The notes under the pieces were generated by a model. The model saw only the letters and a list, made by a program, of their open reading frames with translations. It was not told the origin of the DNA and made no database searches. A stretch of DNA of 64,000 nt, from the sequence record OR515477.1. One strand, 5' to 3'. Shown here piece after piece: positions 1 to 64,000 of this stretch. This DNA comes from Escherichia phage Es2. The position numbers were made by a program, and so were the translations under genes. Positions within the stretch are counted from its first letter, which is position 1. Each line of letters opens with the position of its first letter.

Positions 1-719
1 CCATCATAGTCCTTAGCAACCAGACCACGACGAGACAGCATAGATTTAACACCGCGCTCAGATTTACCAGTTTTCTCAGCGATCTCAGCAACAGTCATGT
101 TAACCAGATCCAGACCTTCTAACAGATCTTCACGAGTTTTAGCACTTGAAGTTTCCTGTACCGGCATAGCAGCGATACGACCTTCACGAAGCAGGCTCAG
201 AGCTTTACCACGGATCTGTTTGATATTACGACCGAAGTGAGCAGCGATAGCTTCAATAGTAGCACCAGCAACAACCTGATTAACAAAATCAGTTTCTTCA
301 TCCGGAGTGAAGGAACGAACAGCGGCAGCTTTTTCAGTTGGTTTAACAGAAGCGGTCATTTCCAGACTCAGGATCTTACCCTGTACCTGTTTAGCACCGA
401 ACTGACCACCAGCTACAGCAGCAGCGATCTCAGCATAGGTATACTGACCAGCATGAGCGTTCAGGAAATCAACCAGTTCAGCTTCCTGCTCAGGAGTCCA
501 CGGGGATTTCTGTACTTCGTTAGCTTTCTGTACTTCAAAACCTTCTTTACGCAGTTTAGAGCCAACGGAGCGAGCAGTAACATCTTTGCCAGTTTCAGCA
601 GCCAGTTCAGCAGCGATAGCAGCTACTTGTTCTTGAGAGATTACAGCAACACCCAGAGCAGTGGCTTTTGCTTTCAGAGACTCGGTTACACCTTCTACGT
701 TCCAGTTCAGTTTAGACAT
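1..719 (-). CDS. hypothetical protein, partial (C-terminus beyond window edge); three internal repeats, strong codon bias
   Basis: Minus frame open from ATG (plus-strand cat at 717-719) to position 1; translation MSKLNWNVEGVTESLKAKATALGVAV... with three similar segments (AEIAAAV / IEAIAAHFGRNIKQIRGKALSL / VAEIAEKTGKSERGVKSMLSRRGL); the + ORF 237-746 is its Ser-rich antisense. Confidence 0.55.
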   Translation of the reverse strand, partial: MSKLNWNVEGVTESLKAKATALGVAVISQEQVAAIAAELAAETGKDVTARSVGSKLRKEGFEVQKANEVQKSPWTPEQEAELVDFLNAHAGQYTYAEIAAAVAGGQFGAKQVQGKILSLEMTASVKPTEKAAAVRSFTPDEETDFVNQVVAGATIEAIAAHFGRNIKQIRGKALSLLREGRIAAMPVQETSSAKTREDLLEGLDLVNMTVAEIAEKTGKSERGVKSMLSRRGLVAKDYD

Positions 720-1494
720 TATTATTTTTCTCCAATAGTTCTTTAATCGACAGGATTTCTATCCCATTCGTTTCGGCTTTCTTATAAGATGAGGAAGAAC
801 GCTTTGATTCATCCTCACAGATTAGGTATTTGACGTCTTTAGTAACGGATTTCTTAACCGTATACCCTAGACTTTCTAAATAGTTTGTTGCATCCGTTCT
901 ATTTGCAAAATCTTGCAAAGATCCGGTAATACATACCGCGATTCCATTTGGTTGGGCTACTAGACCATCAGTGATGATAACCTCAGCTTTAGCACCCTTA
1001 ATACCATTTGAGAATTTCCACGGTAATTCAATAACATCCTTGCCTTGTGGGGAATTTAGCCAGGCTTTATAGTTTTCTCCAGCTTTGCCGTCAGCCTTCA
1101 CATCACGGAAGCTAGTGCAATTTTGGGATAATTTCTTTGCTGCAACCTCTCCAATTAGGGGGATTCCTAAAGAACCGAGAACTGAACCAAAGTCAATGTC
1201 TCCGCGAACTTTAGTATTTAATTCGCTAATTAACTTAGCGGCAACCTTGCTACCCACGGCTCTAACCAAATCTTCTTCGGTTAGGTAAAATAGTTCTGAA
1301 ATCTTCGTCAGCCCCAGCTTCTCAATAGTTTTTGGGCCAAAACCCTTTAACTTCATTTTTGAACAGAAGTTCTCAATTAACTTACTTGATTGCGCTGGAC
1401 AGTTGGACTTATTCCGACAGAATAATTGTCCGTTGACAAGATCTAGCTTAGAACCACAAGAGGGACATTGTGTTGGAATTTCGATTTTCATCAA
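712..1494 (-). CDS. lig: NAD-dependent DNA ligase, C-terminal module (Zn-finger, HhH, BRCT-like)
   Basis: CPSCGSKL..C..C zinc-finger-like N-terminus, GFGPKTIEKL helix-hairpin-helix, C-terminal BRCT-like region; adjacent to the adenylation module. Confidence 0.75.
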   Translation of the reverse strand: MMKIEIPTQCPSCGSKLDLVNGQLFCRNKSNCPAQSSKLIENFCSKMKLKGFGPKTIEKLGLTKISELFYLTEEDLVRAVGSKVAAKLISELNTKVRGDIDFGSVLGSLGIPLIGEVAAKKLSQNCTSFRDVKADGKAGENYKAWLNSPQGKDVIELPWKFSNGIKGAKAEVIITDGLVAQPNGIAVCITGSLQDFANRTDATNYLESLGYTVKKSVTKDVKYLICEDESKRSSSSYKKAETNGIEILSIKELLEKNNNV

Positions 1495-1521
1495 ATTTCT
1501 TCCTTATCAATTTATATAAAT

Positions 1522-1550
1522 ATTATAGCAAGTATTTAAGCATTTAGCAA
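1522..1550 (-). promoter_or_regulatory. early-type sigma70 promoter (minus strand)
   Basis: Reverse complement reads TTGCTA, 17 bp, TATAAT, then TTTATATAAATTGATAAGG. Confidence 0.6.
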
Positions 1551-1693
1551 CTACAATTTTAATTAACTTTGCTTACCCTCGCCATAACTTTCTATCCCTC
1601 AACTGAATGATAATAGTATATACCTAAGCGGCGAAAATGTCAATAACCACTTTATAATTCCGATATGGTAGATGGGTAGCAAAGGGTTATGTA

Positions 1694-2665
1694 TTAATCG
1701 TATACTCGCTCTACTATGCACGGTATTACACCACCAGCACGAATCACTCGAATCTGGCAACCGATCTCTAGATCAAGAGAGTTAATATAATCAACGTTAT
1801 TAAGAGTCGCTTTAACAATTGTAGCGTCATCAATAATTACCGGTTCGAAATATCCAACAGGAGTTACTTTACCAGAAGCCCCTACCTGCCACTCAACTTT
1901 GAGAAGAGTTGTAATTTCGCCTTCTTCATCTTGTTTAATTGCATAAGCACCGCGAGGATGTTTATTCGTCCAACCTTCTCGGAAGAATTTGTTGTTGTCA
2001 TTAATACGAACAACTTTACCGTCCGTAGGAATCCATTTAAAGAAGGAACGCACATTAACAACTGTTAAGAAGTTCTCATTCTCCAGCCAGAGCATATCTT
2101 TTAAATATGCTTCTGTAACACCTACAGATTCAGCAGAACACTGGATACCATATGCAACGAAGATTAAACCACCCTCCCCGATACGTTGTACGAAATCATC
2201 GCTATCTTTGAGGTTAATAGCACCAGAGGCAAAGTTACGTTTATTTTCTACTTCTTTTGTAATTAGAACTTCGCCAGTGATTTGAGTAGGTACTTTTTGA
2301 GAAATCTTTTTAGGAATGTTCAGCAATCTTACGTTGCTTGTGACATCATTTCCCAGAATACCATTACCACGAGTTAATGCTTGAACAAACTCACCGTTAA
2401 TATATAGCAGAGAAATTGCACAACCATCTAACTTATCAGTTTCTACCTGACCTAACGGGTTAAATGGGGGTTTATCTCCACGATTATAATAAACTTTCTG
2501 TAAAGAATACATACGATACAGATGTGGAATATCACCCTTAGGCCCGATCTCTTCTTCTAGTGGGAAGCGTTTTACTAAGCAATCATATTCTTCATCAGAG
2601 ATTAAAGACATGCCTTGATAGTATGCTTCTTGACAGCGTTTAATAAATTCTTTTACATTAGTCAT
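1694..2665 (-). CDS. lig: NAD-dependent DNA ligase, N-terminal adenylation/OB module
   Basis: KLDG adenylation motif (ETDKLDGCAISLLY), LigA-like domain order; promoter-like sequence in the 199 bp gap to the C-terminal module. Confidence 0.75.
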   Translation of the reverse strand: MTNVKEFIKRCQEAYYQGMSLISDEEYDCLVKRFPLEEEIGPKGDIPHLYRMYSLQKVYYNRGDKPPFNPLGQVETDKLDGCAISLLYINGEFVQALTRGNGILGNDVTSNVRLLNIPKKISQKVPTQITGEVLITKEVENKRNFASGAINLKDSDDFVQRIGEGGLIFVAYGIQCSAESVGVTEAYLKDMLWLENENFLTVVNVRSFFKWIPTDGKVVRINDNNKFFREGWTNKHPRGAYAIKQDEEGEITTLLKVEWQVGASGKVTPVGYFEPVIIDDATIVKATLNNVDYINSLDLEIGCQIRVIRAGGVIPCIVERVYD

Positions 2666-2697
2666 TTATTTGTATCTCTCATTAATTTATATAAATA

Positions 2698-2725
2698 TTA
2701 TATAACAGAACTGAGTTGAAAGCAA
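2698..2725 (-). promoter_or_regulatory. early-type sigma70 promoter (minus strand)
   Basis: Reverse complement TTGCTT, 16 bp, TATAAT; drives the ligase N-terminal module. Confidence 0.6.
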
Positions 2726-2752
2726 ATACATTTATAAAGAAAAAGCCAAGAA

Positions 2753-3061
2753 CTAGGCATTCTTGGCTTTGAGTTCTTCAGCTCGTTTCTGTACTTCATG
2801 TAAAACCTCAGATTCGCTAAGAATCTGTGTAAACGCATAGAAAAGCTGTGATGTTGTTTCTAGAGTGTAAGGAAAAGAGAAGCCAGATTTCGTTGGAAAC
2901 CATTCATCATTAATATCAAGAAGCCAGTAACGAATACCCATGTATAGATTCCCACGAAATTCAGATACTGTTAATCTTACTTGTTCCCCCTCCTTCTCCC
3001 AAAGTATGATGGACTGGTCATCAACGTGTCCTTCATAGTTTTGATTTACCTGTTCGCTCAT
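2753..3061 (-). CDS. hypothetical protein
   Basis: Six-frame ORF, 102 aa, preceded by early-type promoter on minus strand. Confidence 0.5.
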   Translation of the reverse strand: MSEQVNQNYEGHVDDQSIILWEKEGEQVRLTVSEFRGNLYMGIRYWLLDINDEWFPTKSGFSFPYTLETTSQLFYAFTQILSESEVLHEVQKRAEELKAKNA

Positions 3062-3080
3062 TTACATATCCCAAATACAC

Positions 3081-3101
3081 AAAAAGCCCCATATAGGGGC
3101 T
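3081..3101 (-). terminator. rho-independent terminator (minus strand)
   Basis: Reverse complement AGCCCCTATATGGGGCT followed by TTTTT. Confidence 0.55.
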
Positions 3102-3111
3102 AATTGGTTTC

Positions 3112-3408
3112 TTATCGGCCTACTGGAGAAGCACGATCTAACTCTGATTGGAGGCTAGTCACACGACGGACTTTCTCGACAGGAATAAAACGGAAGCTAT
3201 CATTAGTACGAGAGAAGACAAGGATCTCATCATCTTTCGCTTTACGAATACGTTCACGTTTAATACGCTCAGCTAGATATTTATCCTGGGCTGGATCAAA
3301 TTCCATAGTACCCTGAAGGTACGTGGTTCCTTTCTGACGAAGTTTCTCGTAATGAAGATAAAACTCACCAAATTTTTCACATTGTGCAATAATTTCAGCT
3401 TTGGTCAT
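3112..3408 (-). CDS. hypothetical protein
   Basis: Six-frame ORF, 98 aa; followed by minus-strand hairpin terminator. Confidence 0.5.
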   Translation of the reverse strand: MTKAEIIAQCEKFGEFYLHYEKLRQKGTTYLQGTMEFDPAQDKYLAERIKRERIRKAKDDEILVFSRTNDSFRFIPVEKVRRVTSLQSELDRASPVGR

Positions 3409-3444
3409 AACTGTGTTCCTTTTGTTGGTGGATTTATCTAAAAA

Positions 3445-3855
3445 TTACTTAGTGATAGCTCGGATTGCTTCTGCCAGATGAGCAGCCGCTTTACCGGTCA
3501 GTTTGTCGATAATTGCATCATCCAGAAAATCTGGTGCTAGGCCAGCATCAGAGAATGCTGAACGAAGGTCGGCATGAGCTTGGGCTTTAGAAGTACGAGA
3601 GCCACCAGAAGCTTTTTCTCCAGTAGATGCGCTAGATTTAGAAGTAGAACCAGCAGCTTTCTTGATGTACAAACCTGCTTTAGTCAGCTTCATACGAAAA
3701 CCGTTCGGGGTTACACCATTTTCCTGGGCAATTTCGCTAACAATTTCCATGCTAACACCCGGACGTTCATCCTCTGGGAATTGCTCCATACGAGCAACAT
3801 ATTCGGAAGACATTTTTTCGAACAGTTCATCAGTCCACTGAGTTGGAGTAGTCAT
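3445..3855 (-). CDS. hypothetical protein
   Basis: Six-frame ORF, 136 aa, promoter upstream at 3913-3941. Confidence 0.5.
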   Translation of the reverse strand: MTTPTQWTDELFEKMSSEYVARMEQFPEDERPGVSMEIVSEIAQENGVTPNGFRMKLTKAGLYIKKAAGSTSKSSASTGEKASGGSRTSKAQAHADLRSAFSDAGLAPDFLDDAIIDKLTGKAAAHLAEAIRAITK

Positions 3856-3912
3856 ATTTTATATTTCCTTAATTAAGAATTAAACAGAATAGTTCTTTCA
3901 AACTATGAGAAT

Positions 3913-3941
3913 ATTATATCAAGAATTGTAGGATTAAGCAA
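3913..3941 (-). promoter_or_regulatory. early-type sigma70 promoter (minus strand)
   Basis: Reverse complement TTGCTT, 17 bp, TATAAT. Confidence 0.55.
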
Positions 3942-3961
3942 TTGAAATTTTTCGGTAATTG

Positions 3962-4222
3962 CTACACATCTAGCTCAACAATCCCCCAATCATCCGCTAG
4001 AGCTTCGTCTAGGGTTAATTCAACCTCTTCATCACTAGGCAGCAGCGTAGTATCTGGAGGCATCCACACGTATTGACGTACAGTATTGCTGTCTACGTCA
4101 AATTTCAATAGTACAGTATATTCTTTATTATTTTCCCAGCTATCCCGCTGGAGATATTTTACGTCTCCAGCTTTAAGTAAATCAGTTAGTTTACTCACGG
4201 CGTTTTCCTTTTTCTTTATCAA
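3962..4222 (-). CDS. hypothetical acidic protein
   Basis: Six-frame ORF, 86 aa. Confidence 0.45.
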   Translation of the reverse strand: MIKKKENAVSKLTDLLKAGDVKYLQRDSWENNKEYTVLLKFDVDSNTVRQYVWMPPDTTLLPSDEEVELTLDEALADDWGIVELDV

Positions 4223-4895
4223 GTTTCAGGGCAGCCTTAACAGCTTCGTTAATCAACGTAATAACTTCTTCACGAGTCCACTTGTACCCCAGTGATTTTA
4301 CGTCAACTCCTAACTTTTCCAGGTGTTTAACAGAAGCCAGCTCATAATTCATATAATGAACGTTCTGTTGTTTGCCTTCCGATAGAAGCCATACGCGGTA
4401 ACAACCAACAGGGTTATCCATTGCTTTTTTGATTTCACCGATACACTGGTATCCAGGAACCCAGACAAGTTCTCCAACCTCAAATTCTTCTGCTACAGCA
4501 TCATCAGGAATAATTGGTGGATTCAATGGATCTACAATATCATTCAAACGAAGCAGAGCGCCATAGCGCTCCAGAACAGATTTAACCATTGCTACAGAGC
4601 GATAATTACGATCAGCAATCTCCTCAAAGGAATCACCAGATAGATACTGTTCAATAACGTTGGCTAACTCGATGCCTTCAATGAGTGTGCCACGTTTCTT
4701 TTTCTTCATTTCGGCAACTTGAATCTGGCGGTCTTGCCATTCCTCAATCATCCTTTCCATAGTTGGATTGGATGATACGCCGAGCATTTCACATGCTGCT
4801 TTCTTAGTACCACCGTTCTCCAGGTGCTCTATAACCTTTTTAAAGACTTCATCTGGGATTTCATGAATGTGTTTCTTTCTGCGAGAACCAGCCAT
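4191..4895 (-). CDS. putative HTH DNA-binding protein
   Basis: 234 aa; N-terminal HTH-like segment (GGTKKAACEMLGVSSNPTMERMIEEW); sits directly downstream of a PN25-like promoter. Confidence 0.5.
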   Translation of the reverse strand: MAGSRRKKHIHEIPDEVFKKVIEHLENGGTKKAACEMLGVSSNPTMERMIEEWQDRQIQVAEMKKKKRGTLIEGIELANVIEQYLSGDSFEEIADRNYRSVAMVKSVLERYGALLRLNDIVDPLNPPIIPDDAVAEEFEVGELVWVPGYQCIGEIKKAMDNPVGCYRVWLLSEGKQQNVHYMNYELASVKHLEKLGVDVKSLGYKWTREEVITLINEAVKAALKLDKEKGKRRE

Positions 4896-4926
4896 ATTTA
4901 AACTCCTCTCTCAAATTTATGAATCT

Positions 4927-4955
4927 ATTATACAGAAATTTTTTGCACTATGCAA
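4927..4955 (-). promoter_or_regulatory. PN25-like strong early promoter (minus strand)
   Basis: Reverse complement AAAAATTTATTTGCAT...TTTCTGTATAATAGATTCATAAATTTGAGAGAGGAGTTT; the -10 and downstream segment match the classic T5 N25 promoter as recalled. Confidence 0.7.
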
Positions 4956-4963
4956 ATAAATTT

Positions 4964-5206
4964 TTACGATTCCTTGAGCAAAGAAGCAAGTTCAGCATAG
5001 ACTTTATCTAACTCAAAGCCTACGCGAAGAGACACGTTAGTTTTCCGTTGTTTAAGTAACCACTCGGATATGTTAGGGATGCCAGCTAGTCTATGCGGTA
5101 CCACCCTACATAGCTTTTCCGAAGTGTCGTAAACAGGAACTTTACGTTCTTTTACTGGAAACTTCCTTGTTTCCCATTTTTTATTCTTCACTGTCATTTC
5201 TAGCAC
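4964..5206 (-). CDS. hypothetical protein
   Basis: Six-frame ORF, 80 aa. Confidence 0.4.
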   Translation of the reverse strand: MLEMTVKNKKWETRKFPVKERKVPVYDTSEKLCRVVPHRLAGIPNISEWLLKQRKTNVSLRVGFELDKVYAELASLLKES

Positions 5207-7970
5207 CTAGCTCTGCCATTGCTTCATCATGCATATGTTTTTCCTCGTCAGTCATGAATTTATAAGGAATTGGCATACACTCGATTTTACAATAAGTTCT
5301 GTACCAGTCTACGATATTTTCAGTGTTCATATCTTTGCCAATACCCATCATACCAAGATACATTCTGGCATATTTTGGGTTAGCACTCTGACCTGTTTTA
5401 AGGAAGAAATCTTTCTTCTTACCTTTCAGAGCTTCTATGAATGGTTTGATAGTGACATTTGAACACTTCTTAATATCTTCCCAGAACATCTCATGCATCT
5501 TATGGAAGAACGCAGCTCGATCATTAGGTTTATCCTTGATATATTGTTCAACATGCTCAACTGTTACATCTTTAATAGACTCAAGATGATAATAGCGAAC
5601 AAGAAGTAGTTTAGCTTCATACGCATCTGCATGGCGTGGAGCACAATAGTCCGGAGTTGAGTGCAGAATAGCTTTGATTCGCTCTTCTGTATACTCTTTT
5701 CCTGCACCTTCGATAGTTCCCCAGCTTTCACTGAAAATATCAATAGTTGCTCCCTGATCAAGCAAGTAATAGCGTAAAGTACTAGTGTAGTTCCTAGATT
5801 CCAGCTCCCTACGACGTGCGTATAATTGCTGTGCTAACTCCAGCCAACCTTCATCAATGTTATATTGTTCAGAACCTGCTGAGAATCCACTCGTAGATTT
5901 ATCAATAAAATAATAAATGTTCTGAGCGCCACGGTCGCGCCTGATTGCTTGGAAACGCATGTTTGGCGCTTGATTACTGGTTCTAGTAATAACGAATACG
6001 TTATCAAAATAGTTAAAGTCAACGCCACTCGTTACGGATGGACTACATAATAAGCAATCAATTTGTTGATCAATTAGCTCATTAGTTGTGTAATCCAGAA
6101 TACGTCTAATATCTACATCAGACGTAGAATTTGAGTGAATTTCCTTAACTAACGCACCCGTATTACGACGCAGTGCCATACCCTTCTCATTCAGCTCATC
6201 AGGGCCACAGTCAGATACTAGAATAGACTTCTCCCCCATCTCTAGTGATGTTTGGAGTGCAACCCAAATACTAGATTCATCAGGAAACTCATAAGCATGG
6301 GCTTTTGACAGCATCTTACGGTGATGATTATAAAATGCGACCGGTTTATCAAACTCAATTAAAGAACCATATGCTTCAATTGTTTCTGCACTAATGTCCC
6401 CATCAGATAATATAATGATTTTTGCAGTTGCAAGAATATCCCGAAGAACCTGAATACATTCACGACGTTGCTTAACAACCGGGGCGAATAACAGGTCATT
6501 CATTACAGCATCACATTCATCGATAAAGATTGCATCTATTTGACCAATAAAACTCTTGAATTTATGCAAAGAGTGAATAGTTGTGGACATACGGTCAATA
6601 GCACCACGCTTAAAATTAAGCATATCTACAGACTTATCGTATTGTCCTGCACTAAATTTCTTAGCATTTGAGGATACCAGTGCTCGAGTATTGGTAATTG
6701 CTAAGAAATTACCTTTAATAACTCCCGAATCTAACCAACGCACAACCGCCGTAGTTTTACCTGTACCTAGACTTGCTTTTACAAAAGTCATATAGCCTTC
6801 TGGTGGTACAGTATTTAATTTCAAGAAGTTATCAGTCTCTAAAGAGTTAGTTTCTAGCTTTTTAAGTGGAATACCTTTTAAAACATCAGGTATATCACGT
6901 TTAGAATTATTAACAAACGCTTTCAGAGCCTGTTTTCTACCATTATTAAAGTAATCTTGAATATTACGACTATTATCTTTAGTTGCAATATATTCTGATA
7001 AGGCTGGGCGGATTTCTTTTTCTAGCCATGCAAAGTCAACACCATCCTCTAAAGCTCTGTGATAGAGTTTAGGTATGATACGTAGATACACTCCATCCTC
7101 AGCTTCTTCTAGTTCGCTGATAGTTTCCTCTACTTTATCAGAGGCAGCTTTTTTACCCTTAATTTGGTCGAGTAAAGAGTAGAACTCTTCTTTAAACTCA
7201 CCTCTAGTTGTTTCATAGTCAACCAGATTATTGGGTAAATTTACTTTAGAACCCTTAACAAATACCAGACGTGAAGCACCCTCCGCTTTAAACGGATCTA
7301 CTATACCATCAGTAAATAAAGGATCTGCAAAATAATGGAGCTGTACGGAAGAGTAATAAGCTAAGTCGGCAATATCAAAGCCATACTTTTGTCTACTACT
7401 TTCGTTGATAGATGTAAATAAGAATTTGATTTGACCCTGAGTTACTTTAACATTAGATTCTAGTATTAAGTGCATTCGGATACCTGGTTTTAGCCCAGCC
7501 GAAGACGATGCGTGAGCGATAAACCCTGCATCAAGAGGAAACATATCCTCACTAATACTATTTAACATTCTAATAATATGTCGAGCCATGCCAACAAGAT
7601 CAAACTTGTTACAACCACCTGTATCTACAATACCATCCACGTCCATTGCAATTATATGACTTGGATTAGATACATTAAAGTTGCCCTTCTTACGTCGCAC
7701 ATTATTTTTAGGTGCAAGACATCGACCTCGTACCGCAACGATATGAGGGTCAGACGTTAAACGTCTCATAAGAGGAAGCATTTCTACTAGGGTTTGAGGA
7801 TCAACTTCATCAATTACATCAAACTTGAAGGGCATTGAAGCTGGTTTACCTTCAGGATGCTTTGAGGAAAATCTTTTAGCAAAAAGATAGTCTTCTGCTT
7901 TAACTTCTCGCCAAATGCCTGTGGCTAAATCGCGATGAAATCCTGCATGACCTTGTAGGATTGAGAACAC
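5181..7970 (-). CDS. SF2-like helicase/ATPase (Walker A GTGKTT, DECD box)
   Basis: Walker A LGTGKTT and Walker B-like IFIDECDAV; track ORF begins at a TTG (8048) but a GTG about 7 nt after an AGGAG at ~7970 is the better start (position +/-1). Confidence 0.6.
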   Translation of the reverse strand: MFSILQGHAGFHRDLATGIWREVKAEDYLFAKRFSSKHPEGKPASMPFKFDVIDEVDPQTLVEMLPLMRRLTSDPHIVAVRGRCLAPKNNVRRKKGNFNVSNPSHIIAMDVDGIVDTGGCNKFDLVGMARHIIRMLNSISEDMFPLDAGFIAHASSSAGLKPGIRMHLILESNVKVTQGQIKFLFTSINESSRQKYGFDIADLAYYSSVQLHYFADPLFTDGIVDPFKAEGASRLVFVKGSKVNLPNNLVDYETTRGEFKEEFYSLLDQIKGKKAASDKVEETISELEEAEDGVYLRIIPKLYHRALEDGVDFAWLEKEIRPALSEYIATKDNSRNIQDYFNNGRKQALKAFVNNSKRDIPDVLKGIPLKKLETNSLETDNFLKLNTVPPEGYMTFVKASLGTGKTTAVVRWLDSGVIKGNFLAITNTRALVSSNAKKFSAGQYDKSVDMLNFKRGAIDRMSTTIHSLHKFKSFIGQIDAIFIDECDAVMNDLLFAPVVKQRRECIQVLRDILATAKIIILSDGDISAETIEAYGSLIEFDKPVAFYNHHRKMLSKAHAYEFPDESSIWVALQTSLEMGEKSILVSDCGPDELNEKGMALRRNTGALVKEIHSNSTSDVDIRRILDYTTNELIDQQIDCLLCSPSVTSGVDFNYFDNVFVITRTSNQAPNMRFQAIRRDRGAQNIYYFIDKSTSGFSAGSEQYNIDEGWLELAQQLYARRRELESRNYTSTLRYYLLDQGATIDIFSESWGTIEGAGKEYTEERIKAILHSTPDYCAPRHADAYEAKLLLVRYYHLESIKDVTVEHVEQYIKDKPNDRAAFFHKMHEMFWEDIKKCSNVTIKPFIEALKGKKKDFFLKTGQSANPKYARMYLGMMGIGKDMNTENIVDWYRTYCKIECMPIPYKFMTDEEKHMHDEAMAELGARNDSEE

Positions 7971-8469
7971 AACAATACTCCTGTGTTGGAAATAAAATAA
8001 GTTTTCTTTAGGACTATTCAGAAAGAATAGAACAACTGTTACTGTCAATTTCTCAACAAATTAATCGCAAATACTGAAGGGGGGTGGCAACTTCCCCTTT
8101 CACGCTACACTGCCGCTTCACTATACCGCACAAATCCTTGAGGATGGCCGCTAAGCCAGATTTGCTCACCTAATGCTTCATGTACTAGCTCATACTAGGT
8201 GCAGTATACCTTACGTCATCACTTCTCAGAGTTTTTCACTCTTCCCGTCTCACTTCACAACCACCTCACACTAGGTTGCTTCGAGGCCTTACCAGGGTTC
8301 CTACGGGATGTAGATCGCTAAGTATTCTATTAACTATTTGTTTAAAAACTAACACGTAACAGTTAAAACAACCCTTAATGGGGCAGCCTAACTGTTCCGT
8401 ATCGCGGATTGTAAACAAGAAAAATTAGTAAAATCAATTTTTACTAATGTCTCTCAATTCAATATAAAT

Positions 8470-8498
8470 ATTATATCAAGATTTTGGGCATCCTGCAA
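8470..8498 (-). promoter_or_regulatory. early-type sigma70 promoter (minus strand) upstream of helicase leader
   Basis: Reverse complement TTGCAG, 17 bp, TATAAT, then TTTATATTGAATTGAGAG. Confidence 0.55.
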
Positions 8499-8589
8499 GT
8501 AAAATTTTCCAGATGGTGCTATCATTGGTCTTGGGTACGGATAAAACCGAGCCAAAATGACTCGGTAATCGGGGTTCAGCTAATAAAAA

Positions 8590-8982
8590 TCATTCATCAT
8601 TTAATCCCGGAACATAGATCCCAACACGGCTTAATTGTTCTTTAGCTTCTGCGAGAATATCTGGAGTGTACTCCCAAATATCATCTTCCACCCGTAAAAG
8701 ATGGGGTGAACAACCATCATCCGGCACACGACATATGGCCAGACCACGTGGATGGAACAAAGAGAAATTTAGGGCAACAATCAAGCCCATAGCAGACAAT
8801 TCATTCCAATCCAATTCCCGTTCCCCGGCATATCCAGACAGGAAAACACCAATGCAGGGGTCATCTATTTGCTGCTCCGGAAAAGTGAAGGAGGCTTGTC
8901 TTACCCCCAACCAACGTTGTAGTAGCTTCTCCGCACGTCTCACCAAACTAGGGTCAATCTGACGCCAATATACTTGTTCCAT
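8590..8982 (-). CDS. hypothetical protein, paralog of 8992-9420
   Basis: Shares PCIG, W.EL..MGL..ALN..LF.P and G..VPGL blocks with the adjacent ORF. Confidence 0.55.
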   Translation of the reverse strand: MEQVYWRQIDPSLVRRAEKLLQRWLGVRQASFTFPEQQIDDPCIGVFLSGYAGERELDWNELSAMGLIVALNFSLFHPRGLAICRVPDDGCSPHLLRVEDDIWEYTPDILAEAKEQLSRVGIYVPGLNDE

Positions 8983-8991
8983 TCTGCCTCC

Positions 8992-9420
8992 TTAAGCAGT
9001 TAAACCTGGGATCATATACCCGAAACGTCGAAGTTTCTGAATCCCCTCATTTACTTCTTCCGGTGAGTAAGACCAACCATAACGTTCATTAACCTGAAAA
9101 CCAGGAGATTCACTAGTCTTATAGTTAACAACGAGGCGATGCTTAGCAGGCATAAACAGCTTATAGTTTAACGCAAAAACTAAGCCCATTTCATCTAGCT
9201 CTTTCCAGCCCACAATCTCTTCAAGACCATCCTCTACCTGCACAATTAAACCAATACATGGGGCCTCATCAATATCATCTTTAAAAGCAAAGGAGATTTC
9301 GTTATTCTCACACCATATTTTCAAAAAGTTAATAGCCTCATTATACAGGCTAGCCGGGAGAGTACGCCAAAAGTTAACCAAAATTGGGTTAGCTTCTTTA
9401 GAGAATACATTATTGAACAT
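8992..9420 (-). CDS. hypothetical protein, paralog of 8590-8982
   Basis: Tandem paralog; same conserved blocks. Confidence 0.55.
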   Translation of the reverse strand: MFNNVFSKEANPILVNFWRTLPASLYNEAINFLKIWCENNEISFAFKDDIDEAPCIGLIVQVEDGLEEIVGWKELDEMGLVFALNYKLFMPAKHRLVVNYKTSESPGFQVNERYGWSYSPEEVNEGIQKLRRFGYMIPGLTA

Positions 9421-9422
9421 AC

Positions 9423-9929
9423 TTACACCTTAAATTGTTGTAAGGATTTACACATTTCAAGATCTGGGCTAAATTCTAGCATATAGCTAACAGCTTTTAA
9501 ATCTTGAAGATTTACCCCAGTCCTACCATTGACTATAACCGTTGGATACTGGTACATCATAGCACCAGCATCATCCAGCACACACCAATGTTTGAGCTTA
9601 TGCTTTTCAACGAAGCGAAGAACAGAATTACCCCTAGATAATCCACCCCCGGTAAAATCCGTTGTACCAAGAAAACGATCGATAAGACCTAATCCGGTCA
9701 TAATCTGAACGTTCTCCATCTCATTTCTGACAGAGAACCAAGATGATACCCCAACAATCATTATTGAAGAGGGACGAATAAAATCCTGAAAAGCCTTGAG
9801 AAGTGGCTTAAAAACCCAATCACTTCCGAAGAAGATCTTTTCATCATCCGGCGCATGGTGGTGCGAGATGCTCGAATTGAGCACCCCATCAATATCTAGA
9901 AAAATAACTGGAGTATTACTTATTTCCAT
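9423..9929 (-). CDS. HAD-superfamily phosphatase-like protein
   Basis: N-terminal FLDIDGVLN (DxDG[TV] HAD motif I). Confidence 0.55.
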   Translation of the reverse strand: MEISNTPVIFLDIDGVLNSSISHHHAPDDEKIFFGSDWVFKPLLKAFQDFIRPSSIMIVGVSSWFSVRNEMENVQIMTGLGLIDRFLGTTDFTGGGLSRGNSVLRFVEKHKLKHWCVLDDAGAMMYQYPTVIVNGRTGVNLQDLKAVSYMLEFSPDLEMCKSLQQFKV

Positions 9930-10098
9930 TTTTGTTCCTTTCTAAGAACGTATCATACTCAACCGTATCAACATATATGACACCATAGTCATCGGATTTA
10001 TAGTCCATTTCCCACAGCTCACAGCGATAACACCAACTACCATCCGCCCATACAAATATATCATCGGGATGTGTATATACAGATTTAACTATAGACAT
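9916..10098 (-). CDS. hypothetical protein
   Basis: 60 aa ORF overlapping neighbours by a few nt (coupled). Confidence 0.4.
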   Translation of the reverse strand: MSIVKSVYTHPDDIFVWADGSWCYRCELWEMDYKSDDYGVIYVDTVEYDTFLERNKNGNK

Positions 10099-10913
10099 AT
10101 TTGTTTCCCTGGCATATAAGGTCTACCCTCTAAATGAGCTTCCACACGAGCAATAAAATCAGGATCACTGAAAGCATCTACCGCACCTTTACTCCAGTAA
10201 GGGATACCACGTTCTTCCAACTGGTACATCTCACTACGAGTCATACCTTGATAGCCGGGCTCCGCTGCTAGAGCACTATCATAGTAGTTAACAACCATAA
10301 GTTTCGCAGCAGTCAAATTAAGAACAGGAAATAATTCCCAGTAGAAGTTAATTACTTGGTTAGAACAACCAACTACAATAATCATATCTTGACTGGTAAT
10401 ACTGTCAAAAACATTATACATTTCTGTGTATGCAGGAGCATGCTCTCCAAAGAAGATTACATTAGGTTTAACCCATTTATAATCATCTGGATCAATAGAA
10501 TTGTATCCTACGTCAATAATCCGTTTATTGCTACTATTATAGCTATCAGCTACAATAATCTCTTTTAAATATCCGTGAATGTGCAGAATGTCACTATGTG
10601 GAACGCCAGCACGTTCAATAAGGTCATCAACGTTAGTAGTCAAGTTTACTACTTGACCTGGATATTGTTTATACCATTCACCAATACGCAAATGCGCAAG
10701 ATTGGGTTCAACAGTTTTTAGCTCTTCACGACGTTTATTGTAAAATGCGTGAGTTTTATGATAAAAGTTACCACGAAAGGCATGAATATTACATACCTCT
10801 TCTAGATCATAATCATCCCACAATGCCTTACCGCTAGCAGTATCCGTACGGAAGGCTCGTACACCACTTTCAACGCTCAAACCTGCACCACTAATAATAA
10901 TTAATCTACGCAT
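10089..10913 (-). CDS. Sir2-family (sirtuin-like) NAD-dependent protein
   Basis: ISGAGLSVESGVRAFR (GAGIS..SGIP.FR-like), TNVDDLIERAG (TQNID.LH..AG-like) and HIHG motifs. Confidence 0.7.
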   Translation of the reverse strand: MRRLIIISGAGLSVESGVRAFRTDTASGKALWDDYDLEEVCNIHAFRGNFYHKTHAFYNKRREELKTVEPNLAHLRIGEWYKQYPGQVVNLTTNVDDLIERAGVPHSDILHIHGYLKEIIVADSYNSSNKRIIDVGYNSIDPDDYKWVKPNVIFFGEHAPAYTEMYNVFDSITSQDMIIVVGCSNQVINFYWELFPVLNLTAAKLMVVNYYDSALAAEPGYQGMTRSEMYQLEERGIPYWSKGAVDAFSDPDFIARVEAHLEGRPYMPGKQICL

Positions 10914-11127
10914 TTTTCACCTGTTCTCTGAAGTTTTGCCCAATACTGTCTAACAGCTCAGCTAACTCTTTATTGCCTTTCTCCATTAAGGTATTAGCAA
11001 TAACTTCTAGCATAGTAGCGCAGGATTCAACACCATCCTTATAGCCAGTTTCCCAGTGCTGCATTAATGCGTTTTCCAAAGCGGTGTTTAAATCATTATC
11101 GGGTAGCATCGGCTTCGAGAATGCCAT
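10906..11127 (-). CDS. hypothetical protein
   Basis: Six-frame ORF, 73 aa. Confidence 0.4.
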   Translation of the reverse strand: MAFSKPMLPDNDLNTALENALMQHWETGYKDGVESCATMLEVIANTLMEKGNKELAELLDSIGQNFREQVKNA

Positions 11128-11320
11128 AAAGTTTCTCCTCTAGTTCCATGATACGATTTTCATAAGAGGCACGCAACTTTTCAATTGCCAGCGCACGCAC
11201 TGTAACTTCATTAGAATTAATAGCTAATTGGGCCAGGTCTTCTGTTTCCATACGTCCGTTGTAAATTAAGCGATATTTAAGATGTTTCACATTCTTAGTC
11301 ATTATTAAACTCCACTGCAA
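11096..11320 (-). CDS. hypothetical protein
   Basis: Six-frame ORF, 74 aa. Confidence 0.4.
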   Translation of the reverse strand: MQWSLIMTKNVKHLKYRLIYNGRMETEDLAQLAINSNEVTVRALAIEKLRASYENRIMELEEKLYGILEADATR

Positions 11321-11675
11321 CTGTTTCTAGGTCTTCATCAGAAAAATTAGAGTATACATCTTTAAGGTATTGTTTAATGTCTTCAGTAATATCTTCGTAT
11401 CCCTCAGGACTACGTTGGTATACTTTTAGTACTCTATTATAAACAAATTCAATATCATACTTTATTTCACCCTCATCCTCGTCAAACAAGCAATCTGAGT
11501 TATACGGTGATACATCTAGATTTGTTTCTACCCAATCACCAATAATTGATGAATATCCAATACCCTCTAGATGGGAGTAATCTCCAGTAGATGCAAAAAT
11601 AGCTTCTCTAAGATCGTCTACGCCAAGATGGAAACCACCACATGTAGACTCAACTATATATGGTTTTAGATTCAT
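11295..11675 (-). CDS. hypothetical acidic protein
   Basis: 126 aa ORF downstream of promoter 11706-11734. Confidence 0.5.
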   Translation of the reverse strand: MNLKPYIVESTCGGFHLGVDDLREAIFASTGDYSHLEGIGYSSIIGDWVETNLDVSPYNSDCLFDEDEGEIKYDIEFVYNRVLKVYQRSPEGYEDITEDIKQYLKDVYSNFSDEDLETVAVEFNND

Positions 11676-11705
11676 AATTCATACCTCTCTCAAATTTATA
11701 AATCT

Positions 11706-11734
11706 ATTATATATAAATTTTTGGCTGAAAGCAA
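11706..11734 (-). promoter_or_regulatory. early-type sigma70 promoter (minus strand)
   Basis: Reverse complement TTGCTT, 17 bp, TATAAT, then ATTTATAAATTTGAGAGAGG. Confidence 0.6.
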
Positions 11735-11770
11735 ATAAAATAAAAGCCAGGTCGACTAGCAACCCGGCTG
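11733..11770 (-). terminator. rho-independent terminator after nrdD (minus strand)
   Basis: Reverse complement AGCCGGGTTGCTAGTCGACCTGGCT followed by TTTATTTTATTT. Confidence 0.6.
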
Positions 11771-11776
11771 ATTAGC

Positions 11777-13651
11777 TTATTTAGCTCGAATATCCTGATG
11801 TTTCACTCTGCCCATAACCTCGTGCTGTTTGCCAGGGTTAAATGGACGAGCACCTGGATTTCCAAGATACCCACAAACTCGACGAGTTACTTCAAGAGTT
11901 TCGGGGTCATGATTACCACAGATAGGGCACTTAAATCCATCTTCGGATGCTACTGTTTCACCTAAGAATCCACATTTACCACAAGAATCCACTGGAGTAT
12001 TAATACCGAAGTAATGAACTTTACTAGCAGCATAATTAATAACCCATTCCAGTGCATCTGGGAATCGTTTCATATCTGGTAGTTCTACATAGGAAATGCA
12101 CCCACCAGAAGCAATCGGAGTAAAATTAGATTCATAATCAAATTTCACATTGGGAGCAACTTTGCGTTCTACATCAAGGTGGTGCGAGTTAGTGTAGTAA
12201 CCTTTACTAAGAATATCTTCATGCTCCGGGAAATATTCACGATCTAAACGGCAGAAACGATCACATAAGGATTCAGATGGTGTAGCATACAGGCTATAAC
12301 CTAACTTAGTTTCTTCCTTCTTCTGATCGACTCTATCCCGCATGTACTGCAATACACGCTGAACAAACTTGATGCAGGTATCGGACATTGTGTCTACATC
12401 TTTGCCAAACATGAACTGTAGCATTTCATGGCAACCAATATACCCTAGAGATACAGAAGCACGGTTATAGAAATGATCGAATACATATTCATCAGGCTCC
12501 AAGCGTAACCCAAAGGCTCCTGACATATAGAGGATGGGTGCAGCTTTAGCTTGGATGTATTTTAAGCGATCAACTCTCCACTCCAATGCTTTTAGCGCTG
12601 TATCCACACGTAGCTCAAGCAAATCAAAGAATAGATCAATATTTCCTTCAGCTTCGATAGCAATTCTAGGCAAGTTTACAGAAACAACACCTAAGTTATT
12701 ACGACCGGCAGTTTCACCATCTTCTGCAGCAGCTAGGAATGAACGACAGCCCATAGAAACTTTGTAGTCTCCAGTAACTTCTACAACCTTGTCATAGCTG
12801 ATATAATCTGGATACATACGTTCAGACGTACATTTCATAGCTAACTTCTTGATGTCATAATTAACATCCCCTGGTTTCATGTTAACGCCATCACGGAGTA
12901 CAAATACCAGTTTAGGGAAGATAGCTGTACGCTTATTGATACCTAAACCATCCATGCGTACTTTCAGTATTGCTTTCTGTACTAGACGTGCTTCCCAAGA
13001 AGTTCCTAGACCAAAACCAAAGGTAATAAATGGACTCTGACCATTAGAGTTGAACATGGTATTGATTTCATATTCTAAACCCTGACAAGCGTCATAGACT
13101 TCTTTTTCAGTCATCTCCGTAGCCATTACGGATGCTTTAGCTTCATCCTTAGTCCAACGTTTTGCAAACGCATGATTTTTGTCATAGGATTTACGAACAT
13201 AAGGGGCTAATACTTCATCAAGGCGATCTACAGAAGTACCACCATACTGATGGGAGCTAACCTGAGTGATAATCTGAGCAGTAATAGCCGCCGCAGTAGT
13301 GATAGAGTTTGGAGTGCTAATTTCAGCATTACCAACCTTCATACCATTCTTCAACATATCTTCCAGAGCTACCAGGCAACAGTTAGTCATGCCTAATGCA
13401 GCATAATCAGCATCATGGAAATGAATATCCCCAATCATATGAGCATTTCGAATCTGAATTGGCATTTCTTCTAGAATCAGATACTTACTCAATTCACCTG
13501 CAAGCATATCCCTTTGTGTAGGGAAACGTTCTGAGGGTTTATTGGCATTATTAAACAGCAGCTCTTCATCTGCTGACCCTTCGATAATCTCTTTGCAGTT
13601 TCTAATTAACGCCTGCATTTCTTTATACTTTAGTTCTTCATTGCGATTCAT
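11777..13651 (-). CDS. nrdD: anaerobic ribonucleoside-triphosphate reductase (class III RNR)
   Basis: C-terminal glycyl-radical motif TRRVCGYLG, Cys-rich CGKCGF..CPICG zinc site, 624 aa. Confidence 0.8.
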   Translation of the reverse strand: MNRNEELKYKEMQALIRNCKEIIEGSADEELLFNNANKPSERFPTQRDMLAGELSKYLILEEMPIQIRNAHMIGDIHFHDADYAALGMTNCCLVALEDMLKNGMKVGNAEISTPNSITTAAAITAQIITQVSSHQYGGTSVDRLDEVLAPYVRKSYDKNHAFAKRWTKDEAKASVMATEMTEKEVYDACQGLEYEINTMFNSNGQSPFITFGFGLGTSWEARLVQKAILKVRMDGLGINKRTAIFPKLVFVLRDGVNMKPGDVNYDIKKLAMKCTSERMYPDYISYDKVVEVTGDYKVSMGCRSFLAAAEDGETAGRNNLGVVSVNLPRIAIEAEGNIDLFFDLLELRVDTALKALEWRVDRLKYIQAKAAPILYMSGAFGLRLEPDEYVFDHFYNRASVSLGYIGCHEMLQFMFGKDVDTMSDTCIKFVQRVLQYMRDRVDQKKEETKLGYSLYATPSESLCDRFCRLDREYFPEHEDILSKGYYTNSHHLDVERKVAPNVKFDYESNFTPIASGGCISYVELPDMKRFPDALEWVINYAASKVHYFGINTPVDSCGKCGFLGETVASEDGFKCPICGNHDPETLEVTRRVCGYLGNPGARPFNPGKQHEVMGRVKHQDIRAK

Positions 13652-13680
13652 TATACTCTCCTTCTCTAACTAAGACTACT

Positions 13681-13709
13681 ATTATAACTCATTCGAGGGC
13701 GGATGTCAA
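13681..13709 (-). promoter_or_regulatory. sigma70 promoter for nrdD (minus strand)
   Basis: Reverse complement TTGACA, 17 bp, TATAAT. Confidence 0.55.
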
Positions 13710-13760
13710 CAATATTTTACTATAAAGTTCTGTAACATGATCTGAGTCAAAAAATTTTAT

Positions 13761-13789
13761 TTGCCAATCTCTATTAAAAATTGTATAAT
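13761..13789 (+). promoter_or_regulatory. sigma70-like promoter (TTGCCA, 17 bp, TATAAT)
   Basis: Part of the divergent control region; followed by CACGCACTCGTGCACGC partial dyad. Confidence 0.5.
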
Positions 13790-13901
13790 CACGCACTCGT
13801 GCACGCAATATAAAATGATTATCTAGTATCACACATCTCACGTTAAAAGCAAGCAAATTTTTTATTTAAATGCAATATCATAGGCTTATTTAAAATTGTA
13901 G

Positions 13902-13930
13902 TTGCTTTTTACTGTATATATTGGTATAAT
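13902..13930 (+). promoter_or_regulatory. early-type sigma70 promoter for phoH operon
   Basis: TTGCTT, 17 bp (TG-extended), TATAAT. Confidence 0.6.
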
Positions 13931-14003
13931 ATATTTGTAAGTTGATAAACAAGATCTTTTTGTTGATCCTCTGTTAGCGAAATACACTATAGGAGTGTTA
14001 TTT

Positions 14004-14756
14004 ATGGGAAAAGCACGTCAAAAAAGAGAGAACCGCAATGGTTCAAGAAAGCGTGGCAACAAGTATGAGAATAACGTAATTCAGGCTGATTTTTCTAATG
14101 ATTACGCTAACCCAGTTGCTAAATCCCTAGTAGGTAAAAACCGCGAGCAAAAATCATATATCAATATGATCAAGAACAACACAGTGACTGTGGGTATCGG
14201 TGAGCCAGGTACTGGTAAAACCTTTATTCCGTCCGTTCTTGCAGCTCAGGAACTCGTAGACATTCACTCAGATATTGAGCAAGTGATTCTCGTCCGTCCT
14301 AATGAACCTCTAGGTAAGTCTCTTGGTATGCTTCCTGGTGATCTAGCGGAAAAGCTAGAGCCTTGGTTGGAGCCAATAGCTGATGGTATGAAATGGGCCA
14401 TCGGCGATCATGCATATAAAGGATATGTCGAACGTCAGAAAATTAAATTTTTGGCTATCGAACATGCTCGTGGCAGAACTTTCAACAACTCCTATGTAAT
14501 TGTCGATGAAGCTCAGAATATTTCCGTTGAGGCAATGATTTGTCTCCTAACTCGTGTAGGACAAGACTGCCGTTTAATTATCTGCGGAGATATAGCTCAG
14601 AAAGACATTAAAGGTGATTCAGGTCTAGCACTCCTTATGGAAGTCTATGAGAAATACGAAAATGCCCCCTTCTCAATGATCGAATTGATTGATAACGTTC
14701 GTTCTGTTGAGTCTAAAGCATTCTATGACATTTTTAAAGACATGGGGAAGGTGTAA
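14004..14756 (+). CDS. phoH: PhoH-like ATPase
   Basis: Walker A GEPGTGKTF, Walker B-like VIVDEAQN; ATG 14004 with AGGAG upstream. Confidence 0.75.
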   Translation: MGKARQKRENRNGSRKRGNKYENNVIQADFSNDYANPVAKSLVGKNREQKSYINMIKNNTVTVGIGEPGTGKTFIPSVLAAQELVDIHSDIEQVILVRPNEPLGKSLGMLPGDLAEKLEPWLEPIADGMKWAIGDHAYKGYVERQKIKFLAIEHARGRTFNNSYVIVDEAQNISVEAMICLLTRVGQDCRLIICGDIAQKDIKGDSGLALLMEVYEKYENAPFSMIELIDNVRSVESKAFYDIFKDMGKV

Positions 14757-14757
14757 T

Positions 14758-14979
14758 ATGGGAAACGTCGTTCATCTGAGCCGTAAAACTAAAATACATC
14801 GTACTTCACTGAGTGCTGCTAATATGATTACACGTAAGGAAGGGGAAGAAAGTCCTAAGACAACCCTAGCATGGAAAATTGTAACCTCAAATCCAAATAA
14901 ACCATTCAATTATAACGAGCTGAGCACCTCCATAGATATTCTATTAAAAGAAGTAGCTAGAGCTAAAGTAATTGAATAA
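14758..14979 (+). CDS. hypothetical protein
   Basis: ATG immediately after phoH stop; 73 aa. Confidence 0.45.
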   Translation: MGNVVHLSRKTKIHRTSLSAANMITRKEGEESPKTTLAWKIVTSNPNKPFNYNELSTSIDILLKEVARAKVIE

Positions 14980-15121
14980 GCTAAAAAGCTAGACTGACAA
15001 CACAGAAGGCCTGGGTATGAAAATACTCGGGCCTTTTCTATCAGAAAATTTTATTTGCCTAATGACCGATAATAAAGTAGAATATTTCCTAAATCCTGAT
15101 AACTATAAAAAGGAAAACCAA

Positions 15122-17452
15122 ATGAGCCATCGTATTGAAAAAGTAATTAAACGTGACGGTACTGTAGAAGACTTTGCTCCTGGAAAAATCAATGGTTGGG
15201 CAGAGTATGGTTGCAAAACAGTTGATGTAAGTTGGTCAGCCATTACTATGGCTGCTCAAAAAACTCTACCTAAAGGGGTTGTAGATTCCGATACTCTGAT
15301 GGACGCATTAATTAAGGCTGCTGAAAGTCTTATCAAAGATAACCCAGCATATGATGTGCCGGCAAAGGAATTACGTCTTGCGCAAATGCGTAAACGTCTT
15401 TATGACTCTTTCGAACCGCCTTCTCTGCGCTTCTTCCACGACCATATGGTTAGCGTAGGTGCATGGGAAGATATGAGTGCATGGATTACCGATGAGCAAT
15501 TTGAAGCTCTGAATCAGGTTATCGACCATGATCGTGACCGTCTTTTTACTAGTGGTGGGCTGAAGCAGTTCTTTGATAAATATTCCCGTCGTAACATAGC
15601 CACTGGTGAAATTTACGAAACCCCGCAGTTTGCCTACATGGGTATGGCAATGGCGATGCTATCTCAACCTAACTGGACAATTCTAGATGCAATCGATCTC
15701 TACAATGCAATGTCGCTCCACAAAATCAACGTTCCTACGCCGCCACTGGTTGGTCTGCGCTCTAGTGACCGTGGATTTGCTAGTTGCTGCCTCGTGGATT
15801 CCACTGACACGTTGGATTCAATCGACACCGCCGAGCACATCGTCTTCAAGATGGTCGCAGCCAGAGCGGGAATCGGGTATCATCTTGAAAGCCGATCAAT
15901 TGCTGATCCGGTGCGAAATGGGGCATTCCCGCATTCCGGAAAACTGCCATATTATCGACACATTGACCGCTCAGTAAAGGCCAATACTCAGCAAACTCGT
16001 GGTGGTTCTGCTACAGTGTCTTATCCATACTTCGACCCTGAAATCATTCAGTTGATGCAGGTTAAGCAACAACGTGCTACAGACGAGAATAAAATCGACA
16101 AGATGGATTATTCTCTGAATTTCAATAATCTTTTGTTAAAACGTTATCTTAAAAACGAAGATATTACGCTAATGTCATACTTCTATGCTCCAGAAGTTCA
16201 TGAAGCGTTTTATAGTGATGACGAGGCTAAATTTGAAGAAATCTACGTGGCAGCGGAGAAACGTGTGGCATCTCTTACAAAGATCGACCACGAAGGAAAA
16301 ACAGTTCCAGCAGCTCCTAAAGTCTCTGCAAAAGAAATCCTAGATACTTGGCTACGTATCCGAATGGAAACAGGACGTATGTATGCTCATCACATCGGGG
16401 AATCTAATCGTCACGGTAACTTCCTTGATCCGATCCGTATGACAAACCTTTGTGTTGAAATTACTCAGCCTACACGCCCGTTCCATCATATTACAGAGCT
16501 GTACAAGACAAAAGAGCAGCTTGATCAAATGAAGCCGGAGGATATTGGTGAAGTATCCCTGTGTAACTTAGGTGGTGTTGTACTTGGACGCATGGAATCT
16601 CTGGCTGAGTGGGAAAAAACTTGCTATATTCTTCTGAAATTCGTTGATACCATCATTGAAATTCAGGATTATCCGTTCCCAACTATGGAATATACGGCTA
16701 AGAAACGTCGTAACGTTGGTATTGGTCTGATGAACGCAGCGGGTGCAATGGCAGCGGAAGGTTTGGCTTACGAAGGTATTGAAGCTCGTAACTGGATCCA
16801 CCGTGAGGCTGAAAAACTATCTTACTTCCTGCATAAAGCCTCTGTACGCCTGGCTAAGGAACAGGGTGCATGTGAGTGGTTTGATCGTACTAAACCATCT
16901 AAAGGAATTCTAGTAATCGATACGTACAAGAAAACTGTTGATGAACTGGTATCCGTAGGTCTAGAAATGGATTGGGAGTCTCTGCGTGCAGATATTCTGA
17001 AATACGGTATGCGTAACTCTGTTCTGACTGCTCAGATGCCAGGAGAAAGTTCTTCTGTTCTGTTAGGTGTTACTAACTCTATTGAACCGCCTCGTAAGAT
17101 TGTATCTATCAAAGGTAGTGCAGTGAATAAAGTAATTGCAATTGCCCCGGGTGCAACCGATTGGGAAACGTTAATGAGCTATAAACTGGCTTATGATGTA
17201 GATCGTATCGAGTGGATCAAATGGGTAGCAACTATGCAGAAATTCTTCAGTCAGTCTATCAGTACGAATATGTACTATGACTACACCAAGTTTGAGAATG
17301 AAATCATTCCTGGCCCAGTAGTAGTTCGTGATTTCATGACTGCTGTTAAGTATGGGTGGAAAACTTGGTATTATGCTAACTTCAACACTGCAAATGGTGG
17401 AGGTGCAGGAGAAGAAGCAGCAGGTTGTGCATCCGGTGGTTGTACTATTTAA
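15122..17452 (+). CDS. nrdA: ribonucleoside-diphosphate reductase alpha subunit (class Ia)
   Basis: N-terminal ATP-cone-like region, active-site TNLCVEI, C-terminal CASGGC tail; start at MSHRIEK with RBS. Confidence 0.8.
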   Translation: MSHRIEKVIKRDGTVEDFAPGKINGWAEYGCKTVDVSWSAITMAAQKTLPKGVVDSDTLMDALIKAAESLIKDNPAYDVPAKELRLAQMRKRLYDSFEPPSLRFFHDHMVSVGAWEDMSAWITDEQFEALNQVIDHDRDRLFTSGGLKQFFDKYSRRNIATGEIYETPQFAYMGMAMAMLSQPNWTILDAIDLYNAMSLHKINVPTPPLVGLRSSDRGFASCCLVDSTDTLDSIDTAEHIVFKMVAARAGIGYHLESRSIADPVRNGAFPHSGKLPYYRHIDRSVKANTQQTRGGSATVSYPYFDPEIIQLMQVKQQRATDENKIDKMDYSLNFNNLLLKRYLKNEDITLMSYFYAPEVHEAFYSDDEAKFEEIYVAAEKRVASLTKIDHEGKTVPAAPKVSAKEILDTWLRIRMETGRMYAHHIGESNRHGNFLDPIRMTNLCVEITQPTRPFHHITELYKTKEQLDQMKPEDIGEVSLCNLGGVVLGRMESLAEWEKTCYILLKFVDTIIEIQDYPFPTMEYTAKKRRNVGIGLMNAAGAMAAEGLAYEGIEARNWIHREAEKLSYFLHKASVRLAKEQGACEWFDRTKPSKGILVIDTYKKTVDELVSVGLEMDWESLRADILKYGMRNSVLTAQMPGESSSVLLGVTNSIEPPRKIVSIKGSAVNKVIAIAPGATDWETLMSYKLAYDVDRIEWIKWVATMQKFFSQSISTNMYYDYTKFENEIIPGPVVVRDFMTAVKYGWKTWYYANFNTANGGGAGEEAAGCASGGCTI

Positions 17453-17459
17453 TAAAAAT

Positions 17460-17487
17460 AAGGAGATCTTCGGGTCTCCTTTTTCTT
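17460..17487 (+). terminator. rho-independent terminator after nrdA
   Basis: AGGAGATC-TTCG-GGTCTCCT followed by TTTTCTTT. Confidence 0.65.
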
Positions 17488-17553
17488 TGAAATTTTACTT
17501 GCTAATCGCTACCAGATTTGCTATAATATCTCCATTAGTTAAGGAGATTAGTT

Positions 17554-18078
17554 TTGATAACACAAGATGAATTAAAAAGGGTTCTGGAATATAATCCAGA
17601 TGAAGGAACATTTACTTGGTTAGATAATCAAGAAGTACATAATAAAGTAAGAGGGCTACCTGCCGGTTGCTTAAAACCGCACTCAGTAGATCCTAACCGA
17701 AAAGATTTAGTAATACAAATCAACGGTAAGAAGTATCCTGCACAAAATATTGCTTTCCTGTATATGACAGGAAATTTACCCAAAATTATGGTTGATCATG
17801 TAGATGGAGATCCACTAAATTATAGGTGGAATAATCTAAGGGAAGCAGACTGGCAGTTAAATAGTCAAAATAGAAAAACCAGCAAAAACAATATATTGGG
17901 TACTAAGAATATTAGGAAGAAAGGGTCTGGGTTCCAAGTTAGAAAATCCATTAACGGAAAAGAATATGTGAAAACTCTTCCTACGCTAGAAGAAGCGATA
18001 GAATATCGAGATTCTTTAATCCTCTCTATAACCAAAGACCCAACACTACTTAGAAACACAGATAAACAGGAGAACTAA
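17554..18078 (+). CDS. HNH homing endonuclease-like protein
   Basis: DHVDGDPLNYRWNNLREA HNH motif; TTG start 7 nt after AAGGAGA; inserted between nrdA and nrdB. Confidence 0.6.
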   Translation: MITQDELKRVLEYNPDEGTFTWLDNQEVHNKVRGLPAGCLKPHSVDPNRKDLVIQINGKKYPAQNIAFLYMTGNLPKIMVDHVDGDPLNYRWNNLREADWQLNSQNRKTSKNNILGTKNIRKKGSGFQVRKSINGKEYVKTLPTLEEAIEYRDSLILSITKDPTLLRNTDKQEN

Positions 18079-19223
18079 TGACAACTTTACTTAACTTAAA
18101 CTGGGACCATACCAATAAAGATCTATTTCTTGGTGATTCTCTTGGTATTGCAGATTATGTACGAGTAGCCCATCCAGAGCTAGAAAGGCTGGCGTTATTA
18201 GCTCGCTCTCAATTTTGGACTGAAACTGAAATCAGTCTGGAAGCAGATAAGAAACAATGGCCTAATCTCCCACGTGAAATTCAGGAAATTACACTCCTGA
18301 ACTTAGCATGGCAAACCCAAACCGACTCCTTTATCAGTCGTGCCCCTGAAGCAGCTATTATGCCGCTTGTAAGTCGTCCAGAATTGGAAGGTATGCTCAA
18401 GCAGTGGAGCTACTTCGAAGATCTGCATAGTCGTGCTTATAGTAATATTATTCGTAATGTGCTGACTGATCCAGCAGAATTTATTGATTCTGTAACCAAA
18501 AACCAGGAAGCATTCGCACGTATCGCTGATTCTGTTGAACTATTCGATGAACTGTACCAGTTAGGTCAGTATTTCATCGCAGTACGCGATCATCGTGGCG
18601 ACAATACATACCCAGAAACTGAGTTCCCTGAAGTTAAACGTGAAACTCAGTCTAAACTATTAGACGCTTACTTTGCGATCTATGGTCTGGAAGCAATGCA
18701 GTTTTACGCATCCTTTGCATGTACCTTTGCATTAGCAGAGAACGATATTCTGCAAGGTATTGCTAAAAATCTGCAATTAATCGCTAAAGATGAAGCTCTG
18801 CACACTCAGATGTCCAAAGCAATCATCCAGATTATGTTTCAGCAATTTGACAAAGATCTGGTAGATGAAGCAGTGGCTAAAGCACCAGCACAGCTCCTGA
18901 AAACTCTGAAAACTGAAATTGAATGGGGTCATTTCATTTTCAAAGGTCGTAGTCTGATTGGCTTGAATGCAGAACTTCTAGAAGAATATCTGTACTTTGT
19001 GGGGCGTAATGCATTTATGCACATTGGTGTAGAATGGCCTAGTCATTTACCAGTAATCACCAAAAACCCTATTCCGTGGATCATGAACTGGTTGGATACC
19101 ACTTCTTTACAGCCTGCTCCACAAGAAATCCAGATTGGTGCAGCTTACCGTGTAGGTCAGGTAACTGAGACCTCTACTGATACTCTGAAAGATTTGGGCA
19201 ATGAATTTGGAGATTTCCTATGA
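18078..19223 (+). CDS. nrdB: ribonucleoside-diphosphate reductase beta subunit
   Basis: Di-iron ligand pattern (EDLHSRAY, DEALHTQM), size 381 aa, follows nrdA. Confidence 0.75.
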   Translation: MTTLLNLNWDHTNKDLFLGDSLGIADYVRVAHPELERLALLARSQFWTETEISLEADKKQWPNLPREIQEITLLNLAWQTQTDSFISRAPEAAIMPLVSRPELEGMLKQWSYFEDLHSRAYSNIIRNVLTDPAEFIDSVTKNQEAFARIADSVELFDELYQLGQYFIAVRDHRGDNTYPETEFPEVKRETQSKLLDAYFAIYGLEAMQFYASFACTFALAENDILQGIAKNLQLIAKDEALHTQMSKAIIQIMFQQFDKDLVDEAVAKAPAQLLKTLKTEIEWGHFIFKGRSLIGLNAELLEEYLYFVGRNAFMHIGVEWPSHLPVITKNPIPWIMNWLDTTSLQPAPQEIQIGAAYRVGQVTETSTDTLKDLGNEFGDFL

Positions 19224-19753
19224 TTACAGCAATGTATGCAGTTGGGCCGAATGGGGAGTTCGGCCTCCGAGGTAAGCTACCATGGGGTTCTTTCAAAGAA
19301 GAATTGAATGCTTTTTATTCCCAACTGGATGTATTGAATCCCGATAACATCATTATTGGTGCGGGTACTTATTTAGCTCTTCCACACGCCGTTAGGGAAC
19401 GTATGATTGGAGCTTCTGACCTATTTATTCGTGCTGATCGTCCACTACCAGACGATATTACACATGATATTTACACTCCAATTTCTAAGATTGGGGATAC
19501 ATTACCTACATTCTTAAAAGATCAACAGACAGTGGTGTTAGGTGGTGCAACATTACTGTACGAAATGTATATTCATGGACATATTGAAAGTGCTTTTGTA
19601 TCCACGATCTTTAGTACTCAAAAACTAGAGGCAGATGTACATCTGGATAATACGATTCTAGATTACAACTATGAATCTACTCGTTTAGTTTACGCAACTG
19701 GCGCAAACAGTGATAACAGCCTGCGATTTGTACAGGAATTGGTTACTTATTAA
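19220..19753 (+). CDS. frd: dihydrofolate reductase
   Basis: [24 protein letters not shown]-terminal DHFR signature; ATGA overlap with nrdB. Confidence 0.7.
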
Positions 19754-20607
19754 TGGATCAGTATATCGAAGTTGGAAAACGTATTCTATCAGAAGGTCAG
19801 TGGGTAACGAATCCTAGAACAGGGGTTCGTTGCCTCACCATTATTGACGCAGATTTTACTTTTAACGTAGGTGCAGGTGAATTTCCACTTATTACTACCC
19901 GTAAGGCGTTTGCAAAACAAGCAATAATGGAAATGATTGGGTATCTACGTGGGTATGATTCAGCAGCACAATTCCGCGCTATTGGTGTTAACACATGGAA
20001 TGCTAATGCAAATGAAAATTTAGCTTGGCTAGACAATCCATACCGTAAAGGTGAGGATGATATGGGACGAGTCTATGGTGTTCAAGGACGTCAGTGGACT
20101 AATTCCGATGGTCTTATGTTTGACCAGCTAGCCAAGATTTACCATAACCTGAAGAAGGGCATTGATGATCGTGGGGAAATTCTAACGTTCTGGAATCCGG
20201 GGGAGTTCTCAAAGGGTTGCTTACGTCCATGTATGCACACTCATCAGTTCTCTATTTTGGGAGATACATTATACCTGAACTCTTTCCAGAGATCTAATGA
20301 CTTCCTGCTAGGCCAAGTATTTAACATGGTTCAGTGCTATACGCTTCTAGCATTAATGGCACAGATTACAGGCCTTAAACCAGGAATTGCACGCCAGAAG
20401 ATTATCAATCTTCATATCTATGAGGATCAGTATAATGTTTTGATGGAGCATAAGCAATTCGATCGTGAACCTTTTGCACCTCCTACTCTAGAAATCAATC
20501 CAAATATCCGAACTCTGGAGGATGTATTGACCTGGGTAAATAAGGATGATTTTACTGTTCGTGGTTATGAACACCATCCTGCTATTGCATACCCCTTTAC
20601 GGTATAA
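19753..20607 (+). CDS. thyA: thymidylate synthase
   Basis: Active-site region [11 protein letters not shown] and conserved DFLLGQVFN-like block; 284 aa. Confidence 0.8.
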
Positions 20608-20610
20608 TAT

Positions 20611-20964
20611 ATGCTTACAATATTATTATTTGTTATATTCTTCCTGAAACATTTTATGGCTGATTATCCCCTCCAAACTCCATACATGTTAAGAAAGACT
20701 CACAAAATAGGATGGAAACTTCCATTACTAACCCATTCTCTAGCACATGCTGGGCTAACCTTTATAATTCTTACTATGTTCACATCACTAGGGATGGCTA
20801 TAACTTTAGCTATAATGGAATTAATCCTACACTTTATCATAGATTACTGGAAAGCACAACGCTGTAAATACGATATAAGTGATTCCAAGTTTTGGATAGC
20901 TTTAGGATTTGATCAGTTACTTCATTACTTAACCTACGCTCTCATAATCTTGATTATAATTTAG
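20611..20964 (+). CDS. small integral membrane protein
   Basis: 117 aa, multiple hydrophobic segments; hairpin terminator follows. Confidence 0.5.
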   Translation: MLTILLFVIFFLKHFMADYPLQTPYMLRKTHKIGWKLPLLTHSLAHAGLTFIILTMFTSLGMAITLAIMELILHFIIDYWKAQRCKYDISDSKFWIALGFDQLLHYLTYALIILIII

Positions 20965-20968
20965 CTCA

Positions 20969-20995
20969 AATAGCCCTTCGGGGCTATTATATTTA
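20969..20995 (+). terminator. rho-independent terminator
   Basis: TAGCCC-TTCG-GGGCTA followed by TTATATTT. Confidence 0.6.
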
Positions 20996-21003
20996 AATTT
21001 CAT

Positions 21004-21032
21004 TTGCTTATTTAGTGAAATTTAAATATAAT
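21004..21032 (+). promoter_or_regulatory. early-type sigma70 promoter
   Basis: TTGCTT, 17 bp, TATAAT, then TTTTATAAATTGG. Confidence 0.6.
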
Positions 21033-21058
21033 ATATTTTATAAATTGGAGGTACACAT

Positions 21059-21322
21059 ATGGGACTCTTTAGAAAGAAAATTTATCTAACAGAAAGGCAA
21101 GAACACAAACTTCTTACTCTATCAGAATACTATCATTTACCTTATGACTACTTTGTAGATAGAGCAATAGAGGAATTCTTGGATAGGGAATTAGAGGCTA
21201 TAAAACCTAAGCCTCCTGAGCCGTCTTTAGCATCAAATGGTCCACAAAGAGAGTACCCAAGAGTTCCACCAATGCCTCCTACTCCGCCAAAAACTAGAGT
21301 TGTAACAGAAGGTGAAAAATAA
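21059..21322 (+). CDS. hypothetical protein
   Basis: 87 aa ORF after promoter 21004-21032, GGAGG RBS. Confidence 0.5.
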   Translation: MGLFRKKIYLTERQEHKLLTLSEYYHLPYDYFVDRAIEEFLDRELEAIKPKPPEPSLASNGPQREYPRVPPMPPTPPKTRVVTEGEK

Positions 21323-21798
21323 TGTCGGTTTTCCACATTTACACAGATGGTGCTTGTAAGTCTAATCCAGGTCCAGGTGCTTGGGGTTTTATTGTCTATG
21401 ATGATAACGACGATCGTTTAGGTTCTAAATCTGGTTATAATCCTAAAACTACAAATAATGAGATGGAACTCACAGCTATCGTAGAAGCCCTACGTTGGTC
21501 TGTTAAAAAAGATAATAGACCAATTGCTATATATACTGACTCTGCTTATTGCAAAAATGGTATGGAAAGTTGGATGTTTTCTTGGCAAAGGAAAGGTTGG
21601 AAGAAAGCAGATGGTGAAGTCCCTCTTAATCTAGAACTTTGGCAGGAAGCATTTAAATTAACACAGCAGTATATCAACTTTCATAATACTAACCCTACCT
21701 TTATTAAGGTTAAAGGACATTCTGGTATCAGTGGTAATGAAGCTGCAGATGCATTGTGTAACACAGTTATTACTGAAGCTGAAATGGCTGAGATGTGA
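21322..21798 (+). CDS. rnhA: ribonuclease H
   Basis: YTDGACKSNPGPGAWG and TNNEMEL RNase HI motifs. Confidence 0.8.
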   Translation: MSVFHIYTDGACKSNPGPGAWGFIVYDDNDDRLGSKSGYNPKTTNNEMELTAIVEALRWSVKKDNRPIAIYTDSAYCKNGMESWMFSWQRKGWKKADGEVPLNLELWQEAFKLTQQYINFHNTNPTFIKVKGHSGISGNEAADALCNTVITEAEMAEM

Positions 21799-21818
21799 TA
21801 AATAAATTAAAAATTTTC

Positions 21819-21847
21819 TTGCTTAAAGCCCTCTAATTTAGTATAAT
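21819..21847 (+). promoter_or_regulatory. early-type sigma70 promoter
   Basis: TTGCTT, 17 bp, TATAAT. Confidence 0.6.
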
Positions 21848-21874
21848 ATTCGTATTGAAAGTGAGGAGGGCTTT

Positions 21875-22153
21875 ATGCGAATTTATAACTCAAATTCACT
21901 AGGATTTAAACCATTGAGAAAACGTGCACAATCACCTCGTCAAATAAGAAAGGCTAATATTGGTGAGCCAGAAACACGTCTTCCACCCCCTCCAGAACAA
22001 CGTTTAGTTTATCTGGACGAAGAATTAGCTGAACGCGAAAGAAAAGCTCAAGAAGAGATTGAGCGTAAGAAAATGTGTACTGCTCCGGCGTATAATAAAG
22101 GAGCGTATCAATATGTCTCAGATGCTGAACAAGCTAAGATGGTTGGTAGATAA
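21875..22153 (+). CDS. hypothetical protein
   Basis: 92 aa ORF with GAGGAGGG RBS after promoter 21819-21847. Confidence 0.5.
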   Translation: MRIYNSNSLGFKPLRKRAQSPRQIRKANIGEPETRLPPPPEQRLVYLDEELAERERKAQEEIERKKMCTAPAYNKGAYQYVSDAEQAKMVGR

Positions 22154-22169
22154 TTTTTAAAAAATTCAT

Positions 22170-22198
22170 TTGCTAAACGTTTCAAATTCTCGTATAAT
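22170..22198 (+). promoter_or_regulatory. early-type sigma70 promoter
   Basis: AAAAATTCATTTGCTA, 17 bp, TATAAT, then TTCATAAATTGAT. Confidence 0.65.
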
Positions 22199-22236
22199 AT
22201 ATTTCATAAATTGATAAACAAAAAGGAAAATAAATA

Positions 22237-22752
22237 ATGGCTAAGCAGAAAAACGCAAAAACTCAAGCAGCTCCGGCAGTTAAAACTTTCCCGCAGACCG
22301 AGGCTAATCGCAAAGCTCGTCTGGAACGTCACCTGCGTAAGCATCCTACCGATGCTCAGGCTGCGCAAGCACTGAATAATCCGGCTCCGATTCGTAAGAA
22401 GCCTAAAGCTAAAAATGCCGCCCGTAAATCCTACAAAATGGTTATGTATGTAGAAAATTACGGCCACAAATCTGTCCCAGTTTCCCTGAGCTTCAACGCT
22501 GGGGCTGAATTGTTCCCTCGTAATGGTATGTCTATGAAAGACTATGAGAAGGCAGTTAACCAGAAGCGTAAACCAACAGCAGATGTATTGCGTGATACTC
22601 GTGGACAGTTTGGTTCTGTTAAGCCAAATATCTTTGGCGTAGAGTATAGTAAAGATAATGTTCGTGCTCTGTGTTACGGTGTAGGCATTAAGTTCACGGG
22701 TGATTCTGCTCGTAAATCTGCTAAACCAGCGCGCAAGCGTAAAGCGAAGTAA
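22237..22752 (+). CDS. hypothetical basic protein (possible nucleic-acid binding)
   Basis: 171 aa, Lys/Arg-rich, host-like codon bias; terminator 22762-22784 follows. Confidence 0.5.
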   Translation: MAKQKNAKTQAAPAVKTFPQTEANRKARLERHLRKHPTDAQAAQALNNPAPIRKKPKAKNAARKSYKMVMYVENYGHKSVPVSLSFNAGAELFPRNGMSMKDYEKAVNQKRKPTADVLRDTRGQFGSVKPNIFGVEYSKDNVRALCYGVGIKFTGDSARKSAKPARKRKAK

Positions 22753-22761
22753 TAGATAAAT

Positions 22762-22784
22762 AGGGGCGAAAGCCCCTCTTATTT
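22762..22784 (+). terminator. rho-independent terminator
   Basis: AGGGGC-GAAA-GCCCCT followed by CTTATTT. Confidence 0.65.
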
Positions 22785-22793
22785 GGAGAAACT

Positions 22794-23030
22794 ATGCGTA
22801 ATTTTGTAGCAAAGAATGACTTTAATCGTGCTAGCACTCATAAGTCCGCTAGAGATTATACACGACTTTCTAGTCATGAGGTAATGGATACCTGTTATGA
22901 AGAGCTGGAAGGTAGCTGGAATGAGTGGCCCGACTTCTCTATGGAAGAGAACTGGGATGTCAGTGAGGATATGCTTCCTGGTTTTAAAGACCCCAAGAAG
23001 TGGGAGTCTATTAAAGAGACAGCTCTTTAA
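22794..23030 (+). CDS. hypothetical acidic protein
   Basis: 78 aa ORF. Confidence 0.45.
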   Translation: MRNFVAKNDFNRASTHKSARDYTRLSSHEVMDTCYEELEGSWNEWPDFSMEENWDVSEDMLPGFKDPKKWESIKETAL

Positions 23031-23058
23031 TAGTTTTCTACACAATAAAGGATAAGTT

Positions 23059-23760
23059 ATGAAAGTAAAACCATTTGGTATGCTAGATATTGAATCTCTG
23101 GGAACTCCAGGAGATTGTGGTACTACTCATATCGCAATGCCTTCTTTCGCTTTTGTGGCTATGCATGGAATTGATAAAGACCCTGATCTAATATTTGTTA
23201 CTTTGGATGTGCAGGATCAGCTTAATTCTGGTGCCAAAGTTACAGCATCTACTCTAGCATTCTGGATGGATCAAGCTAAACATAGCCCGTCTGCTATCCA
23301 CATTATGGAAGCCATGAAGGAACGTAATCCAAAACTGATTGTCTTCCAAAATGGTAAACATCATTGCACTAATAAATTAGGCTCAAACTATGCTGCCTTC
23401 TCTATGGCTCAAAATATTATGGAGTTGGCTCTAGGTGAAAATGCTTTGTATTATGGCAACGGTCCAGAGTTTGATATGACTATCTACTCTGCAAACACGT
23501 TCCATGCTGGAACCAATGAAGAGGTAGTTCCGTGGAAATTCTGGAATTTGGGTAATGTTCGATCTCTTCGTAACCTCTGGATGCAAGCTGGATACAGTTA
23601 TAAAGCTCTAGAGACCGAAGGTATTAGCTGGGCAATAGCTAAAATGGAGAAGATGGACACCATTCGTTATGGGATCTATCCGGTTAAGCACGACCCTGCA
23701 TTTGATGCCTTAGTTGAAAGCTATTGTGTTGCAGCTATGATCGAAAAAATGAAAATTTGA
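23059..23760 (+). CDS. putative DEDDh-type 3'-5' exonuclease-like protein
   Basis: N-terminal MLDIESLG (D-x-E) and C-terminal KHDPAFDA (H-x-A-x-x-DA) resemble DnaQ/RNase T exonuclease motifs. Confidence 0.4.
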   Translation: MKVKPFGMLDIESLGTPGDCGTTHIAMPSFAFVAMHGIDKDPDLIFVTLDVQDQLNSGAKVTASTLAFWMDQAKHSPSAIHIMEAMKERNPKLIVFQNGKHHCTNKLGSNYAAFSMAQNIMELALGENALYYGNGPEFDMTIYSANTFHAGTNEEVVPWKFWNLGNVRSLRNLWMQAGYSYKALETEGISWAIAKMEKMDTIRYGIYPVKHDPAFDALVESYCVAAMIEKMKI

Positions 23761-23761
23761 T

Positions 23762-23790
23762 TTGCTTCCGGCTCCAAAATTCTGTATAAT
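23762..23790 (+). promoter_or_regulatory. early-type sigma70 promoter
   Basis: TTGCTT, 17 bp, TGTATAAT. Confidence 0.6.
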
Positions 23791-23830
23791 ATATTCATAA
23801 ATTTGAGAAAACAATAAAAGGAAAACAAAT

Positions 23831-24013
23831 ATGCCAGTATCTAAAAATGTTCGTAAAAATGGTAAGAAAGCTACTCGTAATCTGGGTATCCGTCGTATGG
23901 CTGAACGTCAATCAGGTATCCAGAAAATCTTTGATCTGCTAAATCGTGCTAATCCTAAAATTGATAACAGTAATGATACTGTTCTGCGCACTCTGCTGGC
24001 AATTGGTCTGTAA
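23831..24013 (+). CDS. hypothetical basic protein
   Basis: 60 aa ORF after promoter 23762-23790. Confidence 0.45.
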   Translation: MPVSKNVRKNGKKATRNLGIRRMAERQSGIQKIFDLLNRANPKIDNSNDTVLRTLLAIGL

Positions 24014-24066
24014 TAGGCCAACTTTAAACAAATTCAAATCTCAAACTTCATATAAGGAAGCAAATA

Positions 24067-24705
24067 ATGACTACTCGTATTTCTAAAACTCGCGCTCTGG
24101 CAACTATCAAATCTCTGGAAGCTAAAATCCGTAAAGCTACTGAACAACATCTTCTGATTGCTGTTGGTGAAGGTAAGGATAAAAACCAGGTTGTAGTTGG
24201 CGCTGCAATCGAAGTAGCTGATCTGTCTACTCGTATTAAGACTGATTTCCAATCTCTGCTGGATATGATGTCTCGGCGTGATCGTATTAAATCTGCTCTG
24301 ATTAAGAGCAATGCAGAAACAATCGTTGAGATCGGTTCTCGTAAGATGACTGTTGCGGAAGCAATTGAAGCTAAGCGTTCTATGGAACTTAAAGCTCAAC
24401 TGCTGGCTAACATGCGTAAGCAGTTCCATGCCGCTACGGTTAAGTTTAATACGCAGAAAGCACAGTTTGATGCTAAATACGAGCGTTTGCAGGACAGCAT
24501 GGCTACCCGCGATAAGAAAACTTCCGAAGATGAAGTTAAAATGCAGCTCAACCTGCTGGAACTCAAGAATACTCCATTCTTGATTGATCCGCTGGAACTG
24601 GAGAAGCTGATTAAGCAGCATGACGAGGAATACCAGGACTTTGCAACAAATGTTGACTTTGTTCTGTCCGAGTCTAACGCCTCTACCTTTATTGAAGTAG
24701 AGTAA
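24067..24705 (+). CDS. hypothetical protein
   Basis: 212 aa ORF, strong codon bias, coiled-coil-like. Confidence 0.55.
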   Translation: MTTRISKTRALATIKSLEAKIRKATEQHLLIAVGEGKDKNQVVVGAAIEVADLSTRIKTDFQSLLDMMSRRDRIKSALIKSNAETIVEIGSRKMTVAEAIEAKRSMELKAQLLANMRKQFHAATVKFNTQKAQFDAKYERLQDSMATRDKKTSEDEVKMQLNLLELKNTPFLIDPLELEKLIKQHDEEYQDFATNVDFVLSESNASTFIEVE

Positions 24706-25088
24706 TAATTTAAAAGCTAGTAAATCGGTAGACGAAAGCCCAAGCATCTTACCTCGCAGCAGCGGTTGAAATACGAGGTTAAATAAGACCGCTGACCATA
24801 CTATAAAGTATAATCTATTGGAGATTATGTTTATTACACCAGCCTTTTAAGCTGACACGTAAGAACAAAGCGTCGTTGATATTACCGACACAACTTCAAA
24901 GATCAACATTTAAGTATGAAAGCTGAAAAGTTCAAAGAACTCAAACTTCTAAACTTCTAAAGCTAAAAGATGCAAAGTATTCGTTGATGATTCAAACCCT
25001 AGATCAAAGGTACATGGCTCATAAGATATGGCCTGTGGCGCCTCTAGGCTGTTTATCGGTTTACTAGTTTCACAATTTAAAAATGTAT

Positions 25089-25117
25089 TTGCTAATCTAC
25101 TAAATTATATGTATAAT
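25089..25117 (+). promoter_or_regulatory. early-type sigma70 promoter
   Basis: TTGCTA, 17 bp, TGTATAAT. Confidence 0.6.
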
Positions 25118-25147
25118 ATATTTTTAAATTGATGAAACGAGGCTATT

Positions 25148-25465
25148 ATGACTTTTCATATTTTGATTGATGATGTGCGTAATCTTCACGGAATGGACAT
25201 TATCATTCGAACCCCAGAAGCCGCTGTAGAGTTTCTGAATAAAACTGATACCACAGGCCATTTCGTTTATATGGATAATGACTTGGCTGTAGATGGTATG
25301 GAAGGTTATCAAATTCTTCGTTTACTCTTAGAATTTGGGCAGAGACCAAAGAAAGTGGTACTAGTAACCTCGAACCCAGTAGCTAAGCAAAATATGCGTA
25401 ATGATTTGCTTGACTTAGGGTATAAAGAAAATCCCAATCGTGTTGAATATGATTGGCAGGAGTAA
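25148..25465 (+). CDS. hypothetical protein
   Basis: 105 aa ORF after promoter 25089-25117. Confidence 0.5.
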   Translation: MTFHILIDDVRNLHGMDIIIRTPEAAVEFLNKTDTTGHFVYMDNDLAVDGMEGYQILRLLLEFGQRPKKVVLVTSNPVAKQNMRNDLLDLGYKENPNRVEYDWQE

Positions 25466-25470
25466 AAAGA

Positions 25471-25920
25471 ATGAAGGCAGCTTTGCTTTTAGTAGCTGCC
25501 CTTACCTTCAGCTTTAGTAGTCAGGCATCGCACGATGCAAAAGAAATAGATTGCATTGCTAAAAATATCTATTTCGAAAGTCGTGGTGAGGGCATAAAGG
25601 GAATGACGGCGATTGCACATGTTACTAAAAACCGTGTAAACTCCGGTAAATTCCCAGATTCCTACTGTAAAGTAGTATATCAGTCTAACCAGTTCTCTTG
25701 GGTATCTAAGAGACCAAAAGTTGATAAAACTGATGAGGCTTGGCAAACCGCTAAGAATTTAGCTAGAGTGATATACTACGTTGATTTACCACAAGATCCT
25801 ACACATGGAGCATTATACTTCCATAGTGGTAAAGATAAACCTTACTGGACAAAGAAATTTAAGAAAACAACTAAGATTAAGGGGCATACATTCTATAAAC
25901 CTGTTGTCACTAAAACTTAA
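25471..25920 (+). CDS. secreted SleB-like cell-wall hydrolase
   Basis: Signal peptide MKAALLLVAALTFSFSSQA then CIAKNIYFESRGE...AHVTKNRV...YCKVVYQSNQFSW (cell-wall hydrolase family signature). Confidence 0.6.
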   Translation: MKAALLLVAALTFSFSSQASHDAKEIDCIAKNIYFESRGEGIKGMTAIAHVTKNRVNSGKFPDSYCKVVYQSNQFSWVSKRPKVDKTDEAWQTAKNLARVIYYVDLPQDPTHGALYFHSGKDKPYWTKKFKKTTKIKGHTFYKPVVTKT

Positions 25921-25928
25921 AAATTTAC

Positions 25929-25957
25929 TTGCTTAAATACTTAAATTTCTGTATAAT
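25929..25957 (+). promoter_or_regulatory. early-type sigma70 promoter
   Basis: TTGCTT, 17 bp, TGTATAAT. Confidence 0.6.
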
Positions 25958-25988
25958 ACTTCCATAAATTAATGAGAGGAAGCGAAAT

Positions 25989-26159
25989 ATGAAATCAGTT
26001 GTAATTATTGGTGTTAACACTCGCGGTATTCGTACTACGAAAACTGTTAAAACTTCTAACGTTGCTGAAATCACTACGAACCCTAAAAAGTTTGATTTCG
26101 CCAAAGTCTCAGCAGTTATGACAGAGCAATCTTTTAACCAAGCATTGGGGATGAAATAA
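25989..26159 (+). CDS. hypothetical small protein
   Basis: 56 aa ORF (MKSVVIIGVNTRGIR...) with AGGAAG RBS after promoter 25929-25957; below track cutoff. Confidence 0.4.
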   Translation: MKSVVIIGVNTRGIRTTKTVKTSNVAEITTNPKKFDFAKVSAVMTEQSFNQALGMK

Positions 26160-26593
26160 TGGGTACGAATATGATTCGTGTGCTGCGAGAATTAATTGAA
26201 AAAGCTCGCAAACACGGTGATACTGTGTCAGTCAAGCACCTTAGTACGATTTTAGGTGACTTACAACGAATTGATAAAGATTGCGTATCTAGACTAGAGT
26301 TTACTAACTGGATTAAATCACAGTTCAAAGCAATTGAGAATACAATGACTTCTGCTGCAAAAGCAAATATCGAGTATACTCCAGATGCTGAATATCTCGA
26401 CTTGTTAGCAGGTCTAGAGTATGAATATGCTCTAGAGCAGTTAACTGAAGTTCAGATTCGTGAGTATTTTGCAGAACTGGTTAAATTAAACCCAGGTATT
26501 ACCAAAGCTCTATTAATGAAAACTATTAAGGCAGAATTTCCTGGACGTTATGACGGTAAAACAACTGCTTTGATTGCTAGTGAATTTTTCTAA
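26159..26593 (+). CDS. hypothetical protein
   Basis: 144 aa ORF, ATGA coupling. Confidence 0.5.
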   Translation: MGTNMIRVLRELIEKARKHGDTVSVKHLSTILGDLQRIDKDCVSRLEFTNWIKSQFKAIENTMTSAAKANIEYTPDAEYLDLLAGLEYEYALEQLTEVQIREYFAELVKLNPGITKALLMKTIKAEFPGRYDGKTTALIASEFF

Positions 26594-26601
26594 AAATTCA
26601 T

Positions 26602-26630
26602 TTGCTAAATGCTTATAAATTCTGTATAAT
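26602..26630 (+). promoter_or_regulatory. early-type sigma70 promoter heading the tRNA/ncRNA cluster
   Basis: AAAAATTCATTTGCTA, 17 bp, TGTATAAT. Confidence 0.6.
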
Positions 26631-26853
26631 ATATTCATAAATTAGGGAACAGCGAGCCGATTACGCTGAGTGCAGAATCCCAACCGGAGCGCATTGAATA
26701 GAGTCGGTGGGTTAGTTGTAAAACTAGTACACAGGGGGCGGCAATCCCGGTTAGTGGCTAGAACGTGTAAAATGAGGCGTCTGAAACCTCTCCCTTAAAC
26801 TCTTCTCTAATTTATAAATAGTGGGGTGTGGAAATCACTTATGTAGTAACACT

Positions 26854-26925
26854 GCCGTCCTAGTATAATTGGTATTATCAAGCCGTAACTGGTGGAAGAT
26901 GTAGGTTCGAATCCTACGGTCGGTA
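26854..26925 (+). tRNA. tRNA-like (isotype undetermined)
   Basis: T-arm GTAGG-TTCGAAT-CCTAC and acceptor GCCGTCC/GGTCGGT, but no clean anticodon arm. Confidence 0.35.
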
Positions 26926-27427
26926 AGAACTGGATAACTGATGCTTTTAACGTAAAAGCTTCCGAGGTTAGTTGCGCACTGCCTAAACCACGCGGTAGTT
27001 GGTTCCAGACTAACCAACCAGTCTGCTGAATAGTTTTATTACGATTTAACTATGTCCAGGCTAAAGAAGAACTTTAGAAAGTATTCTAGGATAGTGAAGT
27101 TCTTTCTCCATATCGGAGTAGTTTTTCAAGCTATCCATAAAGTGGGAAATGCTGGCATGAGAGATGCCACTAATGGTGCACAATAGCACAGGTAATTCGC
27201 GATAACTCCTGTTGAGTAGCAGCAAAAGGCGGGAAGTCATGACCCCAAGCCTAACCGAGTCCTCAATATACCGCAGGACATAACCACTAAGTCACCCTGA
27301 CTTAAACTGGAAAATAATAGACGTTACTGTATTTTGTCTTGAAATACTTAATGAGTGAGACTTATGACTCTCCCGGTATCGTCTGTATTTTTAAGAGTTT
27401 TTACGAGAGTTCTTAAAAATACTTAAA

Positions 27428-27499
27428 CGGGGTGTAGTCTAAGGGAGAGGCAGGAGTCTTCTAAATTCCTTTATGCAGGTTCGAATCCTGTCACCTCGG
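27428..27499 (+). tRNA. tRNA-Arg (anticodon TCT)
   Basis: Acceptor CGGGGTG/CACCTCG, anticodon loop CTTCTAA, T-arm GCAGG-TTCGAAT-CCTGT, CCA encoded. Confidence 0.7.
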
Positions 27500-27536
27500 C
27501 CAATTTTATTAACTGTAGCTAAAACAAAGGAAATAT

Positions 27537-28484
27537 ATGTTTAATACTAAAAATATGAAAGAACTGACTTCTGAGCAAAAAGTAATTCGCACTATTAAAC
27601 GTTGGGGTATTGGTGCTGTAGTTGGTTTAGCAGGTTTAGTTCTAGCTCTTAACTCCTATACCGTTGTTCAAGACGGTACTGTTAAGACCCAGACTTTCTT
27701 GGGTAAAGTTGATCCTAACCCTGTATTGCCGGGCTTTCATATTGTAAATCCTTTTGCTTCTTTTGATACTTTTAGTACTAAAGATATTGCTCTGAAATTA
27801 GATAAACTTCAGGTTCCTAGTCAGGATAAGTTTAAATCCACTGTTGACCTGACTGTTATGTTGCAGTTTGATGGTTCTAAAGCACCGATTAACCGTATTA
27901 ATGCAGGTACTCAGGATCAAGCATTAGACAAATATGTAACTGAAAAATTACTGTCTACTATTCGTGAGTTTGGTAAGTCTGTACCTAAAGCACAAGATTT
28001 ATTTGATGCTAAAATTCAGGCTCAATTGCAAACTGCAATTCAACAGGAAGTTGAAGAGTATGCACGCCCATATGGTTACACAGTTAAGCAGGTGTTTCTT
28101 CAGGATATTACTTTGCCACCGGTAATCATGGAACAGGTACAGAATACCAAAGTTCGTGAAGAACAGGTTAATGCTGCTAAAGCTGAATTAGCTCGTGTTG
28201 AACAGGAAGCACAGCAAAAAGTTAAACAAGCAGAAGCAGATCGTGAAGCTCGCAACAACCAAGCTATTGCTAACGAACGTGACGCAGATGCTAAGCTGTA
28301 TGCAGCTAAGAAAGAAGCTGAAGCTAACGCCGCATTGCAACGTACCATTACTCCTGAGATGATTCACTGGAAGCAACTGGAAGTTGAAATGATTCGTGCT
28401 CAGAAGTATCAGGGTGGTGTACCGCAGACTGTGGTTGGCACTGGCTATGATGGCCAAATGATTATGGATATGCGTAATAAATAA
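27537..28484 (+). CDS. SPFH/band-7 (prohibitin/HflKC-like) membrane protein
   Basis: N-terminal TM (WGIGAVVGLAGLVLAL), SPFH-like core, Ala/Gln/Glu-rich coiled-coil C-terminus. Confidence 0.6.
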   Translation: MFNTKNMKELTSEQKVIRTIKRWGIGAVVGLAGLVLALNSYTVVQDGTVKTQTFLGKVDPNPVLPGFHIVNPFASFDTFSTKDIALKLDKLQVPSQDKFKSTVDLTVMLQFDGSKAPINRINAGTQDQALDKYVTEKLLSTIREFGKSVPKAQDLFDAKIQAQLQTAIQQEVEEYARPYGYTVKQVFLQDITLPPVIMEQVQNTKVREEQVNAAKAELARVEQEAQQKVKQAEADREARNNQAIANERDADAKLYAAKKEAEANAALQRTITPEMIHWKQLEVEMIRAQKYQGGVPQTVVGTGYDGQMIMDMRNK

Positions 28485-28509
28485 TACCCGCATGTAACAT
28501 CTGAAGTAA

Positions 28510-28545
28510 GCCCTGCGTTTCCTGGAGAGCGCAGGGCTTTTCTAT
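28510..28545 (+). terminator. rho-independent terminator
   Basis: GCCCTGCG...CGCAGGGC hairpin followed by TTTTC. Confidence 0.6.
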
Positions 28546-28580
28546 ATAATGTATTTGTAAATCTAACTAGGAGATCAAAT

Positions 28581-29099
28581 ATGAATGTTGATGAGCTAAC
28601 ACAGCACCTCTTATCTAGAGGATTTGATACAGATAAATATCATTGCTGGTTAAGTCCAGCAGGGTGGCTAACAGTCCCGTTGTATGATTTCTCTGGGATG
28701 TTGAGGGGCTATCAAACTTATAATCCTTCTGCTCCAAAAGGTCATGGTAAGTGTCCCTTTGAAGCTAAATATTTTACCTATTCTACTACCCAGTGTGTAT
28801 GGGGATTAGAAACTCTCAATGGAGATGAAAAAGTAGTATTGGTCGCTGAATCTGTATTTAAGGCAGTTGCGTTACATAATGCTGGTTATCCAGCCCTAGC
28901 AATGTTGGGTTCTTCTCCAGGAAAAGCGTTATTAAAGCAACTGAAATTATTACCTTTTAAATTGGTAGCTGTCGGGGATAACGATCCTGCGGGTGAAAAA
29001 TTTGCTAGAAAATTAAACGGCTTTGTTTCTCCTGTAGATGTGGATGAGATGTCTACCGAAAACTTGAAAAATTTTCTTGCTATGAAGCTAAATTTCTAA
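28581..29099 (+). CDS. hypothetical protein
   Basis: 172 aa ORF with AGGAG RBS. Confidence 0.5.
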   Translation: MNVDELTQHLLSRGFDTDKYHCWLSPAGWLTVPLYDFSGMLRGYQTYNPSAPKGHGKCPFEAKYFTYSTTQCVWGLETLNGDEKVVLVAESVFKAVALHNAGYPALAMLGSSPGKALLKQLKLLPFKLVAVGDNDPAGEKFARKLNGFVSPVDVDEMSTENLKNFLAMKLNF

Positions 29100-29120
29100 T
29101 ATAATATATCTTATAAATTC

Positions 29121-29206
29121 GGAAGAATAGCATAATGGTATTGCAGCAGATTGCTAATCTGTCGGTTTGAAATATAGCCTTGTGGGTTCGATTCCCACTT
29201 CTTCCG
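29121..29206 (+). tRNA. tRNA-Ser (anticodon GCT)
   Basis: Acceptor GGAAGAA/TTCTTCC, anticodon loop TTGCTAA, long variable arm, T-arm GTGGG-TTCGATT-CCCAC, CCA encoded. Confidence 0.75.
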
Positions 29207-29215
29207 CCAGATTTT

Positions 29216-29290
29216 GGTTCTCAAGCTCATATGGTATGAGCACCCGGCTCATAACCGGAAGGTACGTAGGTTCGAATCCTCGGGGAGCCA
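29216..29290 (+). tRNA. tRNA-Met/Ile2 (anticodon CAT)
   Basis: Acceptor GGTTCTC/GGGAGCC, anticodon loop CTCATAA, TTCGAAT T-loop (T-stem imperfect), CCA encoded. Confidence 0.6.
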
Positions 29291-29312
29291 CCAACTTATT
29301 TAGGAGCTACAA

Positions 29313-29501
29313 GTGGAACTATACATAGTTTATGTTGTGTTTATTCAAGATAGAGAATATCCGGATGAGTATAAACAAGGGTATAGGTTAGCCAGGGCTA
29401 CCTCTGAAGCACAAGCTATGGATAAAGTAGCTGAGTATATGATTATGGTAGAAAATGTACACTATATCGACTCACTTGAAGCCTCAAAAGTAATTGAATA
29501 A
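29313..29501 (+). CDS. hypothetical protein
   Basis: 62 aa ORF. Confidence 0.4.
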   Translation: MELYIVYVVFIQDREYPDEYKQGYRLARATSEAQAMDKVAEYMIMVENVHYIDSLEASKVIE

Positions 29502-29510
29502 GGAGACTGT

Positions 29511-29696
29511 ATGTCCAAGTTTCAAGAACTCAAGCAAGAGCTAGAAGAATGTGCCTGCCCTGAGTGTAGGGGAATTGGTGAAAGTTCTGATGCAGAAGCA
29601 GGAGATACTTTTTGCAATATCTGGGTTTGCCCAAATTGCAATGGTACAGGTATTAATCCTAACTGTGGTATTTCTCTAGATATTGAAAGGGGATAA
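29511..29696 (+). CDS. small zinc-ribbon protein
   Basis: CACPECRG...CPNCNG paired CxxC motifs, AAGGAG RBS. Confidence 0.5.
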   Translation: MSKFQELKQELEECACPECRGIGESSDAEAGDTFCNIWVCPNCNGTGINPNCGISLDIERG

Positions 29697-29797
29697 TATC
29701 TGTGAAACTAAAAGATTATTATATTGGTTGGTTTGTGGGACTAGTAGTAGGATTTTCACTAGGCTATAATATGTATCAACTAATAAACTGATTACAC

Positions 29798-29871
29798 GGG
29801 GGTGTAATCGAATTGGCATAGGTACTGGACTTAAAATTCAGGTTTTGTGGGTTCGAATCCCACCACCCCTA
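29798..29871 (+). tRNA. tRNA with anticodon TAA (Leu-decoding; class I architecture)
   Basis: Acceptor GGGGGTG/CACCCCT, anticodon loop CTTAAAA, short variable arm, T-arm GTGGG-TTCGAAT-CCCAC, CCA encoded. Confidence 0.55.
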
Positions 29872-30049
29872 CCAAATTAAGGAAATAAGATGTATAGACA
29901 TCCACCTCCGCCAACACGTCGTTCTAGAGAAGTTATCCTCATGGAATTGACTAAAAACTTCAAGGCAACTCTTGAAGATAGAGATTTAGGCACGGATGAA
30001 GACATTGATTTTATTTGTAGACTATTAAAGATGAAATTGGAGAAACAAC

Positions 30050-30256
30050 ATGGCTAATCCTGAAATTACCGCACAACGTTTCATGCTTAAAGGCATGATT
30101 GCTGAAGCAGGTATGACTCAAGAGGTTGCAGACTTTCATAAGCAATTTCTTGATATTATAACTCTAGCTAAGGAGACTGGAGAAAAAGAGCACGCAGCAG
30201 CAATTATGGCTATATCTCTTATTAGTCTAGACTTGGCTGAAGAATCTGGAGTTTAG
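30050..30256 (+). CDS. hypothetical protein
   Basis: 68 aa ORF. Confidence 0.45.
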   Translation: MANPEITAQRFMLKGMIAEAGMTQEVADFHKQFLDIITLAKETGEKEHAAAIMAISLISLDLAEESGV

Positions 30257-30285
30257 CTCCTCCAAACAGAATTTTTAAAAATGTA

Positions 30286-30315
30286 CTTGCCTTTTGCTTT
30301 AAATTTCTGATATAA
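30286..30315 (+). promoter_or_regulatory. early-type sigma70 promoter
   Basis: TTGCCT, 18 bp, TATAAT. Confidence 0.5.
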
Positions 30316-30346
30316 TAGTTATATAAATTAATGAAGGAGTTAACAA

Positions 30347-30622
30347 ATGCAAAATCGTGTTATAGCAACTGGTATTGAAAGTGCAATCTGTAAATCCTGG
30401 GAAGGCTGGGAAGGTGAGATTGAATGGCTTTATTTCTACGATGTAGAACTTCTGCCGGAAGTTAAAGCTAAATGTGTTGAAGCTGGCATGGCTCCAGATG
30501 CAAAAGCTGATATTGATATTTCAATGTCTGAACTTAAAGGCCGTGTAATTACTGTTAGTGATGAGGGCGAAGAAGTTTTCGAACTTCCGTTCTCCTTAAC
30601 TGTCACTCCTAAGTTCGACTAA
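30347..30622 (+). CDS. hypothetical acidic protein
   Basis: 91 aa ORF, AAGGAG RBS after promoter 30286-30315. Confidence 0.5.
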   Translation: MQNRVIATGIESAICKSWEGWEGEIEWLYFYDVELLPEVKAKCVEAGMAPDAKADIDISMSELKGRVITVSDEGEEVFELPFSLTVTPKFD

Positions 30623-30658
30623 CTAATACAGCACTGAGCAAGTTCTTTAAAATTTGAC

Positions 30659-30687
30659 TTGCTCAGTGCCTTAAAACTTGGTATAAT
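30659..30687 (+). promoter_or_regulatory. early-type sigma70 promoter overlapping a 12 bp-stem hairpin
   Basis: TTGCTC, 17 bp, TGGTATAAT; -35 lies inside the inverted repeat GCACTGAGCAAG...CTTGCTCAGTGC (30631-30669). Confidence 0.55.
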
Positions 30688-30705
30688 AGTTATCTAATTT
30701 GGAAA

Positions 30706-30812
30706 CATATTTGAATGAGAAGTAACTAAGCGAGTTGCTTTGAGGGGTAAAGTCAGGATAGCCTGAAATATTCCACCTTGAGTTTAACCGACTTACTTTT
30801 CATTCAAATATG
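30706..30812 (+). ncRNA. long hairpin element (20 bp stem enclosing 67 nt) at start of tRNA-Tyr transcript
   Basis: CATATTTGAATGAGAAGTAA (30706-30725) pairs with TTACTTTTCATTCAAATATG (30793-30812); lies between promoter -10 (30682-30687) and tRNA-Tyr. Confidence 0.4.
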
Positions 30813-30890
30813 GGGGGGTTGGCTCAGAGGCGACGGCGCCTGGCTGTAGACCGGGTATACCACGCGGAGGTTCGAGTCCTCCATCCCCCA
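30813..30890 (+). tRNA. tRNA-Tyr (anticodon GTA)
   Basis: Acceptor GGGGGGT/ATCCCCC, anticodon loop CTGTAGA, extended variable region, T-arm GGAGG-TTCGAGT-CCTCC, CCA encoded. Confidence 0.6.
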
Positions 30891-30911
30891 CCAAATTACT
30901 AAGGAAATAAT

Positions 30912-31457
30912 ATGCACAATAAGTTAATAAATGAACTTCAAAAAAGACAAATAATAACAAAAACTAAGGAGTTTGATATAACTCCGGATTTAATAGTTGA
31001 ATGTTCGAAAGTTTACTTAGAGTTAAGTAACACAAAGGCTAAGAAAGTCTCTTTAGGAGATCTTAGATATAATGTTAAACTATTGTGCCTATCCTTAATT
31101 AAATTTAAGCAAGAAAATAAACTTCTCATAAAAGAAGGTTTCATATATTTTATAGCAAATAAGGCGTGGCCCAATTATTTTAAGATTGGTATGTCAGCTA
31201 ACCCAAAGAAACGTCTGGCTAACTATCAAACATATAGTCCTTTTAGGGATTATACAATGCTACACTGGTCTTTCTGGTTTGACAGAAAGGAAGGTGAAAA
31301 ATTTGTACATAGTCTCTACCAAGACAGAGATCATGAATGGGTTAGGCTGCCACAAAGAAAACTAAATAAAATATTTGAGCAAATAAATAAACTTTCTGGC
31401 CTAGAACACTTGGTACAGAAAGTTAATAGAGAAATAGTTAATGCACCTATCGTCTAA
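30912..31457 (+). CDS. GIY-YIG-like (T5orf172-type) domain protein
   Basis: FIYFIANKAWPNYFKIGMSANPKKRLANYQTYSP resembles the GIY-YIG/T5orf172 fold; 3' end overlaps tRNA-Glu. Confidence 0.5.
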   Translation: MHNKLINELQKRQIITKTKEFDITPDLIVECSKVYLELSNTKAKKVSLGDLRYNVKLLCLSLIKFKQENKLLIKEGFIYFIANKAWPNYFKIGMSANPKKRLANYQTYSPFRDYTMLHWSFWFDRKEGEKFVHSLYQDRDHEWVRLPQRKLNKIFEQINKLSGLEHLVQKVNREIVNAPIV

Positions 31458-31514
31458 TGGTTAGGACATCAGGATTTCAATCTGAGAATCGGAGTTCAAT
31501 TCTCCGTGGGTGTA
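31443..31514 (+). tRNA. tRNA-Glu (anticodon TTC)
   Basis: Acceptor GCACCTA/TGGGTGT, anticodon loop ATTTCAA, T-arm CGGAG-TTCAATT-CTCCG, CCA encoded. Confidence 0.7.
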
Positions 31515-31523
31515 CCAAATTCT

Positions 31524-31599
31524 GCATTCCTAGAGTGTTACTGGACAGCATGTCGGTCTCCAAAACCGTACGGTCTAGGTTCGAGTCCTAGTAGGTTTG
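31524..31599 (+). tRNA. tRNA-like, possible tRNA-Trp (anticodon CCA)
   Basis: Good T-arm CTAGG-TTCGAGT-CCTAG and anticodon loop CTCCAAA, but acceptor stem pairing is poor; ends approximate. Confidence 0.35.
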
Positions 31600-31608
31600 C
31601 CAAAATTT

Positions 31609-31680
31609 GCACCTTTAGCTGAGATGGATTAGCGCTTGCCTGAAGAGCTTGAGAGGTTCGTTCGATTCGAACAGGGTGCA
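31609..31680 (+). tRNA. tRNA, possible tRNA-Phe (anticodon GAA)
   Basis: Acceptor GCACCTT/AGGGTGC, T-arm GTTCG-TTCGATT-CGAAC, CCA encoded; anticodon stem weak (loop CTGAAGA). Confidence 0.5.
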
Positions 31681-31685
31681 CCAAT

Positions 31686-31973
31686 TTGAGGGAGCTGCTG
31701 ATGCATCCTGAAAACTTCTTTATTTACTGCGCTGATAAGTCGCTGAAACGTAGAATTAACAAAGTCTATCATTATAGTGCTAGTCAACAGCCTTATGTAT
31801 ACGCTTTTGACGGTGATCACATTCCACTAGAACAATTATCTTGTGATTACATGATATTGAAGAACTTTGATGAGACGAAGATCTCGAGCGTTCATAATCG
31901 ACAGAATCCATTGACGTGGAAATATAAGAAGAAAAAGAAAGGCATCAAATTCTTAAAAAATGTAGTTGCTTAG
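31686..31973 (+). CDS. hypothetical protein
   Basis: 95 aa ORF; a promoter overlaps its 3' end. Confidence 0.45.
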   Translation: MRELLMHPENFFIYCADKSLKRRINKVYHYSASQQPYVYAFDGDHIPLEQLSCDYMILKNFDETKISSVHNRQNPLTWKYKKKKKGIKFLKNVVA

Positions 31974-31994
31974 TTTCCAAAAGTTCTGTATAAT
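31966..31994 (+). promoter_or_regulatory. early-type sigma70 promoter
   Basis: TTGCTT, 17 bp, TGTATAAT. Confidence 0.6.
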
Positions 31995-32005
31995 AATTAC
32001 ATAAA

Positions 32006-32248
32006 TTGAACTGGAGAAGCAACATGACAGAACAAGAATTGAATGAACGTAAGCTGGTAATGCTTCGCTTACTAAATATTTTCTCTGGTATGGACGGTGG
32101 AATTGACTTTGTTCATCTACGTTCTTTCGTAGAAGAAGCTGAAGGCGAATCTATCACTAAAATCCTTAAACACATGGGATTACTTTTAGATGCTGCTAAT
32201 GTGGCTACTGAATATAAAATAGAAGATCTACCGGAGCGTGTTAAATGA
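32006..32248 (+). CDS. hypothetical protein
   Basis: 80 aa ORF after promoter 31966-31994. Confidence 0.5.
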   Translation: MNWRSNMTEQELNERKLVMLRLLNIFSGMDGGIDFVHLRSFVEEAEGESITKILKHMGLLLDAANVATEYKIEDLPERVK

Positions 32249-32436
32249 AACGATTAGTTAGATTTAAGTGTTGTGGTTCCGAGCACATTTTCACACATCT
32301 TCGTGAATTTAAAATGTGTGATTGTGGTAAATCAGGCTATGACTCAGGAGATGGGTTCTACACCCGTACTCTAGGGAACTTCAATGATCTAGAATTTGAA
32401 GATCTCGAAAAACAAGATAAACCGACCGTTGGCTGA
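32245..32436 (+). CDS. small Cys-rich protein
   Basis: 63 aa, CCGSEH...CDCG motif; 3' end overlaps tRNA-Cys. Confidence 0.45.
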   Translation: MKRLVRFKCCGSEHIFTHLREFKMCDCGKSGYDSGDGFYTRTLGNFNDLEFEDLEKQDKPTVG

Positions 32437-32495
32437 ATGGCTTAGGCGAAGGATTGCAAATCCTTTTTATGTGAGTTCAAATCTCATGCGGTCGT
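32423..32495 (+). tRNA. tRNA-Cys (anticodon GCA)
   Basis: Acceptor CGACCGT/GCGGTCG, anticodon stem-loop AAGGA-TTGCAAA-TCCTT, T-arm GTGAG-TTCAAAT-CTCAT, CCA encoded. Confidence 0.7.
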
Positions 32496-32501
32496 CCAAT
32501 T

Positions 32502-32640
32502 TGCTGAAAGAATTGTTAAATCAATTCAGGCACGCGTAGGAACACTGTCTCCGTAATTGAAAGATGAGGCACGGTTTGGAGAGGTATGCCGCTACACGCT
32601 ACGGTGCTAACTCCGTCTAGGTGAAAATCCTAGTCAGCAA
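32502..32640 (+). ncRNA. long tRNA-like element (~139 nt)
   Basis: 7 bp acceptor-like pairing TTGCTGA/TCAGCAA, D-arm-like hairpin GAATTG-TTAAAT-CAATTC, T-arm-like CTAGG-TGAAAAT-CCTAG; no ORF. Confidence 0.35.
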
Positions 32641-32650
32641 TATAAATTTA

Positions 32651-32730
32651 GGGTCGTTAGCCAAGCGGTTTGGCGGTGGACTGTTAATCCATGTCGAAAG
32701 ACAACGTAGGTTCGAATCCTACACGGCCCG
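32651..32730 (+). tRNA. tRNA-Asn (anticodon GTT)
   Basis: Acceptor GGGTCGT/ACGGCCC, anticodon loop CTGTTAA, extended variable region, T-arm GTAGG-TTCGAAT-CCTAC, CCA encoded. Confidence 0.65.
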
Positions 32731-32835
32731 CCAAATTCTGTGTAGAGTTAAGTAAACCGGTAGCCAACCAGCTATCATTGCTGATATCGAATTCAGCCAC
32801 AGATACCATTTTCATTAATAACTGAGGAAACAAGC

Positions 32836-33021
32836 ATGTCCAAGAATGTAATTGCACAGCTAGAAGTTCATCGTGATAACACAGCTAATAACATTAAGTG
32901 CCGACAAAAAGATATTGAAGCTCGAAAGGCTGATCTTTTAATGAGTATTCGAGAGCTTAATGTACGGAAAGAGTTTCTTAAAGAACTTAATGCAGCTATT
33001 GAAAAACTCAAAGTTGAGTAA
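32836..33021 (+). CDS. hypothetical protein
   Basis: 61 aa ORF, coiled-coil-like. Confidence 0.4.
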   Translation: MSKNVIAQLEVHRDNTANNIKCRQKDIEARKADLLMSIRELNVRKEFLKELNAAIEKLKVE

Positions 33022-33030
33022 ATAAATTAT

Positions 33031-33104
33031 GCGACCGGGGCTGGCTTGGTAATGGTACTCCCCTGTCACGGGAGGGAATGTGGGTTCAAATCCCATCGGT
33101 CGCG
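33031..33104 (+). tRNA. tRNA-Asp (anticodon GTC)
   Basis: Acceptor GCGACCG/CGGTCGC, anticodon stem-loop CTCCC-CTGTCAC-GGGAG, T-arm GTGGG-TTCAAAT-CCCAT, CCA encoded. Confidence 0.75.
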
Positions 33105-33132
33105 CCAAATTAATTTAGTATGAGAATATACT

Positions 33133-33480
33133 ATGCGTAATGCTAAAGAAGAGTTGTTACTTGCCTTAAAAAATACTAATTCTGAAGTTAAATGTATTAA
33201 AATAGAATTCGGGTATTATGGGGATAAAAAAGTTTGGGTATTACCTTTAGGTTATACAGAAAAAGATATTGAGGATTTTCTTAATAATCTAGACTTTAAG
33301 TACGATTCTGGGTATGGTGGGCAATTACTTTATGGTAATGTATGGTTTGCCGACGGAACTTGGCTAGAACGTGGGGAATACGATGGTGCTGAGTGGTGGG
33401 AGTACAAAGCTACCCCGGAAATTCCAGAGGAATGCCGAACAATTAATGGTGAAGTAGATAATACTTTACTATTAAACTAA
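33133..33480 (+). CDS. hypothetical protein
   Basis: 115 aa ORF. Confidence 0.5.
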   Translation: MRNAKEELLLALKNTNSEVKCIKIEFGYYGDKKVWVLPLGYTEKDIEDFLNNLDFKYDSGYGGQLLYGNVWFADGTWLERGEYDGAEWWEYKATPEIPEECRTINGEVDNTLLLN

Positions 33481-33602
33481 AAGAATTTCAGTGCAGAACA
33501 CGGAGCTAGCAATTCGGAAGTGCTGACTCATGATAAGCTGCCTATGTACTTGCTAAGCGGTCGTGTCCAAGACTCGGACTCTTGCACTGAAAACAATCAA
33601 AC

Positions 33603-33723
33603 ATTCTAGCGTGGTTGATGGGGAAACCAGCTTGGCTAGGGCAGAAGCTCGTTCGATTCGAGTGAAAGAATGGTTCTCGTAAGTCCGCACAAGTGATAGC
33701 AGGTTCGAGTCCTGTCTAGAATG
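33603..33723 (+). ncRNA. long tRNA-like element (~121 nt)
   Basis: Perfect 7 bp acceptor pairing ATTCTAG/CTAGAAT, T-arm GCAGG-TTCGAGT-CCTGT, internal second T-arm-like GCTCG-TTCGATT-CGAGT; too long for a canonical tRNA. Confidence 0.4.
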
Positions 33724-33731
33724 ACACTATA

Positions 33732-33859
33732 AAGTTTACTTATTATGTAGGTTCCGATAGATCGGCGGGTCTATTCTGGCATTTAAGAGAAGTCTCGCAA
33801 ACTTCTTTGTCAGCCGTGGGGTTGGTAGCCTCCAGGTGGCCTACACAATAAGTAAATTT
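33732..33859 (+). ncRNA. long hairpin element (20 bp stem enclosing ~88 nt)
   Basis: AAGTTTACTTATTATGTAGG (33732-33751) pairs with CCTACACAATAAGTAAATTT (33840-33859); sub-hairpins inside; no ORF. Confidence 0.4.
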
Positions 33860-33872
33860 ATTAAAAATTCAT

Positions 33873-33901
33873 TTGCTATTTTTCTTAATTATCTGTATAA
33901 T
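33873..33901 (+). promoter_or_regulatory. early-type sigma70 promoter
   Basis: AAAAATTCATTTGCTA, 17 bp, TGTATAAT. Confidence 0.6.
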
Positions 33902-33933
33902 ATATTTTATAAAGTGAAGAGAAGGAAAGCAAA

Positions 33934-34092
33934 ATGAAACACAAGATAGCCCAAGTTTTTATGGCATTATGGTGTATGCCAATAGCTATAACAGCATTTA
34001 ATCTAGATACTTTTACTATAGAAGAAAAATGTATCGGATTAGTTAGCGGCTTTAGTATGCTTGGCTTATCTTTGTTGTGGTTGAAGAAATAA
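33934..34092 (+). CDS. small hydrophobic protein
   Basis: 52 aa ORF MKHKIAQVFMALWCMPIAITAF... after promoter 33873-33901; below track cutoff. Confidence 0.4.
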   Translation: MKHKIAQVFMALWCMPIAITAFNLDTFTIEEKCIGLVSGFSMLGLSLLWLKK

Positions 34093-34096
34093 TATT

Positions 34097-34171
34097 CTCC
34101 GTGTAGCTCAGTTTGGCCAGAGCGTTTCGTTTGGGGCGATAGGGTCGGGGGTTCAAATCCTCCCACGGAGA
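34097..34171 (+). tRNA. tRNA-Pro (anticodon TGG)
   Basis: Acceptor CTCCGTG/CACGGAG, D-arm GCTC..GAGC, anticodon loop TTTGGGG, T-arm GGGGG-TTCAAAT-CCTCC, CCA encoded. Confidence 0.7.
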
Positions 34172-34180
34172 CCAAACAAT

Positions 34181-34255
34181 TGCGGGTTAGATCTCTGGTA
34201 GAGATCGCTAGTCTCATAAGCTAGAAAGAGGTAGGTTCGATTCCTGCACCCGCTT
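34181..34255 (+). tRNA. tRNA-Met/Ile2 (anticodon CAT)
   Basis: Acceptor TGCGGGT/ACCCGCT (1-72 mismatch), anticodon stem-loop CTAGT-CTCATAA-GCTAG, T-arm GTAGG-TTCGATT-CCTGC, CCA encoded. Confidence 0.65.
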
Positions 34256-34278
34256 CCATTTTAATAGAGGATTTCGAA

Positions 34279-34446
34279 ATGAAAGTATTTCGATTAGTAG
34301 TAAGTGACAAACGGTTAGGTAAGAATACATCAAAATCCCTACTCGCTCATTACGGTAAAAATTGGGATGAAGTAATGGCAGAGTTTAGTACTAATCACCC
34401 TTACTTGAAAGTTCACTCTATTAAAGAAGTATATAATGGTTACTAA
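34279..34446 (+). CDS. hypothetical small protein
   Basis: 55 aa ORF with GAGGA RBS between tRNAs; below track cutoff. Confidence 0.4.
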   Translation: MKVFRLVVSDKRLGKNTSKSLLAHYGKNWDEVMAEFSTNHPYLKVHSIKEVYNGY

Positions 34447-34447
34447 T

Positions 34448-34523
34448 AGATCGCTAGCTCAATAGGTTTAGTAGCATCCGACTTTTAATCGGAAGGTTCT
34501 GGGTTCGAGTCCCAGGCGATCTA
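34448..34523 (+). tRNA. tRNA-Lys (anticodon TTT)
   Basis: Acceptor AGATCGC/GCGATCT, anticodon stem-loop TCCGA-CTTTTAA-TCGGA, T-arm CTGGG-TTCGAGT-CCCAG, CCA encoded. Confidence 0.75.
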
Positions 34524-34530
34524 CCAAATT

Positions 34531-34601
34531 GCTCGGTTAGTTTAATGGGAGAACCCCGTCTTTACACGGCGGTTGAGATAGTTCAATTCTATCACCGAGT
34601 A
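34531..34601 (+). tRNA. tRNA-Val (anticodon TAC)
   Basis: Acceptor GCTCGGT/ACCGAGT, anticodon loop TTTACAC, T-arm GATAG-TTCAATT-CTATC, CCA encoded. Confidence 0.7.
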
Positions 34602-34623
34602 CCAATTAACTCAAAATAAGGAA

Positions 34624-34983
34624 TTGCAAATGCAATTATCAAGCAAGATTCAAGGTTATTTCGGTCATGTAACAATGGAGTTCGCTATCTCTAAAGGTTG
34701 GGACTTCGAACAAGATTTAGCTGAGTTCTACAAAGATATTGATCTGAACGTACCGTACATGGGACTTTCTACTGGTCAGGAGATCACAGAAGCCGATGTA
34801 TTCAAGGCAAGTCAAGGTGAGGTAACACCTAGTTTTGCCGAGTTCTGGTTAGGCATTACGTTAAAAGAAGATGCACCAGATAGTGGTGTACTAATGTCTA
34901 GTATGCACTCTGGAAGTTCCGATTACCTTTTCATTAGCGATGTTAAGGAAATACAAGAAGTCTGCAAAAATGTACTTGCTTGA
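34624..34983 (+). CDS. hypothetical protein
   Basis: 119 aa ORF with AAGGA RBS. Confidence 0.5.
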   Translation: MQMQLSSKIQGYFGHVTMEFAISKGWDFEQDLAEFYKDIDLNVPYMGLSTGQEITEADVFKASQGEVTPSFAEFWLGITLKEDAPDSGVLMSSMHSGSSDYLFISDVKEIQEVCKNVLA

Positions 34984-35004
34984 TGCTTAATTTCTTGTTA
35001 TAAT
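34976..35004 (+). promoter_or_regulatory. early-type sigma70 promoter
   Basis: TTGCTT, 17 bp, TATAAT; followed by hairpin GATGAGGA-GAAA-TCCTCATC. Confidence 0.55.
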
Positions 35005-35242
35005 ATTTATATAAATTGATGAGGAGAAATCCTCATCATAGTTCACTAAGGTATTAGCTCGACCTAGGACTGGCTGCCAAAAAGCACGATCCCTACGATT
35101 CGGGAAAAGTTCTAGATTGGTCCACTAGATTCAGCGGCAACTGAATAGTGTATTGGGTTTGCGAGATGACGTAGTTCCTTCCGCTCTAAGCGAAGGTGCT
35201 GTAGTTACGCCGAGCTAATAGCCTTAGTAAACTAAAGAATTT

Positions 35243-35318
35243 GGGGAATGGGTCTGCATGGAGTGGACACCTCGCTTGCACCGAGGACATCAGAACGGTT
35301 CGATTCCGTTATTCTCCA
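35243..35318 (+). tRNA. tRNA-Ala (anticodon TGC)
   Basis: Acceptor GGGGAAT/ATTCTCC, anticodon stem-loop CCTCG-CTTGCAC-CGAGG, T-arm AACGG-TTCGATT-CCGTT, CCA encoded. Confidence 0.7.
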
Positions 35319-35326
35319 CCAAATAC

Positions 35327-35400
35327 GCGTGATTGATGGAATGGGCATACATACCGTCCTTAGAAGTCGGGTTTTGAGGGTTCGAATCCCTTGTCACGCA
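35327..35400 (+). tRNA. tRNA with anticodon TAG (Leu-decoding; class I architecture)
   Basis: Acceptor GCGTGAT/GTCACGC, anticodon loop CTTAGAA, short variable arm, T-arm GAGGG-TTCGAAT-CCCTT, CCA encoded. Confidence 0.55.
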
Positions 35401-35515
35401 CCAAATTTGATGGTCAGAGTAAATTAAACCTACTATCTCGGTTGAGCTGTTTTAATGGGTTCGAATCCCAGCGGGGCGTAACTGCCTGGTGTGATAGAGG
35501 CATCATCTTATTATT

Positions 35516-35603
35516 GGAAGAGCAAATCGAATTGGCGACGAAAACCGCTTGGAAAGTGGCTGACTGGTAAAACGGCTTGAGAGTTCAAATCTCTCCTCTT
35601 CCG
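35516..35603 (+). tRNA. tRNA-Ser (anticodon GGA)
   Basis: Acceptor GGAAGAG/CTCTTCC, anticodon loop TTGGAAA, 18 nt variable arm, T-arm GAGAG-TTCAAAT-CTCTC, CCA encoded. Confidence 0.7.
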
Positions 35604-35618
35604 CCAAACAATTTATAT

Positions 35619-35710
35619 GGTAGGTCAATCCAATGGCTGGCGCTGGACTCCGACTTGAAATCGGTTGATCGTAGTGATACGGTGTAAGGGTTCGATCCCC
35701 TTACCTACCT
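35619..35710 (+). tRNA. tRNA-Ser (anticodon TGA)
   Basis: Acceptor GGTAGGT/ACCTACC, anticodon loop CTTGAAA, 20 nt variable arm, T-arm AAGGG-TTCGATC-CCCTT, CCA encoded. Confidence 0.7.
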
Positions 35711-35716
35711 CCAAAT

Positions 35717-35850
35717 CTTGAAGTATGCCGGAATCGGTAGACGGGGCTGCCTAAAAGGTTTATAGGGAACATCCACTCCCTGCAACATACCTCATAAAGC
35801 GGCTGAGATAAATGGTCTATCTCGTGAAGGTTCAAGTCCTTCTGCTTCTT
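35717..35850 (+). ncRNA. long tRNA-like element (~134 nt)
   Basis: Acceptor-like pairing TGAAGTA/TGCTTCT (6 of 7), T-arm GAAGG-TTCAAGT-CCTTC, internal D-arm-like hairpins; no CCA, no ORF. Confidence 0.35.
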
Positions 35851-35964
35851 GATACATCTATGGCTCAAAGTGTAACGGTGCTATTTGATGCTCTTGGTAA
35901 GACTTCCCCGACATGCGTTCGGGAGTAAGCTGCTAAGACTAGAGTAGAAGAGTTTCTGAGAGCC

Positions 35965-36084
35965 GCCACAATTGAAAATTCGTACTCGTCTTGAGCTGCG
36001 CGCAATAGGAGATAACTTGATTAGTATTCTAGAACATGCTAATTGAGGAAGGTTTCGCTAACCCTGCGAGTTTTCAATTGTGGC
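35965..36084 (+). ncRNA. long hairpin element (18 bp stem enclosing ~85 nt) abutting tRNA-His
   Basis: GCCACAATTGAAAATTCG (35965-35982) pairs with CGAGTTTTCAATTGTGGC (36067-36084); the 3' arm overlaps the tRNA-His acceptor. Confidence 0.4.
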
Positions 36085-36153
36085 TATATCATAATTGGTT
36101 AATGATCCTGATTGTGAATCAGGCCTATGTGGATTCGAATTCCACTAGCCACC
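36080..36153 (+). tRNA. tRNA-His (anticodon GTG)
   Basis: Acceptor GTGGCTA/TAGCCAC, D-arm TCAT..ATGA, anticodon stem-loop CCTGA-TTGTGAA-TCAGG, T-arm GTGGA-TTCGAAT-TCCAC, CCA encoded. Confidence 0.7.
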
Positions 36154-36180
36154 CCAAATTAACTTAAATAGGAAATAAAT

Positions 36181-36387
36181 ATGGCTGATTTCTGCAAACA
36201 ATGCTCCATTGATATGTGGGGTAAAGATACTGGTGATCTTTCTGGTTTGATTACAGAAGCTGAAGTTAAAGAAGGCTACGGTGCTGCTGTGATCTGCGAA
36301 GGATGCGGAGTTATTCGAGTAGATCATGAAGGCAAACGTTTAGAAGATCCAAAAAGTATTAAGAAGAAGGTTAGCCAAGTAGGTTAA
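36181..36387 (+). CDS. small zinc-ribbon protein
   Basis: CKQCS...CEGCG motifs, 68 aa; 3' end overlaps tRNA-Gln. Confidence 0.5.
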   Translation: MADFCKQCSIDMWGKDTGDLSGLITEAEVKEGYGAAVICEGCGVIRVDHEGKRLEDPKSIKKKVSQVG

Positions 36388-36437
36388 GGCTGGGGTCTCT
36401 GAAATCCTGATCAGTGGTTCGAATCCACTACCTTCTG
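36365..36437 (+). tRNA. tRNA-Gln (anticodon CTG)
   Basis: Acceptor AGAAGGT/ACCTTCT, anticodon loop CTCTGAA, T-arm AGTGG-TTCGAAT-CCACT, CCA encoded. Confidence 0.6.
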
Positions 36438-36446
36438 CCAAACAAT

Positions 36447-36521
36447 TGGGGATTAGCTTAGCTTGGCCTAAAGCTTCGGCCTTTGAAGTCGAGATCATTG
36501 GTTCAAATCCAATATCCCCTG
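36447..36521 (+). tRNA. tRNA-Gln (anticodon TTG)
   Basis: Acceptor TGGGGAT/ATCCCCT, D-arm GCTT..AAGC, anticodon stem-loop TCGGC-CTTTGAA-GTCGA, T-arm ATTGG-TTCAAAT-CCAAT, CCA encoded. Confidence 0.65.
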
Positions 36522-36534
36522 CCAGCTAAATTAA

Positions 36535-36607
36535 TGCGTGATTAGTTCAGTGGCTAGAATAACTGGCTTCCAACCAGTAGACACGAGTTCGACTCTCGTA
36601 TCCCGCA
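36535..36607 (+). tRNA. tRNA-Gly (anticodon TCC)
   Basis: Acceptor GCGTGAT/ATCCCGC, anticodon stem-loop ACTGG-CTTCCAA-CCAGT, T-arm ACGAG-TTCGACT-CTCGT, CCA encoded. Confidence 0.7.
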
Positions 36608-36624
36608 CCAAATAAGGAAACGTT

Positions 36625-36846
36625 ATGCACGTTTTTGAGTTTCGTAATAAAAATACTGATAAGCGAGTTATCATTATTGGAGAAACATACCGAGCATATG
36701 AACAAACTGACGGCTCTGTTATCTTGAATGATGAGAAAGGAGGTTTTAGCTTTTATCCAGAAGAACCTTATGAAGAGTTTCGTACTAAGTTTCTTTTACC
36801 AGACTGGCTAGCAGTAGCCGAGCAACGAGAATCCGAAGATGGCTGA
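36625..36846 (+). CDS. hypothetical protein
   Basis: 73 aa ORF, AAGGAAAC RBS. Confidence 0.5.
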   Translation: MHVFEFRNKNTDKRVIIIGETYRAYEQTDGSVILNDEKGGFSFYPEEPYEEFRTKFLLPDWLAVAEQRESEDG

Positions 36847-37001
36847 TAACCTAAAATTAAGGGTCGACAAACAAAAGAAATACATTGAGGTTGAATTAGG
36901 CGAAGAACGATTAAAGCTAACTTTCGAGTTTCTTCAGCAGTTGGCTATGACAGTTATGACTGATAAGTCTCCTGTTATTGAAAAAGAAATCCCGTTGAAA
37001 T
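36840..37001 (+). CDS. hypothetical small protein
   Basis: About 53 aa ORF (MADNLKLRVDKQKKYIEV...) overlapping the previous stop; coordinates +/-2. Confidence 0.35.
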
Positions 37002-37012
37002 AACGGGATCAT

Positions 37013-37085
37013 CGCTCCTAAAGCATTGCTGGCGATGCAGTTGCCTTGTAAGCATCTGAACCGGGTTCGATTCCTGGTGGGAGCA
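37013..37085 (+). tRNA. tRNA-Thr (anticodon TGT)
   Basis: Acceptor GCTCCTA/TGGGAGC, D-arm GCAT..ATGC, anticodon loop CTTGTAA, T-arm CCGGG-TTCGATT-CCTGG, CCA encoded. Confidence 0.65.
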
Positions 37086-37103
37086 CCAAATTTAAAAATT
37101 CAT

Positions 37104-37132
37104 TTGCTTTCTCTCTTATTTATTGTTATAAT
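37104..37132 (+). promoter_or_regulatory. early-type sigma70 promoter
   Basis: AAAAATTCATTTGCTT, 17 bp, TATAAT. Confidence 0.6.
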
Positions 37133-37162
37133 ATTCATATAAATTAATGAGAGGGAAGCCAA

Positions 37163-37456
37163 ATGAAACGTTATCTTTCTGTTGTGTTCCAAACTGGTGG
37201 TCAACGCTATACTTACGAATTTCCTGGCTCTTGGAAGATCAAAGAAGGTGATCAAGTAGTAGTGTTAACACCGCGTGAGGGTTTTAAGGTAGTAACGGTT
37301 AAGCAAGTATTTCCAAAAGAGCGTGAACCAGCTAAAGGCATTCGCTATAAGATGATTCATGGTGTAGTTCGTCAAGTACCACGAGCGGAAGTCGAAATCA
37401 AAGTAGATAAAGATGGTAAACTTAAATATACCTCTTGCTTAGACGAGTTGCTATAA
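37163..37456 (+). CDS. hypothetical protein
   Basis: 97 aa ORF after promoter 37104-37132. Confidence 0.5.
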   Translation: MKRYLSVVFQTGGQRYTYEFPGSWKIKEGDQVVVLTPREGFKVVTVKQVFPKEREPAKGIRYKMIHGVVRQVPRAEVEIKVDKDGKLKYTSCLDELL

Positions 37457-37662
37457 TGAGGATTACTTTTACAGAAAAGATCATGAGTAATGGTGTTATG
37501 ATCATTACCGCATGGGATGGTAATCAGTGGTGTAGTGTTTCAGGTATTAAGCCTGAAGAACAAACACTAGATAATATCTCAAAGATTAAGCGAAGAATGA
37601 CAGAACGTGCACGACTTCCAGGTGCACCTAGAAATGGCAAACGTTCTGCTGCAAAATGTTAA
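37456..37662 (+). CDS. hypothetical protein
   Basis: 68 aa ORF starting at overlapping TAATG. Confidence 0.45.
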   Translation: MRITFTEKIMSNGVMIITAWDGNQWCSVSGIKPEEQTLDNISKIKRRMTERARLPGAPRNGKRSAAKC

Positions 37663-37663
37663 T

Positions 37664-37737
37664 GCTTCGGTAGCTTAGCGATCTAAAGCACTCGGCTGAT
37701 AACCGAGAGATCGGGGGTTTAAATCCCTCCCGGAGTA
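37664..37737 (+). tRNA. tRNA-Ile (anticodon GAT)
   Basis: Acceptor GCTTCGG/CCGGAGT, D-arm GCTT..AAGC, anticodon stem-loop CTCGG-CTGATAA-CCGAG, unusual T-loop TTTAAAT, CCA encoded. Confidence 0.7.
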
Positions 37738-37836
37738 CCAAATTTAGGAATTAAGACTATGCGTCCAGGAAAGTTTAAAAAAGCTAATTGGTCTAAAGAG
37801 TATAAAGAATACTTACTTAGTCTAGTAAAACATAAT

Positions 37837-37909
37837 AGTTAGTTGGCAGAGTGGTTATGCACCTCCTTCATACGGAGCGACTACAGTGGTTCAAATCCAC
37901 TACTAACTA
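37837..37909 (+). tRNA. tRNA-Met/Ile2 (anticodon CAT)
   Basis: Acceptor AGTTAGT/ACTAACT, anticodon loop TTCATAC, T-arm AGTGG-TTCAAAT-CCACT, CCA encoded. Confidence 0.65.
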
Positions 37910-37949
37910 CCATTAAAAGAGCTAGAGATAGCTAACTTTAGGAGCAGCT

Positions 37950-38144
37950 ATGTTAACAATTAAAATAATGTCAGCCAAGAATGGGGAACAGATTCATACA
38001 GGCAAAAGTGTAAGCTTTAATCCTAGAAATAAAAGACTGGCTATAGTTGGAGTAGACCAAGCCATCTTTTTAAAAGAAGATGAAGTAGCATATGTCATGA
38101 ACCAAACTGGTAAGACAGTTTCCGTATACTATGGAAAAGTATAA
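37950..38144 (+). CDS. hypothetical protein
   Basis: 64 aa ORF, AGGAG RBS. Confidence 0.45.
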   Translation: MLTIKIMSAKNGEQIHTGKSVSFNPRNKRLAIVGVDQAIFLKEDEVAYVMNQTGKTVSVYYGKV

Positions 38145-38186
38145 AGAATAAATAGCTGAGCCAAATTCTAACATCGGGGAGATCTA

Positions 38187-38555
38187 ATGAAAGCATATCA
38201 AAACCTTAAATCTGGCGTAATTAATATTGTTCATAATAATCAGATCATTCAGCTATATTCCGATAATGGTGAACTTAAACAGAAAGTTCTAGTTGAAGAT
38301 CTAGAAGGTATCACACCTCACTTTGACCCTGAGGCCTTTCGCATTGTAGATGTGGAAGTGGTTCCTCAAATCGAAGGTGGTCAGCACCTAAATGTCAATG
38401 TATTAAGCCGTGATCAGCTTTTGGATGCGCAGAAACATCCTGAAAAATACCCTCAATTAACTATCCGTGTTTCAGGGTACGCTGTTCGATTTAATGCACT
38501 GACTCGTGAACAACAGAACGACGTTATTAGTCGTACATTTACTCAGGCGATGTAA
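38187..38555 (+). CDS. grcA: autonomous glycyl-radical cofactor-like protein (GrcA/YfiD-like)
   Basis: C-terminal [11 protein letters not shown]...[37 protein letters not shown] closely matches the GrcA/PFL glycyl-radical domain as recalled from memory (RVSGY motif). Confidence 0.7.
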
Positions 38556-38636
38556 TGGGGTTTGGGTACGATTTCTCCCAGCTACGCAAGGTAGTCGAGC
38601 AAACTCCGTTTATCTCCCAAGTTTTAGGAGAAATGT

Positions 38637-38951
38637 GTGGATCGAGCATTAAGACGTCATCACAGGCAACGTGTAAAGAACAACCGCAAGAAGTACTGGA
38701 CAGTCTTTCCACATGAAGAAAGCCCTAAGCGGTTAGGTATTATCACTACTACTCCTTGCATCTGTTCTTGTTGGATGTGTGGGAACCCTCGCAAGTACTA
38801 TAAGAATAGTAAAGCAGGCATGAAAACCTCGGAGATCAGGAAAATGGAAGCGATGATTATGGGCATCTCAAATGATGAATTTGATGGCTTTGTAGGATTC
38901 GGAGAAGGAATCAGCTCAGGCTGTTTAGAAGATGAACGCCCCGACCTGTAA
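38637..38951 (+). CDS. hypothetical Cys-rich basic protein
   Basis: 104 aa ORF, CICSCWMC motif; start codon uncertain. Confidence 0.4.
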   Translation: MDRALRRHHRQRVKNNRKKYWTVFPHEESPKRLGIITTTPCICSCWMCGNPRKYYKNSKAGMKTSEIRKMEAMIMGISNDEFDGFVGFGEGISSGCLEDERPDL

Positions 38952-38962
38952 TTAATAACAAA

Positions 38963-38997
38963 CCCCAGCTATTGAATAAGTAGTCTGGGGTTTTTCT
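38963..38997 (+). terminator. rho-independent terminator
   Basis: CCCCAG...CTGGGG hairpin followed by TTTTTCT. Confidence 0.6.
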
Positions 38998-39072
38998 GTA
39001 TAAAGGTACATAATATATGTATAATAAAATTCATCCACATTAGGTTAATTTAAAAGACTTAATGGAGGTAAT

Positions 39073-39420
39073 ATGAGCCGTACTTATCGTAGACAATCTG
39101 GTGATCAGTGGTGGAAGTCTAAAGAACAATTCTCTCAAGAATATTCTTTCCTCAAAGAAAATGGCTACTGGATTCGTGTTATTTATGCCAAATCCTGGGA
39201 CGACATCAAAAAAGAAATGAAGGAAGCAACCATTCGTAATGAGAAAAAGGATGGTTATAACTGGAATTCCATTAGTAAGAATGTTAAGTGGCATTCTAAT
39301 AAAATGGTTCGTCAAGGGAATCGTCAAGAACTCCACCGCGTGATGAAAGATCCAGAAAATTACGACTATAATCGCGACCATGACATGCGTAAGCGTGGAT
39401 TATGGTGGTGCTATGACTAA
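39073..39420 (+). CDS. hypothetical protein
   Basis: 115 aa, Trp/Lys-rich, GGAGG RBS. Confidence 0.5.
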   Translation: MSRTYRRQSGDQWWKSKEQFSQEYSFLKENGYWIRVIYAKSWDDIKKEMKEATIRNEKKDGYNWNSISKNVKWHSNKMVRQGNRQELHRVMKDPENYDYNRDHDMRKRGLWWCYD

Positions 39421-39437
39421 ATTCTGAAATAATTCAT

Positions 39438-39466
39438 TTGCTAAACCTCTCTTTTCTTGCTATAAT
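39438..39466 (+). promoter_or_regulatory. early-type sigma70 promoter
   Basis: TTGCTA, 17 bp, TATAAT. Confidence 0.6.
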
Positions 39467-39496
39467 ATATTTATAAATTGATAAGAGAGGTTTGAA

Positions 39497-39778
39497 ATGA
39501 AAAATCGCCTAGACTGTGCCATTCATGTTCTTGAACATGATGTTACGGGAACCTGTATGTCTTACCACGAAGCAGGTCGTTTAATTAAAGAACGCGTGGC
39601 AGATGTGTGCGGATTGAAGATTACTGCTGAGGAAGCTGATGATCTTTTAGGTCAAGCACTGGAGAAAACCGAAATGTTCCTCTGCGATTCTTGTTCTTGG
39701 TGGTGTGAAGCTCACGAACGTTCTTTCAACGATTATGATGTATGTCGTGATTGTAGTGGGGAGGATAAAGATGAATAA
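39497..39778 (+). CDS. hypothetical Cys-rich protein
   Basis: 93 aa ORF after promoter 39438-39466; CDSCSWWC...CRDC motifs. Confidence 0.5.
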   Translation: MKNRLDCAIHVLEHDVTGTCMSYHEAGRLIKERVADVCGLKITAEEADDLLGQALEKTEMFLCDSCSWWCEAHERSFNDYDVCRDCSGEDKDE

Positions 39779-40067
39779 GTTTATTATTGCACTGATGATC
39801 TCCGCAGTTAGTTTCGGTTCTCTGGCGTCTACCAAAGTTTCTATGAAAAATGGTAATGTTAAAGTCCAACAGAACGGTATTATTACTGAGTATGGTAAAG
39901 TTCGTGATGTTAAAGAACGTAATGGTAAGGTAGAAATCTATACTAATAAAAACTTCTCTACTCCAGCCGTTACTATTAGCAAACGCGGTGAAATAACCAC
40001 TCAACGTACTAATAGCTCCAGTTCTTTTACTTGTCGTTATGATTGCGACTTTGAAGGGGAAGAGTAA
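39771..40067 (+). CDS. secreted small protein (signal peptide)
   Basis: MNKFIIALMISAVSFGSLAS signal-like N-terminus; ATGAATAA overlap with upstream stop. Confidence 0.5.
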   Translation: MNKFIIALMISAVSFGSLASTKVSMKNGNVKVQQNGIITEYGKVRDVKERNGKVEIYTNKNFSTPAVTISKRGEITTQRTNSSSSFTCRYDCDFEGEE

Positions 40068-40068
40068 C

Positions 40069-40377
40069 ATGGAAAAGAACGTGAAAAAACTAAACATCAA
40101 CAGCACAGTGCAGATTCCAGCAACTAAGGATGTTTTAACATTCCTACGGAGTGAAAACGCTCAGTTTTGGCATGATCATGTTGTAAAGAACGGTAGTACT
40201 CCAGATGTAGTTTACTTTGCTAAAAAACGTATCGAAGAATATAAAGATCCAGAGATTAAAGATGGGATGATAACTATGCAATTGTGGGTAGCCATGAATA
40301 CGTTTGGACCTACTATGAGTCTAGGAGTTACTCCACTGTTTACTAATATTCTAATTAATGAAAAGGATCTGAAATGA
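40069..40377 (+). CDS. hypothetical protein
   Basis: 102 aa ORF starting MEKNVKKLN with GAAGGGGAAGAG RBS. Confidence 0.5.
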   Translation: MEKNVKKLNINSTVQIPATKDVLTFLRSENAQFWHDHVVKNGSTPDVVYFAKKRIEEYKDPEIKDGMITMQLWVAMNTFGPTMSLGVTPLFTNILINEKDLK

Positions 40378-40658
40378 TTATCTCTCCATTTGCTCTTTGG
40401 TTCGTCATCGGATCTATAGTAGCTATTTACAGCTTGGTTGATGATCTGTATATTTCTAAGAATAAAGATGTAATATTATACATTATACATAAAACTCGAC
40501 CGTTAGATCTGCCTCCTCTTGATGATAAAACATTACTGAGATGTGCTAGATCTATGATATTTATTGTGGATATTCTTCTAGGCCCAACATCTGTGTTTTT
40601 CTTTTATAGAAAGACTCGTAATATGAAAAAATTTAAAGCTGAAATGCAGAATACCTAA
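40374..40658 (+). CDS. small membrane protein
   Basis: 94 aa with two hydrophobic segments; ATGA coupling. Confidence 0.5.
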   Translation: MIISPFALWFVIGSIVAIYSLVDDLYISKNKDVILYIIHKTRPLDLPPLDDKTLLRCARSMIFIVDILLGPTSVFFFYRKTRNMKKFKAEMQNT

Positions 40659-40768
40659 AGAACTCGCGTAGGACCGAGTTGCGTCACCTGCAACTGTTAC
40701 GGATAAGGGAGTCGTGCCCCTTAGTGCGGTAAGTGGTGAGGTGGCTGCTAGCCCTAACTGGAGATAAT

Positions 40769-41113
40769 ATGACTATATTACTAATTCTTGTTACAACTTG
40801 GTTTTTAATCGGTGCTGGATATGCGATAGCTATTATTAGACATTTGGATGAACATTCTGCTGAATGGTTTGTTAAGTATCTACGTATTGATGGTCAAGAA
40901 CAGAAGTTTAAAGACGAAAAGCAGAAAAAAGCAGTAAATAATATGACAGCCAAAGAATGCTTGTTCTACATGCGTATTGTAGGGTTCTTTGGACTATTAG
41001 TTGCTGGCCCAATTGGTTCTACCATTGCCCCATATAAAGAAACAGTTGCTGACATCAAATTGTGGAGAAATGCAGGGGTACTGCACAAAGCTAGAAAAAC
41101 TAATATTACATAA
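40769..41113 (+). CDS. membrane protein
   Basis: Start MTILLILVTTWFLIGAGYAIAII with GGAGA RBS; hydrophobic segments; terminator follows. Confidence 0.5.
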   Translation: MTILLILVTTWFLIGAGYAIAIIRHLDEHSAEWFVKYLRIDGQEQKFKDEKQKKAVNNMTAKECLFYMRIVGFFGLLVAGPIGSTIAPYKETVADIKLWRNAGVLHKARKTNIT

Positions 41114-41158
41114 GATTGACACTAAGTCAGCTTACTAGCAAAAGCAAATAATGACAAA

Positions 41159-41193
41159 GCCCAGCCTGCACTTTTGCGACTGGGCTATTTTTA
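41159..41193 (+). terminator. rho-independent terminator
   Basis: GCCCAG...CTGGGC hairpin followed by TATTTTTAT. Confidence 0.6.
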
Positions 41194-41207
41194 TAATAAA
41201 ATTTTAG

Positions 41208-41236
41208 TTGCTTAGATGCCCAAACTTTTGTATAAT
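41208..41236 (+). promoter_or_regulatory. early-type sigma70 promoter
   Basis: TTGCTT, 17 bp, TGTATAAT. Confidence 0.6.
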
Positions 41237-41267
41237 ATGTTTATAGATTGAGGCAAGAGGATTAAAT

Positions 41268-41966
41268 ATGAGGATTATTTCTAAGTTCGCCGATGTGTAT
41301 GATTTGCAGAACAGTTTGTTTGACCCAGATCGTGTGTGGGAACGTAAAACTGAGGAGTTACTGGTTAAAGTAACCGATGATGCAGAAAAGAACATTGTGC
41401 ATACTCGCCAGGTATTTCGTGATGGTTCGCTATCTTTCCGTGGTGATTTCGAATACTTTGTAAACCCACTATTTGTTGCAGGTGAAGTTTACTGGTTACA
41501 CGAGCTGTACTGCTGGCATCCAGCATTTAGCTTCAAAACGTTCAACCTCGACACTATGTTCGATAAAATGGAAGAGATGGGATTGCATGCTCGCTCTTAC
41601 TTAATGGATAAGAGTCGCGGAGATGTTCGTGAAACAATGCGTGATTTGCTCGCTGAAGCAAAACCTAAAGCAGAACGTATCTTATCCGAACTGCGTGTAC
41701 CGATTGCATATGTGAAAGGTATTAAGAAGAACGATAACGATGATGTTCGTAACTTCGTGATTCAGACTAACATTCGTTTCCATCAGTCAGGTATTCCGTG
41801 GCAGGAAATTGAAAGTAACTTATACCGTTTACACCAAGTTCTCGAACAGTATATCTTCGGTGTACTAGGAACTGGTGAGCCTGATATGATTAAAGTATCA
41901 GATAAAGACAGGTTAGCAGCGCATGGATTTGATACAAAAACTTCTTTCAGGAATATGGCAAGGTAA
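41268..41966 (+). CDS. hypothetical protein
   Basis: 232 aa ORF after promoter 41208-41236. Confidence 0.55.
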   Translation: MRIISKFADVYDLQNSLFDPDRVWERKTEELLVKVTDDAEKNIVHTRQVFRDGSLSFRGDFEYFVNPLFVAGEVYWLHELYCWHPAFSFKTFNLDTMFDKMEEMGLHARSYLMDKSRGDVRETMRDLLAEAKPKAERILSELRVPIAYVKGIKKNDNDDVRNFVIQTNIRFHQSGIPWQEIESNLYRLHQVLEQYIFGVLGTGEPDMIKVSDKDRLAAHGFDTKTSFRNMAR

Positions 41967-42372
41967 GTGGTATATCCTGGGAGCAGGTCTAGCGATAGGC
42001 ATCGGGTTCGGTGCTTATCACTTAGTAGATAAAGTGGAGACTTTAGCGGGAGATCTTGCGGTAGCTACTAAAAAGATCTCTTCTCTAGAAACTTCCCTTA
42101 ATAAGGTGAAAGCTGAGAGCGAACTTCGGGAGACTCGAATGAACCAGTATTTCACAATGAATAATATTTCGCAAGCAGATCTAGACAAAAAGATTAAGCA
42201 GCTAGATAAAGCTCTTAGTCGTCAAGATATTATAGCTGCAAAGCCTGGATTGGTAACATTAATAGCTAAAAAGCAGAGTAGAGAGTTCGAGGAAAGATTA
42301 GCATGTTTAACTGGAAACTTGGAATACTGCTCGCAGCCGCAATCACAATCACAGGCTGTGCAGAAGAAATAA
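41923..42372 (+). CDS. putative i-spanin-like protein (TM plus coiled coil)
   Basis: N-terminal TM (WYILGAGLAIGIGFGAYHLV) followed by coiled-coil; downstream lipoprotein gene starts inside its 3' end. Confidence 0.45.
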   Translation: MDLIQKLLSGIWQGKWYILGAGLAIGIGFGAYHLVDKVETLAGDLAVATKKISSLETSLNKVKAESELRETRMNQYFTMNNISQADLDKKIKQLDKALSRQDIIAAKPGLVTLIAKKQSREFEERLACLTGNLEYCSQPQSQSQAVQKK

Positions 42373-42656
42373 AACCAGAGCCTTCTCATGAGTTAAAGCA
42401 AGCTCATGTAGACTGGCCTAAAGGACTTCAACCTTGTAGCTTTGACTTTAAGTTTGAAAAGAAATTAGCTACAAATGGGGAAGATGGCGTAGTAGTTGTT
42501 GTACCATATAAAGATTGGAATGCAAAAGCAAAATGTGAGGAAGCAGTTTACTCTTACATTTCACGACTGACTGGTATGGTTTGCTTCTATCGCCAAGATT
42601 TACAAGAAAAACGTTGCTTAGTTTACTATCCACCAATTAACAATAGGAAAGATTAA
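42303..42656 (+). CDS. putative o-spanin-like lipoprotein
   Basis: Lipoprotein signal MFNWKLGILLAAAITITGC (lipobox ITGC); overlaps the upstream gene in another frame (Rz/Rz1-like arrangement). Confidence 0.45.
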   Translation: MFNWKLGILLAAAITITGCAEEIKPEPSHELKQAHVDWPKGLQPCSFDFKFEKKLATNGEDGVVVVVPYKDWNAKAKCEEAVYSYISRLTGMVCFYRQDLQEKRCLVYYPPINNRKD

Positions 42657-43408
42657 TGTCAGTATTAGTCGGTTTACATGGTGAAGCTGGTTCGGGAAAA
42701 GATACCGTTGCAAAATTAATTATCGATTGGTGTAATGACACGTATCCAACGTGTTTATCCCGTCGTTATAGTTTTGCTAAGCCCGTTTATGAACTTGCAT
42801 CCGTAATCCTCGGTGTAACTCCAGAGTTTCTAGGAGAGCGCAGAGGAAAAGAGATTGCTCAATGGTTTACGGTCACACAATCTCAATTGGAGCGAGCTAG
42901 AGATGTGTGGTTTAAATACGGTATCGATAAGTTTGAAGACTTCTCGTACGTTTGGCCTATTTTTGAGGAAAAATATCTTAATCCTCAACAACTTATCTCA
43001 GAGAATAAAGAAGACGGACTTTATAGTTTATTTATTTCTCCGAGAAAAATGTTACAGCTCGTAGGGACAGAGCTAGGAAGGCAGCTGGTGCATGAACGCA
43101 TTTGGCTCATAATTCTGGAGCAATCCATCGCTAAAGACGACCCAGACGTCGCCGTAATAACAGATGTTAGATTCCCCAATGAAGGAGAGCTACTCAGAGA
43201 AACAAACCATTTAGATATGGATTCTTTGATAGTAAATGTAGTACCCGCTGAGCAGAAGTTTACTATTAAATCAGATCATCCATCTGAAAGTGGTATTCCT
43301 GCAAAATATATTACTCACGAATTAGTTAATAAATTCGATGGTATCAATAACCTTAAACTAGAAGTTTATAACTTCTGTGACTTAGAGCTAGAACCACTAG
43401 TTGGATAA
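42656..43408 (+). CDS. deoxynucleoside monophosphate kinase-like P-loop kinase
   Basis: Walker A LHGEAGSGKDT resembles phage dNMP kinases. Confidence 0.55.
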   Translation: MSVLVGLHGEAGSGKDTVAKLIIDWCNDTYPTCLSRRYSFAKPVYELASVILGVTPEFLGERRGKEIAQWFTVTQSQLERARDVWFKYGIDKFEDFSYVWPIFEEKYLNPQQLISENKEDGLYSLFISPRKMLQLVGTELGRQLVHERIWLIILEQSIAKDDPDVAVITDVRFPNEGELLRETNHLDMDSLIVNVVPAEQKFTIKSDHPSESGIPAKYITHELVNKFDGINNLKLEVYNFCDLELEPLVG

Positions 43409-43420
43409 TCAAGGATCGCT

Positions 43421-44020
43421 ATGACTAATAAAAAAGAAGAAAAGACTAACCTGTTTCACTCCATTCGCCAATCTAACGAGTATACCTTTTTCTTTGATGA
43501 AGAATTAGGCCCACCAGATGAATACCGTGATTTATCAATGGTACTTATGCAGGCAAATGAGGACGACGAAATTAATCTGATGATTAATGGTCCGGGTGGT
43601 TATGTTGATACTGCTGCACAGTTATCTAACTTAATTGCTAATTGCCGTGGAACAGTTATAGGGCATCTGATTGGTCCTAGTGCTTCTGCTTACTGCACAA
43701 TTTTCCTATCCTGTCATGGGTGGGTAGTACATCCACATGCTACGCTAATGGGGCACACGTTCTCTGGCGGATTCTGTGAGAAGGGTCAAGAAATTAAGAA
43801 AGCCTATGAATCTTACAACAAGTTCGTAGAAGATATGATGCTAGATGTCTACTATCCGTTCTTCTCAATAGACGAAATCGACGAGATGGTAAAAGACAAC
43901 AAAAATATCTATCTAGATAGCAAAGAAATCCATAAGCGTATTGAAATCTTGGCAAAATATCGATCTGAGCAATATAATAAAGCCCAGTTACCTCAATTAG
44001 AGGAGCACAGTGAAGAGTAA
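43421..44020 (+). CDS. ClpP-like serine peptidase
   Basis: INGPGGYVDTAAQL (ClpP INSPGG-like), GPSASAY serine region, downstream His residues. Confidence 0.55.
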   Translation: MTNKKEEKTNLFHSIRQSNEYTFFFDEELGPPDEYRDLSMVLMQANEDDEINLMINGPGGYVDTAAQLSNLIANCRGTVIGHLIGPSASAYCTIFLSCHGWVVHPHATLMGHTFSGGFCEKGQEIKKAYESYNKFVEDMMLDVYYPFFSIDEIDEMVKDNKNIYLDSKEIHKRIEILAKYRSEQYNKAQLPQLEEHSEE

Positions 44021-44029
44021 GTAGTTTTA

Positions 44030-44060
44030 AGCCAGGGTTTAACGACCCTGGCTTTTCTTT
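44030..44060 (+). terminator. rho-independent terminator
   Basis: GCCAGGG...CCCTGGC hairpin followed by TTTTCTTTT. Confidence 0.65.
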
Positions 44061-44176
44061 TATCTAAAATTCTTCTTGACAACGACAAAATTTTATGCTC
44101 CAGAAGTGATCTTTAAAAACACATTGTAATTTTCCTCCAAAATTAGTATAATGGTACTGGTTAGAGGAGGTTACAA

Positions 44177-44833
44177 TTGGAAAAGTTCTTACAATTATTA
44201 ACGGTACTGCTCCAAGAAGCGAAAGATCCAGCATCGCTTCTTAAACGTCTGCTAACTATCTTAGTTGCTGTCATTATTTTCTTATTTGTTAGTAATACTA
44301 GCGAGGTGATGTCATTCTTAAAGACTTTCTCCACGTCTGCGGTTCTACAGGATGTTCAAACTCAAAGGATAGATAACTTTCCTAATGTAGCTAGAGAAAA
44401 AAGCATGGTACTCTTTTCTCAAACGGGTGCGGATGCTGTTTTTGTCGTCAAGTATAAACCCGATGCCATTAATGATTATTCTAACATTATTGCATGGGAA
44501 AGCAATGCGCAATTAGATAGGGCTGACTTGGCCGATAAAGCGGTAAATAAAACGTCTGAGCTATATAGACGTCACTTGGAAGGCTTTAACTACGCATCGG
44601 ATTTAAGTGTAAAAGTAAATAAATACATGGGGTTAGATATACCTGCGTTTAAGAACGTTACTTTTAATTACATATACACTTGTCCATATTTCAATCTAAA
44701 CAATATCTATGCTGGATATATTGGTATTGCTTGGAAAGATAATCCTGTAGATGCAGCCGATTCTGAGAAATTTAACGAGTATTTAACAAAGCTCTGTTCC
44801 CCACAACAGAGATCTTTAGGTAGATCAATATGA
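44177..44833 (+). CDS. putative holin
   Basis: 218 aa with N-terminal TM (LTILVAVIIFLFV), directly upstream of and overlapping the endolysin gene. Confidence 0.6.
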   Translation: MEKFLQLLTVLLQEAKDPASLLKRLLTILVAVIIFLFVSNTSEVMSFLKTFSTSAVLQDVQTQRIDNFPNVAREKSMVLFSQTGADAVFVVKYKPDAINDYSNIIAWESNAQLDRADLADKAVNKTSELYRRHLEGFNYASDLSVKVNKYMGLDIPAFKNVTFNYIYTCPYFNLNNIYAGYIGIAWKDNPVDAADSEKFNEYLTKLCSPQQRSLGRSI

Positions 44834-45243
44834 GTTTTAAATTTGGTAAAAATAGTGAAAAACAATTAGCTACCGTTAAGCCAGAGCTACAAAAAGTAGC
44901 TCGTAGAGCTTTAGAATTATCTCCATATGATTTCACGATCGTACAGGGTATTCGTACAGTAGCACAAAGTGCCCAGAATATTGCTAATGGTACTTCATTT
45001 TTAAAAGATCCTAGTAAAAGCAAGCATATTACTGGGGATGCCCTTGATTTTGCTCCATATATTAATGGCAAAATTGATTGGAATGATTTAGAAGCATTTT
45101 GGGCAGTTAAAAAGGCTTTTGAACAAGCAGGTAAAGAACTAGGCATTAAACTTCGTTTTGGTGCTGATTGGAATGCTTCGGGAGACTATCACGATGAAAT
45201 AAAACGTGGTACCTATGATGGCGGTCATGTCGAACTAGTTTAA
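44830..45243 (+). CDS. lys: endolysin, L-alanyl-D-glutamate peptidase type
   Basis: 137 aa; H..D...H metal-site pattern (KHITGDALD ... DGGHVELV); matches the T5 endolysin as recalled from memory. Confidence 0.75.
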   Translation: MSFKFGKNSEKQLATVKPELQKVARRALELSPYDFTIVQGIRTVAQSAQNIANGTSFLKDPSKSKHITGDALDFAPYINGKIDWNDLEAFWAVKKAFEQAGKELGIKLRFGADWNASGDYHDEIKRGTYDGGHVELV

Positions 45244-45252
45244 TTGATAACT

Positions 45253-45278
45253 GAGGCGGGAATATTCCCGCCTTTTTA
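45253..45278 (+). terminator. rho-independent terminator
   Basis: GGCGGG-AATATT-CCCGCC hairpin followed by TTTTT. Confidence 0.7.
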
Positions 45279-45320
45279 GGCAAAGGGGGCTTTAATAATT
45301 TTTGAAGATAGGAGAAAGCC

Positions 45321-45737
45321 ATGTTTGCAGAACTATTCACTATGATGCTGCTAGGTATCTGGAAAATAAGTCTAGTAGTATTCGTTTTAATGATAGTTTT
45401 TACTATCCTTGCATTAACTACCCGAAATAGCTTACTAATAAAGGTTATTCACGGACTAGAGTATATAATTATGGGTTCATTCGGCGTTTGTAAATGCAAT
45501 TGCCATAGAGATACGAAATATTGTTGGTTATGGATGGAACTAGAGAATCCTATATCCATAGCTTTGGCTGTTTCATTCGGCATGATTCTTATGGCCCTTA
45601 CTCTAGCATTAATTCCTTTGATGTTAGCTGGGGGAGTTACAGCGTATTTCACCCTTTTCTCCCCGATACTTATGTACTCAATTTACCCAATAACTATGTA
45701 TCTAGTTAGGAAAAGATTTATACATGCAGTAGATTAA
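45321..45737 (+). CDS. integral membrane protein
   Basis: 138 aa with 3-4 hydrophobic segments. Confidence 0.5.
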   Translation: MFAELFTMMLLGIWKISLVVFVLMIVFTILALTTRNSLLIKVIHGLEYIIMGSFGVCKCNCHRDTKYCWLWMELENPISIALAVSFGMILMALTLALIPLMLAGGVTAYFTLFSPILMYSIYPITMYLVRKRFIHAVD

Positions 45738-45750
45738 GATAAAAAAGTAG

Positions 45751-45779
45751 TTGACTTTTAGCCCTAGTTATTATATAAT
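45751..45779 (+). promoter_or_regulatory. sigma70 promoter
   Basis: TTGACT, 17 bp, TATAAT. Confidence 0.6.
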
Positions 45780-45812
45780 ATATACATAAATTAGTTAAGA
45801 GAGGTATATATT

Positions 45813-46244
45813 ATGTCTGATCGTTTCTATACTCAAATGGCGGAACATTTTCGTATACCACATTACGAGCTAAACATTGCACTCCGTGATCATGACTCTC
45901 CTGAGTACAAAAAGCTCGAAAAGAAAGCGGAAAAATCTATTGATACAAAGGTAGGTGCATCTATGTCTAAGGGCAAAAAGTTAACTCGTCTTGATCTTAA
46001 TAAAATTTTAACTGAACTTTTGGGTACTGATATTGAAGGTGCTAAATTACCGCTTCTTGTACTAGAGACTATGATTAAAAAGGTCAAAAATAAAGAGTAT
46101 AAAAAGGTAGAAGTCCCAGAAGGCAGATTAAAGGCTCCTTATCAGGAAGCATTAACCGAGTGTTTGGGTGTAAATCTTGATCTGAGCACCGCAACCGTAA
46201 AAACTATGAAAAACTTCTTAGAGGCCATTAATAACTATGAGTAA
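45813..46244 (+). CDS. hypothetical protein
   Basis: 143 aa ORF after promoter 45751-45779, GAGAGG RBS. Confidence 0.5.
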   Translation: MSDRFYTQMAEHFRIPHYELNIALRDHDSPEYKKLEKKAEKSIDTKVGASMSKGKKLTRLDLNKILTELLGTDIEGAKLPLLVLETMIKKVKNKEYKKVEVPEGRLKAPYQEALTECLGVNLDLSTATVKTMKNFLEAINNYE

Positions 46245-46527
46245 ATTAGTATATCTATTGAAAGGTTCTACTTGCAACCCTTGCAAAATGTTTGAGCCAG
46301 TATTTGATAAAGTAGTCAATGAATATAATTTGGAAGTCCATAAAGAGACTGATAATACAGAATTAATGCAGAAATTTGGCGTACGCCAAGTTCCTGTAGT
46401 AGTTCTGGCAGATCGCTTACCTAATGGTCGAGTAGAAGCTAATCATATTTTGATTGGACGTCAGCTTCGTAAAGAAACTATGCACGAAGCTATTAAAAAT
46501 TTCCTGGATGATAATCCAGAGGATTAA
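46237..46527 (+). CDS. thioredoxin-fold protein (CxxC)
   Basis: N-terminal STCNPCKMFEP CxxC motif, 96 aa. Confidence 0.5.
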   Translation: MSKLVYLLKGSTCNPCKMFEPVFDKVVNEYNLEVHKETDNTELMQKFGVRQVPVVVLADRLPNGRVEANHILIGRQLRKETMHEAIKNFLDDNPED

Positions 46528-46533
46528 TAAACC

Positions 46534-46566
46534 AAGCCTGATCTTAGCGGATCAGGCTTTTATTTT
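46534..46566 (+). terminator. rho-independent terminator
   Basis: AAGCCTGAT...ATCAGGCTT hairpin followed by TTTATTTT. Confidence 0.7.
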
Positions 46567-46568
46567 AC

Positions 46569-46597
46569 TTGCTTTCAGCTAAAAATTTTGGTATAAT
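46569..46597 (+). promoter_or_regulatory. early-type sigma70 promoter
   Basis: TTGCTT, 17 bp, TGGTATAAT. Confidence 0.6.
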
Positions 46598-46624
46598 ACT
46601 TATATAAATTGATTGGAGGATTAA

Positions 46625-46870
46625 ATGTTAGCGGAACAAGCAAAACGTTTAGCTAGGATAAATAGAGCTGCTCTTCTCAAGAGCAGAAAGAAGCCGTATA
46701 GATACGTTAAAAGACGGATTCTAGCTTCTGTAGAGGCTGGGGGTTCTTTTATACAATTTAATCGTGATGAAATTAGTTATGAAGCTATAAAAGCCCTCTA
46801 TAAAGATGGTTATACTCTAAAACTATCAAATAATTATGGTACAACTATTTTAAATGTTATTTGGGAATAA
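46625..46870 (+). CDS. hypothetical protein
   Basis: 81 aa ORF after promoter 46569-46597. Confidence 0.5.
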   Translation: MLAEQAKRLARINRAALLKSRKKPYRYVKRRILASVEAGGSFIQFNRDEISYEAIKALYKDGYTLKLSNNYGTTILNVIWE

Positions 46871-46872
46871 TT

Positions 46873-47736
46873 ATGAAAAAAGAATTTAATGTACATAAAA
46901 CACTAGTAGTACCTGATGATGTTAACTTATTCTTTGTTGGTGATATTCATGGATGCAACGATTTACTAGAAGATGCACTACAATTAGCTGGATATAACGG
47001 CAAGAAAGATTGCGTTGTATGCGTGGGAGATTTAATTGATCGAGGCACGCAGAACCTACAAGTTTTAGCTAAATTCCTGTATAATCCACGCTTTATCAGT
47101 GTCCGTGGTAATCATGACCAATTTATGATTGTGGGAGATTGGGCTAACTGGATGTATAACGGTGGTATGTGGGCTATGAATGAACTAGATGCAGATACCA
47201 TTAAAAATATTGCCGAAGACATGGCTGAAAAAATGCCAGTATTCCTAACTGTTAAACATCGCGGCAAGAAGTATGGTGTTGTTCATGGTGGTGTACCTTT
47301 TACATACAAAGAATGTGGTAATGAAGTAGAAACCCCAGTATGGGATAATCTTATTGCACAAGTAGAAGCAGCTAAGGAAGACCCACACGACCATCCTGGA
47401 TACCATGTTGAGCCATACTTATGGGATCGAGATGTAATCCAAGAAATAGGTTTTCACTTAGCTAAAAATGGTGAAGAACACTCATATTTCCAGCGTTATG
47501 CAGGGTTTAAAGAGAAATACATGGTAGAAGTACCTCCAGTTAATGGGGTAGACTTTGTATTTCATGGACATACCGGAGTACCTTACCCGATTTTATACCA
47601 GAACCGTGTTTATCTTGATACTGGCGGTGTTTTCAACGGGCAGTTGACGGTTGCGCAAGTTAATGATGAAACTGGGAAAATCACAACATTTACCACGCTT
47701 CGAGAAGATAGCTGTGGTGTACAGAGGATTCTTTAA
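46873..47736 (+). CDS. Ser/Thr protein phosphatase (calcineurin-like metallophosphoesterase)
   Basis: GDIHGC, GDLIDRG and RGNHD motifs. Confidence 0.75.
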   Translation: MKKEFNVHKTLVVPDDVNLFFVGDIHGCNDLLEDALQLAGYNGKKDCVVCVGDLIDRGTQNLQVLAKFLYNPRFISVRGNHDQFMIVGDWANWMYNGGMWAMNELDADTIKNIAEDMAEKMPVFLTVKHRGKKYGVVHGGVPFTYKECGNEVETPVWDNLIAQVEAAKEDPHDHPGYHVEPYLWDRDVIQEIGFHLAKNGEEHSYFQRYAGFKEKYMVEVPPVNGVDFVFHGHTGVPYPILYQNRVYLDTGGVFNGQLTVAQVNDETGKITTFTTLREDSCGVQRIL

Positions 47737-48023
47737 TGAATGATAGAATGAAAGAAGTACAAGAAGAATTACGAGCAATGCGTATTGATGCCCTTCGTTG
47801 GAGAGCATTAGTTAATGCTTTCGTCAAAGGAGATACCGGAGTAATATATTCTGGAATAGCAGTCAATTTTTGTTTTAATTCTCCTGCTGAAATAGAGATA
47901 GAAACAAGGCTTACTACCTACCTTAATGAGGTAGACCTTAAGGAAGGAGAGACTCCCGGGGAGTTTAAAACTAGAGTATTAACTACCTGGGTTGATAATT
48001 TAATACAAAAAAGGAGTAAGTGA
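47736..48023 (+). CDS. hypothetical protein
   Basis: 95 aa ORF, ATGA coupling. Confidence 0.45.
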   Translation: MNDRMKEVQEELRAMRIDALRWRALVNAFVKGDTGVIYSGIAVNFCFNSPAEIEIETRLTTYLNEVDLKEGETPGEFKTRVLTTWVDNLIQKRSK

Positions 48024-48613
48024 TGAAGGTTAAATTCTGGTCAGACTTGCACTTAGACCACCCTGGAGCACTACGTTTCCGTCCGTGGTTTAAGAACATG
48101 AAAGAGCACGATGAGTATATTCTAGATACTTTATCCAAGCATATTGGTAAACGAACAAAACTTATTTTGCTAGGAGATATTGCAGTAGGTCGTGAAGGTC
48201 TGGCCAAATTAAAGTCGGTTATCCACAATGTCCCTAATCAACTCATTATGGGTAATCATGATGCGGAGCGTCAAGGACTGAGTATTAGGGACTTAGCGGA
48301 AGTTTATGACGATATTCAAGCTCTAGGCAAACAGACTGGAGGTGGCAAAAAGTTTTGGCTATCTCACTGCCCTTTGCACCCTAATGAACTTCGTGGCAAA
48401 CTAAATATTCACGGACATGTACATACTACTTCTTTACGTGATCCACGTTATATTAATGTCTCATTTGAAATGAGTAGAACTCCAATTCCACTAGAGGATA
48501 TTGTGTCTGGTAAGTTTACTAGTTACGATAGAGTGGTTAATTGTACTACCGGCGAGGTATTACAAATAGGAGAAGACGTAGCTGCTGTATTGCGTGGCGA
48601 TATAAATGTCTAA
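48020..48613 (+). CDS. calcineurin-like metallophosphoesterase (second copy)
   Basis: LGDIAVGREG, GNHD and HGHVH motifs. Confidence 0.6.
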   Translation: MMKVKFWSDLHLDHPGALRFRPWFKNMKEHDEYILDTLSKHIGKRTKLILLGDIAVGREGLAKLKSVIHNVPNQLIMGNHDAERQGLSIRDLAEVYDDIQALGKQTGGGKKFWLSHCPLHPNELRGKLNIHGHVHTTSLRDPRYINVSFEMSRTPIPLEDIVSGKFTSYDRVVNCTTGEVLQIGEDVAAVLRGDINV

Positions 48614-48721
48614 GTATATAGCTAGGGCTATTATTAAACGAATTATACAAGTGATAGCAATACTTATAGTTATTTGTATTGCCATTGGCACAGGACTAGG
48701 CATTTTAATTAAAAGTTTTAT

Positions 48722-48750
48722 TTGCTAAAATGCCTAAATTTCTGTATAAT
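48722..48750 (+). promoter_or_regulatory. early-type sigma70 promoter
   Basis: TTGCTA, 17 bp, TGTATAAT. Confidence 0.6.
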
Positions 48751-48780
48751 TACTTTATAAATTGATGAGAAGGAATAAAA

Positions 48781-49212
48781 ATGAACAAAGTCGATAAAGC
48801 CTTAGTTTTCGCAGCAGCAGATAAGTTTGAACAAGTCAAGGCAACTTTCCGAACCTTGTTCCAGTCTTACGTTCAAGATAAGTCTAATCCTATTTCTGAA
48901 CGCTTAATGGTTTGGGAATGTCATGCTTGCAATGCCCTGCTAATTGCGGATTATCGTAGTGATATAGATAAAGATCTCTGTGAAATCCTCATCCCTGAGG
49001 AAGCAGAACGTTATCAGCTAATCTCTTTTCAAGATTTGGCAGAGCACATAATCCCTGATGATCTTTGGGATAAATACTATGGTGATCCTGAAGATGAGGG
49101 GATGACTCCAGAAGCATGTATTGAGTTAATCTGTAAGGATCATCCTGAAATTGCAGAAAAATTTGAAAAAGTTTTTGCTTCTGAGTTCTCTGGTGTTGTT
49201 AACGATTGGTAA
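48781..49212 (+). CDS. hypothetical protein
   Basis: 143 aa ORF after promoter 48722-48750. Confidence 0.5.
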   Translation: MNKVDKALVFAAADKFEQVKATFRTLFQSYVQDKSNPISERLMVWECHACNALLIADYRSDIDKDLCEILIPEEAERYQLISFQDLAEHIIPDDLWDKYYGDPEDEGMTPEACIELICKDHPEIAEKFEKVFASEFSGVVNDW

Positions 49213-49229
49213 GTAATTAAAAAATTCAG

Positions 49230-49258
49230 TTGCTTTAAGCCTTAAAATTCTGTATAAT
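49230..49258 (+). promoter_or_regulatory. early-type sigma70 promoter
   Basis: TTGCTT, 17 bp, TGTATAAT. Confidence 0.6.
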
Positions 49259-49290
49259 AAGTTCATAAATTAATGAGAGAGGAAATTCTA

Positions 49291-49542
49291 ATGGAAAACA
49301 TGACTAAAAATGAAATGGCTAACGTTCTGGCAATTCTCCTCGACATGCAGGGTTTTGAGGGTCAGCTCATGAAGATGTCTATTCCGGCAATGAAAAAGAT
49401 GTATGATTCTCTGAATAAGAATGCTATGGCATTCAACCTTGCAAAACAGGAAGCACGTTTTGCTAAAGAGCATCAAGCGACTGCCGAACGTCGTGCAGCA
49501 TCTTTTGAGCGTGAAGTTAAGCAACTGAAAGGTAAGAAATAA
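49291..49542 (+). CDS. hypothetical protein
   Basis: ATG 49291 with GAGAGG RBS after promoter 49230-49258. Confidence 0.5.
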   Translation: MENMTKNEMANVLAILLDMQGFEGQLMKMSIPAMKKMYDSLNKNAMAFNLAKQEARFAKEHQATAERRAASFEREVKQLKGKK

Positions 49543-49564
49543 GGACTAAGGGAGTATATAATTA

Positions 49565-49846
49565 ATGTTGATTGAAATTCTTATTGGGTTACTAGTTCTT
49601 ACTACCCTAGTAGCGATTGGCGGAGTTATTGGGATTGTGAATGCACGAAAAAGCATGGAAAATATGCTTATTACTAATGATGGACTACACCACCGTTTGC
49701 TAGAGCAAGAGCAGGATATTGAATTAGCACAAAGACGCTCGGATATTCTTAAGGAAAAATTAAATAATATAGAAGCAATAGTTGGGAATAATAAATTACC
49801 TGCTAAAGTAATGCGTACACAGATAATCACGGAGATTAAAAAATGA
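49565..49846 (+). CDS. membrane-anchored protein
   Basis: N-terminal TM (ILIGLLVLTTLVAIGGVIGIV), 93 aa. Confidence 0.5.
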   Translation: MLIEILIGLLVLTTLVAIGGVIGIVNARKSMENMLITNDGLHHRLLEQEQDIELAQRRSDILKEKLNNIEAIVGNNKLPAKVMRTQIITEIKK

Positions 49847-50088
49847 TGATGTTTATTCTAGCGTTTTATCTAATTGTGGTTGGTGTACTGGTTACTAAGT
49901 ATCACACATGGACACCAAAGAATGTAGGTAAGGTAGCACTGTTTGTTATCCCAGTTCCACTTATTATCTTTTCTATGTTACTGGTGATGTTAATTGGTAA
50001 AGTAACAAAAACTGATATTAAACGTATTGCTGATGAATTGCAACAGTCTTGTGATATGGTAGAGGATATTATTAAAGATGAAGCTTAA
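49843..50088 (+). CDS. small membrane protein
   Basis: 81 aa, two hydrophobic segments. Confidence 0.5.
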   Translation: MMMFILAFYLIVVGVLVTKYHTWTPKNVGKVALFVIPVPLIIFSMLLVMLIGKVTKTDIKRIADELQQSCDMVEDIIKDEA

Positions 50089-50404
50089 TTTTAATGAATT
50101 AAATACCTTACATGAGATATTACAGTTTGTGAATAATAATATTAGTATTCCAGATGATACTCTAGAAGTTCTCATGTTAATCGAGAAAAAGGTAGGAATT
50201 GAAATTGAGGATTCTTGGAAACCACTTTCTGTATTAACACCACTTAATATAAAAGTGATAGTTAAAAATATTGATACTGGTGAAGAGTGTGAAATGATTC
50301 GTAAAGAACTAGCTGATAGTTATTCACCAAAGTCTGTAGTAATGTACCATGATGATACTCCTAAGGTTCTACAGACAGCTAATTACGTATGGCGTCTACC
50401 ATGA
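50078..50404 (+). CDS. hypothetical protein
   Basis: 108 aa ORF. Confidence 0.5.
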   Translation: MKLNFNELNTLHEILQFVNNNISIPDDTLEVLMLIEKKVGIEIEDSWKPLSVLTPLNIKVIVKNIDTGEECEMIRKELADSYSPKSVVMYHDDTPKVLQTANYVWRLP

Positions 50405-50503
50405 TTGATCTAGTACCAGTTACTGCGGGGCTAATAGCATTGCTAGTATTAGCAGTATTCATTATTGTGGAGCAGGCCAAAGTAATAAGGAGACTTAAAA
50501 ACA

Positions 50504-50704
50504 ATGATAAAACGTCTTGTTTATCAGGCACCAAAGATTGTAACTGAGTATTTTGTATTACTGCCTCAGATTGTATTTCTAACAGCATTATTTAATATAC
50601 TTTTTCGACATCTAGGAATAACGGAAAATATCTTCTACACTTCTGAACTACTTCCCTTTATGTACGAAGGCATCATCGTGGCAATTAACGGAGTTCGTAA
50701 ATGA
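50504..50704 (+). CDS. hypothetical protein
   Basis: 66 aa ORF. Confidence 0.4.
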   Translation: MIKRLVYQAPKIVTEYFVLLPQIVFLTALFNILFRHLGITENIFYTSELLPFMYEGIIVAINGVRK

Positions 50705-51162
50705 CAGCACTACAACAACTACAGAATTACTGGTTTGATAACCAATTTAACGATCTCTTTATCCAGTTGTTTGTCGAAACGAACGGACGCTTCAACTACC
50801 GATTCTTTAATAAGTTTCACGAAACAAAATTCTCCCATACAGAAATTAACGCAGCAATTCAGGACTTAACAGGTTCTAAGGTAATTCAGTATCGTGAAGT
50901 AGACTTTACACCAGATTGTTTTGGATTTGAATTGTTTAAGAAAGCGTATAAATTTGGCAAGTTTGAGGATGCTCGTCAATGGGTTCATGATTTCTGGTAT
51001 AATACCGATATTGTTCCTAGTCGTGTGCTGATTCTTAACTGGATTGCTAAACAACACCCACCTAAAGCTCAATCGTCCTTCTTACCAACTGACACAGGAA
51101 ACCTTTACCATGACAGAAAAGAAAAATCCATTGCTGGAGCAGATGAAGGAATGGGAGAGTAA
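50701..51162 (+). CDS. hypothetical protein
   Basis: 153 aa ORF, ATGA coupling. Confidence 0.5.
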   Translation: MTALQQLQNYWFDNQFNDLFIQLFVETNGRFNYRFFNKFHETKFSHTEINAAIQDLTGSKVIQYREVDFTPDCFGFELFKKAYKFGKFEDARQWVHDFWYNTDIVPSRVLILNWIAKQHPPKAQSSFLPTDTGNLYHDRKEKSIAGADEGMGE

Positions 51163-51481
51163 TATTGAAACTGGTCTAGTAGACGGAGAAGATATTGTTA
51201 ACTCTATGCTAGAAGTAACAGTGGATAATATTAACCCTATTTTGGCCGGGGAAACCTCAGATCTTATAGGACTTTCTAGTACATTCGATTCTTTGGCTAA
51301 ATTAGCCTTAGATAACGAAGAGATAACCAAAGAAGATCTCGCTACAGCTATGAATATGGCTATTAACGCCTATATTGGTAAACGTACTGATGAACTCGAT
51401 AAACAAATCAAAAAGCGTGATACAACGTTAGATCTTATGGAAATGGCCACTATGTTAAGAAGTGGTAAACAACTTCATTAA
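51110..51481 (+). CDS. hypothetical protein
   Basis: Start MTEKKNPLLEQ (ACAGGAAACC upstream); terminator follows. Confidence 0.45.
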   Translation: MTEKKNPLLEQMKEWESNIETGLVDGEDIVNSMLEVTVDNINPILAGETSDLIGLSSTFDSLAKLALDNEEITKEDLATAMNMAINAYIGKRTDELDKQIKKRDTTLDLMEMATMLRSGKQLH

Positions 51482-51487
51482 TTTTAG

Positions 51488-51518
51488 GGGCCAGGACTTA
51501 ATTGTTCTGGCCTTTTGT
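51488..51518 (+). terminator. rho-independent terminator
   Basis: GGCCAGG...CTGGCC hairpin followed by TTTTGTG. Confidence 0.6.
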
Positions 51519-51535
51519 GTTTCAAGGAACTCCAA

Positions 51536-51739
51536 ATGCAAGTATACGTCCTTACTAGAGACATAAATGAGTATAATCAGGATGGTGAGTATTTTGTAAA
51601 AGTGTTCGCTGAAAAGCCAAGTAAACAACAACTATTAGACGCTGGAGTACCAGAAGACCAGGCTAAGTATATACTACAAGATAAAGAATTTACTGGAGAT
51701 GCTTACGAATGCTTCCATCTTAGTTGTGAGAATATCTAA
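51536..51739 (+). CDS. hypothetical protein
   Basis: 67 aa ORF. Confidence 0.45.
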   Translation: MQVYVLTRDINEYNQDGEYFVKVFAEKPSKQQLLDAGVPEDQAKYILQDKEFTGDAYECFHLSCENI

Positions 51740-51740
51740 T

Positions 51741-52187
51741 ATGAGAGAAAAAGTAAATGAATTATTAATCGAGGAAGCGAACAACTTCCCAATAAATAGG
51801 TTTATCAAATCGGATGGATCTATTAATAGAACTAAGATTAAGCAGTTACACCCCGACTTTCAACAAGAAGCGCTAAATCTTATATTTGTCAAGAAAGCTG
51901 TTGCAGCTCATGGGGTTTTCTTCGGGTATGAGCGTGTAAATTATAAGACAATGCAACAGCAGGTTGAGATATATTGTCCAGACCACAAGGGTTATTACTG
52001 GCAAACTGCTAGATCTCATTTAGAAGGGCATGGTTGTCGACTGTGCGCACACAAGGTTGTGCAGCGTATCACGGATTATGGAACTTATACCGTACCAGCA
52101 TGTTATCATAAATTTGTAATTGACGATAACCATATAGTTTGGTATAATAAGTTTTCAAAGTTAAGAATGGAGATAAATAGTGAGTAG
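51741..52187 (+). CDS. hypothetical Cys/His-containing protein
   Basis: 148 aa; CPDHKGYYW...HGCRLCAHK motif. Confidence 0.45.
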   Translation: MREKVNELLIEEANNFPINRFIKSDGSINRTKIKQLHPDFQQEALNLIFVKKAVAAHGVFFGYERVNYKTMQQQVEIYCPDHKGYYWQTARSHLEGHGCRLCAHKVVQRITDYGTYTVPACYHKFVIDDNHIVWYNKFSKLRMEINSE

Positions 52188-52470
52188 CTACATTGTATGG
52201 TCAAATCCATTAGCAGCACTTAGTAATAAATTATTTAAAACAGAATGGGGTAAAAACGAAATAGACTTAGGTAGTCGCCCAATACCAAATAAGCACCCAT
52301 TAGTACCCGAGCTATATAGGGTAGTTATAAATGGCACAGAGTATTTGGTCGATAAATTTGACAGAAAACGTTTACTAGAGGGTATCTACGATAATTCTAT
52401 ATCAATAAATGAATTAGTGGAACATGCCCAAATATATGATAAAAGCTGGATGTTAATATGGAAATCATAG
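52180..52470 (+). CDS. hypothetical protein
   Basis: 96 aa ORF. Confidence 0.45.
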   Translation: MSSYIVWSNPLAALSNKLFKTEWGKNEIDLGSRPIPNKHPLVPELYRVVINGTEYLVDKFDRKRLLEGIYDNSISINELVEHAQIYDKSWMLIWKS

Positions 52471-52691
52471 CAATTATTTTAGTAGTTATGTTATTCATCG
52501 TAGTACTTGTATCTTTTGCTATTATGAGCAGAGCTAGAGAACTAGCAGAAGATCTAACAAAATTACGTGGTGAAGTGGCCGCCCTTAAACTACAGCGTGA
52601 GGCTTTAAAGTTGTTTGTAGTTCAGGGTAGCGTAGCTCATACACCAGAAGACTTCATCATATACCTCAAACGCTATATGGGGATTAAATAA
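52458..52691 (+). CDS. small membrane protein
   Basis: 77 aa with N-terminal TM. Confidence 0.45.
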   Translation: MEIIAIILVVMLFIVVLVSFAIMSRARELAEDLTKLRGEVAALKLQREALKLFVVQGSVAHTPEDFIIYLKRYMGIK

Positions 52692-52876
52692 TGGAAACAC
52701 TTTTTCTTTTAATGCTCGTAGGTTCGTTAGTAGTTATATTAGCACTCCTATTAATCTGTAATATTCTTAATAATAAGAATTTAGGACTAAAGTGTGAGAA
52801 CCAAATCCTTAATCGTGAACTTGAGCAATATAACCTAGCAGCCCATAAACTATTAGACAAACTGGAGAATAAATAA
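52691..52876 (+). CDS. small membrane protein
   Basis: 61 aa with N-terminal TM. Confidence 0.45.
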   Translation: METLFLLMLVGSLVVILALLLICNILNNKNLGLKCENQILNRELEQYNLAAHKLLDKLENK

Positions 52877-53475
52877 TGTTCACACAACAACCTATTCAAG
52901 TAGTACCAGACCATGAACTGAACACATGGGATTATAGCTTTAAAGATTTAACTGCTACTGTACAATTCAAATCTATGAAGCTAACATTTGCACACACTGA
53001 CCTTAGAGCATGTAAAGATCTTGAAGGTAAGCTAGAAGATGCTCGTAAGATTTTTGGCAAGGCTCGCATCCCGGCTGATAACCTGATTAATGCACTGATC
53101 GATGCAGGATACAAACTCGTGAAGGCTGAGGTTAACCGTCCTAGTACTCCAGTGACTATTAGAGATCCGTGGCAATCAGGGCCAATCGCAATGCTAAATA
53201 AATCATCGGATTTGCACAATGTTCCATGTGGCGGTACGCTGTCGTCTAATCAATCCTATCGAGTTGGGGAAGATTATGGGCCTTCTATACAGTTGAAACA
53301 TACTCAAGAAGCTCTTGAGTCTGACATGAAAAGCGTAGCACCGGGGAACTCTGGAGTTTCTAGGAATTCTGTCTATACTGTTCATTTAAACAATCCTGGT
53401 AATCATGGAAGTTTAGAGGATGCTATTATGGAGGCGTTGGGAGCTGTCATTAATGAAGATAAGAGAGGTAATTAA
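52876..53475 (+). CDS. hypothetical protein
   Basis: 199 aa ORF. Confidence 0.5.
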   Translation: MFTQQPIQVVPDHELNTWDYSFKDLTATVQFKSMKLTFAHTDLRACKDLEGKLEDARKIFGKARIPADNLINALIDAGYKLVKAEVNRPSTPVTIRDPWQSGPIAMLNKSSDLHNVPCGGTLSSNQSYRVGEDYGPSIQLKHTQEALESDMKSVAPGNSGVSRNSVYTVHLNNPGNHGSLEDAIMEALGAVINEDKRGN

Positions 53476-53822
53476 TGATATTTGGTAAAACAAAAATAGC
53501 CCCTGCTGGGGAAAATTTAATTACTCTTAGCCTCTACTATAAGGATGAAAATGTAGAAATAGAAACATTAGAGTATGTTCTTATAAATACTAATAAGCCT
53601 AAAATAGGAGAGTTACTTGGTATAATCTCTAATATCTCTGATAGGGAAGATATTCCAAGTATAACACCAAAGAATATAGCTCACTTAGCACAACAATTAG
53701 GAATCTTGTGGTATAAAGTAGATCTTCCAGCTAAAGAAAGAACCAAAGGAACCTTTGCAGAGATCGCAAGAAAACCTAAGTCAGAAAAGAAAGAAACAGG
53801 GGAGCAAGCGTCTGATATATGA
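53475..53822 (+). CDS. hypothetical protein
   Basis: 115 aa ORF. Confidence 0.5.
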   Translation: MIFGKTKIAPAGENLITLSLYYKDENVEIETLEYVLINTNKPKIGELLGIISNISDREDIPSITPKNIAHLAQQLGILWYKVDLPAKERTKGTFAEIARKPKSEKKETGEQASDI

Positions 53823-54532
53823 TTAAAGAAGCCGAAAAATTAAAACGTCTCATCCAGCTAGCGCGGGGTGCTACACAAAAGAGTCTTTCCCAGCTAACTA
53901 ATGAAGAAAAATATGCAGTAATGTTTTTAGGAGATCATTATCCTGCTAGGTGGGATAAAGGTAAGATCAAGTATGATCGTGATGCAAAACAAGTTGTTTG
54001 GTCAGGCTCATATGTAGAAGTGAATAAAGCATTAAAGGCTTTAGATCCTGAAGCAAAAGGTTTCTCTTCTAATGCTATTCATATTCTAATTGATGAAGAT
54101 CTCCCAAGATTTAAGGAAGCATCATTTAAAGAAGCATTAGCTAGTGAAGATCTTATTCCTTTTAAACACGGTAAGTATGCACATCTTCCACCACTAGAAA
54201 AAGAGAAACCTACTCTAGTTAAAGATGAAGTTTATCGTGGGATTGGCACAATGCTAGCGAGTTTGACTGTAGCTCTCCATAAAGATCTAGAGTTAACGCC
54301 CCTAGAAAACGCTGTGCATTTCATGTGCCATAAGTACGAGGATACATTTAAAGAGCTATGTAAGTCGCTAGGAATGCCAAGTTACACGATATTAAACTAT
54401 GCTCCTGAATATACTAGAGCAGCTCGTGGAACTATGGATTACGATGATACAGGATCCACTGCTTCCTATTTAGCAACTTATATCTACTTCGCATCCTTAG
54501 GTATCAAACTCAAATCCAAGAAGGAGGAATAA
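53819..54532 (+). CDS. hypothetical protein
   Basis: 237 aa ORF; last gene before the repeat region. Confidence 0.5.
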   Translation: MIKEAEKLKRLIQLARGATQKSLSQLTNEEKYAVMFLGDHYPARWDKGKIKYDRDAKQVVWSGSYVEVNKALKALDPEAKGFSSNAIHILIDEDLPRFKEASFKEALASEDLIPFKHGKYAHLPPLEKEKPTLVKDEVYRGIGTMLASLTVALHKDLELTPLENAVHFMCHKYEDTFKELCKSLGMPSYTILNYAPEYTRAARGTMDYDDTGSTASYLATYIYFASLGIKLKSKKEE

Positions 54533-54547
54533 AAGTTAACAAAAAGT

Positions 54548-54576
54548 TCTTGCATTCTCATACCCAAACATGTTAT
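54548..54576 (+). promoter_or_regulatory. sigma70-like promoter (TTGCAT, 17 bp, TATAAT)
   Basis: ttcTTGCATtctcatacccaaacatgtTATAATaatc. Confidence 0.5.
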
Positions 54577-54582
54577 AATAAT

Positions 54583-54750
54583 CTCATAGATTAACAACTA
54601 CTCTAGTTGATTAACTCTAGGGGCGATGATTATTACACGAATGTCTCGTATAGCTTGCGGCCTAGCAACAGCGGTATGACGGCATGAGTACTCACGTAAT
54701 TAATCACGCGCCCACAGGAGAGACTCTCATGAAATTGGGGGTCTCTTTTT
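54583..54750 (+). ncRNA. candidate small RNA unit (promoter to terminator, no ORF)
   Basis: Bounded by promoter 54548-54576 and hairpin AGAGAC...GTCTCT plus TTTTTCTTT (~54713-54750); internal inverted repeat TTAACAACT...AGTTGATTAA. Confidence 0.35.
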
Positions 54751-55042
54751 CTTTATATTATTTAAATATTTTTAATGGCAATATCTGTGTTCAAGATGAT
54801 ACACCTGTTGCCGCTCATCTGCTAGGATGGCACAACACTTTCTTCTAGACTCCTAAGTTTCTAGGAATAGTTGAGCACTAACTCTAGAGTTTACATTAAA
54901 CTTTAAATCTGTTTCTCTAGTCAACTCAGGCGGTTTTCATATTCCTAGAAACTCTAGCAATAGGCGGTTAATACAGGGCGGTTTTAGGGAGGGCGGTTAT
55001 TTCTAGAAGACATTTTTTGAAAACACATTTCTAGAAATTACT

Positions 55043-55643
55043 GTCGTATTTGCACACTGCATTTCTAGAAATTTATGGTCGGATTTGCACAAACGCCTAA
55101 GTTTTTAGGAACATATAATCTCTTGAAAATGGCAGCATTATTTCGGGCCGAAGGCCCGTGATTGCCTGAGTTTTTAGAGCCACAAGAATTTTCACTTGTC
55201 AAGCTATTTTGCCCCATTTAGCAAATAAAATTTTACTTTATCTCCTCTAATCTCAAATTAACCCAAATCTTCTCAACTCTTCCCCAAAATACCCGCAAAT
55301 CAGGTGCTCCGCACCAAACATGCGCCTCTCCCACAGTTCCCCCAAAATTTCTCTCGCTCTCTCAACTTCTCCCCAAACATACACAATCACACACCCTCCA
55401 ATCGAAGCCACAAAAATCTTGTCGGATTCGCACATCTTAATCCTAGAAAAACCGTGTCGGATTTGCACATACCCCACAGGATTCGAACGCAGTTCGAGAT
55501 TGCTGGAGTTTTTAGGAAAATTCATTGTCGGATTCGCACACTATAAAAATTTTTCGGGTCGGATTTGCACACTACCAAAAATTGTCGGATTCGCACATAC
55601 ACGCCCGCACGTAACACCCGTGGAGCAATGTCGGATTTGCACA
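55043..55643 (+). repeat. eight dispersed copies of a 14 bp motif GTCGGATT(T/C)GCACA
   Basis: Copies at about 55043, 55078, 55421, 55456, 55527, 55558, 55584 and 55630; interspersed TTCTAGAA palindromes and GGCGGTT repeats. Confidence 0.7.
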
Positions 55644-55646
55644 AAA

Positions 55647-55668
55647 GCGCAGGGCAATTGCCCTGCGC
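55647..55668 (+). repeat. perfect palindrome GCGCAGGGC-AATT-GCCCTGCGC
   Basis: 9 bp arms with 4 nt centre; read directly. Confidence 0.8.
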
Positions 55669-55669
55669 T

Positions 55670-55900
55670 AAATGAGAATAAAAATAAGAATCATTCTCAT
55701 TTAGAAAGCGGAATGAGAATGATAATAATTCGCATTTAGAAAGCGAAATGAGAATCAATCTCATTTAAGAACGGAAACGAAAATTATTCAGGAAGTGAAA
55801 CGATTCTCATTTAGAAAGTGGAATGATTCTCATTTAGAAAGTGGAATGCAAATGATAATGATTCGCATTTAAGAATGGAAGTGAGAAACACTGTTATTTA
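55670..55900 (+). repeat. tandem ~28-30 bp direct repeats (CTCATTTAGAAAG[CT]GGAATGA-like), about 6 units
   Basis: Repeated ATTCTCATTTAGAAAGCGGAATGAGAATGA-like units with variants; no ORF. Confidence 0.7.
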
Positions 55901-56010
55901 AGTTATCCACAGACTTATCAACAGCACGATTTGACTTGACAAAATTCTAGCCATTTTGAGGCGTTATCAACAGACTTATCAACAGCTTATCCTACTGTAT
56001 AAATATACAG
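55881..56010 (+). repeat. left composite inverted repeat (IR-A and IR-B) with DnaA-box-like TTATCCACA
   Basis: IR-A 55881-55918 is 37/38 identical to the reverse complement of 59205-59242; IR-B 55971-56010 is 38/40 identical to the reverse complement of 59113-59152. Confidence 0.75.
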
Positions 56011-56207
56011 TATTCCTATGCAGTGAATAATTCTAATATACAGCTAAAACGCTCTCAAACGCATTCTAACGCGTTTAATTTTGGTGGGGATACTAAAACA
56101 CGGGCAAAATTGGAGGAGGCTTAGAAATTAGTTAGCTCGCTAACGATCACACAAGGCGACACGTAACATCCTAACCATTAGCAGGCTAACCATCGCGGGC
56201 GCGGTCA

Positions 56208-56228
56208 AATGAGAATGATTCTCATTTG
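56208..56228 (+). repeat. palindrome AAATGAGAAT-G-ATTCTCATTT
   Basis: 10 bp perfect arms; same half-site as the 55670-55900 repeats. Confidence 0.75.
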
Positions 56229-56378
56229 AGAATTGGGGGCACTTCCTGATAGTTGCGCCCCGTGATTATTACAGTAGTGGGCAACCTTTACGCTTTGCCC
56301 ATTCCCGCCACTCATCTTGATGTCTAGACTTGCGACGGCGTACTAAAAACCATTTATACCAGTGATTAAACCATCGTT

Positions 56379-56582
56379 TCATAAATCCTCCTCCGGTAGT
56401 CGGTGCGTGATTTTTTCCTCCTCTCCGTAGGAATCCACTAAATGCTGATAATAACCATCGTGATCATAAATCACTTTATCATATTCGCCACGCTCGACCG
56501 CTTGTCGGTTTTCCGGCGTATCTGGCACGTAAAAAACATCAACCATTGTACTGATTTTGGTTACAACAATTTTATTGCTCAT
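56379..56582 (-). CDS. hypothetical protein
   Basis: 67 aa; last gene of the inverted-repeat-bounded block; GGAG RBS. Confidence 0.45.
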   Translation of the reverse strand: MSNKIVVTKISTMVDVFYVPDTPENRQAVERGEYDKVIYDHDGYYQHLVDSYGEEEKITHRLPEEDL

Positions 56583-56607
56583 AATAACGCTCCGTTATTA
56601 TATAATC

Positions 56608-56952
56608 TCATTGTGCCACCTTTCGAAACGCTGTTTCAATACTTTCCGCAGTTGACTGAATATACGCGCCTTTCATGATCAGGCGCTCAGTGCATACCTT
56701 ACGGAAGATATTAATAAAATCATCTTCATTTTCTGCAATTAACGCTTCACCCATAACCTGAACGTCACAAGATGCAAAGGTCAAAAATTGAAACGCTAGT
56801 TCACGGGCAACGACCTCATTGATTTTATAATGCGCCTTGCCCTCATAAATATTAATAACGCCCTTATATGTTGGGGAAAGCTGATTTAAATAATTTGCTA
56901 ATAATGCTGGGCGGCAATTAGCAATAAAACGATTGCCTTCATAAATAACCAT
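56608..56952 (-). CDS. hypothetical protein
   Basis: Start MVIYEGNRF after GGGAGG; 114 aa. Confidence 0.5.
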   Translation of the reverse strand: MVIYEGNRFIANCRPALLANYLNQLSPTYKGVINIYEGKAHYKINEVVARELAFQFLTFASCDVQVMGEALIAENEDDFINIFRKVCTERLIMKGAYIQSTAESIETAFRKVAQ

Positions 56953-57079
56953 TTGACAGCCTCCCAATTAGATAGCCAGATAATAACATAAAGATCCCCA
57001 ATGAAAGGGGGTCATTTTTAAATAGGGTGGCGGTAAAACCGCCAGCCATTGCAAGGATGATAACAATAACGCTTTTCAT
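56942..57079 (-). CDS. small hydrophobic peptide
   Basis: 45 aa (MKSVIVIILAMAGGFTATLF...), ATGA coupling to the upstream gene; below track cutoff. Confidence 0.35.
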
Positions 57080-57288
57080 AGTACCCCACGAAACGCAGCG
57101 TAAAAGGTGGCAAAATGTTTAACTGTTTCAGCTATCACGTTGCCGCGCTTGTCAAATTTCTTTTCTGTAACACGAAAGGCATTCTTATTACGTGCTACAT
57201 ATTCAATTTTACAATCTTCCCGCTCGAACGTGTTAACATCCACCAGCTTAAAGCCTTTCGAACGTGCAAGAGAAACATTGCGGATCAT
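57076..57288 (-). CDS. hypothetical protein
   Basis: 70 aa; AGGAGAATAA RBS. Confidence 0.5.
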   Translation of the reverse strand: MIRNVSLARSKGFKLVDVNTFEREDCKIEYVARNKNAFRVTEKKFDKRGNVIAETVKHFATFYAAFRGVL

Positions 57289-57290
57289 TT

Positions 57291-57446
57291 TTATTCTCCT
57301 TTACTAGTCATGCAGCCCAGCAGATAAGAAAATGCAGCGATACCCGCGCCAATAATAACCGCGTGAACACCGAAAGCTATTGCAAAAAGGGATAAAATAG
57401 CGCCCAAGATACCTGCTAGAATAGCTCGAAAAATAACCATTTTCAT
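57291..57446 (-). CDS. small hydrophobic peptide
   Basis: 51 aa (MKMVIFRAILAGILGAILSLFAIAFGVHAVIIGAGIAAF...), GGAGA RBS; below track cutoff. Confidence 0.35.
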   Translation of the reverse strand: MKMVIFRAILAGILGAILSLFAIAFGVHAVIIGAGIAAFSYLLGCMTSKGE

Positions 57447-57486
57447 TCTCCTAGTTTGCGGGGCGAAAGTAACGCCCCGTTATTAC

Positions 57487-57717
57487 TTACATTAAAACAA
57501 TTTTTGCCGCTTGTTTTTTAGTACAGTGTTCCGCTTTCAGGGTATCCAGCAAAAAGCCGGCCGTTTGCTGATCGATTTTATCGGCGTTGTATAGTTCTTG
57601 GATGGTGTTATAAGTTTTAGCAATGCCGAACTCCTGCACCATTTCATGAATGATGGCGCGATTAGATACCCAGCCTTGCGCGGTGAACAGATGACTAGCA
57701 GAAGAATAAGCAACCAT
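57487..57717 (-). CDS. hypothetical protein
   Basis: Start MVAYSSASH after GGAGGT; 76 aa. Confidence 0.5.
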   Translation of the reverse strand: MVAYSSASHLFTAQGWVSNRAIIHEMVQEFGIAKTYNTIQELYNADKIDQQTAGFLLDTLKAEHCTKKQAAKIVLM

Positions 57718-57781
57718 TTTAAACCTCCAAATTTTTGGGAAAATTTTCAACCGTCCTCAAACGGTGTAAAGGCATTATAAC

Positions 57782-57810
57782 AAAAAAGGTCGCCATAAAA
57801 GGCGACCTTT
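57782..57810 (-). terminator. rho-independent terminator (hairpin usable on both strands)
   Basis: AAAGGTCGCC-ATAAAA-GGCGACCTTT with A/T runs on both sides. Confidence 0.65.
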
Positions 57811-57835
57811 ACAAAACTTTACATTAGATTATTTA

Positions 57836-58846
57836 TTACTCGTTTTCGGTGTTAGTGGTAAAAGTAGAAATATCGATACCTTTTACCATTTCATCAATCA
57901 TTTCAGCGATGTTAAAACTTTGCACCATTTCCAACATTGCCGCTTCCATAGCTGCCCCTGCTACCGCTTTCGCTTTCTGGTTGCTTGGGGCATACTGGTC
58001 AACCGCTACGCTCAGCAGGTTGGCAATTACTACTCGACCGATAGGCGTATCAATATAACCTTTAATCATGAACGGTGCTTTTTTAGCCGCTACTTTCGTA
58101 ATTTGAGTCAGTGCAATTTTACCCGCTTCCAGTTTTGCAGCGTTTACAACGGCGGATTTATTAGCGGCAACGATGTTAGCAATCTTGGTCATGGTATTTT
58201 TTCCTTTATTTTCAGTGATTTGAGTATTAACGCTTTGAGTGTTAGAATTTACAGCATGGTTTTCTACGCTGTCAATAATCTGATCTTCATCTTTCCAGAA
58301 AGAAAAACCAGCGCTTTCTATATCCCCATCATAAATATACGGGTATAGCTCCCGTGGTAACAAAAAATTACCGTCGCCATCAAAAGCCATTATACCGGTA
58401 TATTGAGATCCGTCGTTATCCGGCTTATACCATCCAGCGGGTAAATACTTCCAGATAACATCTAAAAATCCCTCAATGCTAGAAAGTCCATTTATCAGAT
58501 CAAGCCCAATAAGCTCAAAACCATTTATATTAAATGATTGACGGCCTGAATTGCTATGATACGCAACAATAGTATTGCCCTGCGCAACAATAAAATCGGT
58601 ATCCGGCCCCGCTCCCCTGCCCGTAAAGATATGGCAATCCCGATTATGTAAAACTAGCGTTGCCCCTTGCTTATATAAGGGTAGAAAACTATCCATATCA
58701 TAGGCGTCATATTCATCAAAAAAGTTTTGATGAATAGTTTCAACCTTGTTAATAAAATGTTTAATGCTGGTTGACTTGCTACCGTCCAGCAGGTTACGCA
58801 ATGCACCTTTTAAGACGGTTGCGTTATCTGGTTTATAAAGCCTCAT
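57836..58846 (-). CDS. hypothetical protein (336 aa)
   Basis: AGGAGG RBS; GC-richer codon usage than the surrounding phage genes; no recognisable motif. Confidence 0.55.
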   Translation of the reverse strand: MRLYKPDNATVLKGALRNLLDGSKSTSIKHFINKVETIHQNFFDEYDAYDMDSFLPLYKQGATLVLHNRDCHIFTGRGAGPDTDFIVAQGNTIVAYHSNSGRQSFNINGFELIGLDLINGLSSIEGFLDVIWKYLPAGWYKPDNDGSQYTGIMAFDGDGNFLLPRELYPYIYDGDIESAGFSFWKDEDQIIDSVENHAVNSNTQSVNTQITENKGKNTMTKIANIVAANKSAVVNAAKLEAGKIALTQITKVAAKKAPFMIKGYIDTPIGRVVIANLLSVAVDQYAPSNQKAKAVAGAAMEAAMLEMVQSFNIAEMIDEMVKGIDISTFTTNTENE

Positions 58847-59112
58847 TTGTTCGGCCTCCTCGTTAATCGGTGAGTGAATGATAAAGGTATTTTCTTTCTA
58901 GGGGCAAATATTATTTTACCTTTTTATTTTCTTTGCCTAACTCCTAGTTTTATGCTAATCGCGCAGCGGTACAGTAAAGAGCAAAACACGGCGAAGCCAC
59001 CAGGGCGACGGGTGAAGGCTTTACTTTAATATTACCCCACTGCATTTAGCTCGTTAGAAAGCGATTTAGGCCGCTTAAAATTGATTGCAGTTGTTAACAC
59101 TACCTTTTTACC

Positions 59113-59242
59113 CTGTATATTTATACAGTAGGATAACCTGTGGATAAGTCTGTGTAAAAGTCCTTATATCGCCGCCTATCATGTCAAGTTATTTTACAAA
59201 ATGTATAAGTCTGTGGATAACTTAAATAATAGTGTTTCTCAC
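59113..59242 (+). repeat. right composite inverted repeat (IR-B' and IR-A') with two TGTGGATAA DnaA-box-like sites
   Basis: Reverse-complement match to 55881-56010. Confidence 0.75.
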
Positions 59243-59410
59243 TAACTAATTTATGCAGTTATTATATCGTAAAATATAGTTAGTTGGCTAATAGGATTTT
59301 AAAGTGATTATGAGTCCGCTAATTAAACCTGAAAAACTCATTAGCTAGTCTGCTAATCATTTTGATATAATATAATAGAGATTAAATTAATAACATAAGG
59401 AAACAATTAG

Positions 59411-59929
59411 ATGCCTAAATATAAACATATAGATTATGACCTTTTTAATAGTTACTTTTATTATGATGAAACATCGTTATCATTTTTACGCTGGCGAGAA
59501 GATCATGCCATCGCTGGTGGTTTAAATGGTAATTATTGGCAAGTTGAATTATTAGATAAAGGACAATTCAAAGTACATAGAATTATTTTTTGTATAATGA
59601 ATGGTGGTATAGATAGCGAGCTAATGATTGATCATATTGATCGTAACCCCCGTAATAATAACATTTGGAATCTTCGCGCGGTTGATAGTTCCCAGAATAA
59701 CTATAATAAGACTCCTAGTGAGTATGAAAACTATAAGCGTGCTAATGGTATCCCTAGAAACATTTACGTTAATAAAATTCGCCCCCGTGATAGTTTCGGG
59801 CGTGATTATTTAACTGCTCAAATTAAGAATCCTATTACTAACAAGCGTGTTAGTAAGTCTGGTTATGATTTACAAGAGTTATTATTATGGCTTGAAGCTA
59901 AAAAAGCTGAATTCGGAATTGTCAATTAA
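59411..59929 (+). CDS. HNH endonuclease
   Basis: DHIDRNPRNNNIWNLRAV HNH motif; AAGGAAAC RBS. Confidence 0.65.
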   Translation: MPKYKHIDYDLFNSYFYYDETSLSFLRWREDHAIAGGLNGNYWQVELLDKGQFKVHRIIFCIMNGGIDSELMIDHIDRNPRNNNIWNLRAVDSSQNNYNKTPSEYENYKRANGIPRNIYVNKIRPRDSFGRDYLTAQIKNPITNKRVSKSGYDLQELLLWLEAKKAEFGIVN

Positions 59930-60875
59930 TTTATTTTATAAATTAACTCGTTTAGTCTTGATTTTTAAAAGTCAAGACCTTTTTCAACTATTTTTCAATT
60001 TTGCGGTTGTTAAATATTTGTTAAACCGAAAATAAGCCGCCTAAAACGCCCCAGAACGCGATGAAAGTTTTAGTCATGCCATTGCATTGCCTACCCTCGT
60101 TTATCGCTACCACGAGCTTTTTAGATTTTGTCAAGTAGGGGAAAGCAAATATAAATGAAAAAATTACTTGCCTATCTGCTATGTTTTGTGGTATTCACGC
60201 GCCCGTTTCTTTTAATTTTAGTGTGCCGCGCCCTAGTCGCCGCACGCCGTCCGGTGAATCGTGTCTTTACGTTTCTTTACAAAAATAAGGTTGCGCCATT
60301 TTCGGGAATCCCCTATTATTTATCACGTAGGGCGGCAATGACGAACTACACGGCGGGAAGTTTACCGCCACGCTCTTTAAAAATTGGGTATATCTTAAAG
60401 CCTATCGGCGGTAAACTTATTCATTATAAGGAATCGACGATATGAAACAAACGCTTTTGATAACTGGTAAACCAGCTAAAAAATTAGATGGTACTACTAA
60501 AAAATTGTTGACAGTAGCGCAAAGATCCATAAGATATAGATTCACGCAGTACAAGAAAGGCCGCCAGCAAGGTTTAGAAATGATCTGGCGAAATATTATG
60601 ATTGACCTGAAAGAAAATCATAAAAAACTGCAAAAAATTGTTTGACACCCTAGCCGATAGGCTTTAAGATGTACCCAGTTCGATGAGAGCGATAACTTGA
60701 TACAATTTGACGGTCGGTGCTTACCATAATGCATCCCGCCCCCTAACTGGGATATAGCGGCCTGAGTGGAGTTCTTTAAATTGATTATAATGGCGAGCGG
60801 ATTGTTACTTATTACCTGCTACTATTTTCTAGTAGGTAATGCGAAACAATCCCCTAAATAACTGGAGTTTATACT

Positions 60876-61127
60876 ATGCAAAACGTTACTAATGCGCCGA
60901 AAATTGGTCAATCCGTTTTTATCCCTTTCGTTACCAAAACGGATGAATTAACCGGAAAAGCCGAACGTATTAAAGGTGCGGCGCTTATGCCGTTCGATAC
61001 AATCGACGCGGTATACGCTGAAAATGAACGCAGTAACAACGGCAAGCCGATTTATAACGTTCGCGTTAAATCCGGCGACGTTGTAAAGGTTGTTCAACGC
61101 AACGAAAAATGGGAAGCTGTACTGTAA
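60876..61127 (+). CDS. hypothetical protein
   Basis: 83 aa ORF with TGGAG RBS. Confidence 0.5.
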   Translation: MQNVTNAPKIGQSVFIPFVTKTDELTGKAERIKGAALMPFDTIDAVYAENERSNNGKPIYNVRVKSGDVVKVVQRNEKWEAVL

Positions 61128-61225
61128 TCTAGTGTTAACTTTATATTCCCCTGAAATATGGGGAATATAACGATTAACATTAGTTAATCATAATCCCTTA
61201 AATTAAACTAATAGGAGTTTATATC

Positions 61226-61633
61226 ATGACTAACGCAAAAACCGCAAAATTCGCATGGAATGAAGAAAACACCCAAAAAGCTGTTACCATGTACCAGCAG
61301 TTAATCAACGAAAACGGTTTAGATTTCGCAAATAGTGACGGGCTGAAAGAGATTGCAAAAGCAGTAGGCGCGGCTTCTCCCGTATCCGTTCGCTCAAAAT
61401 TGACCAGTGCAAAAGCCTACCAGAAAAGCGATAAGCCGCGTAAAGTTGGCGGCGGCAGTTCTGTACGCAAAGCGCATTATGTGCGTGTTATTGCTAAACA
61501 TGCCATTGATTCCGGCATTATCAAAGACGCTGACGATCTGGCATCACTGGAAAGTGCAAAACTTGAAACGCTGGACGCGGTAGCGCAATTGCTAGGCGTT
61601 GCCGATGAAGTGAAACAAGCCGCAGGCGAATAA
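61226..61633 (+). CDS. hypothetical protein
   Basis: 135 aa ORF with AGGAG RBS. Confidence 0.5.
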   Translation: MTNAKTAKFAWNEENTQKAVTMYQQLINENGLDFANSDGLKEIAKAVGAASPVSVRSKLTSAKAYQKSDKPRKVGGGSSVRKAHYVRVIAKHAIDSGIIKDADDLASLESAKLETLDAVAQLLGVADEVKQAAGE

Positions 61634-61722
61634 TAGTTATACATTGCCCTTCCTAGTGGGAGGGCAATAATATAACTGTTTAGCGATAGTTATTTTCTTC
61701 CCTTAAATCAGGAGTTTTAAAA

Positions 61723-61920
61723 ATGATTTTCTTTCCTACTGAATCATTAATTTTAGGCTTGTTTATTATGGCGGCCTCATTATTGTTCGCTTATTTTCAA
61801 AATGATTTAGATTCATATTATTTTAAACGTAAATCTAAGTTAGCAAAGCGTTTAGGTCTGATTTGTTTTATTGCCGCCGTTGCTTGTGGTGTTAGTTCTA
61901 GCCTTATGCCTTTAAATTAA
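61723..61920 (+). CDS. small membrane protein
   Basis: 65 aa, two hydrophobic segments. Confidence 0.45.
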   Translation: MIFFPTESLILGLFIMAASLLFAYFQNDLDSYYFKRKSKLAKRLGLICFIAAVACGVSSSLMPLN

Positions 61921-62016
61921 TGTTGCAAATTATAACGCCTATTATTCAAGGCGTTATATTTGGCAATATTTGCCAATAACAAACGTTTTTTAATCCCTTT
62001 AATGGAGTTTATTACT

Positions 62017-63681
62017 ATGATTATTTCCGCAGAAAAACAAACCGTTATCCTGAAAATGGCCGCTGACTTTAATTTCTATGGTAAACGTCTGCGCGCCACT
62101 AAACTGGAGGTCTGCGACGATATATCAAAAGCGGTCTACGATACAACAAAACACTCGACCGCCATTTGTGATTGGCTGGAAGCAAATAAACCAGTTAAAC
62201 CAAAAGCTGCAAAAGTAGCAAAAGCTATTAAAAACGATGAGCGCCCCGAAGCGGCTGGGATCGTTTCTAGCACGGTTGAACAGTGGGAAGTAAAACAAGG
62301 CAAACGCTTTATTATTACGTCGATTCAGAATAATACTTTCCCGCATAAAAACTTTTTGGCCTCGCTTGAACAGTATGCTAAATACATCGGCGCTGATTTG
62401 CTTGTTTCTAAGTATATTTATAATAAAAACGGCTTCCAAAATGGTGAAGGTGCGGATGGAATCAAATATGATTCCGCGTTCGATAAGTATATTTGCAGCA
62501 AAAACGTGTTTTTAAACAACCGCCGTTTTGCTTTCATGGCTGAAATTAACGTTTTGCCTACCGCAGATTATCCGCTTTCTGGATTCGCTGAAACTGCAAC
62601 GGCGCTTAATCTTGAAGGTCTGGCAATTGGTCACGCTAAAATCACCGCCGAAAGCGTGCCAGCTTTAAAAGGTGAAGTAGTACGCCGCATGTACTCAACC
62701 GGAACGGCAACGCTAAAAAACTACATTCAGCAGAAAGCAGGGCAAAAAGCGGAAGCGCTGCATAACTTCGGTGCGCTGATTGTTGAGTTCGACGAAGACG
62801 GTGAGTTTTTTGTACGCCAGCTTGAAACAATGGACGAAAGCGGGGTGTTTTATGATCTGAATGTTTGCGCTACTCCCGCAGGATGCTATGAAACATCGGG
62901 GCATGTTTTAGGTTTACAATATGGCGACATCCACGCAGAAAAATTAGATGATGATTGTGCCGTTGCGTCATGGGCTGGCGAAAATAGCTTGCTTGATATT
63001 CTTAAACCAAAATATCAGTTTATCCATGACGTTCACGATTTTACATCTCGCAATCATCATAATCGTGCGTCCGGTGTATTCCTAGCGAAACAGTACGCCG
63101 CCGGACGTGATAAAGTTCTGGATGATCTTATCGATACGGGGCGCGTGCTGGAATCAATGGAACGTGATTTTAGTCAAACGATCATTGTTGAATCGAATCA
63201 CGATTTGGCGCTATCCCGTTGGCTGGATGATCGTAATGCTAACATTAAAGACGATCCAGCAAACGCCGAACTATATCACCGCCTGAATGCTGCAATTTAC
63301 GCGGCAATCGGTGAACACGACGAAACGTTTAACGTGTTAGATTATGCGCTGCGCAAGGTTGCAGGTTGCGAGTTTAACGCCATTTTCCTAACAACTGACC
63401 AATCATTTAAAATTGCAGGCATCGAGTGTGGCGTACACGGTCACAACGGCATTAACGGAAGCCGTGGCAATCCTAAACAGTTTAAGAAATTGGGCAAACT
63501 GAACACGGGGCATACGCATACGGCAAGCATTTACGGCGGGGTATACACCGCTGGCGTGGCTGGTAGTCTGGACATGGGTTACAACGTTGGCGCGTCAAGC
63601 TGGACGCAAACGCATTTAATTACCTATGCAAACGGTCAGCGCACTTTGATTGACTTTAAAAACGGTAAATTCTTTGCGTAA
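62017..63681 (+). CDS. A1: A1-like pre-early protein with calcineurin-like phosphoesterase motifs
   Basis: GDIHAE, ESNHD, GHNG and GHTHT metallophosphoesterase motifs; size ~554 aa; gene symbol assigned by analogy to T5 A1 from memory. Confidence 0.5.
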   Translation: MIISAEKQTVILKMAADFNFYGKRLRATKLEVCDDISKAVYDTTKHSTAICDWLEANKPVKPKAAKVAKAIKNDERPEAAGIVSSTVEQWEVKQGKRFIITSIQNNTFPHKNFLASLEQYAKYIGADLLVSKYIYNKNGFQNGEGADGIKYDSAFDKYICSKNVFLNNRRFAFMAEINVLPTADYPLSGFAETATALNLEGLAIGHAKITAESVPALKGEVVRRMYSTGTATLKNYIQQKAGQKAEALHNFGALIVEFDEDGEFFVRQLETMDESGVFYDLNVCATPAGCYETSGHVLGLQYGDIHAEKLDDDCAVASWAGENSLLDILKPKYQFIHDVHDFTSRNHHNRASGVFLAKQYAAGRDKVLDDLIDTGRVLESMERDFSQTIIVESNHDLALSRWLDDRNANIKDDPANAELYHRLNAAIYAAIGEHDETFNVLDYALRKVAGCEFNAIFLTTDQSFKIAGIECGVHGHNGINGSRGNPKQFKKLGKLNTGHTHTASIYGGVYTAGVAGSLDMGYNVGASSWTQTHLITYANGQRTLIDFKNGKFFA

Positions 63682-63735
63682 TTAAATTATTACCCTAGCG
63701 GCTTGAAATACAGCCGCTATTATAGGAGTCAAAAA

Positions 63736-63993
63736 ATGAAAGTTACATTACCCAAAACATTAGACGAAAAAGCGTTTATTTCCCCCGATGAAATGGAATC
63801 CGATAAAGTTTACAGCTTCGGGCCTATCCTAGCCGCCAAAACTAATACTGATGGAATTATTACAGTCGATTATCGTGATAATGATATTGTTCCCTTTGAC
63901 GATGATGACGCTTTTTACGAGTGGTTAAGCGATAATAATTTACCCGTAAGTGGTGAATTAACGCCGTATCAGATGCAAATCATTATCAAATAA
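63736..63993 (+). CDS. hypothetical acidic protein
   Basis: Start MKVTLPKT with AGGAG RBS; 85 aa. Confidence 0.45.
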   Translation: MKVTLPKTLDEKAFISPDEMESDKVYSFGPILAAKTNTDGIITVDYRDNDIVPFDDDDAFYEWLSDNNLPVSGELTPYQMQIIIK

Positions 63994-64000
63994 TTTAAAT

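What the first reader, a model, noticed from the sequence alone, without database searches (positions are those of the whole stretch)
7970..8470. Helicase gene with a ~400 nt GC-richer, ORF-free structured leader
Between minus-strand promoter 8470-8498 and the helicase start (~7970-8048) lies about 400 nt with no ORF on either strand, clearly higher GC than the surroundings, and a strong hairpin (AAGGGG...CCCCTT at 8075-8100). This could be a cis-regulatory leader (riboswitch or thermosensor-like), a small RNA, or the remnant of an intron or mobile insertion.
Basis: seen in the sequence. Interest (0 to 1): 0.5.

Follow-up and report, generated by a model that had tools for sequence, protein, structure and literature searches.

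The report
Conserved structured RNA upstream of helicase
The roughly 450 bases in front of this T5-like phage's replication helicase gene encode a conserved, intricately folded RNA that matches no catalogued RNA family; its job is unknown, and my best guess is control of helicase production or of the start of replication.

Summary
The window is a T5-like phage (98% identical to phiLLS). The gene is T5 D2, the bipolar helicase proposed as replication initiator. A conserved T5 early-type promoter (8498-8470, minus strand) precedes about 490 nt with no conserved ORF.

This stretch is a real structured RNA:
- a 5'-terminal hairpin;
- a hairpin carrying the near-invariant ACGGAACAGUUAGGCUGCCCCA;
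- a roughly 35-bp long-range A/U-rich rod (8365-8321 with 8075-8033);
- a multi-helix core with an invariant UUAGCG hexaloop.

Nine sequence clusters from Escherichia, Salmonella, Yersinia, Klebsiella, Pectobacterium and Providencia phages keep the helices while their sequences change. On a structure-blind alignment 81.8% of cells pair against 73.7% in shuffles. On a model-guided sub-domain the figures are 86.8% against 61.5%, with 16 of 17 pairs compensatory.

Rfam 15 has no match. There is one copy per window and none in E. coli genomes.

Function is inferred only. Most likely it is a cis-acting, protein-recognised leader of the D2 mRNA. The rivals are an excised trans-acting RNA and an origin primer or R-loop RNA. 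An intron or mobile remnant, a small ORF and a thermosensor are rejected.

The parts
8543..8565 (-). Terminator-like hairpin (CCGAG-9 nt-CUCGG, then UUUU) that ends the upstream DUF7415 / RNA-repair gene block. It separates that block from the RNA unit.
   Evidence: Read from the sequence. It is conserved, with a compensated variant in the Klebsiella phage (CCAGGGG..CCCCUGG), in alignment A1. The simple scan did not call it because the loop is 9 nt.
8470..8498 (-). T5 early-type sigma-70 promoter: -35 TTGCAG 8498-8493, 17-nt spacer, extended -10 TG 8478-8477, -10 TATAAT 8475-8470. The predicted start is near 8463.
   Evidence: One search gives the sequence. TTGC and TATAAT are invariant in 8 diverse phages. 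The T5 record annotates it as a putative promoter. A fresh promoter sits at the same distance after an HNH gene insertion in JLBYU40. The transcription start is inferred, not mapped.
8417..8455 (-). T0: 5'-terminal hairpin. GAGAGA/UUUCUU (8455-8450 with 8422-8417) plus AUUAGUAAAA/UUUUACUAAU (8448-8439 with 8433-8424).
   Evidence: It is helix 1: 83.6% of cells paired, and 6 of 16 pairs change on both sides. Inverted repeat I3.
8368..8412 (-). H1: hairpin ACAAUCC...GGGUUGU enclosing the near-invariant ACGGAACAGUUAGGCUGCCCCA (8400-8379) and an inner CAGU-UAG-GCUG stem.
   Evidence: helices 2-4, 92-99% paired. The inner stem changes from CAGU/GCUG to CGGU/GCCG in L087. Model R2 finds a single copy in the window at 63 bits. 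The motif occurs once in 64 kb, with 0 expected by chance.
8321..8365 (-). 5' strands of the long-range rod: P1 8365-8356, P1b 8354-8344, P1c 8342-8338, P1d 8336-8332, P2 8327-8321.
   Evidence: P1 is UAACUGUUAC/GUAACAGUUG here, GAUUAUUAUACAG/CUGUAUAAUAAUU in L039, 23 bp in L087 and UCUAACCACAUA/UAUGUGGUUAGG in Providencia. helix 5: the outer 10 pairs are almost always paired, with many double changes.
8033..8075 (-). 3' strands of the long-range rod: P2 8075-8069, P1d 8066-8062, P1c 8059-8055, P1b 8053-8043, P1 8042-8033.
   Evidence: Same as the 5' strands. Inverted repeats I1 and I7.
8102..8318 (-). Multi-helix core:
- P3a/P3: 8318-8308 with 8110-8102.
- P4 three-way junction: 8307-8303 with 8248-8244, containing P4a, P4b and P4c.
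- P5 hairpin: 8242-8228, followed by the conserved UGAGAAGUG (8227-8219).
- P6: 8201-8167.
- P7: 8165-8158 with 8137-8130.
   Evidence: P3 is CUACAU/GUGUAG here, CUGCGU/GCGCAG in 91%-identical L021, CUGUGU/GCACAG in T5 and CUAGAAU/GUUCUAG in the Klebsiella phage. helix 7: 95.9% paired, and 6 of 7 pairs change on both sides.
8146..8157 (-). P7a hairpin GGC-UUAGCG-GCC. CUUAGCGG is invariant in all 47 aligned relatives.
   Evidence: invariant columns. In one search the enclosing P7 has 8 of 8 pairs with changes on both sides.
8077..8099 (-). P9 hairpin AAGGGG-AAGUUGCCACC-CCCCUU. It sits on the 3' side between P3 and P2.
   Evidence: In one search, helix 3 has 6 of 6 pairs changing on both sides.
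8014..8030 (-). P10 hairpin CUAUUC-UUUCU-GAAUAG, directly after the rod. No U-run follows, so it is not a canonical terminator.
   Evidence: helix 22: 91.6% paired, 4 of 6 pairs with double changes. No terminator is called here.
7966..7987 (-). Translation initiation region of D2: a small hairpin AACAC (7987-7983) / GUGUU (7970-7966), with the Shine-Dalgarno AGGAG (7982-7978) in the loop and the GUG start in the stem.
   Evidence: Read. The Klebsiella phage has AACAU/AUGUU, and Proteus and My1 have AACA/UGUU. Inference from a few sequences; not tested statistically.
5181..7970 (-). D2 gene: SF2 bipolar helicase, annotated 'replication origin binding protein', 929 aa.
   Evidence: Pfam Herpes_ori_bp and PHROG 3712. 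The T5 D2 annotation. PDB UL9-type origin-binding proteins. Biochemistry in PMC3632103.

Best explanation
This is a previously uncatalogued family of large structured RNA, specific to T5-like phages of Enterobacterales.

Shown:
- A conserved strong early promoter lies directly upstream.
- About 450 nt then fold, on the helicase-sense strand, into T0, H1, a roughly 35-bp long-range rod and a multi-helix core.
- The helices are kept by compensatory change, while several loops and junctions are nearly invariant: ACGGAACAGUUAGGCUGCCCCA, the UUAGCG hexaloop, UGAGAAGUG and the GUUGCCA loop.

Inferred:
- In this phage no other promoter and no terminator lies between the element and GTG 7970. The element is therefore transcribed as the 5' part of the D2 helicase mRNA.
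- It most likely acts in cis as a protein-recognised leader that sets how much D2 is made from a very strong promoter. This could work through mRNA stability, processing or translation.
- The binding protein could be D2 itself or another replication protein, by analogy with autogenous control of T4 genes 32 and 43.
- The long A/U-rich duplex is a plausible RNase III processing site. Cleavage there would separate the folded domain from the coding part.
For: Identity and context.

Promoter.

A 590-716 nt noncoding gap upstream of D2 in every genus examined.

Structure:
- Consistent folds and helix lists.
- Structure-blind MAFFT alignment of 47 sequences: 81.8% paired against 73.7% shuffled (0 of 500 shuffles reach it); covariation 0.243 against 0.144, and 0.05-0.11 when slid; 79 of 131 pairs change on both sides.
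- Model-guided alignment of P7, P7a and P9: 86.8% against 61.5%, covariation 0.574 against 0.185, 16 of 17 pairs compensatory.
- T5-type sequences that were not in the seed are recovered.

Strand: 136 G.U against 57 A.C in the predicted pairs.

Not coding.

Single copy.

For the cis reading: the element has the same position and strand directly upstream of D2 in all genera. No promoter or terminator lies between it and the D2 start in this window apart from a weak 9-of-12 site inside T0. D2 is a proposed initiator whose dose plausibly matters.
Against: No experiment bears on function, and there are no transcript ends.

No conserved pairing between the element and the Shine-Dalgarno or start codon was found. 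The CCUC-type loop in P7 is not conserved in T5 or the Klebsiella types.

In Proteus phage Stubb a perfect 12-of-12 promoter lies between the RNA-like region and the helicase gene. In Vibrio T5-like phages two terminators lie there. Co-transcription is therefore not universal, although homology of those regions to this RNA is unproven.

The size and loop conservation resemble stand-alone non-coding RNAs more than typical bacterial leaders.

P6, P8 and the inner part of H1 are not well supported.
Confidence: 0.42

Rival explanations
1. Stand-alone (excised) non-coding RNA acting in trans. The element is a gene in its own right. It is released from the primary transcript, for example by RNase III at the rod P1-P1b or by other processing, and it binds a host or phage partner. 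That partner could be a scaffold, a sponge or decoy target, an anti-defence target or a ribonucleoprotein component. Lying in front of D2 would then be only convenient for expression.
For: Its size, multi-junction architecture and near-invariant loops resemble those of large non-coding RNAs.

It always has its own strong promoter, which is re-created after an HNH insertion.

A flanking duplex of 20 bp or more is conserved in length.

Proteus phage has a perfect separate promoter for the helicase downstream of the element. Vibrio and Aeromonas relatives have terminators between their long noncoding region and the helicase gene, obp.

No Shine-Dalgarno-sequestering switch was found.
Against: No terminator follows the element in this phage or its close relatives.

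H1, the most conserved part, lies outside the rod, so cleavage there would separate it from the core.

The strict positional link to D2 in all genera is not needed for a trans-acting RNA.

The Proteus, Aeromonas and Vibrio regions are not demonstrably homologous (E about 0.1 or nothing).

No target or partner was identified.
Confidence: 0.27
2. Origin-associated RNA. Transcription from the strong promoter through this region activates or primes replication next to the initiator gene. The folded transcript would govern formation of a persistent RNA-DNA hybrid, or recruit D2, in the way ColE1 RNA II or the T4 and T7 origin transcripts work.
For: D2 is homologous to herpesvirus origin-binding helicases and has been proposed as the T5 replication initiator. 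Origins often lie next to initiator genes (general knowledge).

The locus lies near the middle of full-length T5-like genomes, at about 59-60 kb of 120-122 kb.

The RNA is G- and purine-rich: plus-strand GC skew is -0.32 at 8100-8299.

A long noncoding region upstream of the helicase gene (obp) persists even in Vibrio and Aeromonas T5-like phages whose sequence is unrelated.
Against: No iterons or obvious unwinding element are present. There are only short two-copy repeats.

The cumulative GC-skew minimum of the window is near 14 kb, not here, and it follows gene orientation.

There is a single copy, whereas electron microscopy reported multiple T5 origins (cited in PMC3632103).

A simple R-loop origin does not need this much conserved tertiary-looking structure.
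Confidence: 0.17
3. Metabolite- or temperature-sensing leader: a riboswitch or RNA thermometer controlling D2.
For: It is a long structured 5' leader with conserved unpaired nucleotides. H1 is followed by UUUU in several types. In the window and T5 types, the H1 motif GGAACAGUUA can alternatively pair with the 5' strand of P1 (I5).
Against: No Rfam riboswitch matches, even at E up to 10.

No conserved terminator/antiterminator or Shine-Dalgarno-sequestering alternative exists.

The H1-P1 alternative pairing is lost in polluks, L039, My1 and the Klebsiella types.

The Shine-Dalgarno lies in an A/U-rich region outside the large fold.

At about 390 nt the element is far larger than known aptamers.
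Confidence: 0.05
4. The structure acts as single-stranded DNA: a primosome or primase loading signal like the single-strand origins (ssoA) of rolling-circle plasmids.
For: The invariant hairpin loop UUAGCG contains TAGCG, 5 of the 6 bases of the ssoA CS-6 consensus TAGCGT. CS-6 also sits in a hairpin loop (PMC4598088). The pairing pattern is strand-specific.
Against: The second defining ssoA element, RSB, is absent.

A strong promoter and a hairpin placed right at the predicted transcript 5' end argue for RNA.

Frequent G.U pairs are better tolerated in RNA.

T5 does not replicate by a plasmid-type rolling circle from a nick site here (general knowledge).
Confidence: 0.03
5. Not a functional element: a decayed intron or mobile insertion, a missed small protein gene, or a chance fold.
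For: T5-like genomes carry many HNH homing endonucleases, and one is inserted next to this region in JLBYU40. Small ORFs of 38-50 aa exist.
Against: The element is present at the same site in all enterobacterial T5-like genera sampled, with compensatory evolution. No intron family matches. The ORFs are not conserved and there is no codon periodicity. Fold z-scores are -2.7 to -3.4.
Confidence: 0.02

Closest known systems
Large structured non-coding RNAs of unknown or recently emerging function found in phages and bacteria (GOLLD, ROOL, OLE, raiA; Rfam families)
   Same: Several hundred nucleotides long, with many covarying helices, multi-way junctions and invariant loop nucleotides. Phage-borne, like GOLLD and ROOL. 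Function cannot be deduced from the sequence.
   Different: No sequence or structure match to any of the 4227 Rfam 15 models. It has a different host range (virulent T5-like phages of Enterobacterales). It is fixed directly upstream of one particular gene, on the same strand and without a terminator. GOLLD and ROOL tend to lie near tRNA genes (from memory).
Autogenous translational operators in phage replication-gene leaders (T4 gene 32 pseudoknot, T4 gene 43 hairpin operator)
   Same: A structured 5' leader of a phage replication-protein mRNA. The proposed logic is the same: the protein binds its own leader to limit synthesis.
   Different: Those operators are tens of nucleotides long and overlap the ribosome-binding site. 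This element is about 390-450 nt and ends about 50 nt before the Shine-Dalgarno. Binding by D2 is untested. The comparison rests on textbook knowledge, not on a test made here.
ColE1 RNA II and the transcript-dependent origins of T4 (oriF, oriG) and T7 (primary origin)
   Same: A strong promoter drives a structured, G-rich transcript next to replication functions. In ColE1 the RNA's secondary structure decides function.
   Different: No RNase H or hybrid-forming motifs, antisense RNA I-like partner, iterons or unwinding element were identified. Origin activity at this locus is unknown.
RNase III processing stems flanking rRNAs and T7 early mRNAs
   Same: A long-range duplex of 20 bp or more closes a large folded domain. 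Its length is conserved while its sequence covaries.
   Different: Cleavage has not been shown. The duplex here is interrupted by single-nucleotide bulges and is A/U-rich.
ssoA single-strand origins of rolling-circle plasmids (RSB plus CS-6 TAGCGT)
   Same: A structured region of about 200-300 nt with a conserved TAGCG-containing hairpin loop (PMC4598088).
   Different: RSB is absent. The sixth base differs (G, not T). Here a promoter produces RNA, the replicon type is different, and there is no rolling-circle Rep.

Membership tests
Any Rfam 15 family (riboswitches, T-box, RNase P, tmRNA, 6S, group I/II introns, GOLLD, ROOL, HEARO and others) | A covariance-model match at or near the family's gathering score | tested here: not met
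   The gathering-threshold scan of the whole window finds only 24 tRNA matches, all at 26.8-37.9 kb. An E-value scan of 7800-8700 up to E = 10 gives only chance snoRNA and lncRNA fragments of 18 bits or less. The relatives' loci are also negative.
Riboswitch | A conserved aptamer coupled to an expression platform: a terminator/antiterminator pair, or sequestration of the Shine-Dalgarno by alternative pairing | tested here: not met
   No terminator lies between the element and D2. No conserved anti-Shine-Dalgarno exists. The one alternative pairing seen, H1 against P1 (I5), is not conserved in other types. Ligand binding cannot be tested here.
RNA thermometer | The Shine-Dalgarno or start codon is held in a marginally stable helix that is part of the element | tested here: not met
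   The large fold ends at 8033 (P1) and 8014 (P10). The Shine-Dalgarno at 7982-7978 sits in the loop of a separate 5-bp hairpin.
Group I / group II intron or intron remnant | Intron core motifs, flanking exons of an interrupted gene, and patchy distribution among relatives | tested here: not met
   No Rfam intron hit. The element lies between two complete genes. It is present in all 47 enterobacterial T5-like loci examined.
Bacterial RNase P RNA | The conserved P4 pseudoknot regions (CR-I, CR-V) in the right order, and a covariance-model match | tested here: not met
   By eye there are short resemblances to E. coli M1 RNA as recalled from memory (UAGGCUGC, GGCUUAnCGG). My estimate is that they are at chance level for RNAs of this size and that they come in the wrong order. 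The RNase P models did not match at E up to 10.
ssoA single-strand origin | RSB (about TTATGCCGAGAAAATTT) together with CS-6 (TAGCGT) in a hairpin loop | tested here: not met
   The loop has a CS-6-like TAGCG, 5 of 6 bases. RSB is absent from the whole window with up to 3 mismatches allowed.
ColE1 RNA II-type primer / R-loop origin | Origin activity at the locus, a persistent RNA-DNA hybrid, and RNase H processing | not testable with these tools
   Only circumstantial evidence exists: the neighbouring initiator-like gene, a G-rich transcript and no iterons.
RNase III processing stem | About 20 bp or more of near-continuous duplex, and cleavage in vivo | tested here: inconclusive
   The duplex is predicted and covaries. 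P1 plus P1b is 21 bp with one bulge here, 23 bp continuous in L087 and 16 bp in My1. Cleavage is untested.
Small protein gene | A conserved ORF with codon-periodic substitution | tested here: not met
   ORF positions and strands differ between the nine clusters. Variable sites per codon phase are 18/15/13 in cluster A and 9/13/11 in cluster B.
The new family itself (T5-like D2-leader RNA) | H1 with ACGGAACAGUUAGGCUGCCCCA, a long-range rod, the P3 / P7 / UUAGCG hairpin / P9 core, and a position upstream of D2 | tested here: met
   The window matches R1 at 98.4 bits and R2 at 63 bits, one copy each. All helices are listed.

The most novel reading that the evidence does not exclude
The element is a new class of large functional phage RNA rather than a passive leader. 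One possibility is that it is the RNA component of T5 replication initiation: a folded transcript that recruits or is used by the D2 initiator-helicase at a transcription-activated origin, which would be an RNA II-like mechanism in a virulent phage. The other is that it is an excised, stable RNA that binds a conserved host factor, acting for example as an anti-defence decoy or as a scaffold. The near-invariant UUAGCG, ACGGAACAGUUAGGCUGCCCCA and GAAGUG elements would be the recognition sites.
Probability: 0.35. Interest if true: 0.85.

Novelty: new variant of a known kind. Interest (0 to 1): 0.62.

Why it matters
T5 is a classic model phage. T5-like phages are among the most commonly isolated coliphages and Salmonella phages, and they are used in therapy and biocontrol. 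Even so, how T5 starts replication and how D2 is controlled remain unknown.

A conserved RNA of about 400 nt with tertiary-looking structure, sitting on the transcript of the proposed initiator, offers a concrete and mutable handle on that question.

Large structured RNAs without a known function are rare, and they have repeatedly led to new biochemistry. This one lies in a genetically tractable phage-host pair.

There is also a practical point for annotation. Several GenBank records place spurious small ORFs or an over-extended helicase start (the TTG at 8048) inside it.

Tried and rejected
1. Rfam scans at gathering and E-value thresholds on the window and on the relatives found nothing.

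2. Small conserved ORF: rejected.

3. RNase P-like resemblance, seen by eye: judged to be chance, and there was no covariance-model hit.

4. A helix search in wide position windows with shuffles gave weak p-values for short helices. That test ignores register, so I replaced it with alignment-based counts.

5. The search for homologous proteins with the D2 N-terminal domain returned only 2 fragments, so it could not supply diverse loci.

6. The metagenome scan gave only 10 loci, 3 of them divergent. The IMG/VR pattern scan gave only the same T5-like contigs.

7. The motif-pair pattern in bacterial genomes gave 20 hits in unrelated high-GC taxa. Model R1 scores them as noise, so they are chance matches.

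8. The AlphaFold model of D2 residues 1-390 from a single sequence was unusable (pLDDT 34), so no fold search was run. Pfam finds nothing in this domain. My impression that it looks like an archaeo-eukaryotic primase (AEP-type; 'AMDVDG' and 'HASSSAG' motifs) is from memory and untested.

9. Models R1 and R2 do not significantly detect the noncoding regions upstream of the helicase gene (obp) in Proteus, Aeromonas or Vibrio T5-like phages. Homology there is unproven.

10. Iterons and an unwinding element as signs of an origin were not found. GC skew is uninformative.

11. Literature searches found no description of this RNA. Rad, the T5-family anti-retron factor, is a protein.

12. Pairing between H1 and the P9 loop was rejected: T5 keeps H1 but has a different P9 loop.

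Full report
**What the window is**

BLAST of 7900-8650 finds 535 phage records, all T5-like (Demerecviridae). The best is Escherichia phage phiLLS at 98.4%. The window also carries the typical cluster of 23-24 tRNA genes at 26.8-37.9 kb.

The 'helicase' (5181-7970, minus strand) is the T5 D2 protein. The evidence is Pfam Herpes_ori_bp, PHROG 3712 'replication origin binding', PDB matches to herpesvirus origin-binding proteins, and the label D2 in the T5 record. D2 has been characterised as a bipolar SF2 helicase and proposed as the T5 replication initiator (PMC3632103).

The upstream genes on the same strand are two DUF7415 proteins and a HAD domain of the 'Swiss Army Knife' RNA-repair type. 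They end at 8590 and are followed by a terminator-like hairpin at 8565-8543.

**Checking the observation**

The generic scan misses it because the -35 is TTGCAG. TTGC and TATAAT are nevertheless invariant in eight divergent phages, and the T5 record marks a putative promoter there.
- *Start codon.* The real start is GTG 7970, with AGGAG 8 nt upstream. The TTG at 8048 is only where the open frame begins.
- *ORFs.* There is no ORF of 60 aa or more. The 38-50 aa ORFs are not conserved in position or strand, and substitutions show no codon periodicity.
- *GC content.* It is 0.43-0.485 inside the region, against 0.33-0.41 in the helicase gene. The upstream genes are about as GC-rich.
- *Hairpin.* The AAGGGG/CCCCTT hairpin is at 8099-8094 / 8082-8077.

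**The gap is a family trait**

A noncoding gap of 590-716 nt lies upstream of D2 in T5, DT57C, polluks (Epseptimavirus), Yersinia phiR2-01, Klebsiella JIPh_Kp127 (Sugarlandvirus), Pectobacterium My1 and Providencia PSTCR5.

Aligning these regions gives islands of near-invariant sequence: ACGGAACAGUUAGGCUGCCCCA, CUUAGCGG, and a hairpin before the Shine-Dalgarno. Between the islands the sequence diverges strongly but the length is preserved. The spacing between the first two islands is 224-239 nt in all loci.

**Structure**

I collected 56 loci (48 distinct sequences, nine clusters at 80% identity) from GenBank phages, IMG/VR and metagenomes. Independent minimum-energy folds of each type, and RNAalifold within the two large clusters, give the same architecture:

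- T0, a 5'-terminal hairpin that begins about 8 nt after the predicted transcription start.
- H1, which holds the first invariant island.
- A long-range A/U-rich rod (P1, P1b, P1c, P1d, P2) pairing 8365-8321 with 8075-8033.
- P10, after the rod.

The helices keep their place while their sequences change completely.

| Helix | Variants seen |
|---|---|
| P7 | GCAAAUCU/GGAUUUGU (window); UGGGUGCGGG/CCUGCACUUG; GAUACGGG/CUCGUAUU; CCACAUGG/CUGUGUGG; GAUUGAGG/CCUCAAUU; AAUAGAAUC/GGUUCUAUU (T5); CCACCU/AGGUGG (Providencia) |
| P3 | CUACAU/GUGUAG (window); CUGCGU/GCGCAG in a 91%-identical relative; CUGUGU/GCACAG in T5 |

**Statistics**

*Structure-blind alignment.* I used a MAFFT alignment of 47 sequences that knew nothing of the structure, with the window's helices projected onto it.

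| Measure | Observed | Shuffled | Partner slid by 1-3 columns |
|---|---|---|---|
| Cells paired | 81.8% | 73.7% (0 of 500 shuffles reach it) | 34-47% |
| Covariation score | 0.243 | 0.144 (0 of 500) | 0.05-0.11 |
| Pairs changed on both sides (of 131) | 79 | 51 | 41-58 |

MAFFT misplaces the T5-type strands by a few columns in P4, P7 and P9, so these figures are conservative.

*Model-guided alignment.* A covariance model of P7, P7a and P9 built from 12 sequences (R1) recovers all 47 loci, including the T5-type sequences that were not in the seed (E about 6e-5). On its alignment 86.8% of cells pair against 61.5% shuffled, the covariation score is 0.574 against 0.185, and 16 of 17 pairs change on both sides. 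That alignment leans towards the model by construction.

*Other measures.* Predicted pairs hold 136 G.U against 57 A.C, so the fold belongs to the helicase-sense strand. Fold z-scores are -2.73 for the leader and -3.37 for the core.

*Weak parts.* P6, P8 and the interior of H1 beyond CAGU/GCUG are poorly supported. A register-free helix search with shuffles was uninformative for short helices.

**Distribution**

There is one copy in the 64-kb window by R1, by R2 (an H1 model) and by motif search. Nothing is found in 5,426 complete E. coli genomes. Pattern hits in bacterial genomes are chance.

Family members are found in Tequintavirus, Epseptimavirus, Sugarlandvirus, Myunavirus, Priunavirus and two unnamed lineages (L039, L087).

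Proteus phages (L042) show helices at the expected places and the UUAGCG hairpin, but they lack H1 and score only E about 0.1. Aeromonas and Vibrio T5-like phages also have 600-1600 nt of noncoding sequence with promoters upstream of the helicase gene, obp. Homology there is not demonstrable.

**What it is not**

- It matches no Rfam 15 family.
- It is not a protein gene.
- It is not an intron or mobile remnant: it is universal in position, evolves by compensation and is single-copy.
- It is not an ssoA: RSB is absent, although the loop shares TAGCG with CS-6.
- It is not RNase P RNA: there is no model hit, and by my estimate the short similarities are at chance level.
- No iterons are present.

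**How it probably works**

*What is shown.* A strong promoter lies upstream. A conserved fold sits on the sense strand. No terminator and no good promoter lie between the fold and GTG 7970 in this phage. The invariant nucleotides concentrate in loops and junctions.

*What is inferred.* D2 must be transcribed through the element, so the element is at least physically the D2 leader. The invariant loops point to recognition by a conserved partner.

*My preferred reading (about 0.4).* It is a cis-acting, protein-recognised leader that sets D2 output, through stability, processing or translation, and possibly autogenously. The rod of 20 bp or more looks like an RNase III site. Cleavage there could both release the folded domain and leave the D2 message with P10 near its 5' end.

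*Against a purely cis role.* Proteus phage Stubb has perfect promoters both before the RNA-like region and between it and the helicase gene. Vibrio relatives have tandem terminators there. No pairing that sequesters the Shine-Dalgarno is conserved.

*Rivals.* I therefore keep two serious rivals: an excised trans-acting RNA (about 0.27) and an origin-associated primer or R-loop RNA next to the initiator gene (about 0.17). A riboswitch or thermosensor, a single-stranded-DNA signal and 'no function' are minor.

**Novelty**

I found no description in the searchable literature and none in Rfam 15. A 2023 catalogue of more than 10,000 candidate viral structured RNAs (PMC10690425) does not mention T5, Demerecviridae or helicase in its text, and its tables were not available. 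An unnamed prior prediction therefore cannot be excluded.

I rate it a new family within a known kind: large structured phage RNA, or structured leader.

Noticed in passing
L006 (DT57C) 1458-1550; also L010 (phiR2-01), L011, L032, L041: An optional module of about 92 nt (AGTGAAGCTGACAAGGGATTTACGG...CCCGTAAAT...) sits between T0 and H1. It occurs in some phages of both the window type and the T5 type and in Yersinia phiR2-01, and it duplicates the TTTTTCTT junction. It predicts its own hairpins and does not occur elsewhere in the window.
   Followed up: partly
L003 (JLBYU40) 1701-2200: An HNH endonuclease gene with its own promoter is inserted between the upstream operon and the RNA. A new TTGCAA...TATAAT promoter directly precedes the RNA, so the element keeps a dedicated promoter.
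   Followed up: yes
L042 (Proteus phage Stubb) 705-733 and 1435-1464: Two perfect 12-of-12 sigma-70 promoters: one before the RNA-like region and one between it and the helicase start. The roughly 200 nt in between are annotated as small hypothetical proteins in the record.
   Followed up: partly
L050 (Aeromonas phage vB_AdhS_TS3) 218-1809: A 1.6-kb stretch without annotated genes lies upstream of the helicase gene (obp). It holds two CUUAGCGG hairpins closed by P7-like helices (locus positions about 697 and 941) and a third UUAGCGG. A terminator-like hairpin (CCUAGCC...GGCUAGG followed by a U-run, read by eye) lies just before obp. There is no internal sequence repeat.
   Followed up: partly
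L046 (Vibrio phage D260) 955-1400; L048 (Vibrio phage 234P1) 1320-1920: Vibrio T5-like phages have a noncoding region of about 450-550 nt behind a TTGCAT...TATTCT/TATTAT promoter. It has a conserved 5' block (AAUCGAA..GGACUC..AAUUAAGUCAAUA.GCCAGAGAGC..GGAAAGU). In 234P1 two tandem intrinsic terminators lie before obp, and D260 shows terminator-like hairpins by eye. This may be an analogous RNA. Neither model detects it.
   Followed up: partly
window 7966-7987: A small hairpin AACAC/GUGUU holds the Shine-Dalgarno in its loop and the GUG start codon in its stem. The Klebsiella phage has AACAU/AUGUU, so the change of start codon from GUG to AUG is matched upstream.
   Followed up: partly
window 8389-8400 with 8354-8365: The H1 motif ACGGAACAGUUA is complementary to the 5' strand of P1 (UAACUGUUACGU) and is nearly identical to the P1 3' strand (GUAACAGUUG). 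This allows an alternative co-transcriptional pairing in the window and T5 types. It is not conserved in polluks, L039, My1 or the Klebsiella phage.
   Followed up: partly
window 8250-8259 and 8219-8228: The motif UG(U/A)GAAGUGA occurs twice, each time just 3' of a hairpin (P4c and P5). GAAGUG-like copies recur at both places in L039 and L087. This may be a two-site protein-binding motif.
   Followed up: no
window 8048; L003 2611: Some GenBank records start the helicase at the upstream in-frame TTG (equivalent to 8048), which extends the CDS into the RNA rod. Others annotate small hypothetical ORFs inside the RNA region, e.g. vB_SenS-AKM_HA2021_32 and PMBT31, which list 4-5 hypothetical proteins under the match. 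These are probable mis-annotations.
   Followed up: partly
window 8593-9929: The upstream neighbours on the same strand are two DUF7415 paralogues and a HAD_SAK_2 ('Swiss Army Knife' RNA repair) domain protein, with a Sir2-like gene further up in relatives. This is an RNA-repair or NAD-related block next to a large RNA. A terminator separates the two, so no link was established.
   Followed up: no
window 26854-37912: A cluster of 23-24 tRNA genes lies on the plus strand, opposite in orientation to the replication genes. The cumulative GC-skew minimum of the window, near 14 kb, marks the switch in transcription direction.
   Followed up: no
window 6801-7970 (D2 residues 1-390): The N-terminal 390 residues of D2 match no Pfam family, and the single-sequence AlphaFold model failed (pLDDT 34). 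Some records call the protein 'DNA primase'. Whether this domain binds DNA or RNA, or is a primase, remains open, and the answer matters for the RNA's role.
   Followed up: partly

What the first reader, a model, noticed from the sequence alone, without database searches (positions are those of the whole stretch)
8590..10913. Phage-borne Sir2-like gene in a coupled operon with a HAD-type phosphatase and two tandem paralogs
A five-gene minus-strand operon (10913 down to 8590) encodes a protein with clear sirtuin motifs (GAGLSVESGVRAFR, TNVDDLIERAG, HIHG), a 60-aa ORF, a HAD-motif protein (FLDIDGVLN) and two adjacent ~135-aa paralogs of unknown function. Sir2 domains are NAD-consuming effectors in several bacterial defence systems (Thoeris ThsA, DSR, SIR2-HerA); a phage-encoded Sir2 with a phosphatase partner could act in NAD/ADP-ribose metabolism, counter-defence or host takeover. 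The cluster sits between nrdD and a helicase gene, so it is embedded in the replication/nucleotide module rather than in an obvious accessory island.
Basis: partly seen in the sequence, partly recalled or inferred. Interest (0 to 1): 0.75.

Follow-up and report, generated by a model that had tools for sequence, protein, structure and literature searches.

The report
Known T5 phage sirtuin–phosphatase module
This is the long-annotated sirtuin-plus-phosphatase gene cluster shared by T5-like phages; the genes look enzymatically active and the pairing is already published, but nobody has yet tested what it does.

Summary
Five tightly packed minus-strand ORFs lie at 10913-8590: a Sir2 protein (274 aa), a 60-aa ORF, a HAD phosphatase (168 aa) and two DUF7415 paralogs (142 and 130 aa, 33% identical). 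They are the last five genes of an eight-ORF early transcription unit (promoter about 11734, terminator about 8566-8541).

The window is a T5-like phage. The block corresponds to T5.102-T5.107, occurs in over 500 phage records, and has carried a Sir2 annotation since 2005. Iyer et al. 2022 already described the sirtuin/"Swiss-army-knife" HAD neighbourhood in T5-like phage SP15 and proposed a KptA/Tpt1-like RNA-repair role.

The Sir2 is of the CobB/SIRT5 type, not a defence-type SIR2. Its catalytic residues, including the YxxR anion pocket, are invariant across the clade, and the zinc cysteines are absent. All four HAD motifs are intact.

- The same HAD clade is operon-coupled to the NARP1 NAD+-rebuilding genes in another phage lineage.
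- Two independent natural deletions (DT57C, SHSML-45) remove Sir2 and HAD together, so the pair is accessory.
- DUF7415 is a phage-only fold with no known relative.
- HAD is widely mislabelled "Sir2".

Function remains untested. Verdict: real, already known, moderate interest.

The parts
11745..11769 (-). Rho-independent terminator just after the nrdD stop codon; marks the upstream boundary of the unit
   Evidence: 10-bp stem with 6 GC pairs followed by a T-run. The sequence was read. T5 annotates a terminator at the equivalent place.
11706..11734 (-). T5 early-type promoter: -35 TTGCTT (11734-11729), 17-nt spacer, -10 TATAAT (11711-11706), then ...ATTTGAGAGAGG and the ATG at 11675
   Evidence: Read directly from the sequence. 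T5 annotates a promoter at the equivalent position. The resemblance to P_N25 is from memory. The consensus scan missed it because the -35 hexamer matches only 3 of 6.
11295..11675 (-). ORF of 126 aa, first gene of the unit (T5.100 family), function unknown
   Evidence: phrog_11748 E=4.5e-70; no Pfam family.
11096..11320 (-). ORF of 74 aa (T5.101 family), function unknown
   Evidence: phrog_5236 E=8e-46.
10906..11127 (-). ORF of 73 aa, function unknown; its end overlaps the Sir2 start by 8 nt
   Evidence: phrog_5827 E=7e-31. Its N-terminus is fused to the HAD C-terminus in the SHSML-45 deletion.
10089..10913 (-). Sirtuin (T5.102 orthologue): zinc-less, CobB/SIRT5-like, member of a phage-specific clade
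   Evidence: Pfam SIR2 E=9e-25; phrog_2162 E=2e-121; best solved relative is E. coli CobB 1s5p, E=3e-18. Invariant Y58/R61, N94/D96, H113-G114, F155/E157 and G182-x-S184, with no zinc cysteines in 8 divergent phage sequences. No PADLOC hit.
9916..10098 (-). 60-aa ORF (T5.104 family, phrog_5116); belongs to a variable tandem array of small paralogous ORFs
   Evidence: phrog_5116 E=6e-30. Copy number between Sir2 and HAD is 0-3 in T5-like loci. A homologue follows Sir2 in L006, where HAD has moved upstream.
9423..9929 (-). Capless HAD-superfamily phosphatase (T5.105 orthologue; HAD_SAK_2)
   Evidence: PF18143 E=4e-20. Invariant D12/D14, S62/S63, R99 and D119/D120. AF2 pLDDT 94.5. Nearest solved fold is MDP-1, TM 0.56.
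8992..9420 (-). DUF7415 paralog a (142 aa, T5.106 orthologue), made of two internal DUF7415 repeats
8590..8982 (-). DUF7415 paralog b (130 aa, T5.107 orthologue)
   Evidence: PF24187 E=3e-31 with 2 stretches; 33% identical to paralog a, E=9e-22.
8541..8566 (-). Rho-independent terminator ending the unit (stem ACCGAGUC/GGCUCGGU, loop AUUUU, then a U-run)
   Evidence: Sequence read. It is helix 1 of the consensus fold, with compensatory changes in Kpn9-P3, L008 and L012. T5 annotates a terminator here.

Best explanation
Shown: this is the T5.100-T5.107 early transcription unit of a T5-like phage. Its conserved core is a catalytically intact, zinc-less sirtuin of a phage-only clade, related to CobB/SIRT5, together with a capless, catalytically intact HAD phosphomonoesterase. 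The 60-aa ORF and the two DUF7415 paralogs are lineage-variable add-ons. The Sir2+HAD pair is accessory, not essential.

Inferred (most likely mechanism): the pair carries out NAD+-dependent chemistry on phosphorylated nucleic-acid or ADP-ribose substrates, not protein deacetylation and not NAD+ depletion. Following Iyer et al. 2022, the sirtuin would bind an anionic acceptor in its invariant YxxR pocket, such as the 2'-phosphate left on nuclease-cut tRNA or RNA. It would transfer ADP-ribose from NAD+ onto that acceptor, and its catalytic His would activate the ribose 2''-OH to expel the phosphate as ADP-ribose cyclic phosphate or ADPR-phosphate, as Tpt1/KptA does. The HAD would then remove a terminal phosphate. 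The HAD clade's operon coupling to NARP1 in another phage lineage makes an ADPR-phosphate (for example ADPR-1''-P to ADPR) the more likely HAD substrate than an RNA end. That step would recycle the by-product into the NAD+ economy, which T5 depends on for its own NAD+-dependent DNA ligase.
For: Identity and conservation. Active enzymes: the Sir2 catalytic set and YxxR are invariant across 8 sequences down to 57% identity, and HAD motifs I-IV are invariant across 13 sequences down to 37% identity. Linkage of Sir2 and HAD: they are adjacent in Markadamsvirinae, in three divergent Demerecviridae-like contigs where the gene order is inverted (HAD, an unknown ORF, then SIR2), and in L034. Two independent deletions remove both together. 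Nucleic-acid/NAD context of the sirtuin clade: the KpS8 orthologue (59% identical) sits among phosphoesterase, RNA ligase, ATPase, DNA ligase and MazG genes, with NARP1 divergently transcribed about 5 kb away. This matches type 2 of Iyer et al., and their type 3 is this very T5-like neighbourhood. HAD linked to NAD: HAD homologues of 37-43% identity are the first, overlapping gene of HAD-(small ORF)-Adps-like-Namat-like operons in ChuuTotoro-like phages. The Adps-like gene belongs to the NARP1 Adps family of Felixounaviruses and DyoEdafos gp77. A macro-domain ADPR-1''P phosphatase is an experimentally proven NARP1 accessory (preprint 10.64898/2026.01.28.702374). The phage has its own NAD+ demand through T5 ligA/ligB. 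It is not defence-like: there is no PADLOC hit.
Against: No sirtuin has ever been shown to perform Tpt1-type 2'-phosphate removal, and no experimental paper was found. T5-like phages lack a homologue of the KpS8 RNA ligase in the roughly 3-80 kb region examined, so the repair pathway would be incomplete without host enzymes. By sequence the protein looks like a class III protein deacylase: YxxR, FGE and the catalytic His are exactly what a desuccinylase needs. The HAD-NARP1 coupling was seen in essentially one phage lineage (L004, L005, L007), and that lineage also has an RNA ligase and a Metallophos gene a few kb away, so it does not cleanly separate the ADPR-phosphate model from the RNA-end model. 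Klebsiella Sugarland-like phages keep Sir2 without HAD. The capless HAD fold (closest to MDP-1, with PNKP and Scp1 more distant) is typical of enzymes acting on macromolecular substrates. The roles of DUF7415 and the small ORFs are unexplained.
Confidence: 0.4

Rival explanations
1. The sirtuin is a CobB-like protein lysine deacylase (desuccinylase, deacetylase or lipoamidase). It would remodel host or phage proteins early in infection, for example by activating acetyl-CoA synthetase or altering the transcription or replication machinery. HAD would be an unrelated neighbour.
For: The best sequence matches are CobB and SIRT5 and NCBIfam deacylase models. The YxxR acidic-acyl pocket, the FGE loop and the catalytic His are invariant. 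This is the annotation in most records and the model proposed for zinc-less Vibrio phage sirtuins (PMC5107563).
Against: Scores are far below the CobB equivalog cut-offs (90 vs 320 bits). The zinc module that shapes the peptide-binding cleft has lost all its cysteines. The clade's conserved neighbours are nucleic-acid and nucleotide enzymes, not protein-modification genes. Sir2 and HAD stay together through gene-order inversion and are co-deleted.
Confidence: 0.3
2. The module is a counter-defence device acting on small NAD-derived molecules. HAD dephosphorylates ADPR-1''-P made by RES-type NAD+ phosphorylases, or 2'-phospho-ADPR from NADP+ cleavage. The sirtuin binds or converts ADPR-based signals or NAD+ breakdown products. 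RNA would play no part.
For: HAD is coupled to NARP1, and the NARP1-AP macro-domain phosphatase is a precedent. A NAMPT/Namat-like gene lies 1.8 kb upstream of tandem HAD_SAK_2 genes in L047. T5-like phages are known to carry enzymatic anti-defence genes, such as Dmp against Kongming.
Against: The window has no Adps or Namat to use the ADPR. No known sirtuin reaction rebuilds NAD+ or degrades cADPR signals. Among 44 distant HAD loci, the neighbours are heterogeneous. The sirtuin's own contexts point to RNA-end enzymes.
Confidence: 0.15
3. The Sir2 is an NADase or toxin used for host takeover or superinfection exclusion, analogous to defence Sir2 effectors.
For: Sirtuin folds can hydrolyse NAD+, and the gene is expressed from a strong early promoter.
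Against: It matches PF02146, not the defence SIR2_2 type, and has no PADLOC hit. It has no sensor or partner domain and no fusions in 120 relatives. T5 replication uses an NAD+-dependent ligase, so depleting NAD+ would harm the phage itself.
Confidence: 0.05

Closest known systems
Phage T5 genes T5.102-T5.107 (NC_005859; early region between nrdD and T5.108)
   Same: Same genes in the same order on the same strand relative to nrdD and the origin-binding helicase. Sir2 is 93% identical at the protein level and HAD 97% (L018). The same promoter and terminator frame the unit.
   Different: T5 has two small ORFs (T5.103, T5.104) between Sir2 and HAD, whereas the window has one. The closest DNA match is Salmonella phage Kenya-K20 at 97%.
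Iyer et al. 2022 'type 3' phage sirtuin neighbourhood (Escherichia phage SP15): sirtuin plus Swiss-army-knife-like HAD, predicted KptA-like RNA repair (PMC9503650)
   Same: It is the same neighbourhood. SP15 is a T5-like phage and appears among the close hits. The sirtuin clade and the HAD family (PF18143) are the same.
   Different: That paper does not discuss the DUF7415 paralogs, the variable small ORFs, the natural deletions or the HAD-NARP1 coupling. Its mechanism is a computational prediction only.
E. coli CobB / human SIRT5 (class III sirtuin deacylases)
   Same: GAGxS, FR, YxxR, N..D, the catalytic HG and FGE motifs all align.
   Different: The zinc-binding cysteines are absent. TQNID is TTNVD. 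Scores are far below the CobB equivalog cut-off. The clade is found only on phage-sized contigs.
Tpt1/KptA RNA 2'-phosphotransferase
   Same: The proposed chemistry is parallel: an oxyanion attacks NAD+ C1'', then the ribose 2''-OH attacks to release the group, consuming NAD+ and giving nicotinamide plus an ADPR derivative. This is an inference, together with Iyer et al.
   Different: The fold is unrelated (ART versus Rossmann sirtuin). No homology and no activity has been demonstrated.
NARP1-AP phosphatase Adpp (Macro domain, Vibrio phage Gary; preprint 10.64898/2026.01.28.702374)
   Same: It is a phosphatase gene embedded in a NARP1 operon, as the HAD homologue is in ChuuTotoro-like phages. 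Its role is converting ADPR-1''-P to ADPR.
   Different: Adpp has a Macro fold, not a HAD fold. The T5 window has no NARP1 genes. The HAD's substrate is untested.
Defence SIR2 effectors (ThsA, DSR1/2, SIR2-HerA)
   Same: They share the sirtuin-like Rossmann fold and use NAD+.
   Different: They belong to a different Pfam family and clade. The window protein has no PADLOC match, no sensor or partner domains, and is encoded by a phage.

Membership tests
Sirtuin superfamily (Pfam PF02146 SIR2) | Profile match above the curated cut-off | tested here: met
   88 bits against a cut-off of 24, E=9.4e-25, covering profile positions 1-178 of 180.
Sirtuin superfamily (Pfam PF02146 SIR2) | NAD-binding GAGxS and FR motifs, N/D of the TQNxD motif, catalytic His of HG | tested here: met
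   G9-A-G-L-S13, F21-R22, N94/D96 (with Q replaced by T) and H113-G114 all align to CobB. Those scoreable over all nine rows (N94, D96, H113-G114) are invariant, and GAGxS is kept in every full-length sequence.
Sirtuin superfamily (Pfam PF02146 SIR2) | Cys4 zinc-binding module | tested here: not met
   No Cys between H113 and the FGE loop in any of the 8 phage sequences, whereas CobB has its cysteines there.
Class III sirtuins (CobB/SIRT5 deacylases) | YxxR pocket for acidic acyl groups | tested here: met
   Y58-N-K-R61 aligns with CobB FYNARR and is invariant. The role of this motif is taken from established SIRT5/CobB knowledge.
Class III sirtuins (CobB/SIRT5 deacylases) | Orthology to CobB (NCBIfam equivalog cut-off) | tested here: not met
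   NF040867 scores 90.3 bits against a cut-off of 320; NF001753 scores 101 against 243.
Class III sirtuins (CobB/SIRT5 deacylases) | NAD-dependent lysine deacylase activity | not testable with these tools
   Needs an enzyme assay. No experimental paper was found.
Defence-type SIR2 NADases (ThsA, DSR, SIR2-HerA) | Match to defence SIR2 models, or presence of a sensor or partner domain | tested here: not met
   No PADLOC family. The protein is single-domain, as are 120 relatives.
HAD superfamily phosphatase (PF18143 HAD_SAK_2) | Profile match above the cut-off and the four HAD motifs (DxD; S/T; K/R; DD) | tested here: met
   73 bits against a cut-off of 27.5. D12/D14, S62/S63, R99 and D119/D120 are invariant in 13 sequences.
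HAD superfamily phosphatase (PF18143 HAD_SAK_2) | Rossmannoid HAD fold; cap type | tested here: met
   AF2 pLDDT 94.5. The best solved match is the capless MDP-1 (E=2e-3, TM 0.56), with T4 PNKP and Scp1 at TM 0.40.
Iyer et al. sirtuin-centred RNA-repair system (type 3) | Phage-clade sirtuin adjacent to a SAK-like HAD | tested here: met
   The sirtuin is 59% identical to the type 2 sirtuin of KpS8.
Iyer et al. sirtuin-centred RNA-repair system (type 3) | An RNA ligase or 2H end-healing partner encoded by the phage | tested here: inconclusive
   No homologue of the KpS8 RNA ligase in the window or in T5 52-80 kb. Other ligase families (Rnl2, RtcB) and 2H enzymes were not searched for, and host enzymes could substitute.
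Iyer et al. sirtuin-centred RNA-repair system (type 3) | 2'-phosphotransferase (KptA-like) activity of the sirtuin | not testable with these tools
   This is a prediction only. No experimental test was found.
NARP1 / NARP1-AP NAD+ reconstitution pathway | Adps (Prs-like) and Namat (NAMPT-like) genes | tested here: not met
   No tblastn hit to KpS8 or ChuuTotoro Adps or Namat in the window. Only the HAD's homologues are NARP1-coupled, and that is in other phages.
DUF7415 (PF24187) | Profile match; repeat architecture | tested here: met
   121.7 and 107.9 bits against a cut-off of 27, with two stretches each. Single-repeat proteins superpose on half of the model.

The most novel reading that the evidence does not exclude
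The phage HAD_SAK_2 clade (T5.105 family) may be an ADP-ribose-phosphate phosphatase that serves the phage's NAD+ economy in two settings. In ChuuTotoro-like phages it would be a previously unrecognised HAD-type accessory of NARP1, non-homologous to the macro-domain Adpp, possibly countering RES-type NAD+ phosphorolysis. In T5-like phages it would be the partner of a zinc-less sirtuin that uses its succinyl-type YxxR anion pocket to ADP-ribosylate a phosphate group (an RNA 2'-phosphate or a nucleic-acid end). That would be the first sirtuin with Tpt1-like chemistry. DT57C and SHSML-45 would be ready-made natural knockouts for testing this.
Probability: 0.2. Interest if true: 0.65.

Novelty: already known. 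Interest (0 to 1): 0.3.

Why it matters
Sirtuins of this phage-only clade occur in about a thousand sequenced phages, including T5-like, rV5-like and jumbo phages, and many of these are used in phage therapy and biocontrol. Their function has never been tested. NAD+ is now recognised as a central battleground between bacteria and phages. If the sirtuin-HAD pair repairs nuclease-cut RNA, or recycles ADP-ribose phosphates, it would add a new enzymatic branch to that conflict and a new reaction type for sirtuins. For this window in particular, the value lies in sharpening a published prediction, not in discovering something new. The leads are the HAD-NARP1 link, the natural Sir2+HAD deletions, the accessory status of the small ORFs and DUF7415, and the correction of a widespread mis-annotation.

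Tried and rejected
- I tested whether the 140-aa ORF overlapping the HAD start in ChuuTotoro-like phages is a DUF7415 relative. It is not: hhalign probability 0.1, and it belongs to phrog_8453.
- I considered whether the 60-aa ORF replaces the lost zinc module of Sir2 or is an obligate partner. I rejected this because only two Cys are present and they are not conserved in L006, and because the copy number varies from 0 to 3.
- A census of genes flanking 44 distant HAD_SAK_2 loci from IMG/VR showed no dominant partner family, so it gives no general rule.
- I looked for domain fusions of the sirtuin clade that might reveal its function. There were none among 120 relatives.
- The supplements of the aRES/NARP1-AP preprint do not mention HAD or ChuuTotoro.
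- Rfam has no family for the downstream leader.
- The word-indexed homologue search for DUF7415 reached only close T5-like relatives. The exhaustive profile search found just 53 clusters.
- Literature searches for T5 locus tags and for DUF7415 returned nothing.
Full report
WHAT IS THERE. Profile searches leave no doubt about what they are:

| Window ORF (minus strand) | Size | Best family matches |
|---|---|---|
| 10913-10089 | 274 aa | Pfam SIR2, E=9e-25; PHROG 2162, E=2e-121 |
| 10098-9916 | 60 aa | PHROG 5116, E=6e-30 |
| 9929-9423 | 168 aa | PF18143 HAD_SAK_2, E=4e-20 |
| 9420-8992 | 142 aa | PF24187 DUF7415, E=1e-35, two repeats |
| 8982-8590 | 130 aa | PF24187 DUF7415, E=3e-31, two repeats |

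(All.) The last two proteins are true paralogs, 33% identical with E=9e-22. Gene junctions overlap by 10 and 14 nt or leave gaps of only 2 and 9 nt, which fits translational coupling.

The unit is larger than stated. Directly after the nrdD stop codon there is a terminator hairpin (11769-11745). It is followed by a T5 early-type promoter (TTGCTT, 17 nt, TATAAT, then ...ATTTGAGAGAGG). Three further small ORFs come next (126, 74 and 73 aa; all with strong PHROG hits), and the last of them overlaps the Sir2 start by 8 nt. A terminator (8566-8541) follows the second paralog. The T5 reference annotation draws the same promoter-to-terminator unit, T5.100-T5.107.

WHERE IT COMES FROM. The window is a T5-like phage (Demerecviridae, Tequintavirus). 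The 2.8-kb block matches 528 phage records, 220 of them over at least 80% of its length. The best match is Salmonella phage Kenya-K20 at 97%. In phage T5 itself the genes are:
- T5.102: Sir2;
- T5.103 and T5.104: small ORFs;
- T5.105: the HAD, mislabelled 'Sir2';
- T5.106 and T5.107: the DUF7415 pair.

The Sir2 annotation dates back to the 2005 T5 genome paper, as cited in PMC5107563.

PRIOR ART. Iyer, Burroughs, Anantharaman and Aravind (Viruses 2022, PMC9503650, section 3.7.3) already describe this neighbourhood. [quoted passage not shown] They group it with two other contexts of the same phage sirtuin clade:
- jumbo phages, with 2H, Nudix, cREC and PIN genes;
- rV5/Mydo-like phages, with a T4-like RNA ligase, cREC, a kinase, MazG and a calcineurin-like phosphoesterase.

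They propose that these sirtuins act like KptA/Tpt1, removing RNA 2'-phosphates with NAD+. The associated phosphoesterases would either heal the RNA ends or process the ADPr>P by-product. I found no experimental test of this idea and none of any T5 sirtuin function. The finding is therefore real but already known as an annotated and computationally analysed module.

THE SIRTUIN. Its closest solved relatives are E. coli CobB (1s5p, E=3e-18), the archaeal Sir2Af proteins and human SIRT5. NCBIfam deacylase models match it, but far below their equivalog cut-offs (90 vs 320 bits). No PADLOC defence model matches. I aligned it with seven other Demerecviridae-type sirtuins, down to 57% identity, plus CobB. 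In that alignment:
- the Y58-x-x-R61 pocket that in CobB/SIRT5 binds acidic acyl groups, N94/D96 (TTNVD in place of TQNID), the catalytic H113-G114, F155-x-E157 and G182-x-S184 are invariant across all rows;
- GAGxS and the F-R pair are kept in every sequence that covers them (the phiR2-01 row was supplied N-terminally truncated);
- no phage sequence has any of the zinc-binding cysteines.

The enzyme is thus under purifying selection as an active, zinc-less, class-III-like sirtuin. The clade is large: 1,000 phage records by tblastn, with 52-62% identity to the sirtuins of rV5-like and Mydovirus myophages. Its 120 nearest database relatives are all stand-alone ~250-300-aa proteins, and the long contigs among them are phage-sized. 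None has a domain fusion. In Klebsiella phage KpS8 the orthologue (59% identical) sits in the order phosphoesterase, RNA ligase, ATPase, Sir2, DNA ligase, MazG. NARP1 (Prs-like plus NamPT-like genes) is transcribed divergently about 5 kb away. I therefore confirmed the 'type 2' context of Iyer et al. independently.

THE HAD PHOSPHATASE. All four HAD motifs are invariant in 13 sequences down to 37% identity: D12-x-D14, S62/S63, R99 and D119-D120. The AlphaFold model is very confident (pLDDT 94.5). Its nearest solved fold is the capless phosphatase MDP-1 (TM 0.56), with T4 PNKP and Scp1 more distant. It has no sequence-level relative in the PDB.

Gene context is the informative part:

| Setting | Gene order |
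|---|---|
| Three divergent Demerecviridae-like contigs (L006, L008/L009, L012) | HAD, unknown ORF, SIR2, small ORF; order inverted relative to T5, no DUF7415 |
| L034 | Sir2, HAD, one DUF7415 |
| Unrelated ~150-kb lineage: Serratia phage ChuuTotoro and contigs L005, L007 | HAD homologue (37-43% identical) is the first, overlapping gene of an operon with a Prs-like and a NAPRTase-family gene |

The Prs-like gene in that last operon belongs to the same phage family as the NARP1 Adps of Felixounaviruses and of DyoEdafos gp77 (NARP1 is defined in 10.1101/2024.02.11.579819).

A 2026 preprint shows that some NARP1 operons carry a macro-domain phosphatase, Adpp. It converts ADPR-1''-phosphate, made by RES-type defence proteins, into ADPR. 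Neither its text nor its supplements mention a HAD-type gene. The HAD-NARP1 coupling therefore appears to be unreported. It suggests that this HAD clade acts on an ADP-ribose phosphate rather than on RNA ends, which is the second of the two options Iyer et al. left open.

There are caveats. The coupling was seen in essentially one lineage, and that lineage has an RNA ligase and a Metallophos gene a few kb away. Neighbours of 44 more distant HAD_SAK_2 genes are heterogeneous. The one exception is L047, where a NAMPT/Namat-like gene lies 1.8 kb upstream of two tandem HADs.

THE VARIABLE PARTS.
- The 60-aa ORF belongs to a small family whose copy number between Sir2 and HAD ranges from 0 to 3 among T5-like phages. 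A homologue still follows Sir2 in L006. It is not a zinc-module substitute, because its cysteines are not conserved.
- DUF7415 is a small phage family: 53 clusters among 1.84 billion representatives.
- Klebsiella Sugarland-like phages have Sir2 plus two DUF7415 genes and no HAD.
- T4-like Jiaodaviruses carry a single-repeat DUF7415 between nrdD and nrdG.
- Rare fusions join DUF7415 to thymidylate kinase and to an ASCH-like domain.

DUF7415 therefore associates with nucleotide-metabolism genes in general and not specifically with Sir2. Its function remains open.

THE PAIR IS ACCESSORY. Two viable, independently isolated T5-like phages carry different in-frame deletions:
- In DT57C a 90-aa remnant fuses Sir2 residues ~173-222 to HAD residues 128-168.
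- In Shigella phage SHSML-45 the upstream 73-aa ORF is fused to HAD residues 64-168.

Both deletions destroy Sir2 and the HAD catalytic motif together, and both leave the DUF7415 pair intact. This shows that the pair is dispensable for growth on laboratory hosts. Their loss together fits a shared function, although simple adjacency could also explain it. Such chimeras also explain why PHROG 18062, labelled 'Sir2', matches the HAD C-terminus (E=2e-57) far better than it matches Sir2. They also explain why many records, including RefSeq T5.105, call the HAD 'Sir2'.

HOW IT MOST LIKELY WORKS.
- Shown: two catalytically intact enzymes, an NAD+-using sirtuin and a phosphomonoesterase, are expressed together from a strong early promoter and are linked across lineages.
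- Inferred: the sirtuin acts on an anionic, probably phosphorylated, acceptor. Sirtuin chemistry (a nucleophilic oxygen attacks NAD+ C1'', then the His-activated ribose 2'-OH attacks the bound group) parallels the two steps of Tpt1/KptA. The invariant YxxR pocket, which binds a carboxylate in SIRT5/CobB, could equally hold a phosphate.
- Inferred: the HAD then removes a terminal phosphate, most plausibly from the ADPR-phosphate by-product, given its NARP1 coupling. That would return ADPR to the NAD+ economy. T5 depends on NAD+ for its split NAD+-dependent DNA ligase, ligA/ligB.

I give this RNA/ADPR-phosphate model about 0.4. Three points count against it. No sirtuin is known to perform this reaction. 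T5-likes lack a homologue of the KpS8 RNA ligase in the regions examined. By sequence the protein looks like a deacylase.

The rivals are a CobB-like protein deacylase (0.3), a purely small-molecule counter-defence role (0.15), and an NAD-depleting takeover enzyme (0.05). The last is disfavoured by the family type, the lack of PADLOC hits and the phage's own need for NAD+.

NOVELTY AND VERDICT. The module is already known. It is conserved in hundreds of T5-like genomes, has been annotated since 2005, and its sirtuin-HAD linkage was published with a mechanistic prediction in 2022.
- the HAD-NARP1 operon coupling;
- natural Sir2+HAD knockouts;
- the eight-gene unit boundaries;
- the variable status of the small ORFs and DUF7415;
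- the class-III YxxR signature of a zinc-less clade;
- the origin of a widespread mis-annotation.

Interest is 0.3.

SIDE OBSERVATION. The ~600-nt non-coding stretch between the unit's terminator and the T5.108-type helicase gene (GTG start at 7970) contains a strong T5-type promoter (8498-8470) and then a leader of about 450 nt. This leader has sequence islands conserved across very divergent Demerecviridae, for example an invariant GCUUAGCGGC. A consensus fold has 68 pairs in 11 helices, and 34 of those pairs show compensatory changes.

| Measure | Predicted structure | Controls |
|---|---|---|
| Cells forming a standard pair | 88% | 38-47% when partners are slid |
| Covariation score | 0.43 | 0.09-0.15 when slid |
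| Shuffles reaching the observed values | - | 0 of 500 |

 The outermost helix pairs 8421-8415 with 7984-7978, which is the Shine-Dalgarno sequence of the helicase gene. No Rfam family matches. The caveats are that only seven sequences were used and that the structure was derived from the same alignment it was then tested on.

Noticed in passing
window 7971-8498 (minus strand): A conserved structured 5' leader of about 450 nt lies downstream of a T5-type promoter (-35 at 8498-8493, -10 at 8475-8470) and upstream of the T5.108-type origin-binding helicase gene (GTG start at 7970). It forms 11 helices; 34 of 68 pairs show compensatory changes across 7 divergent Demerecviridae; 88% of cells are paired against 38-47% in slid controls. 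The outer helix (8421-8415 with 7984-7978) sequesters the Shine-Dalgarno sequence. There is no Rfam family. It could be an undescribed cis-regulatory RNA.
   Followed up: partly
L004 5001-8217; L005 5001-8569; L007 5001-8519: In ChuuTotoro-like ~150-kb phages, a homologue of the window's HAD (37-43% identical) is the first, overlapping gene of an operon with Adps-like and Namat-like (NARP1) genes. The NARP1 papers I read describe a macro-domain phosphatase accessory but no HAD-type one.
   Followed up: partly
L096 3468-3740 (phage DT57C); L033 3929-4318 (Shigella phage SHSML-45): Two independent in-frame deletion chimeras (Sir2::HAD, and 73-aa ORF::HAD) remove Sir2 and the HAD catalytic motif while keeping both DUF7415 genes. 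They are natural knockouts of the pair in viable phages.
   Followed up: yes
window 9423-9929; T5.105 in NC_005859: The HAD phosphatase is widely annotated as 'Sir2 (NAD-dependent deacetylase)'. PHROG 18062, which carries that label, matches HAD residues 77-168 (E=2e-57), probably because it was built from deletion chimeras such as the DT57C remnant. Other records label the DUF7415 genes 'tail tube protein' or 'exonuclease'.
   Followed up: yes
L015 2983-3216 (Klebsiella Jiaodavirus vB_Kpn_AM_K3): A 77-aa single-repeat DUF7415 protein lies between nrdD and nrdG in T4-like Klebsiella phages. In T5-likes the DUF7415 pair also lies downstream of nrdD. This is a recurrent but unexplained link to the anaerobic ribonucleotide reductase.
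   Followed up: partly
proteins P0096 and P0081: Rare fusions of a DUF7415 repeat occur with a thymidylate kinase domain (515 aa) and with a DUF3850/ASCH-like domain (154 aa). They hint at a nucleotide-related role.
   Followed up: no
window 11706-11734 and 8470-8498 (minus strand): Two strong T5 early-type promoters have conserved downstream 'ATTTGAGAGA(GG)' / 'ATTGAGAGA' boxes. The second one is the short element (window ~8448-8508) that matches distant Klebsiella and Providencia phages at 87-97% identity. The consensus scan missed the first; the second fell below its matching threshold.
   Followed up: partly
window 5181-8048 (minus strand): The 955-aa ORF listed from a TTG start over-extends into the structured leader. 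Homology to T5.108 and K20_097 and the conserved SD place the real start at GTG 7970, giving 929 aa.
   Followed up: yes
L095 3307-3501 (phage PSa2): A 64-aa ORF upstream of Sir2 is annotated 'nicotinamide mononucleotide transporter', and the Sir2 gene is split into SIRT5_1 and SIRT5_2. The first is probably an annotation artefact and the second a frameshift or sequencing error.
   Followed up: no
L094 2933-11118 (Klebsiella phage KpS8): In this Mydovirus, the orthologous sirtuin with its RNA ligase, phosphoesterase and MazG cluster lies back-to-back with a NARP1 operon. RNA-repair-type and NAD+-reconstitution genes thus form a single island.
   Followed up: partly
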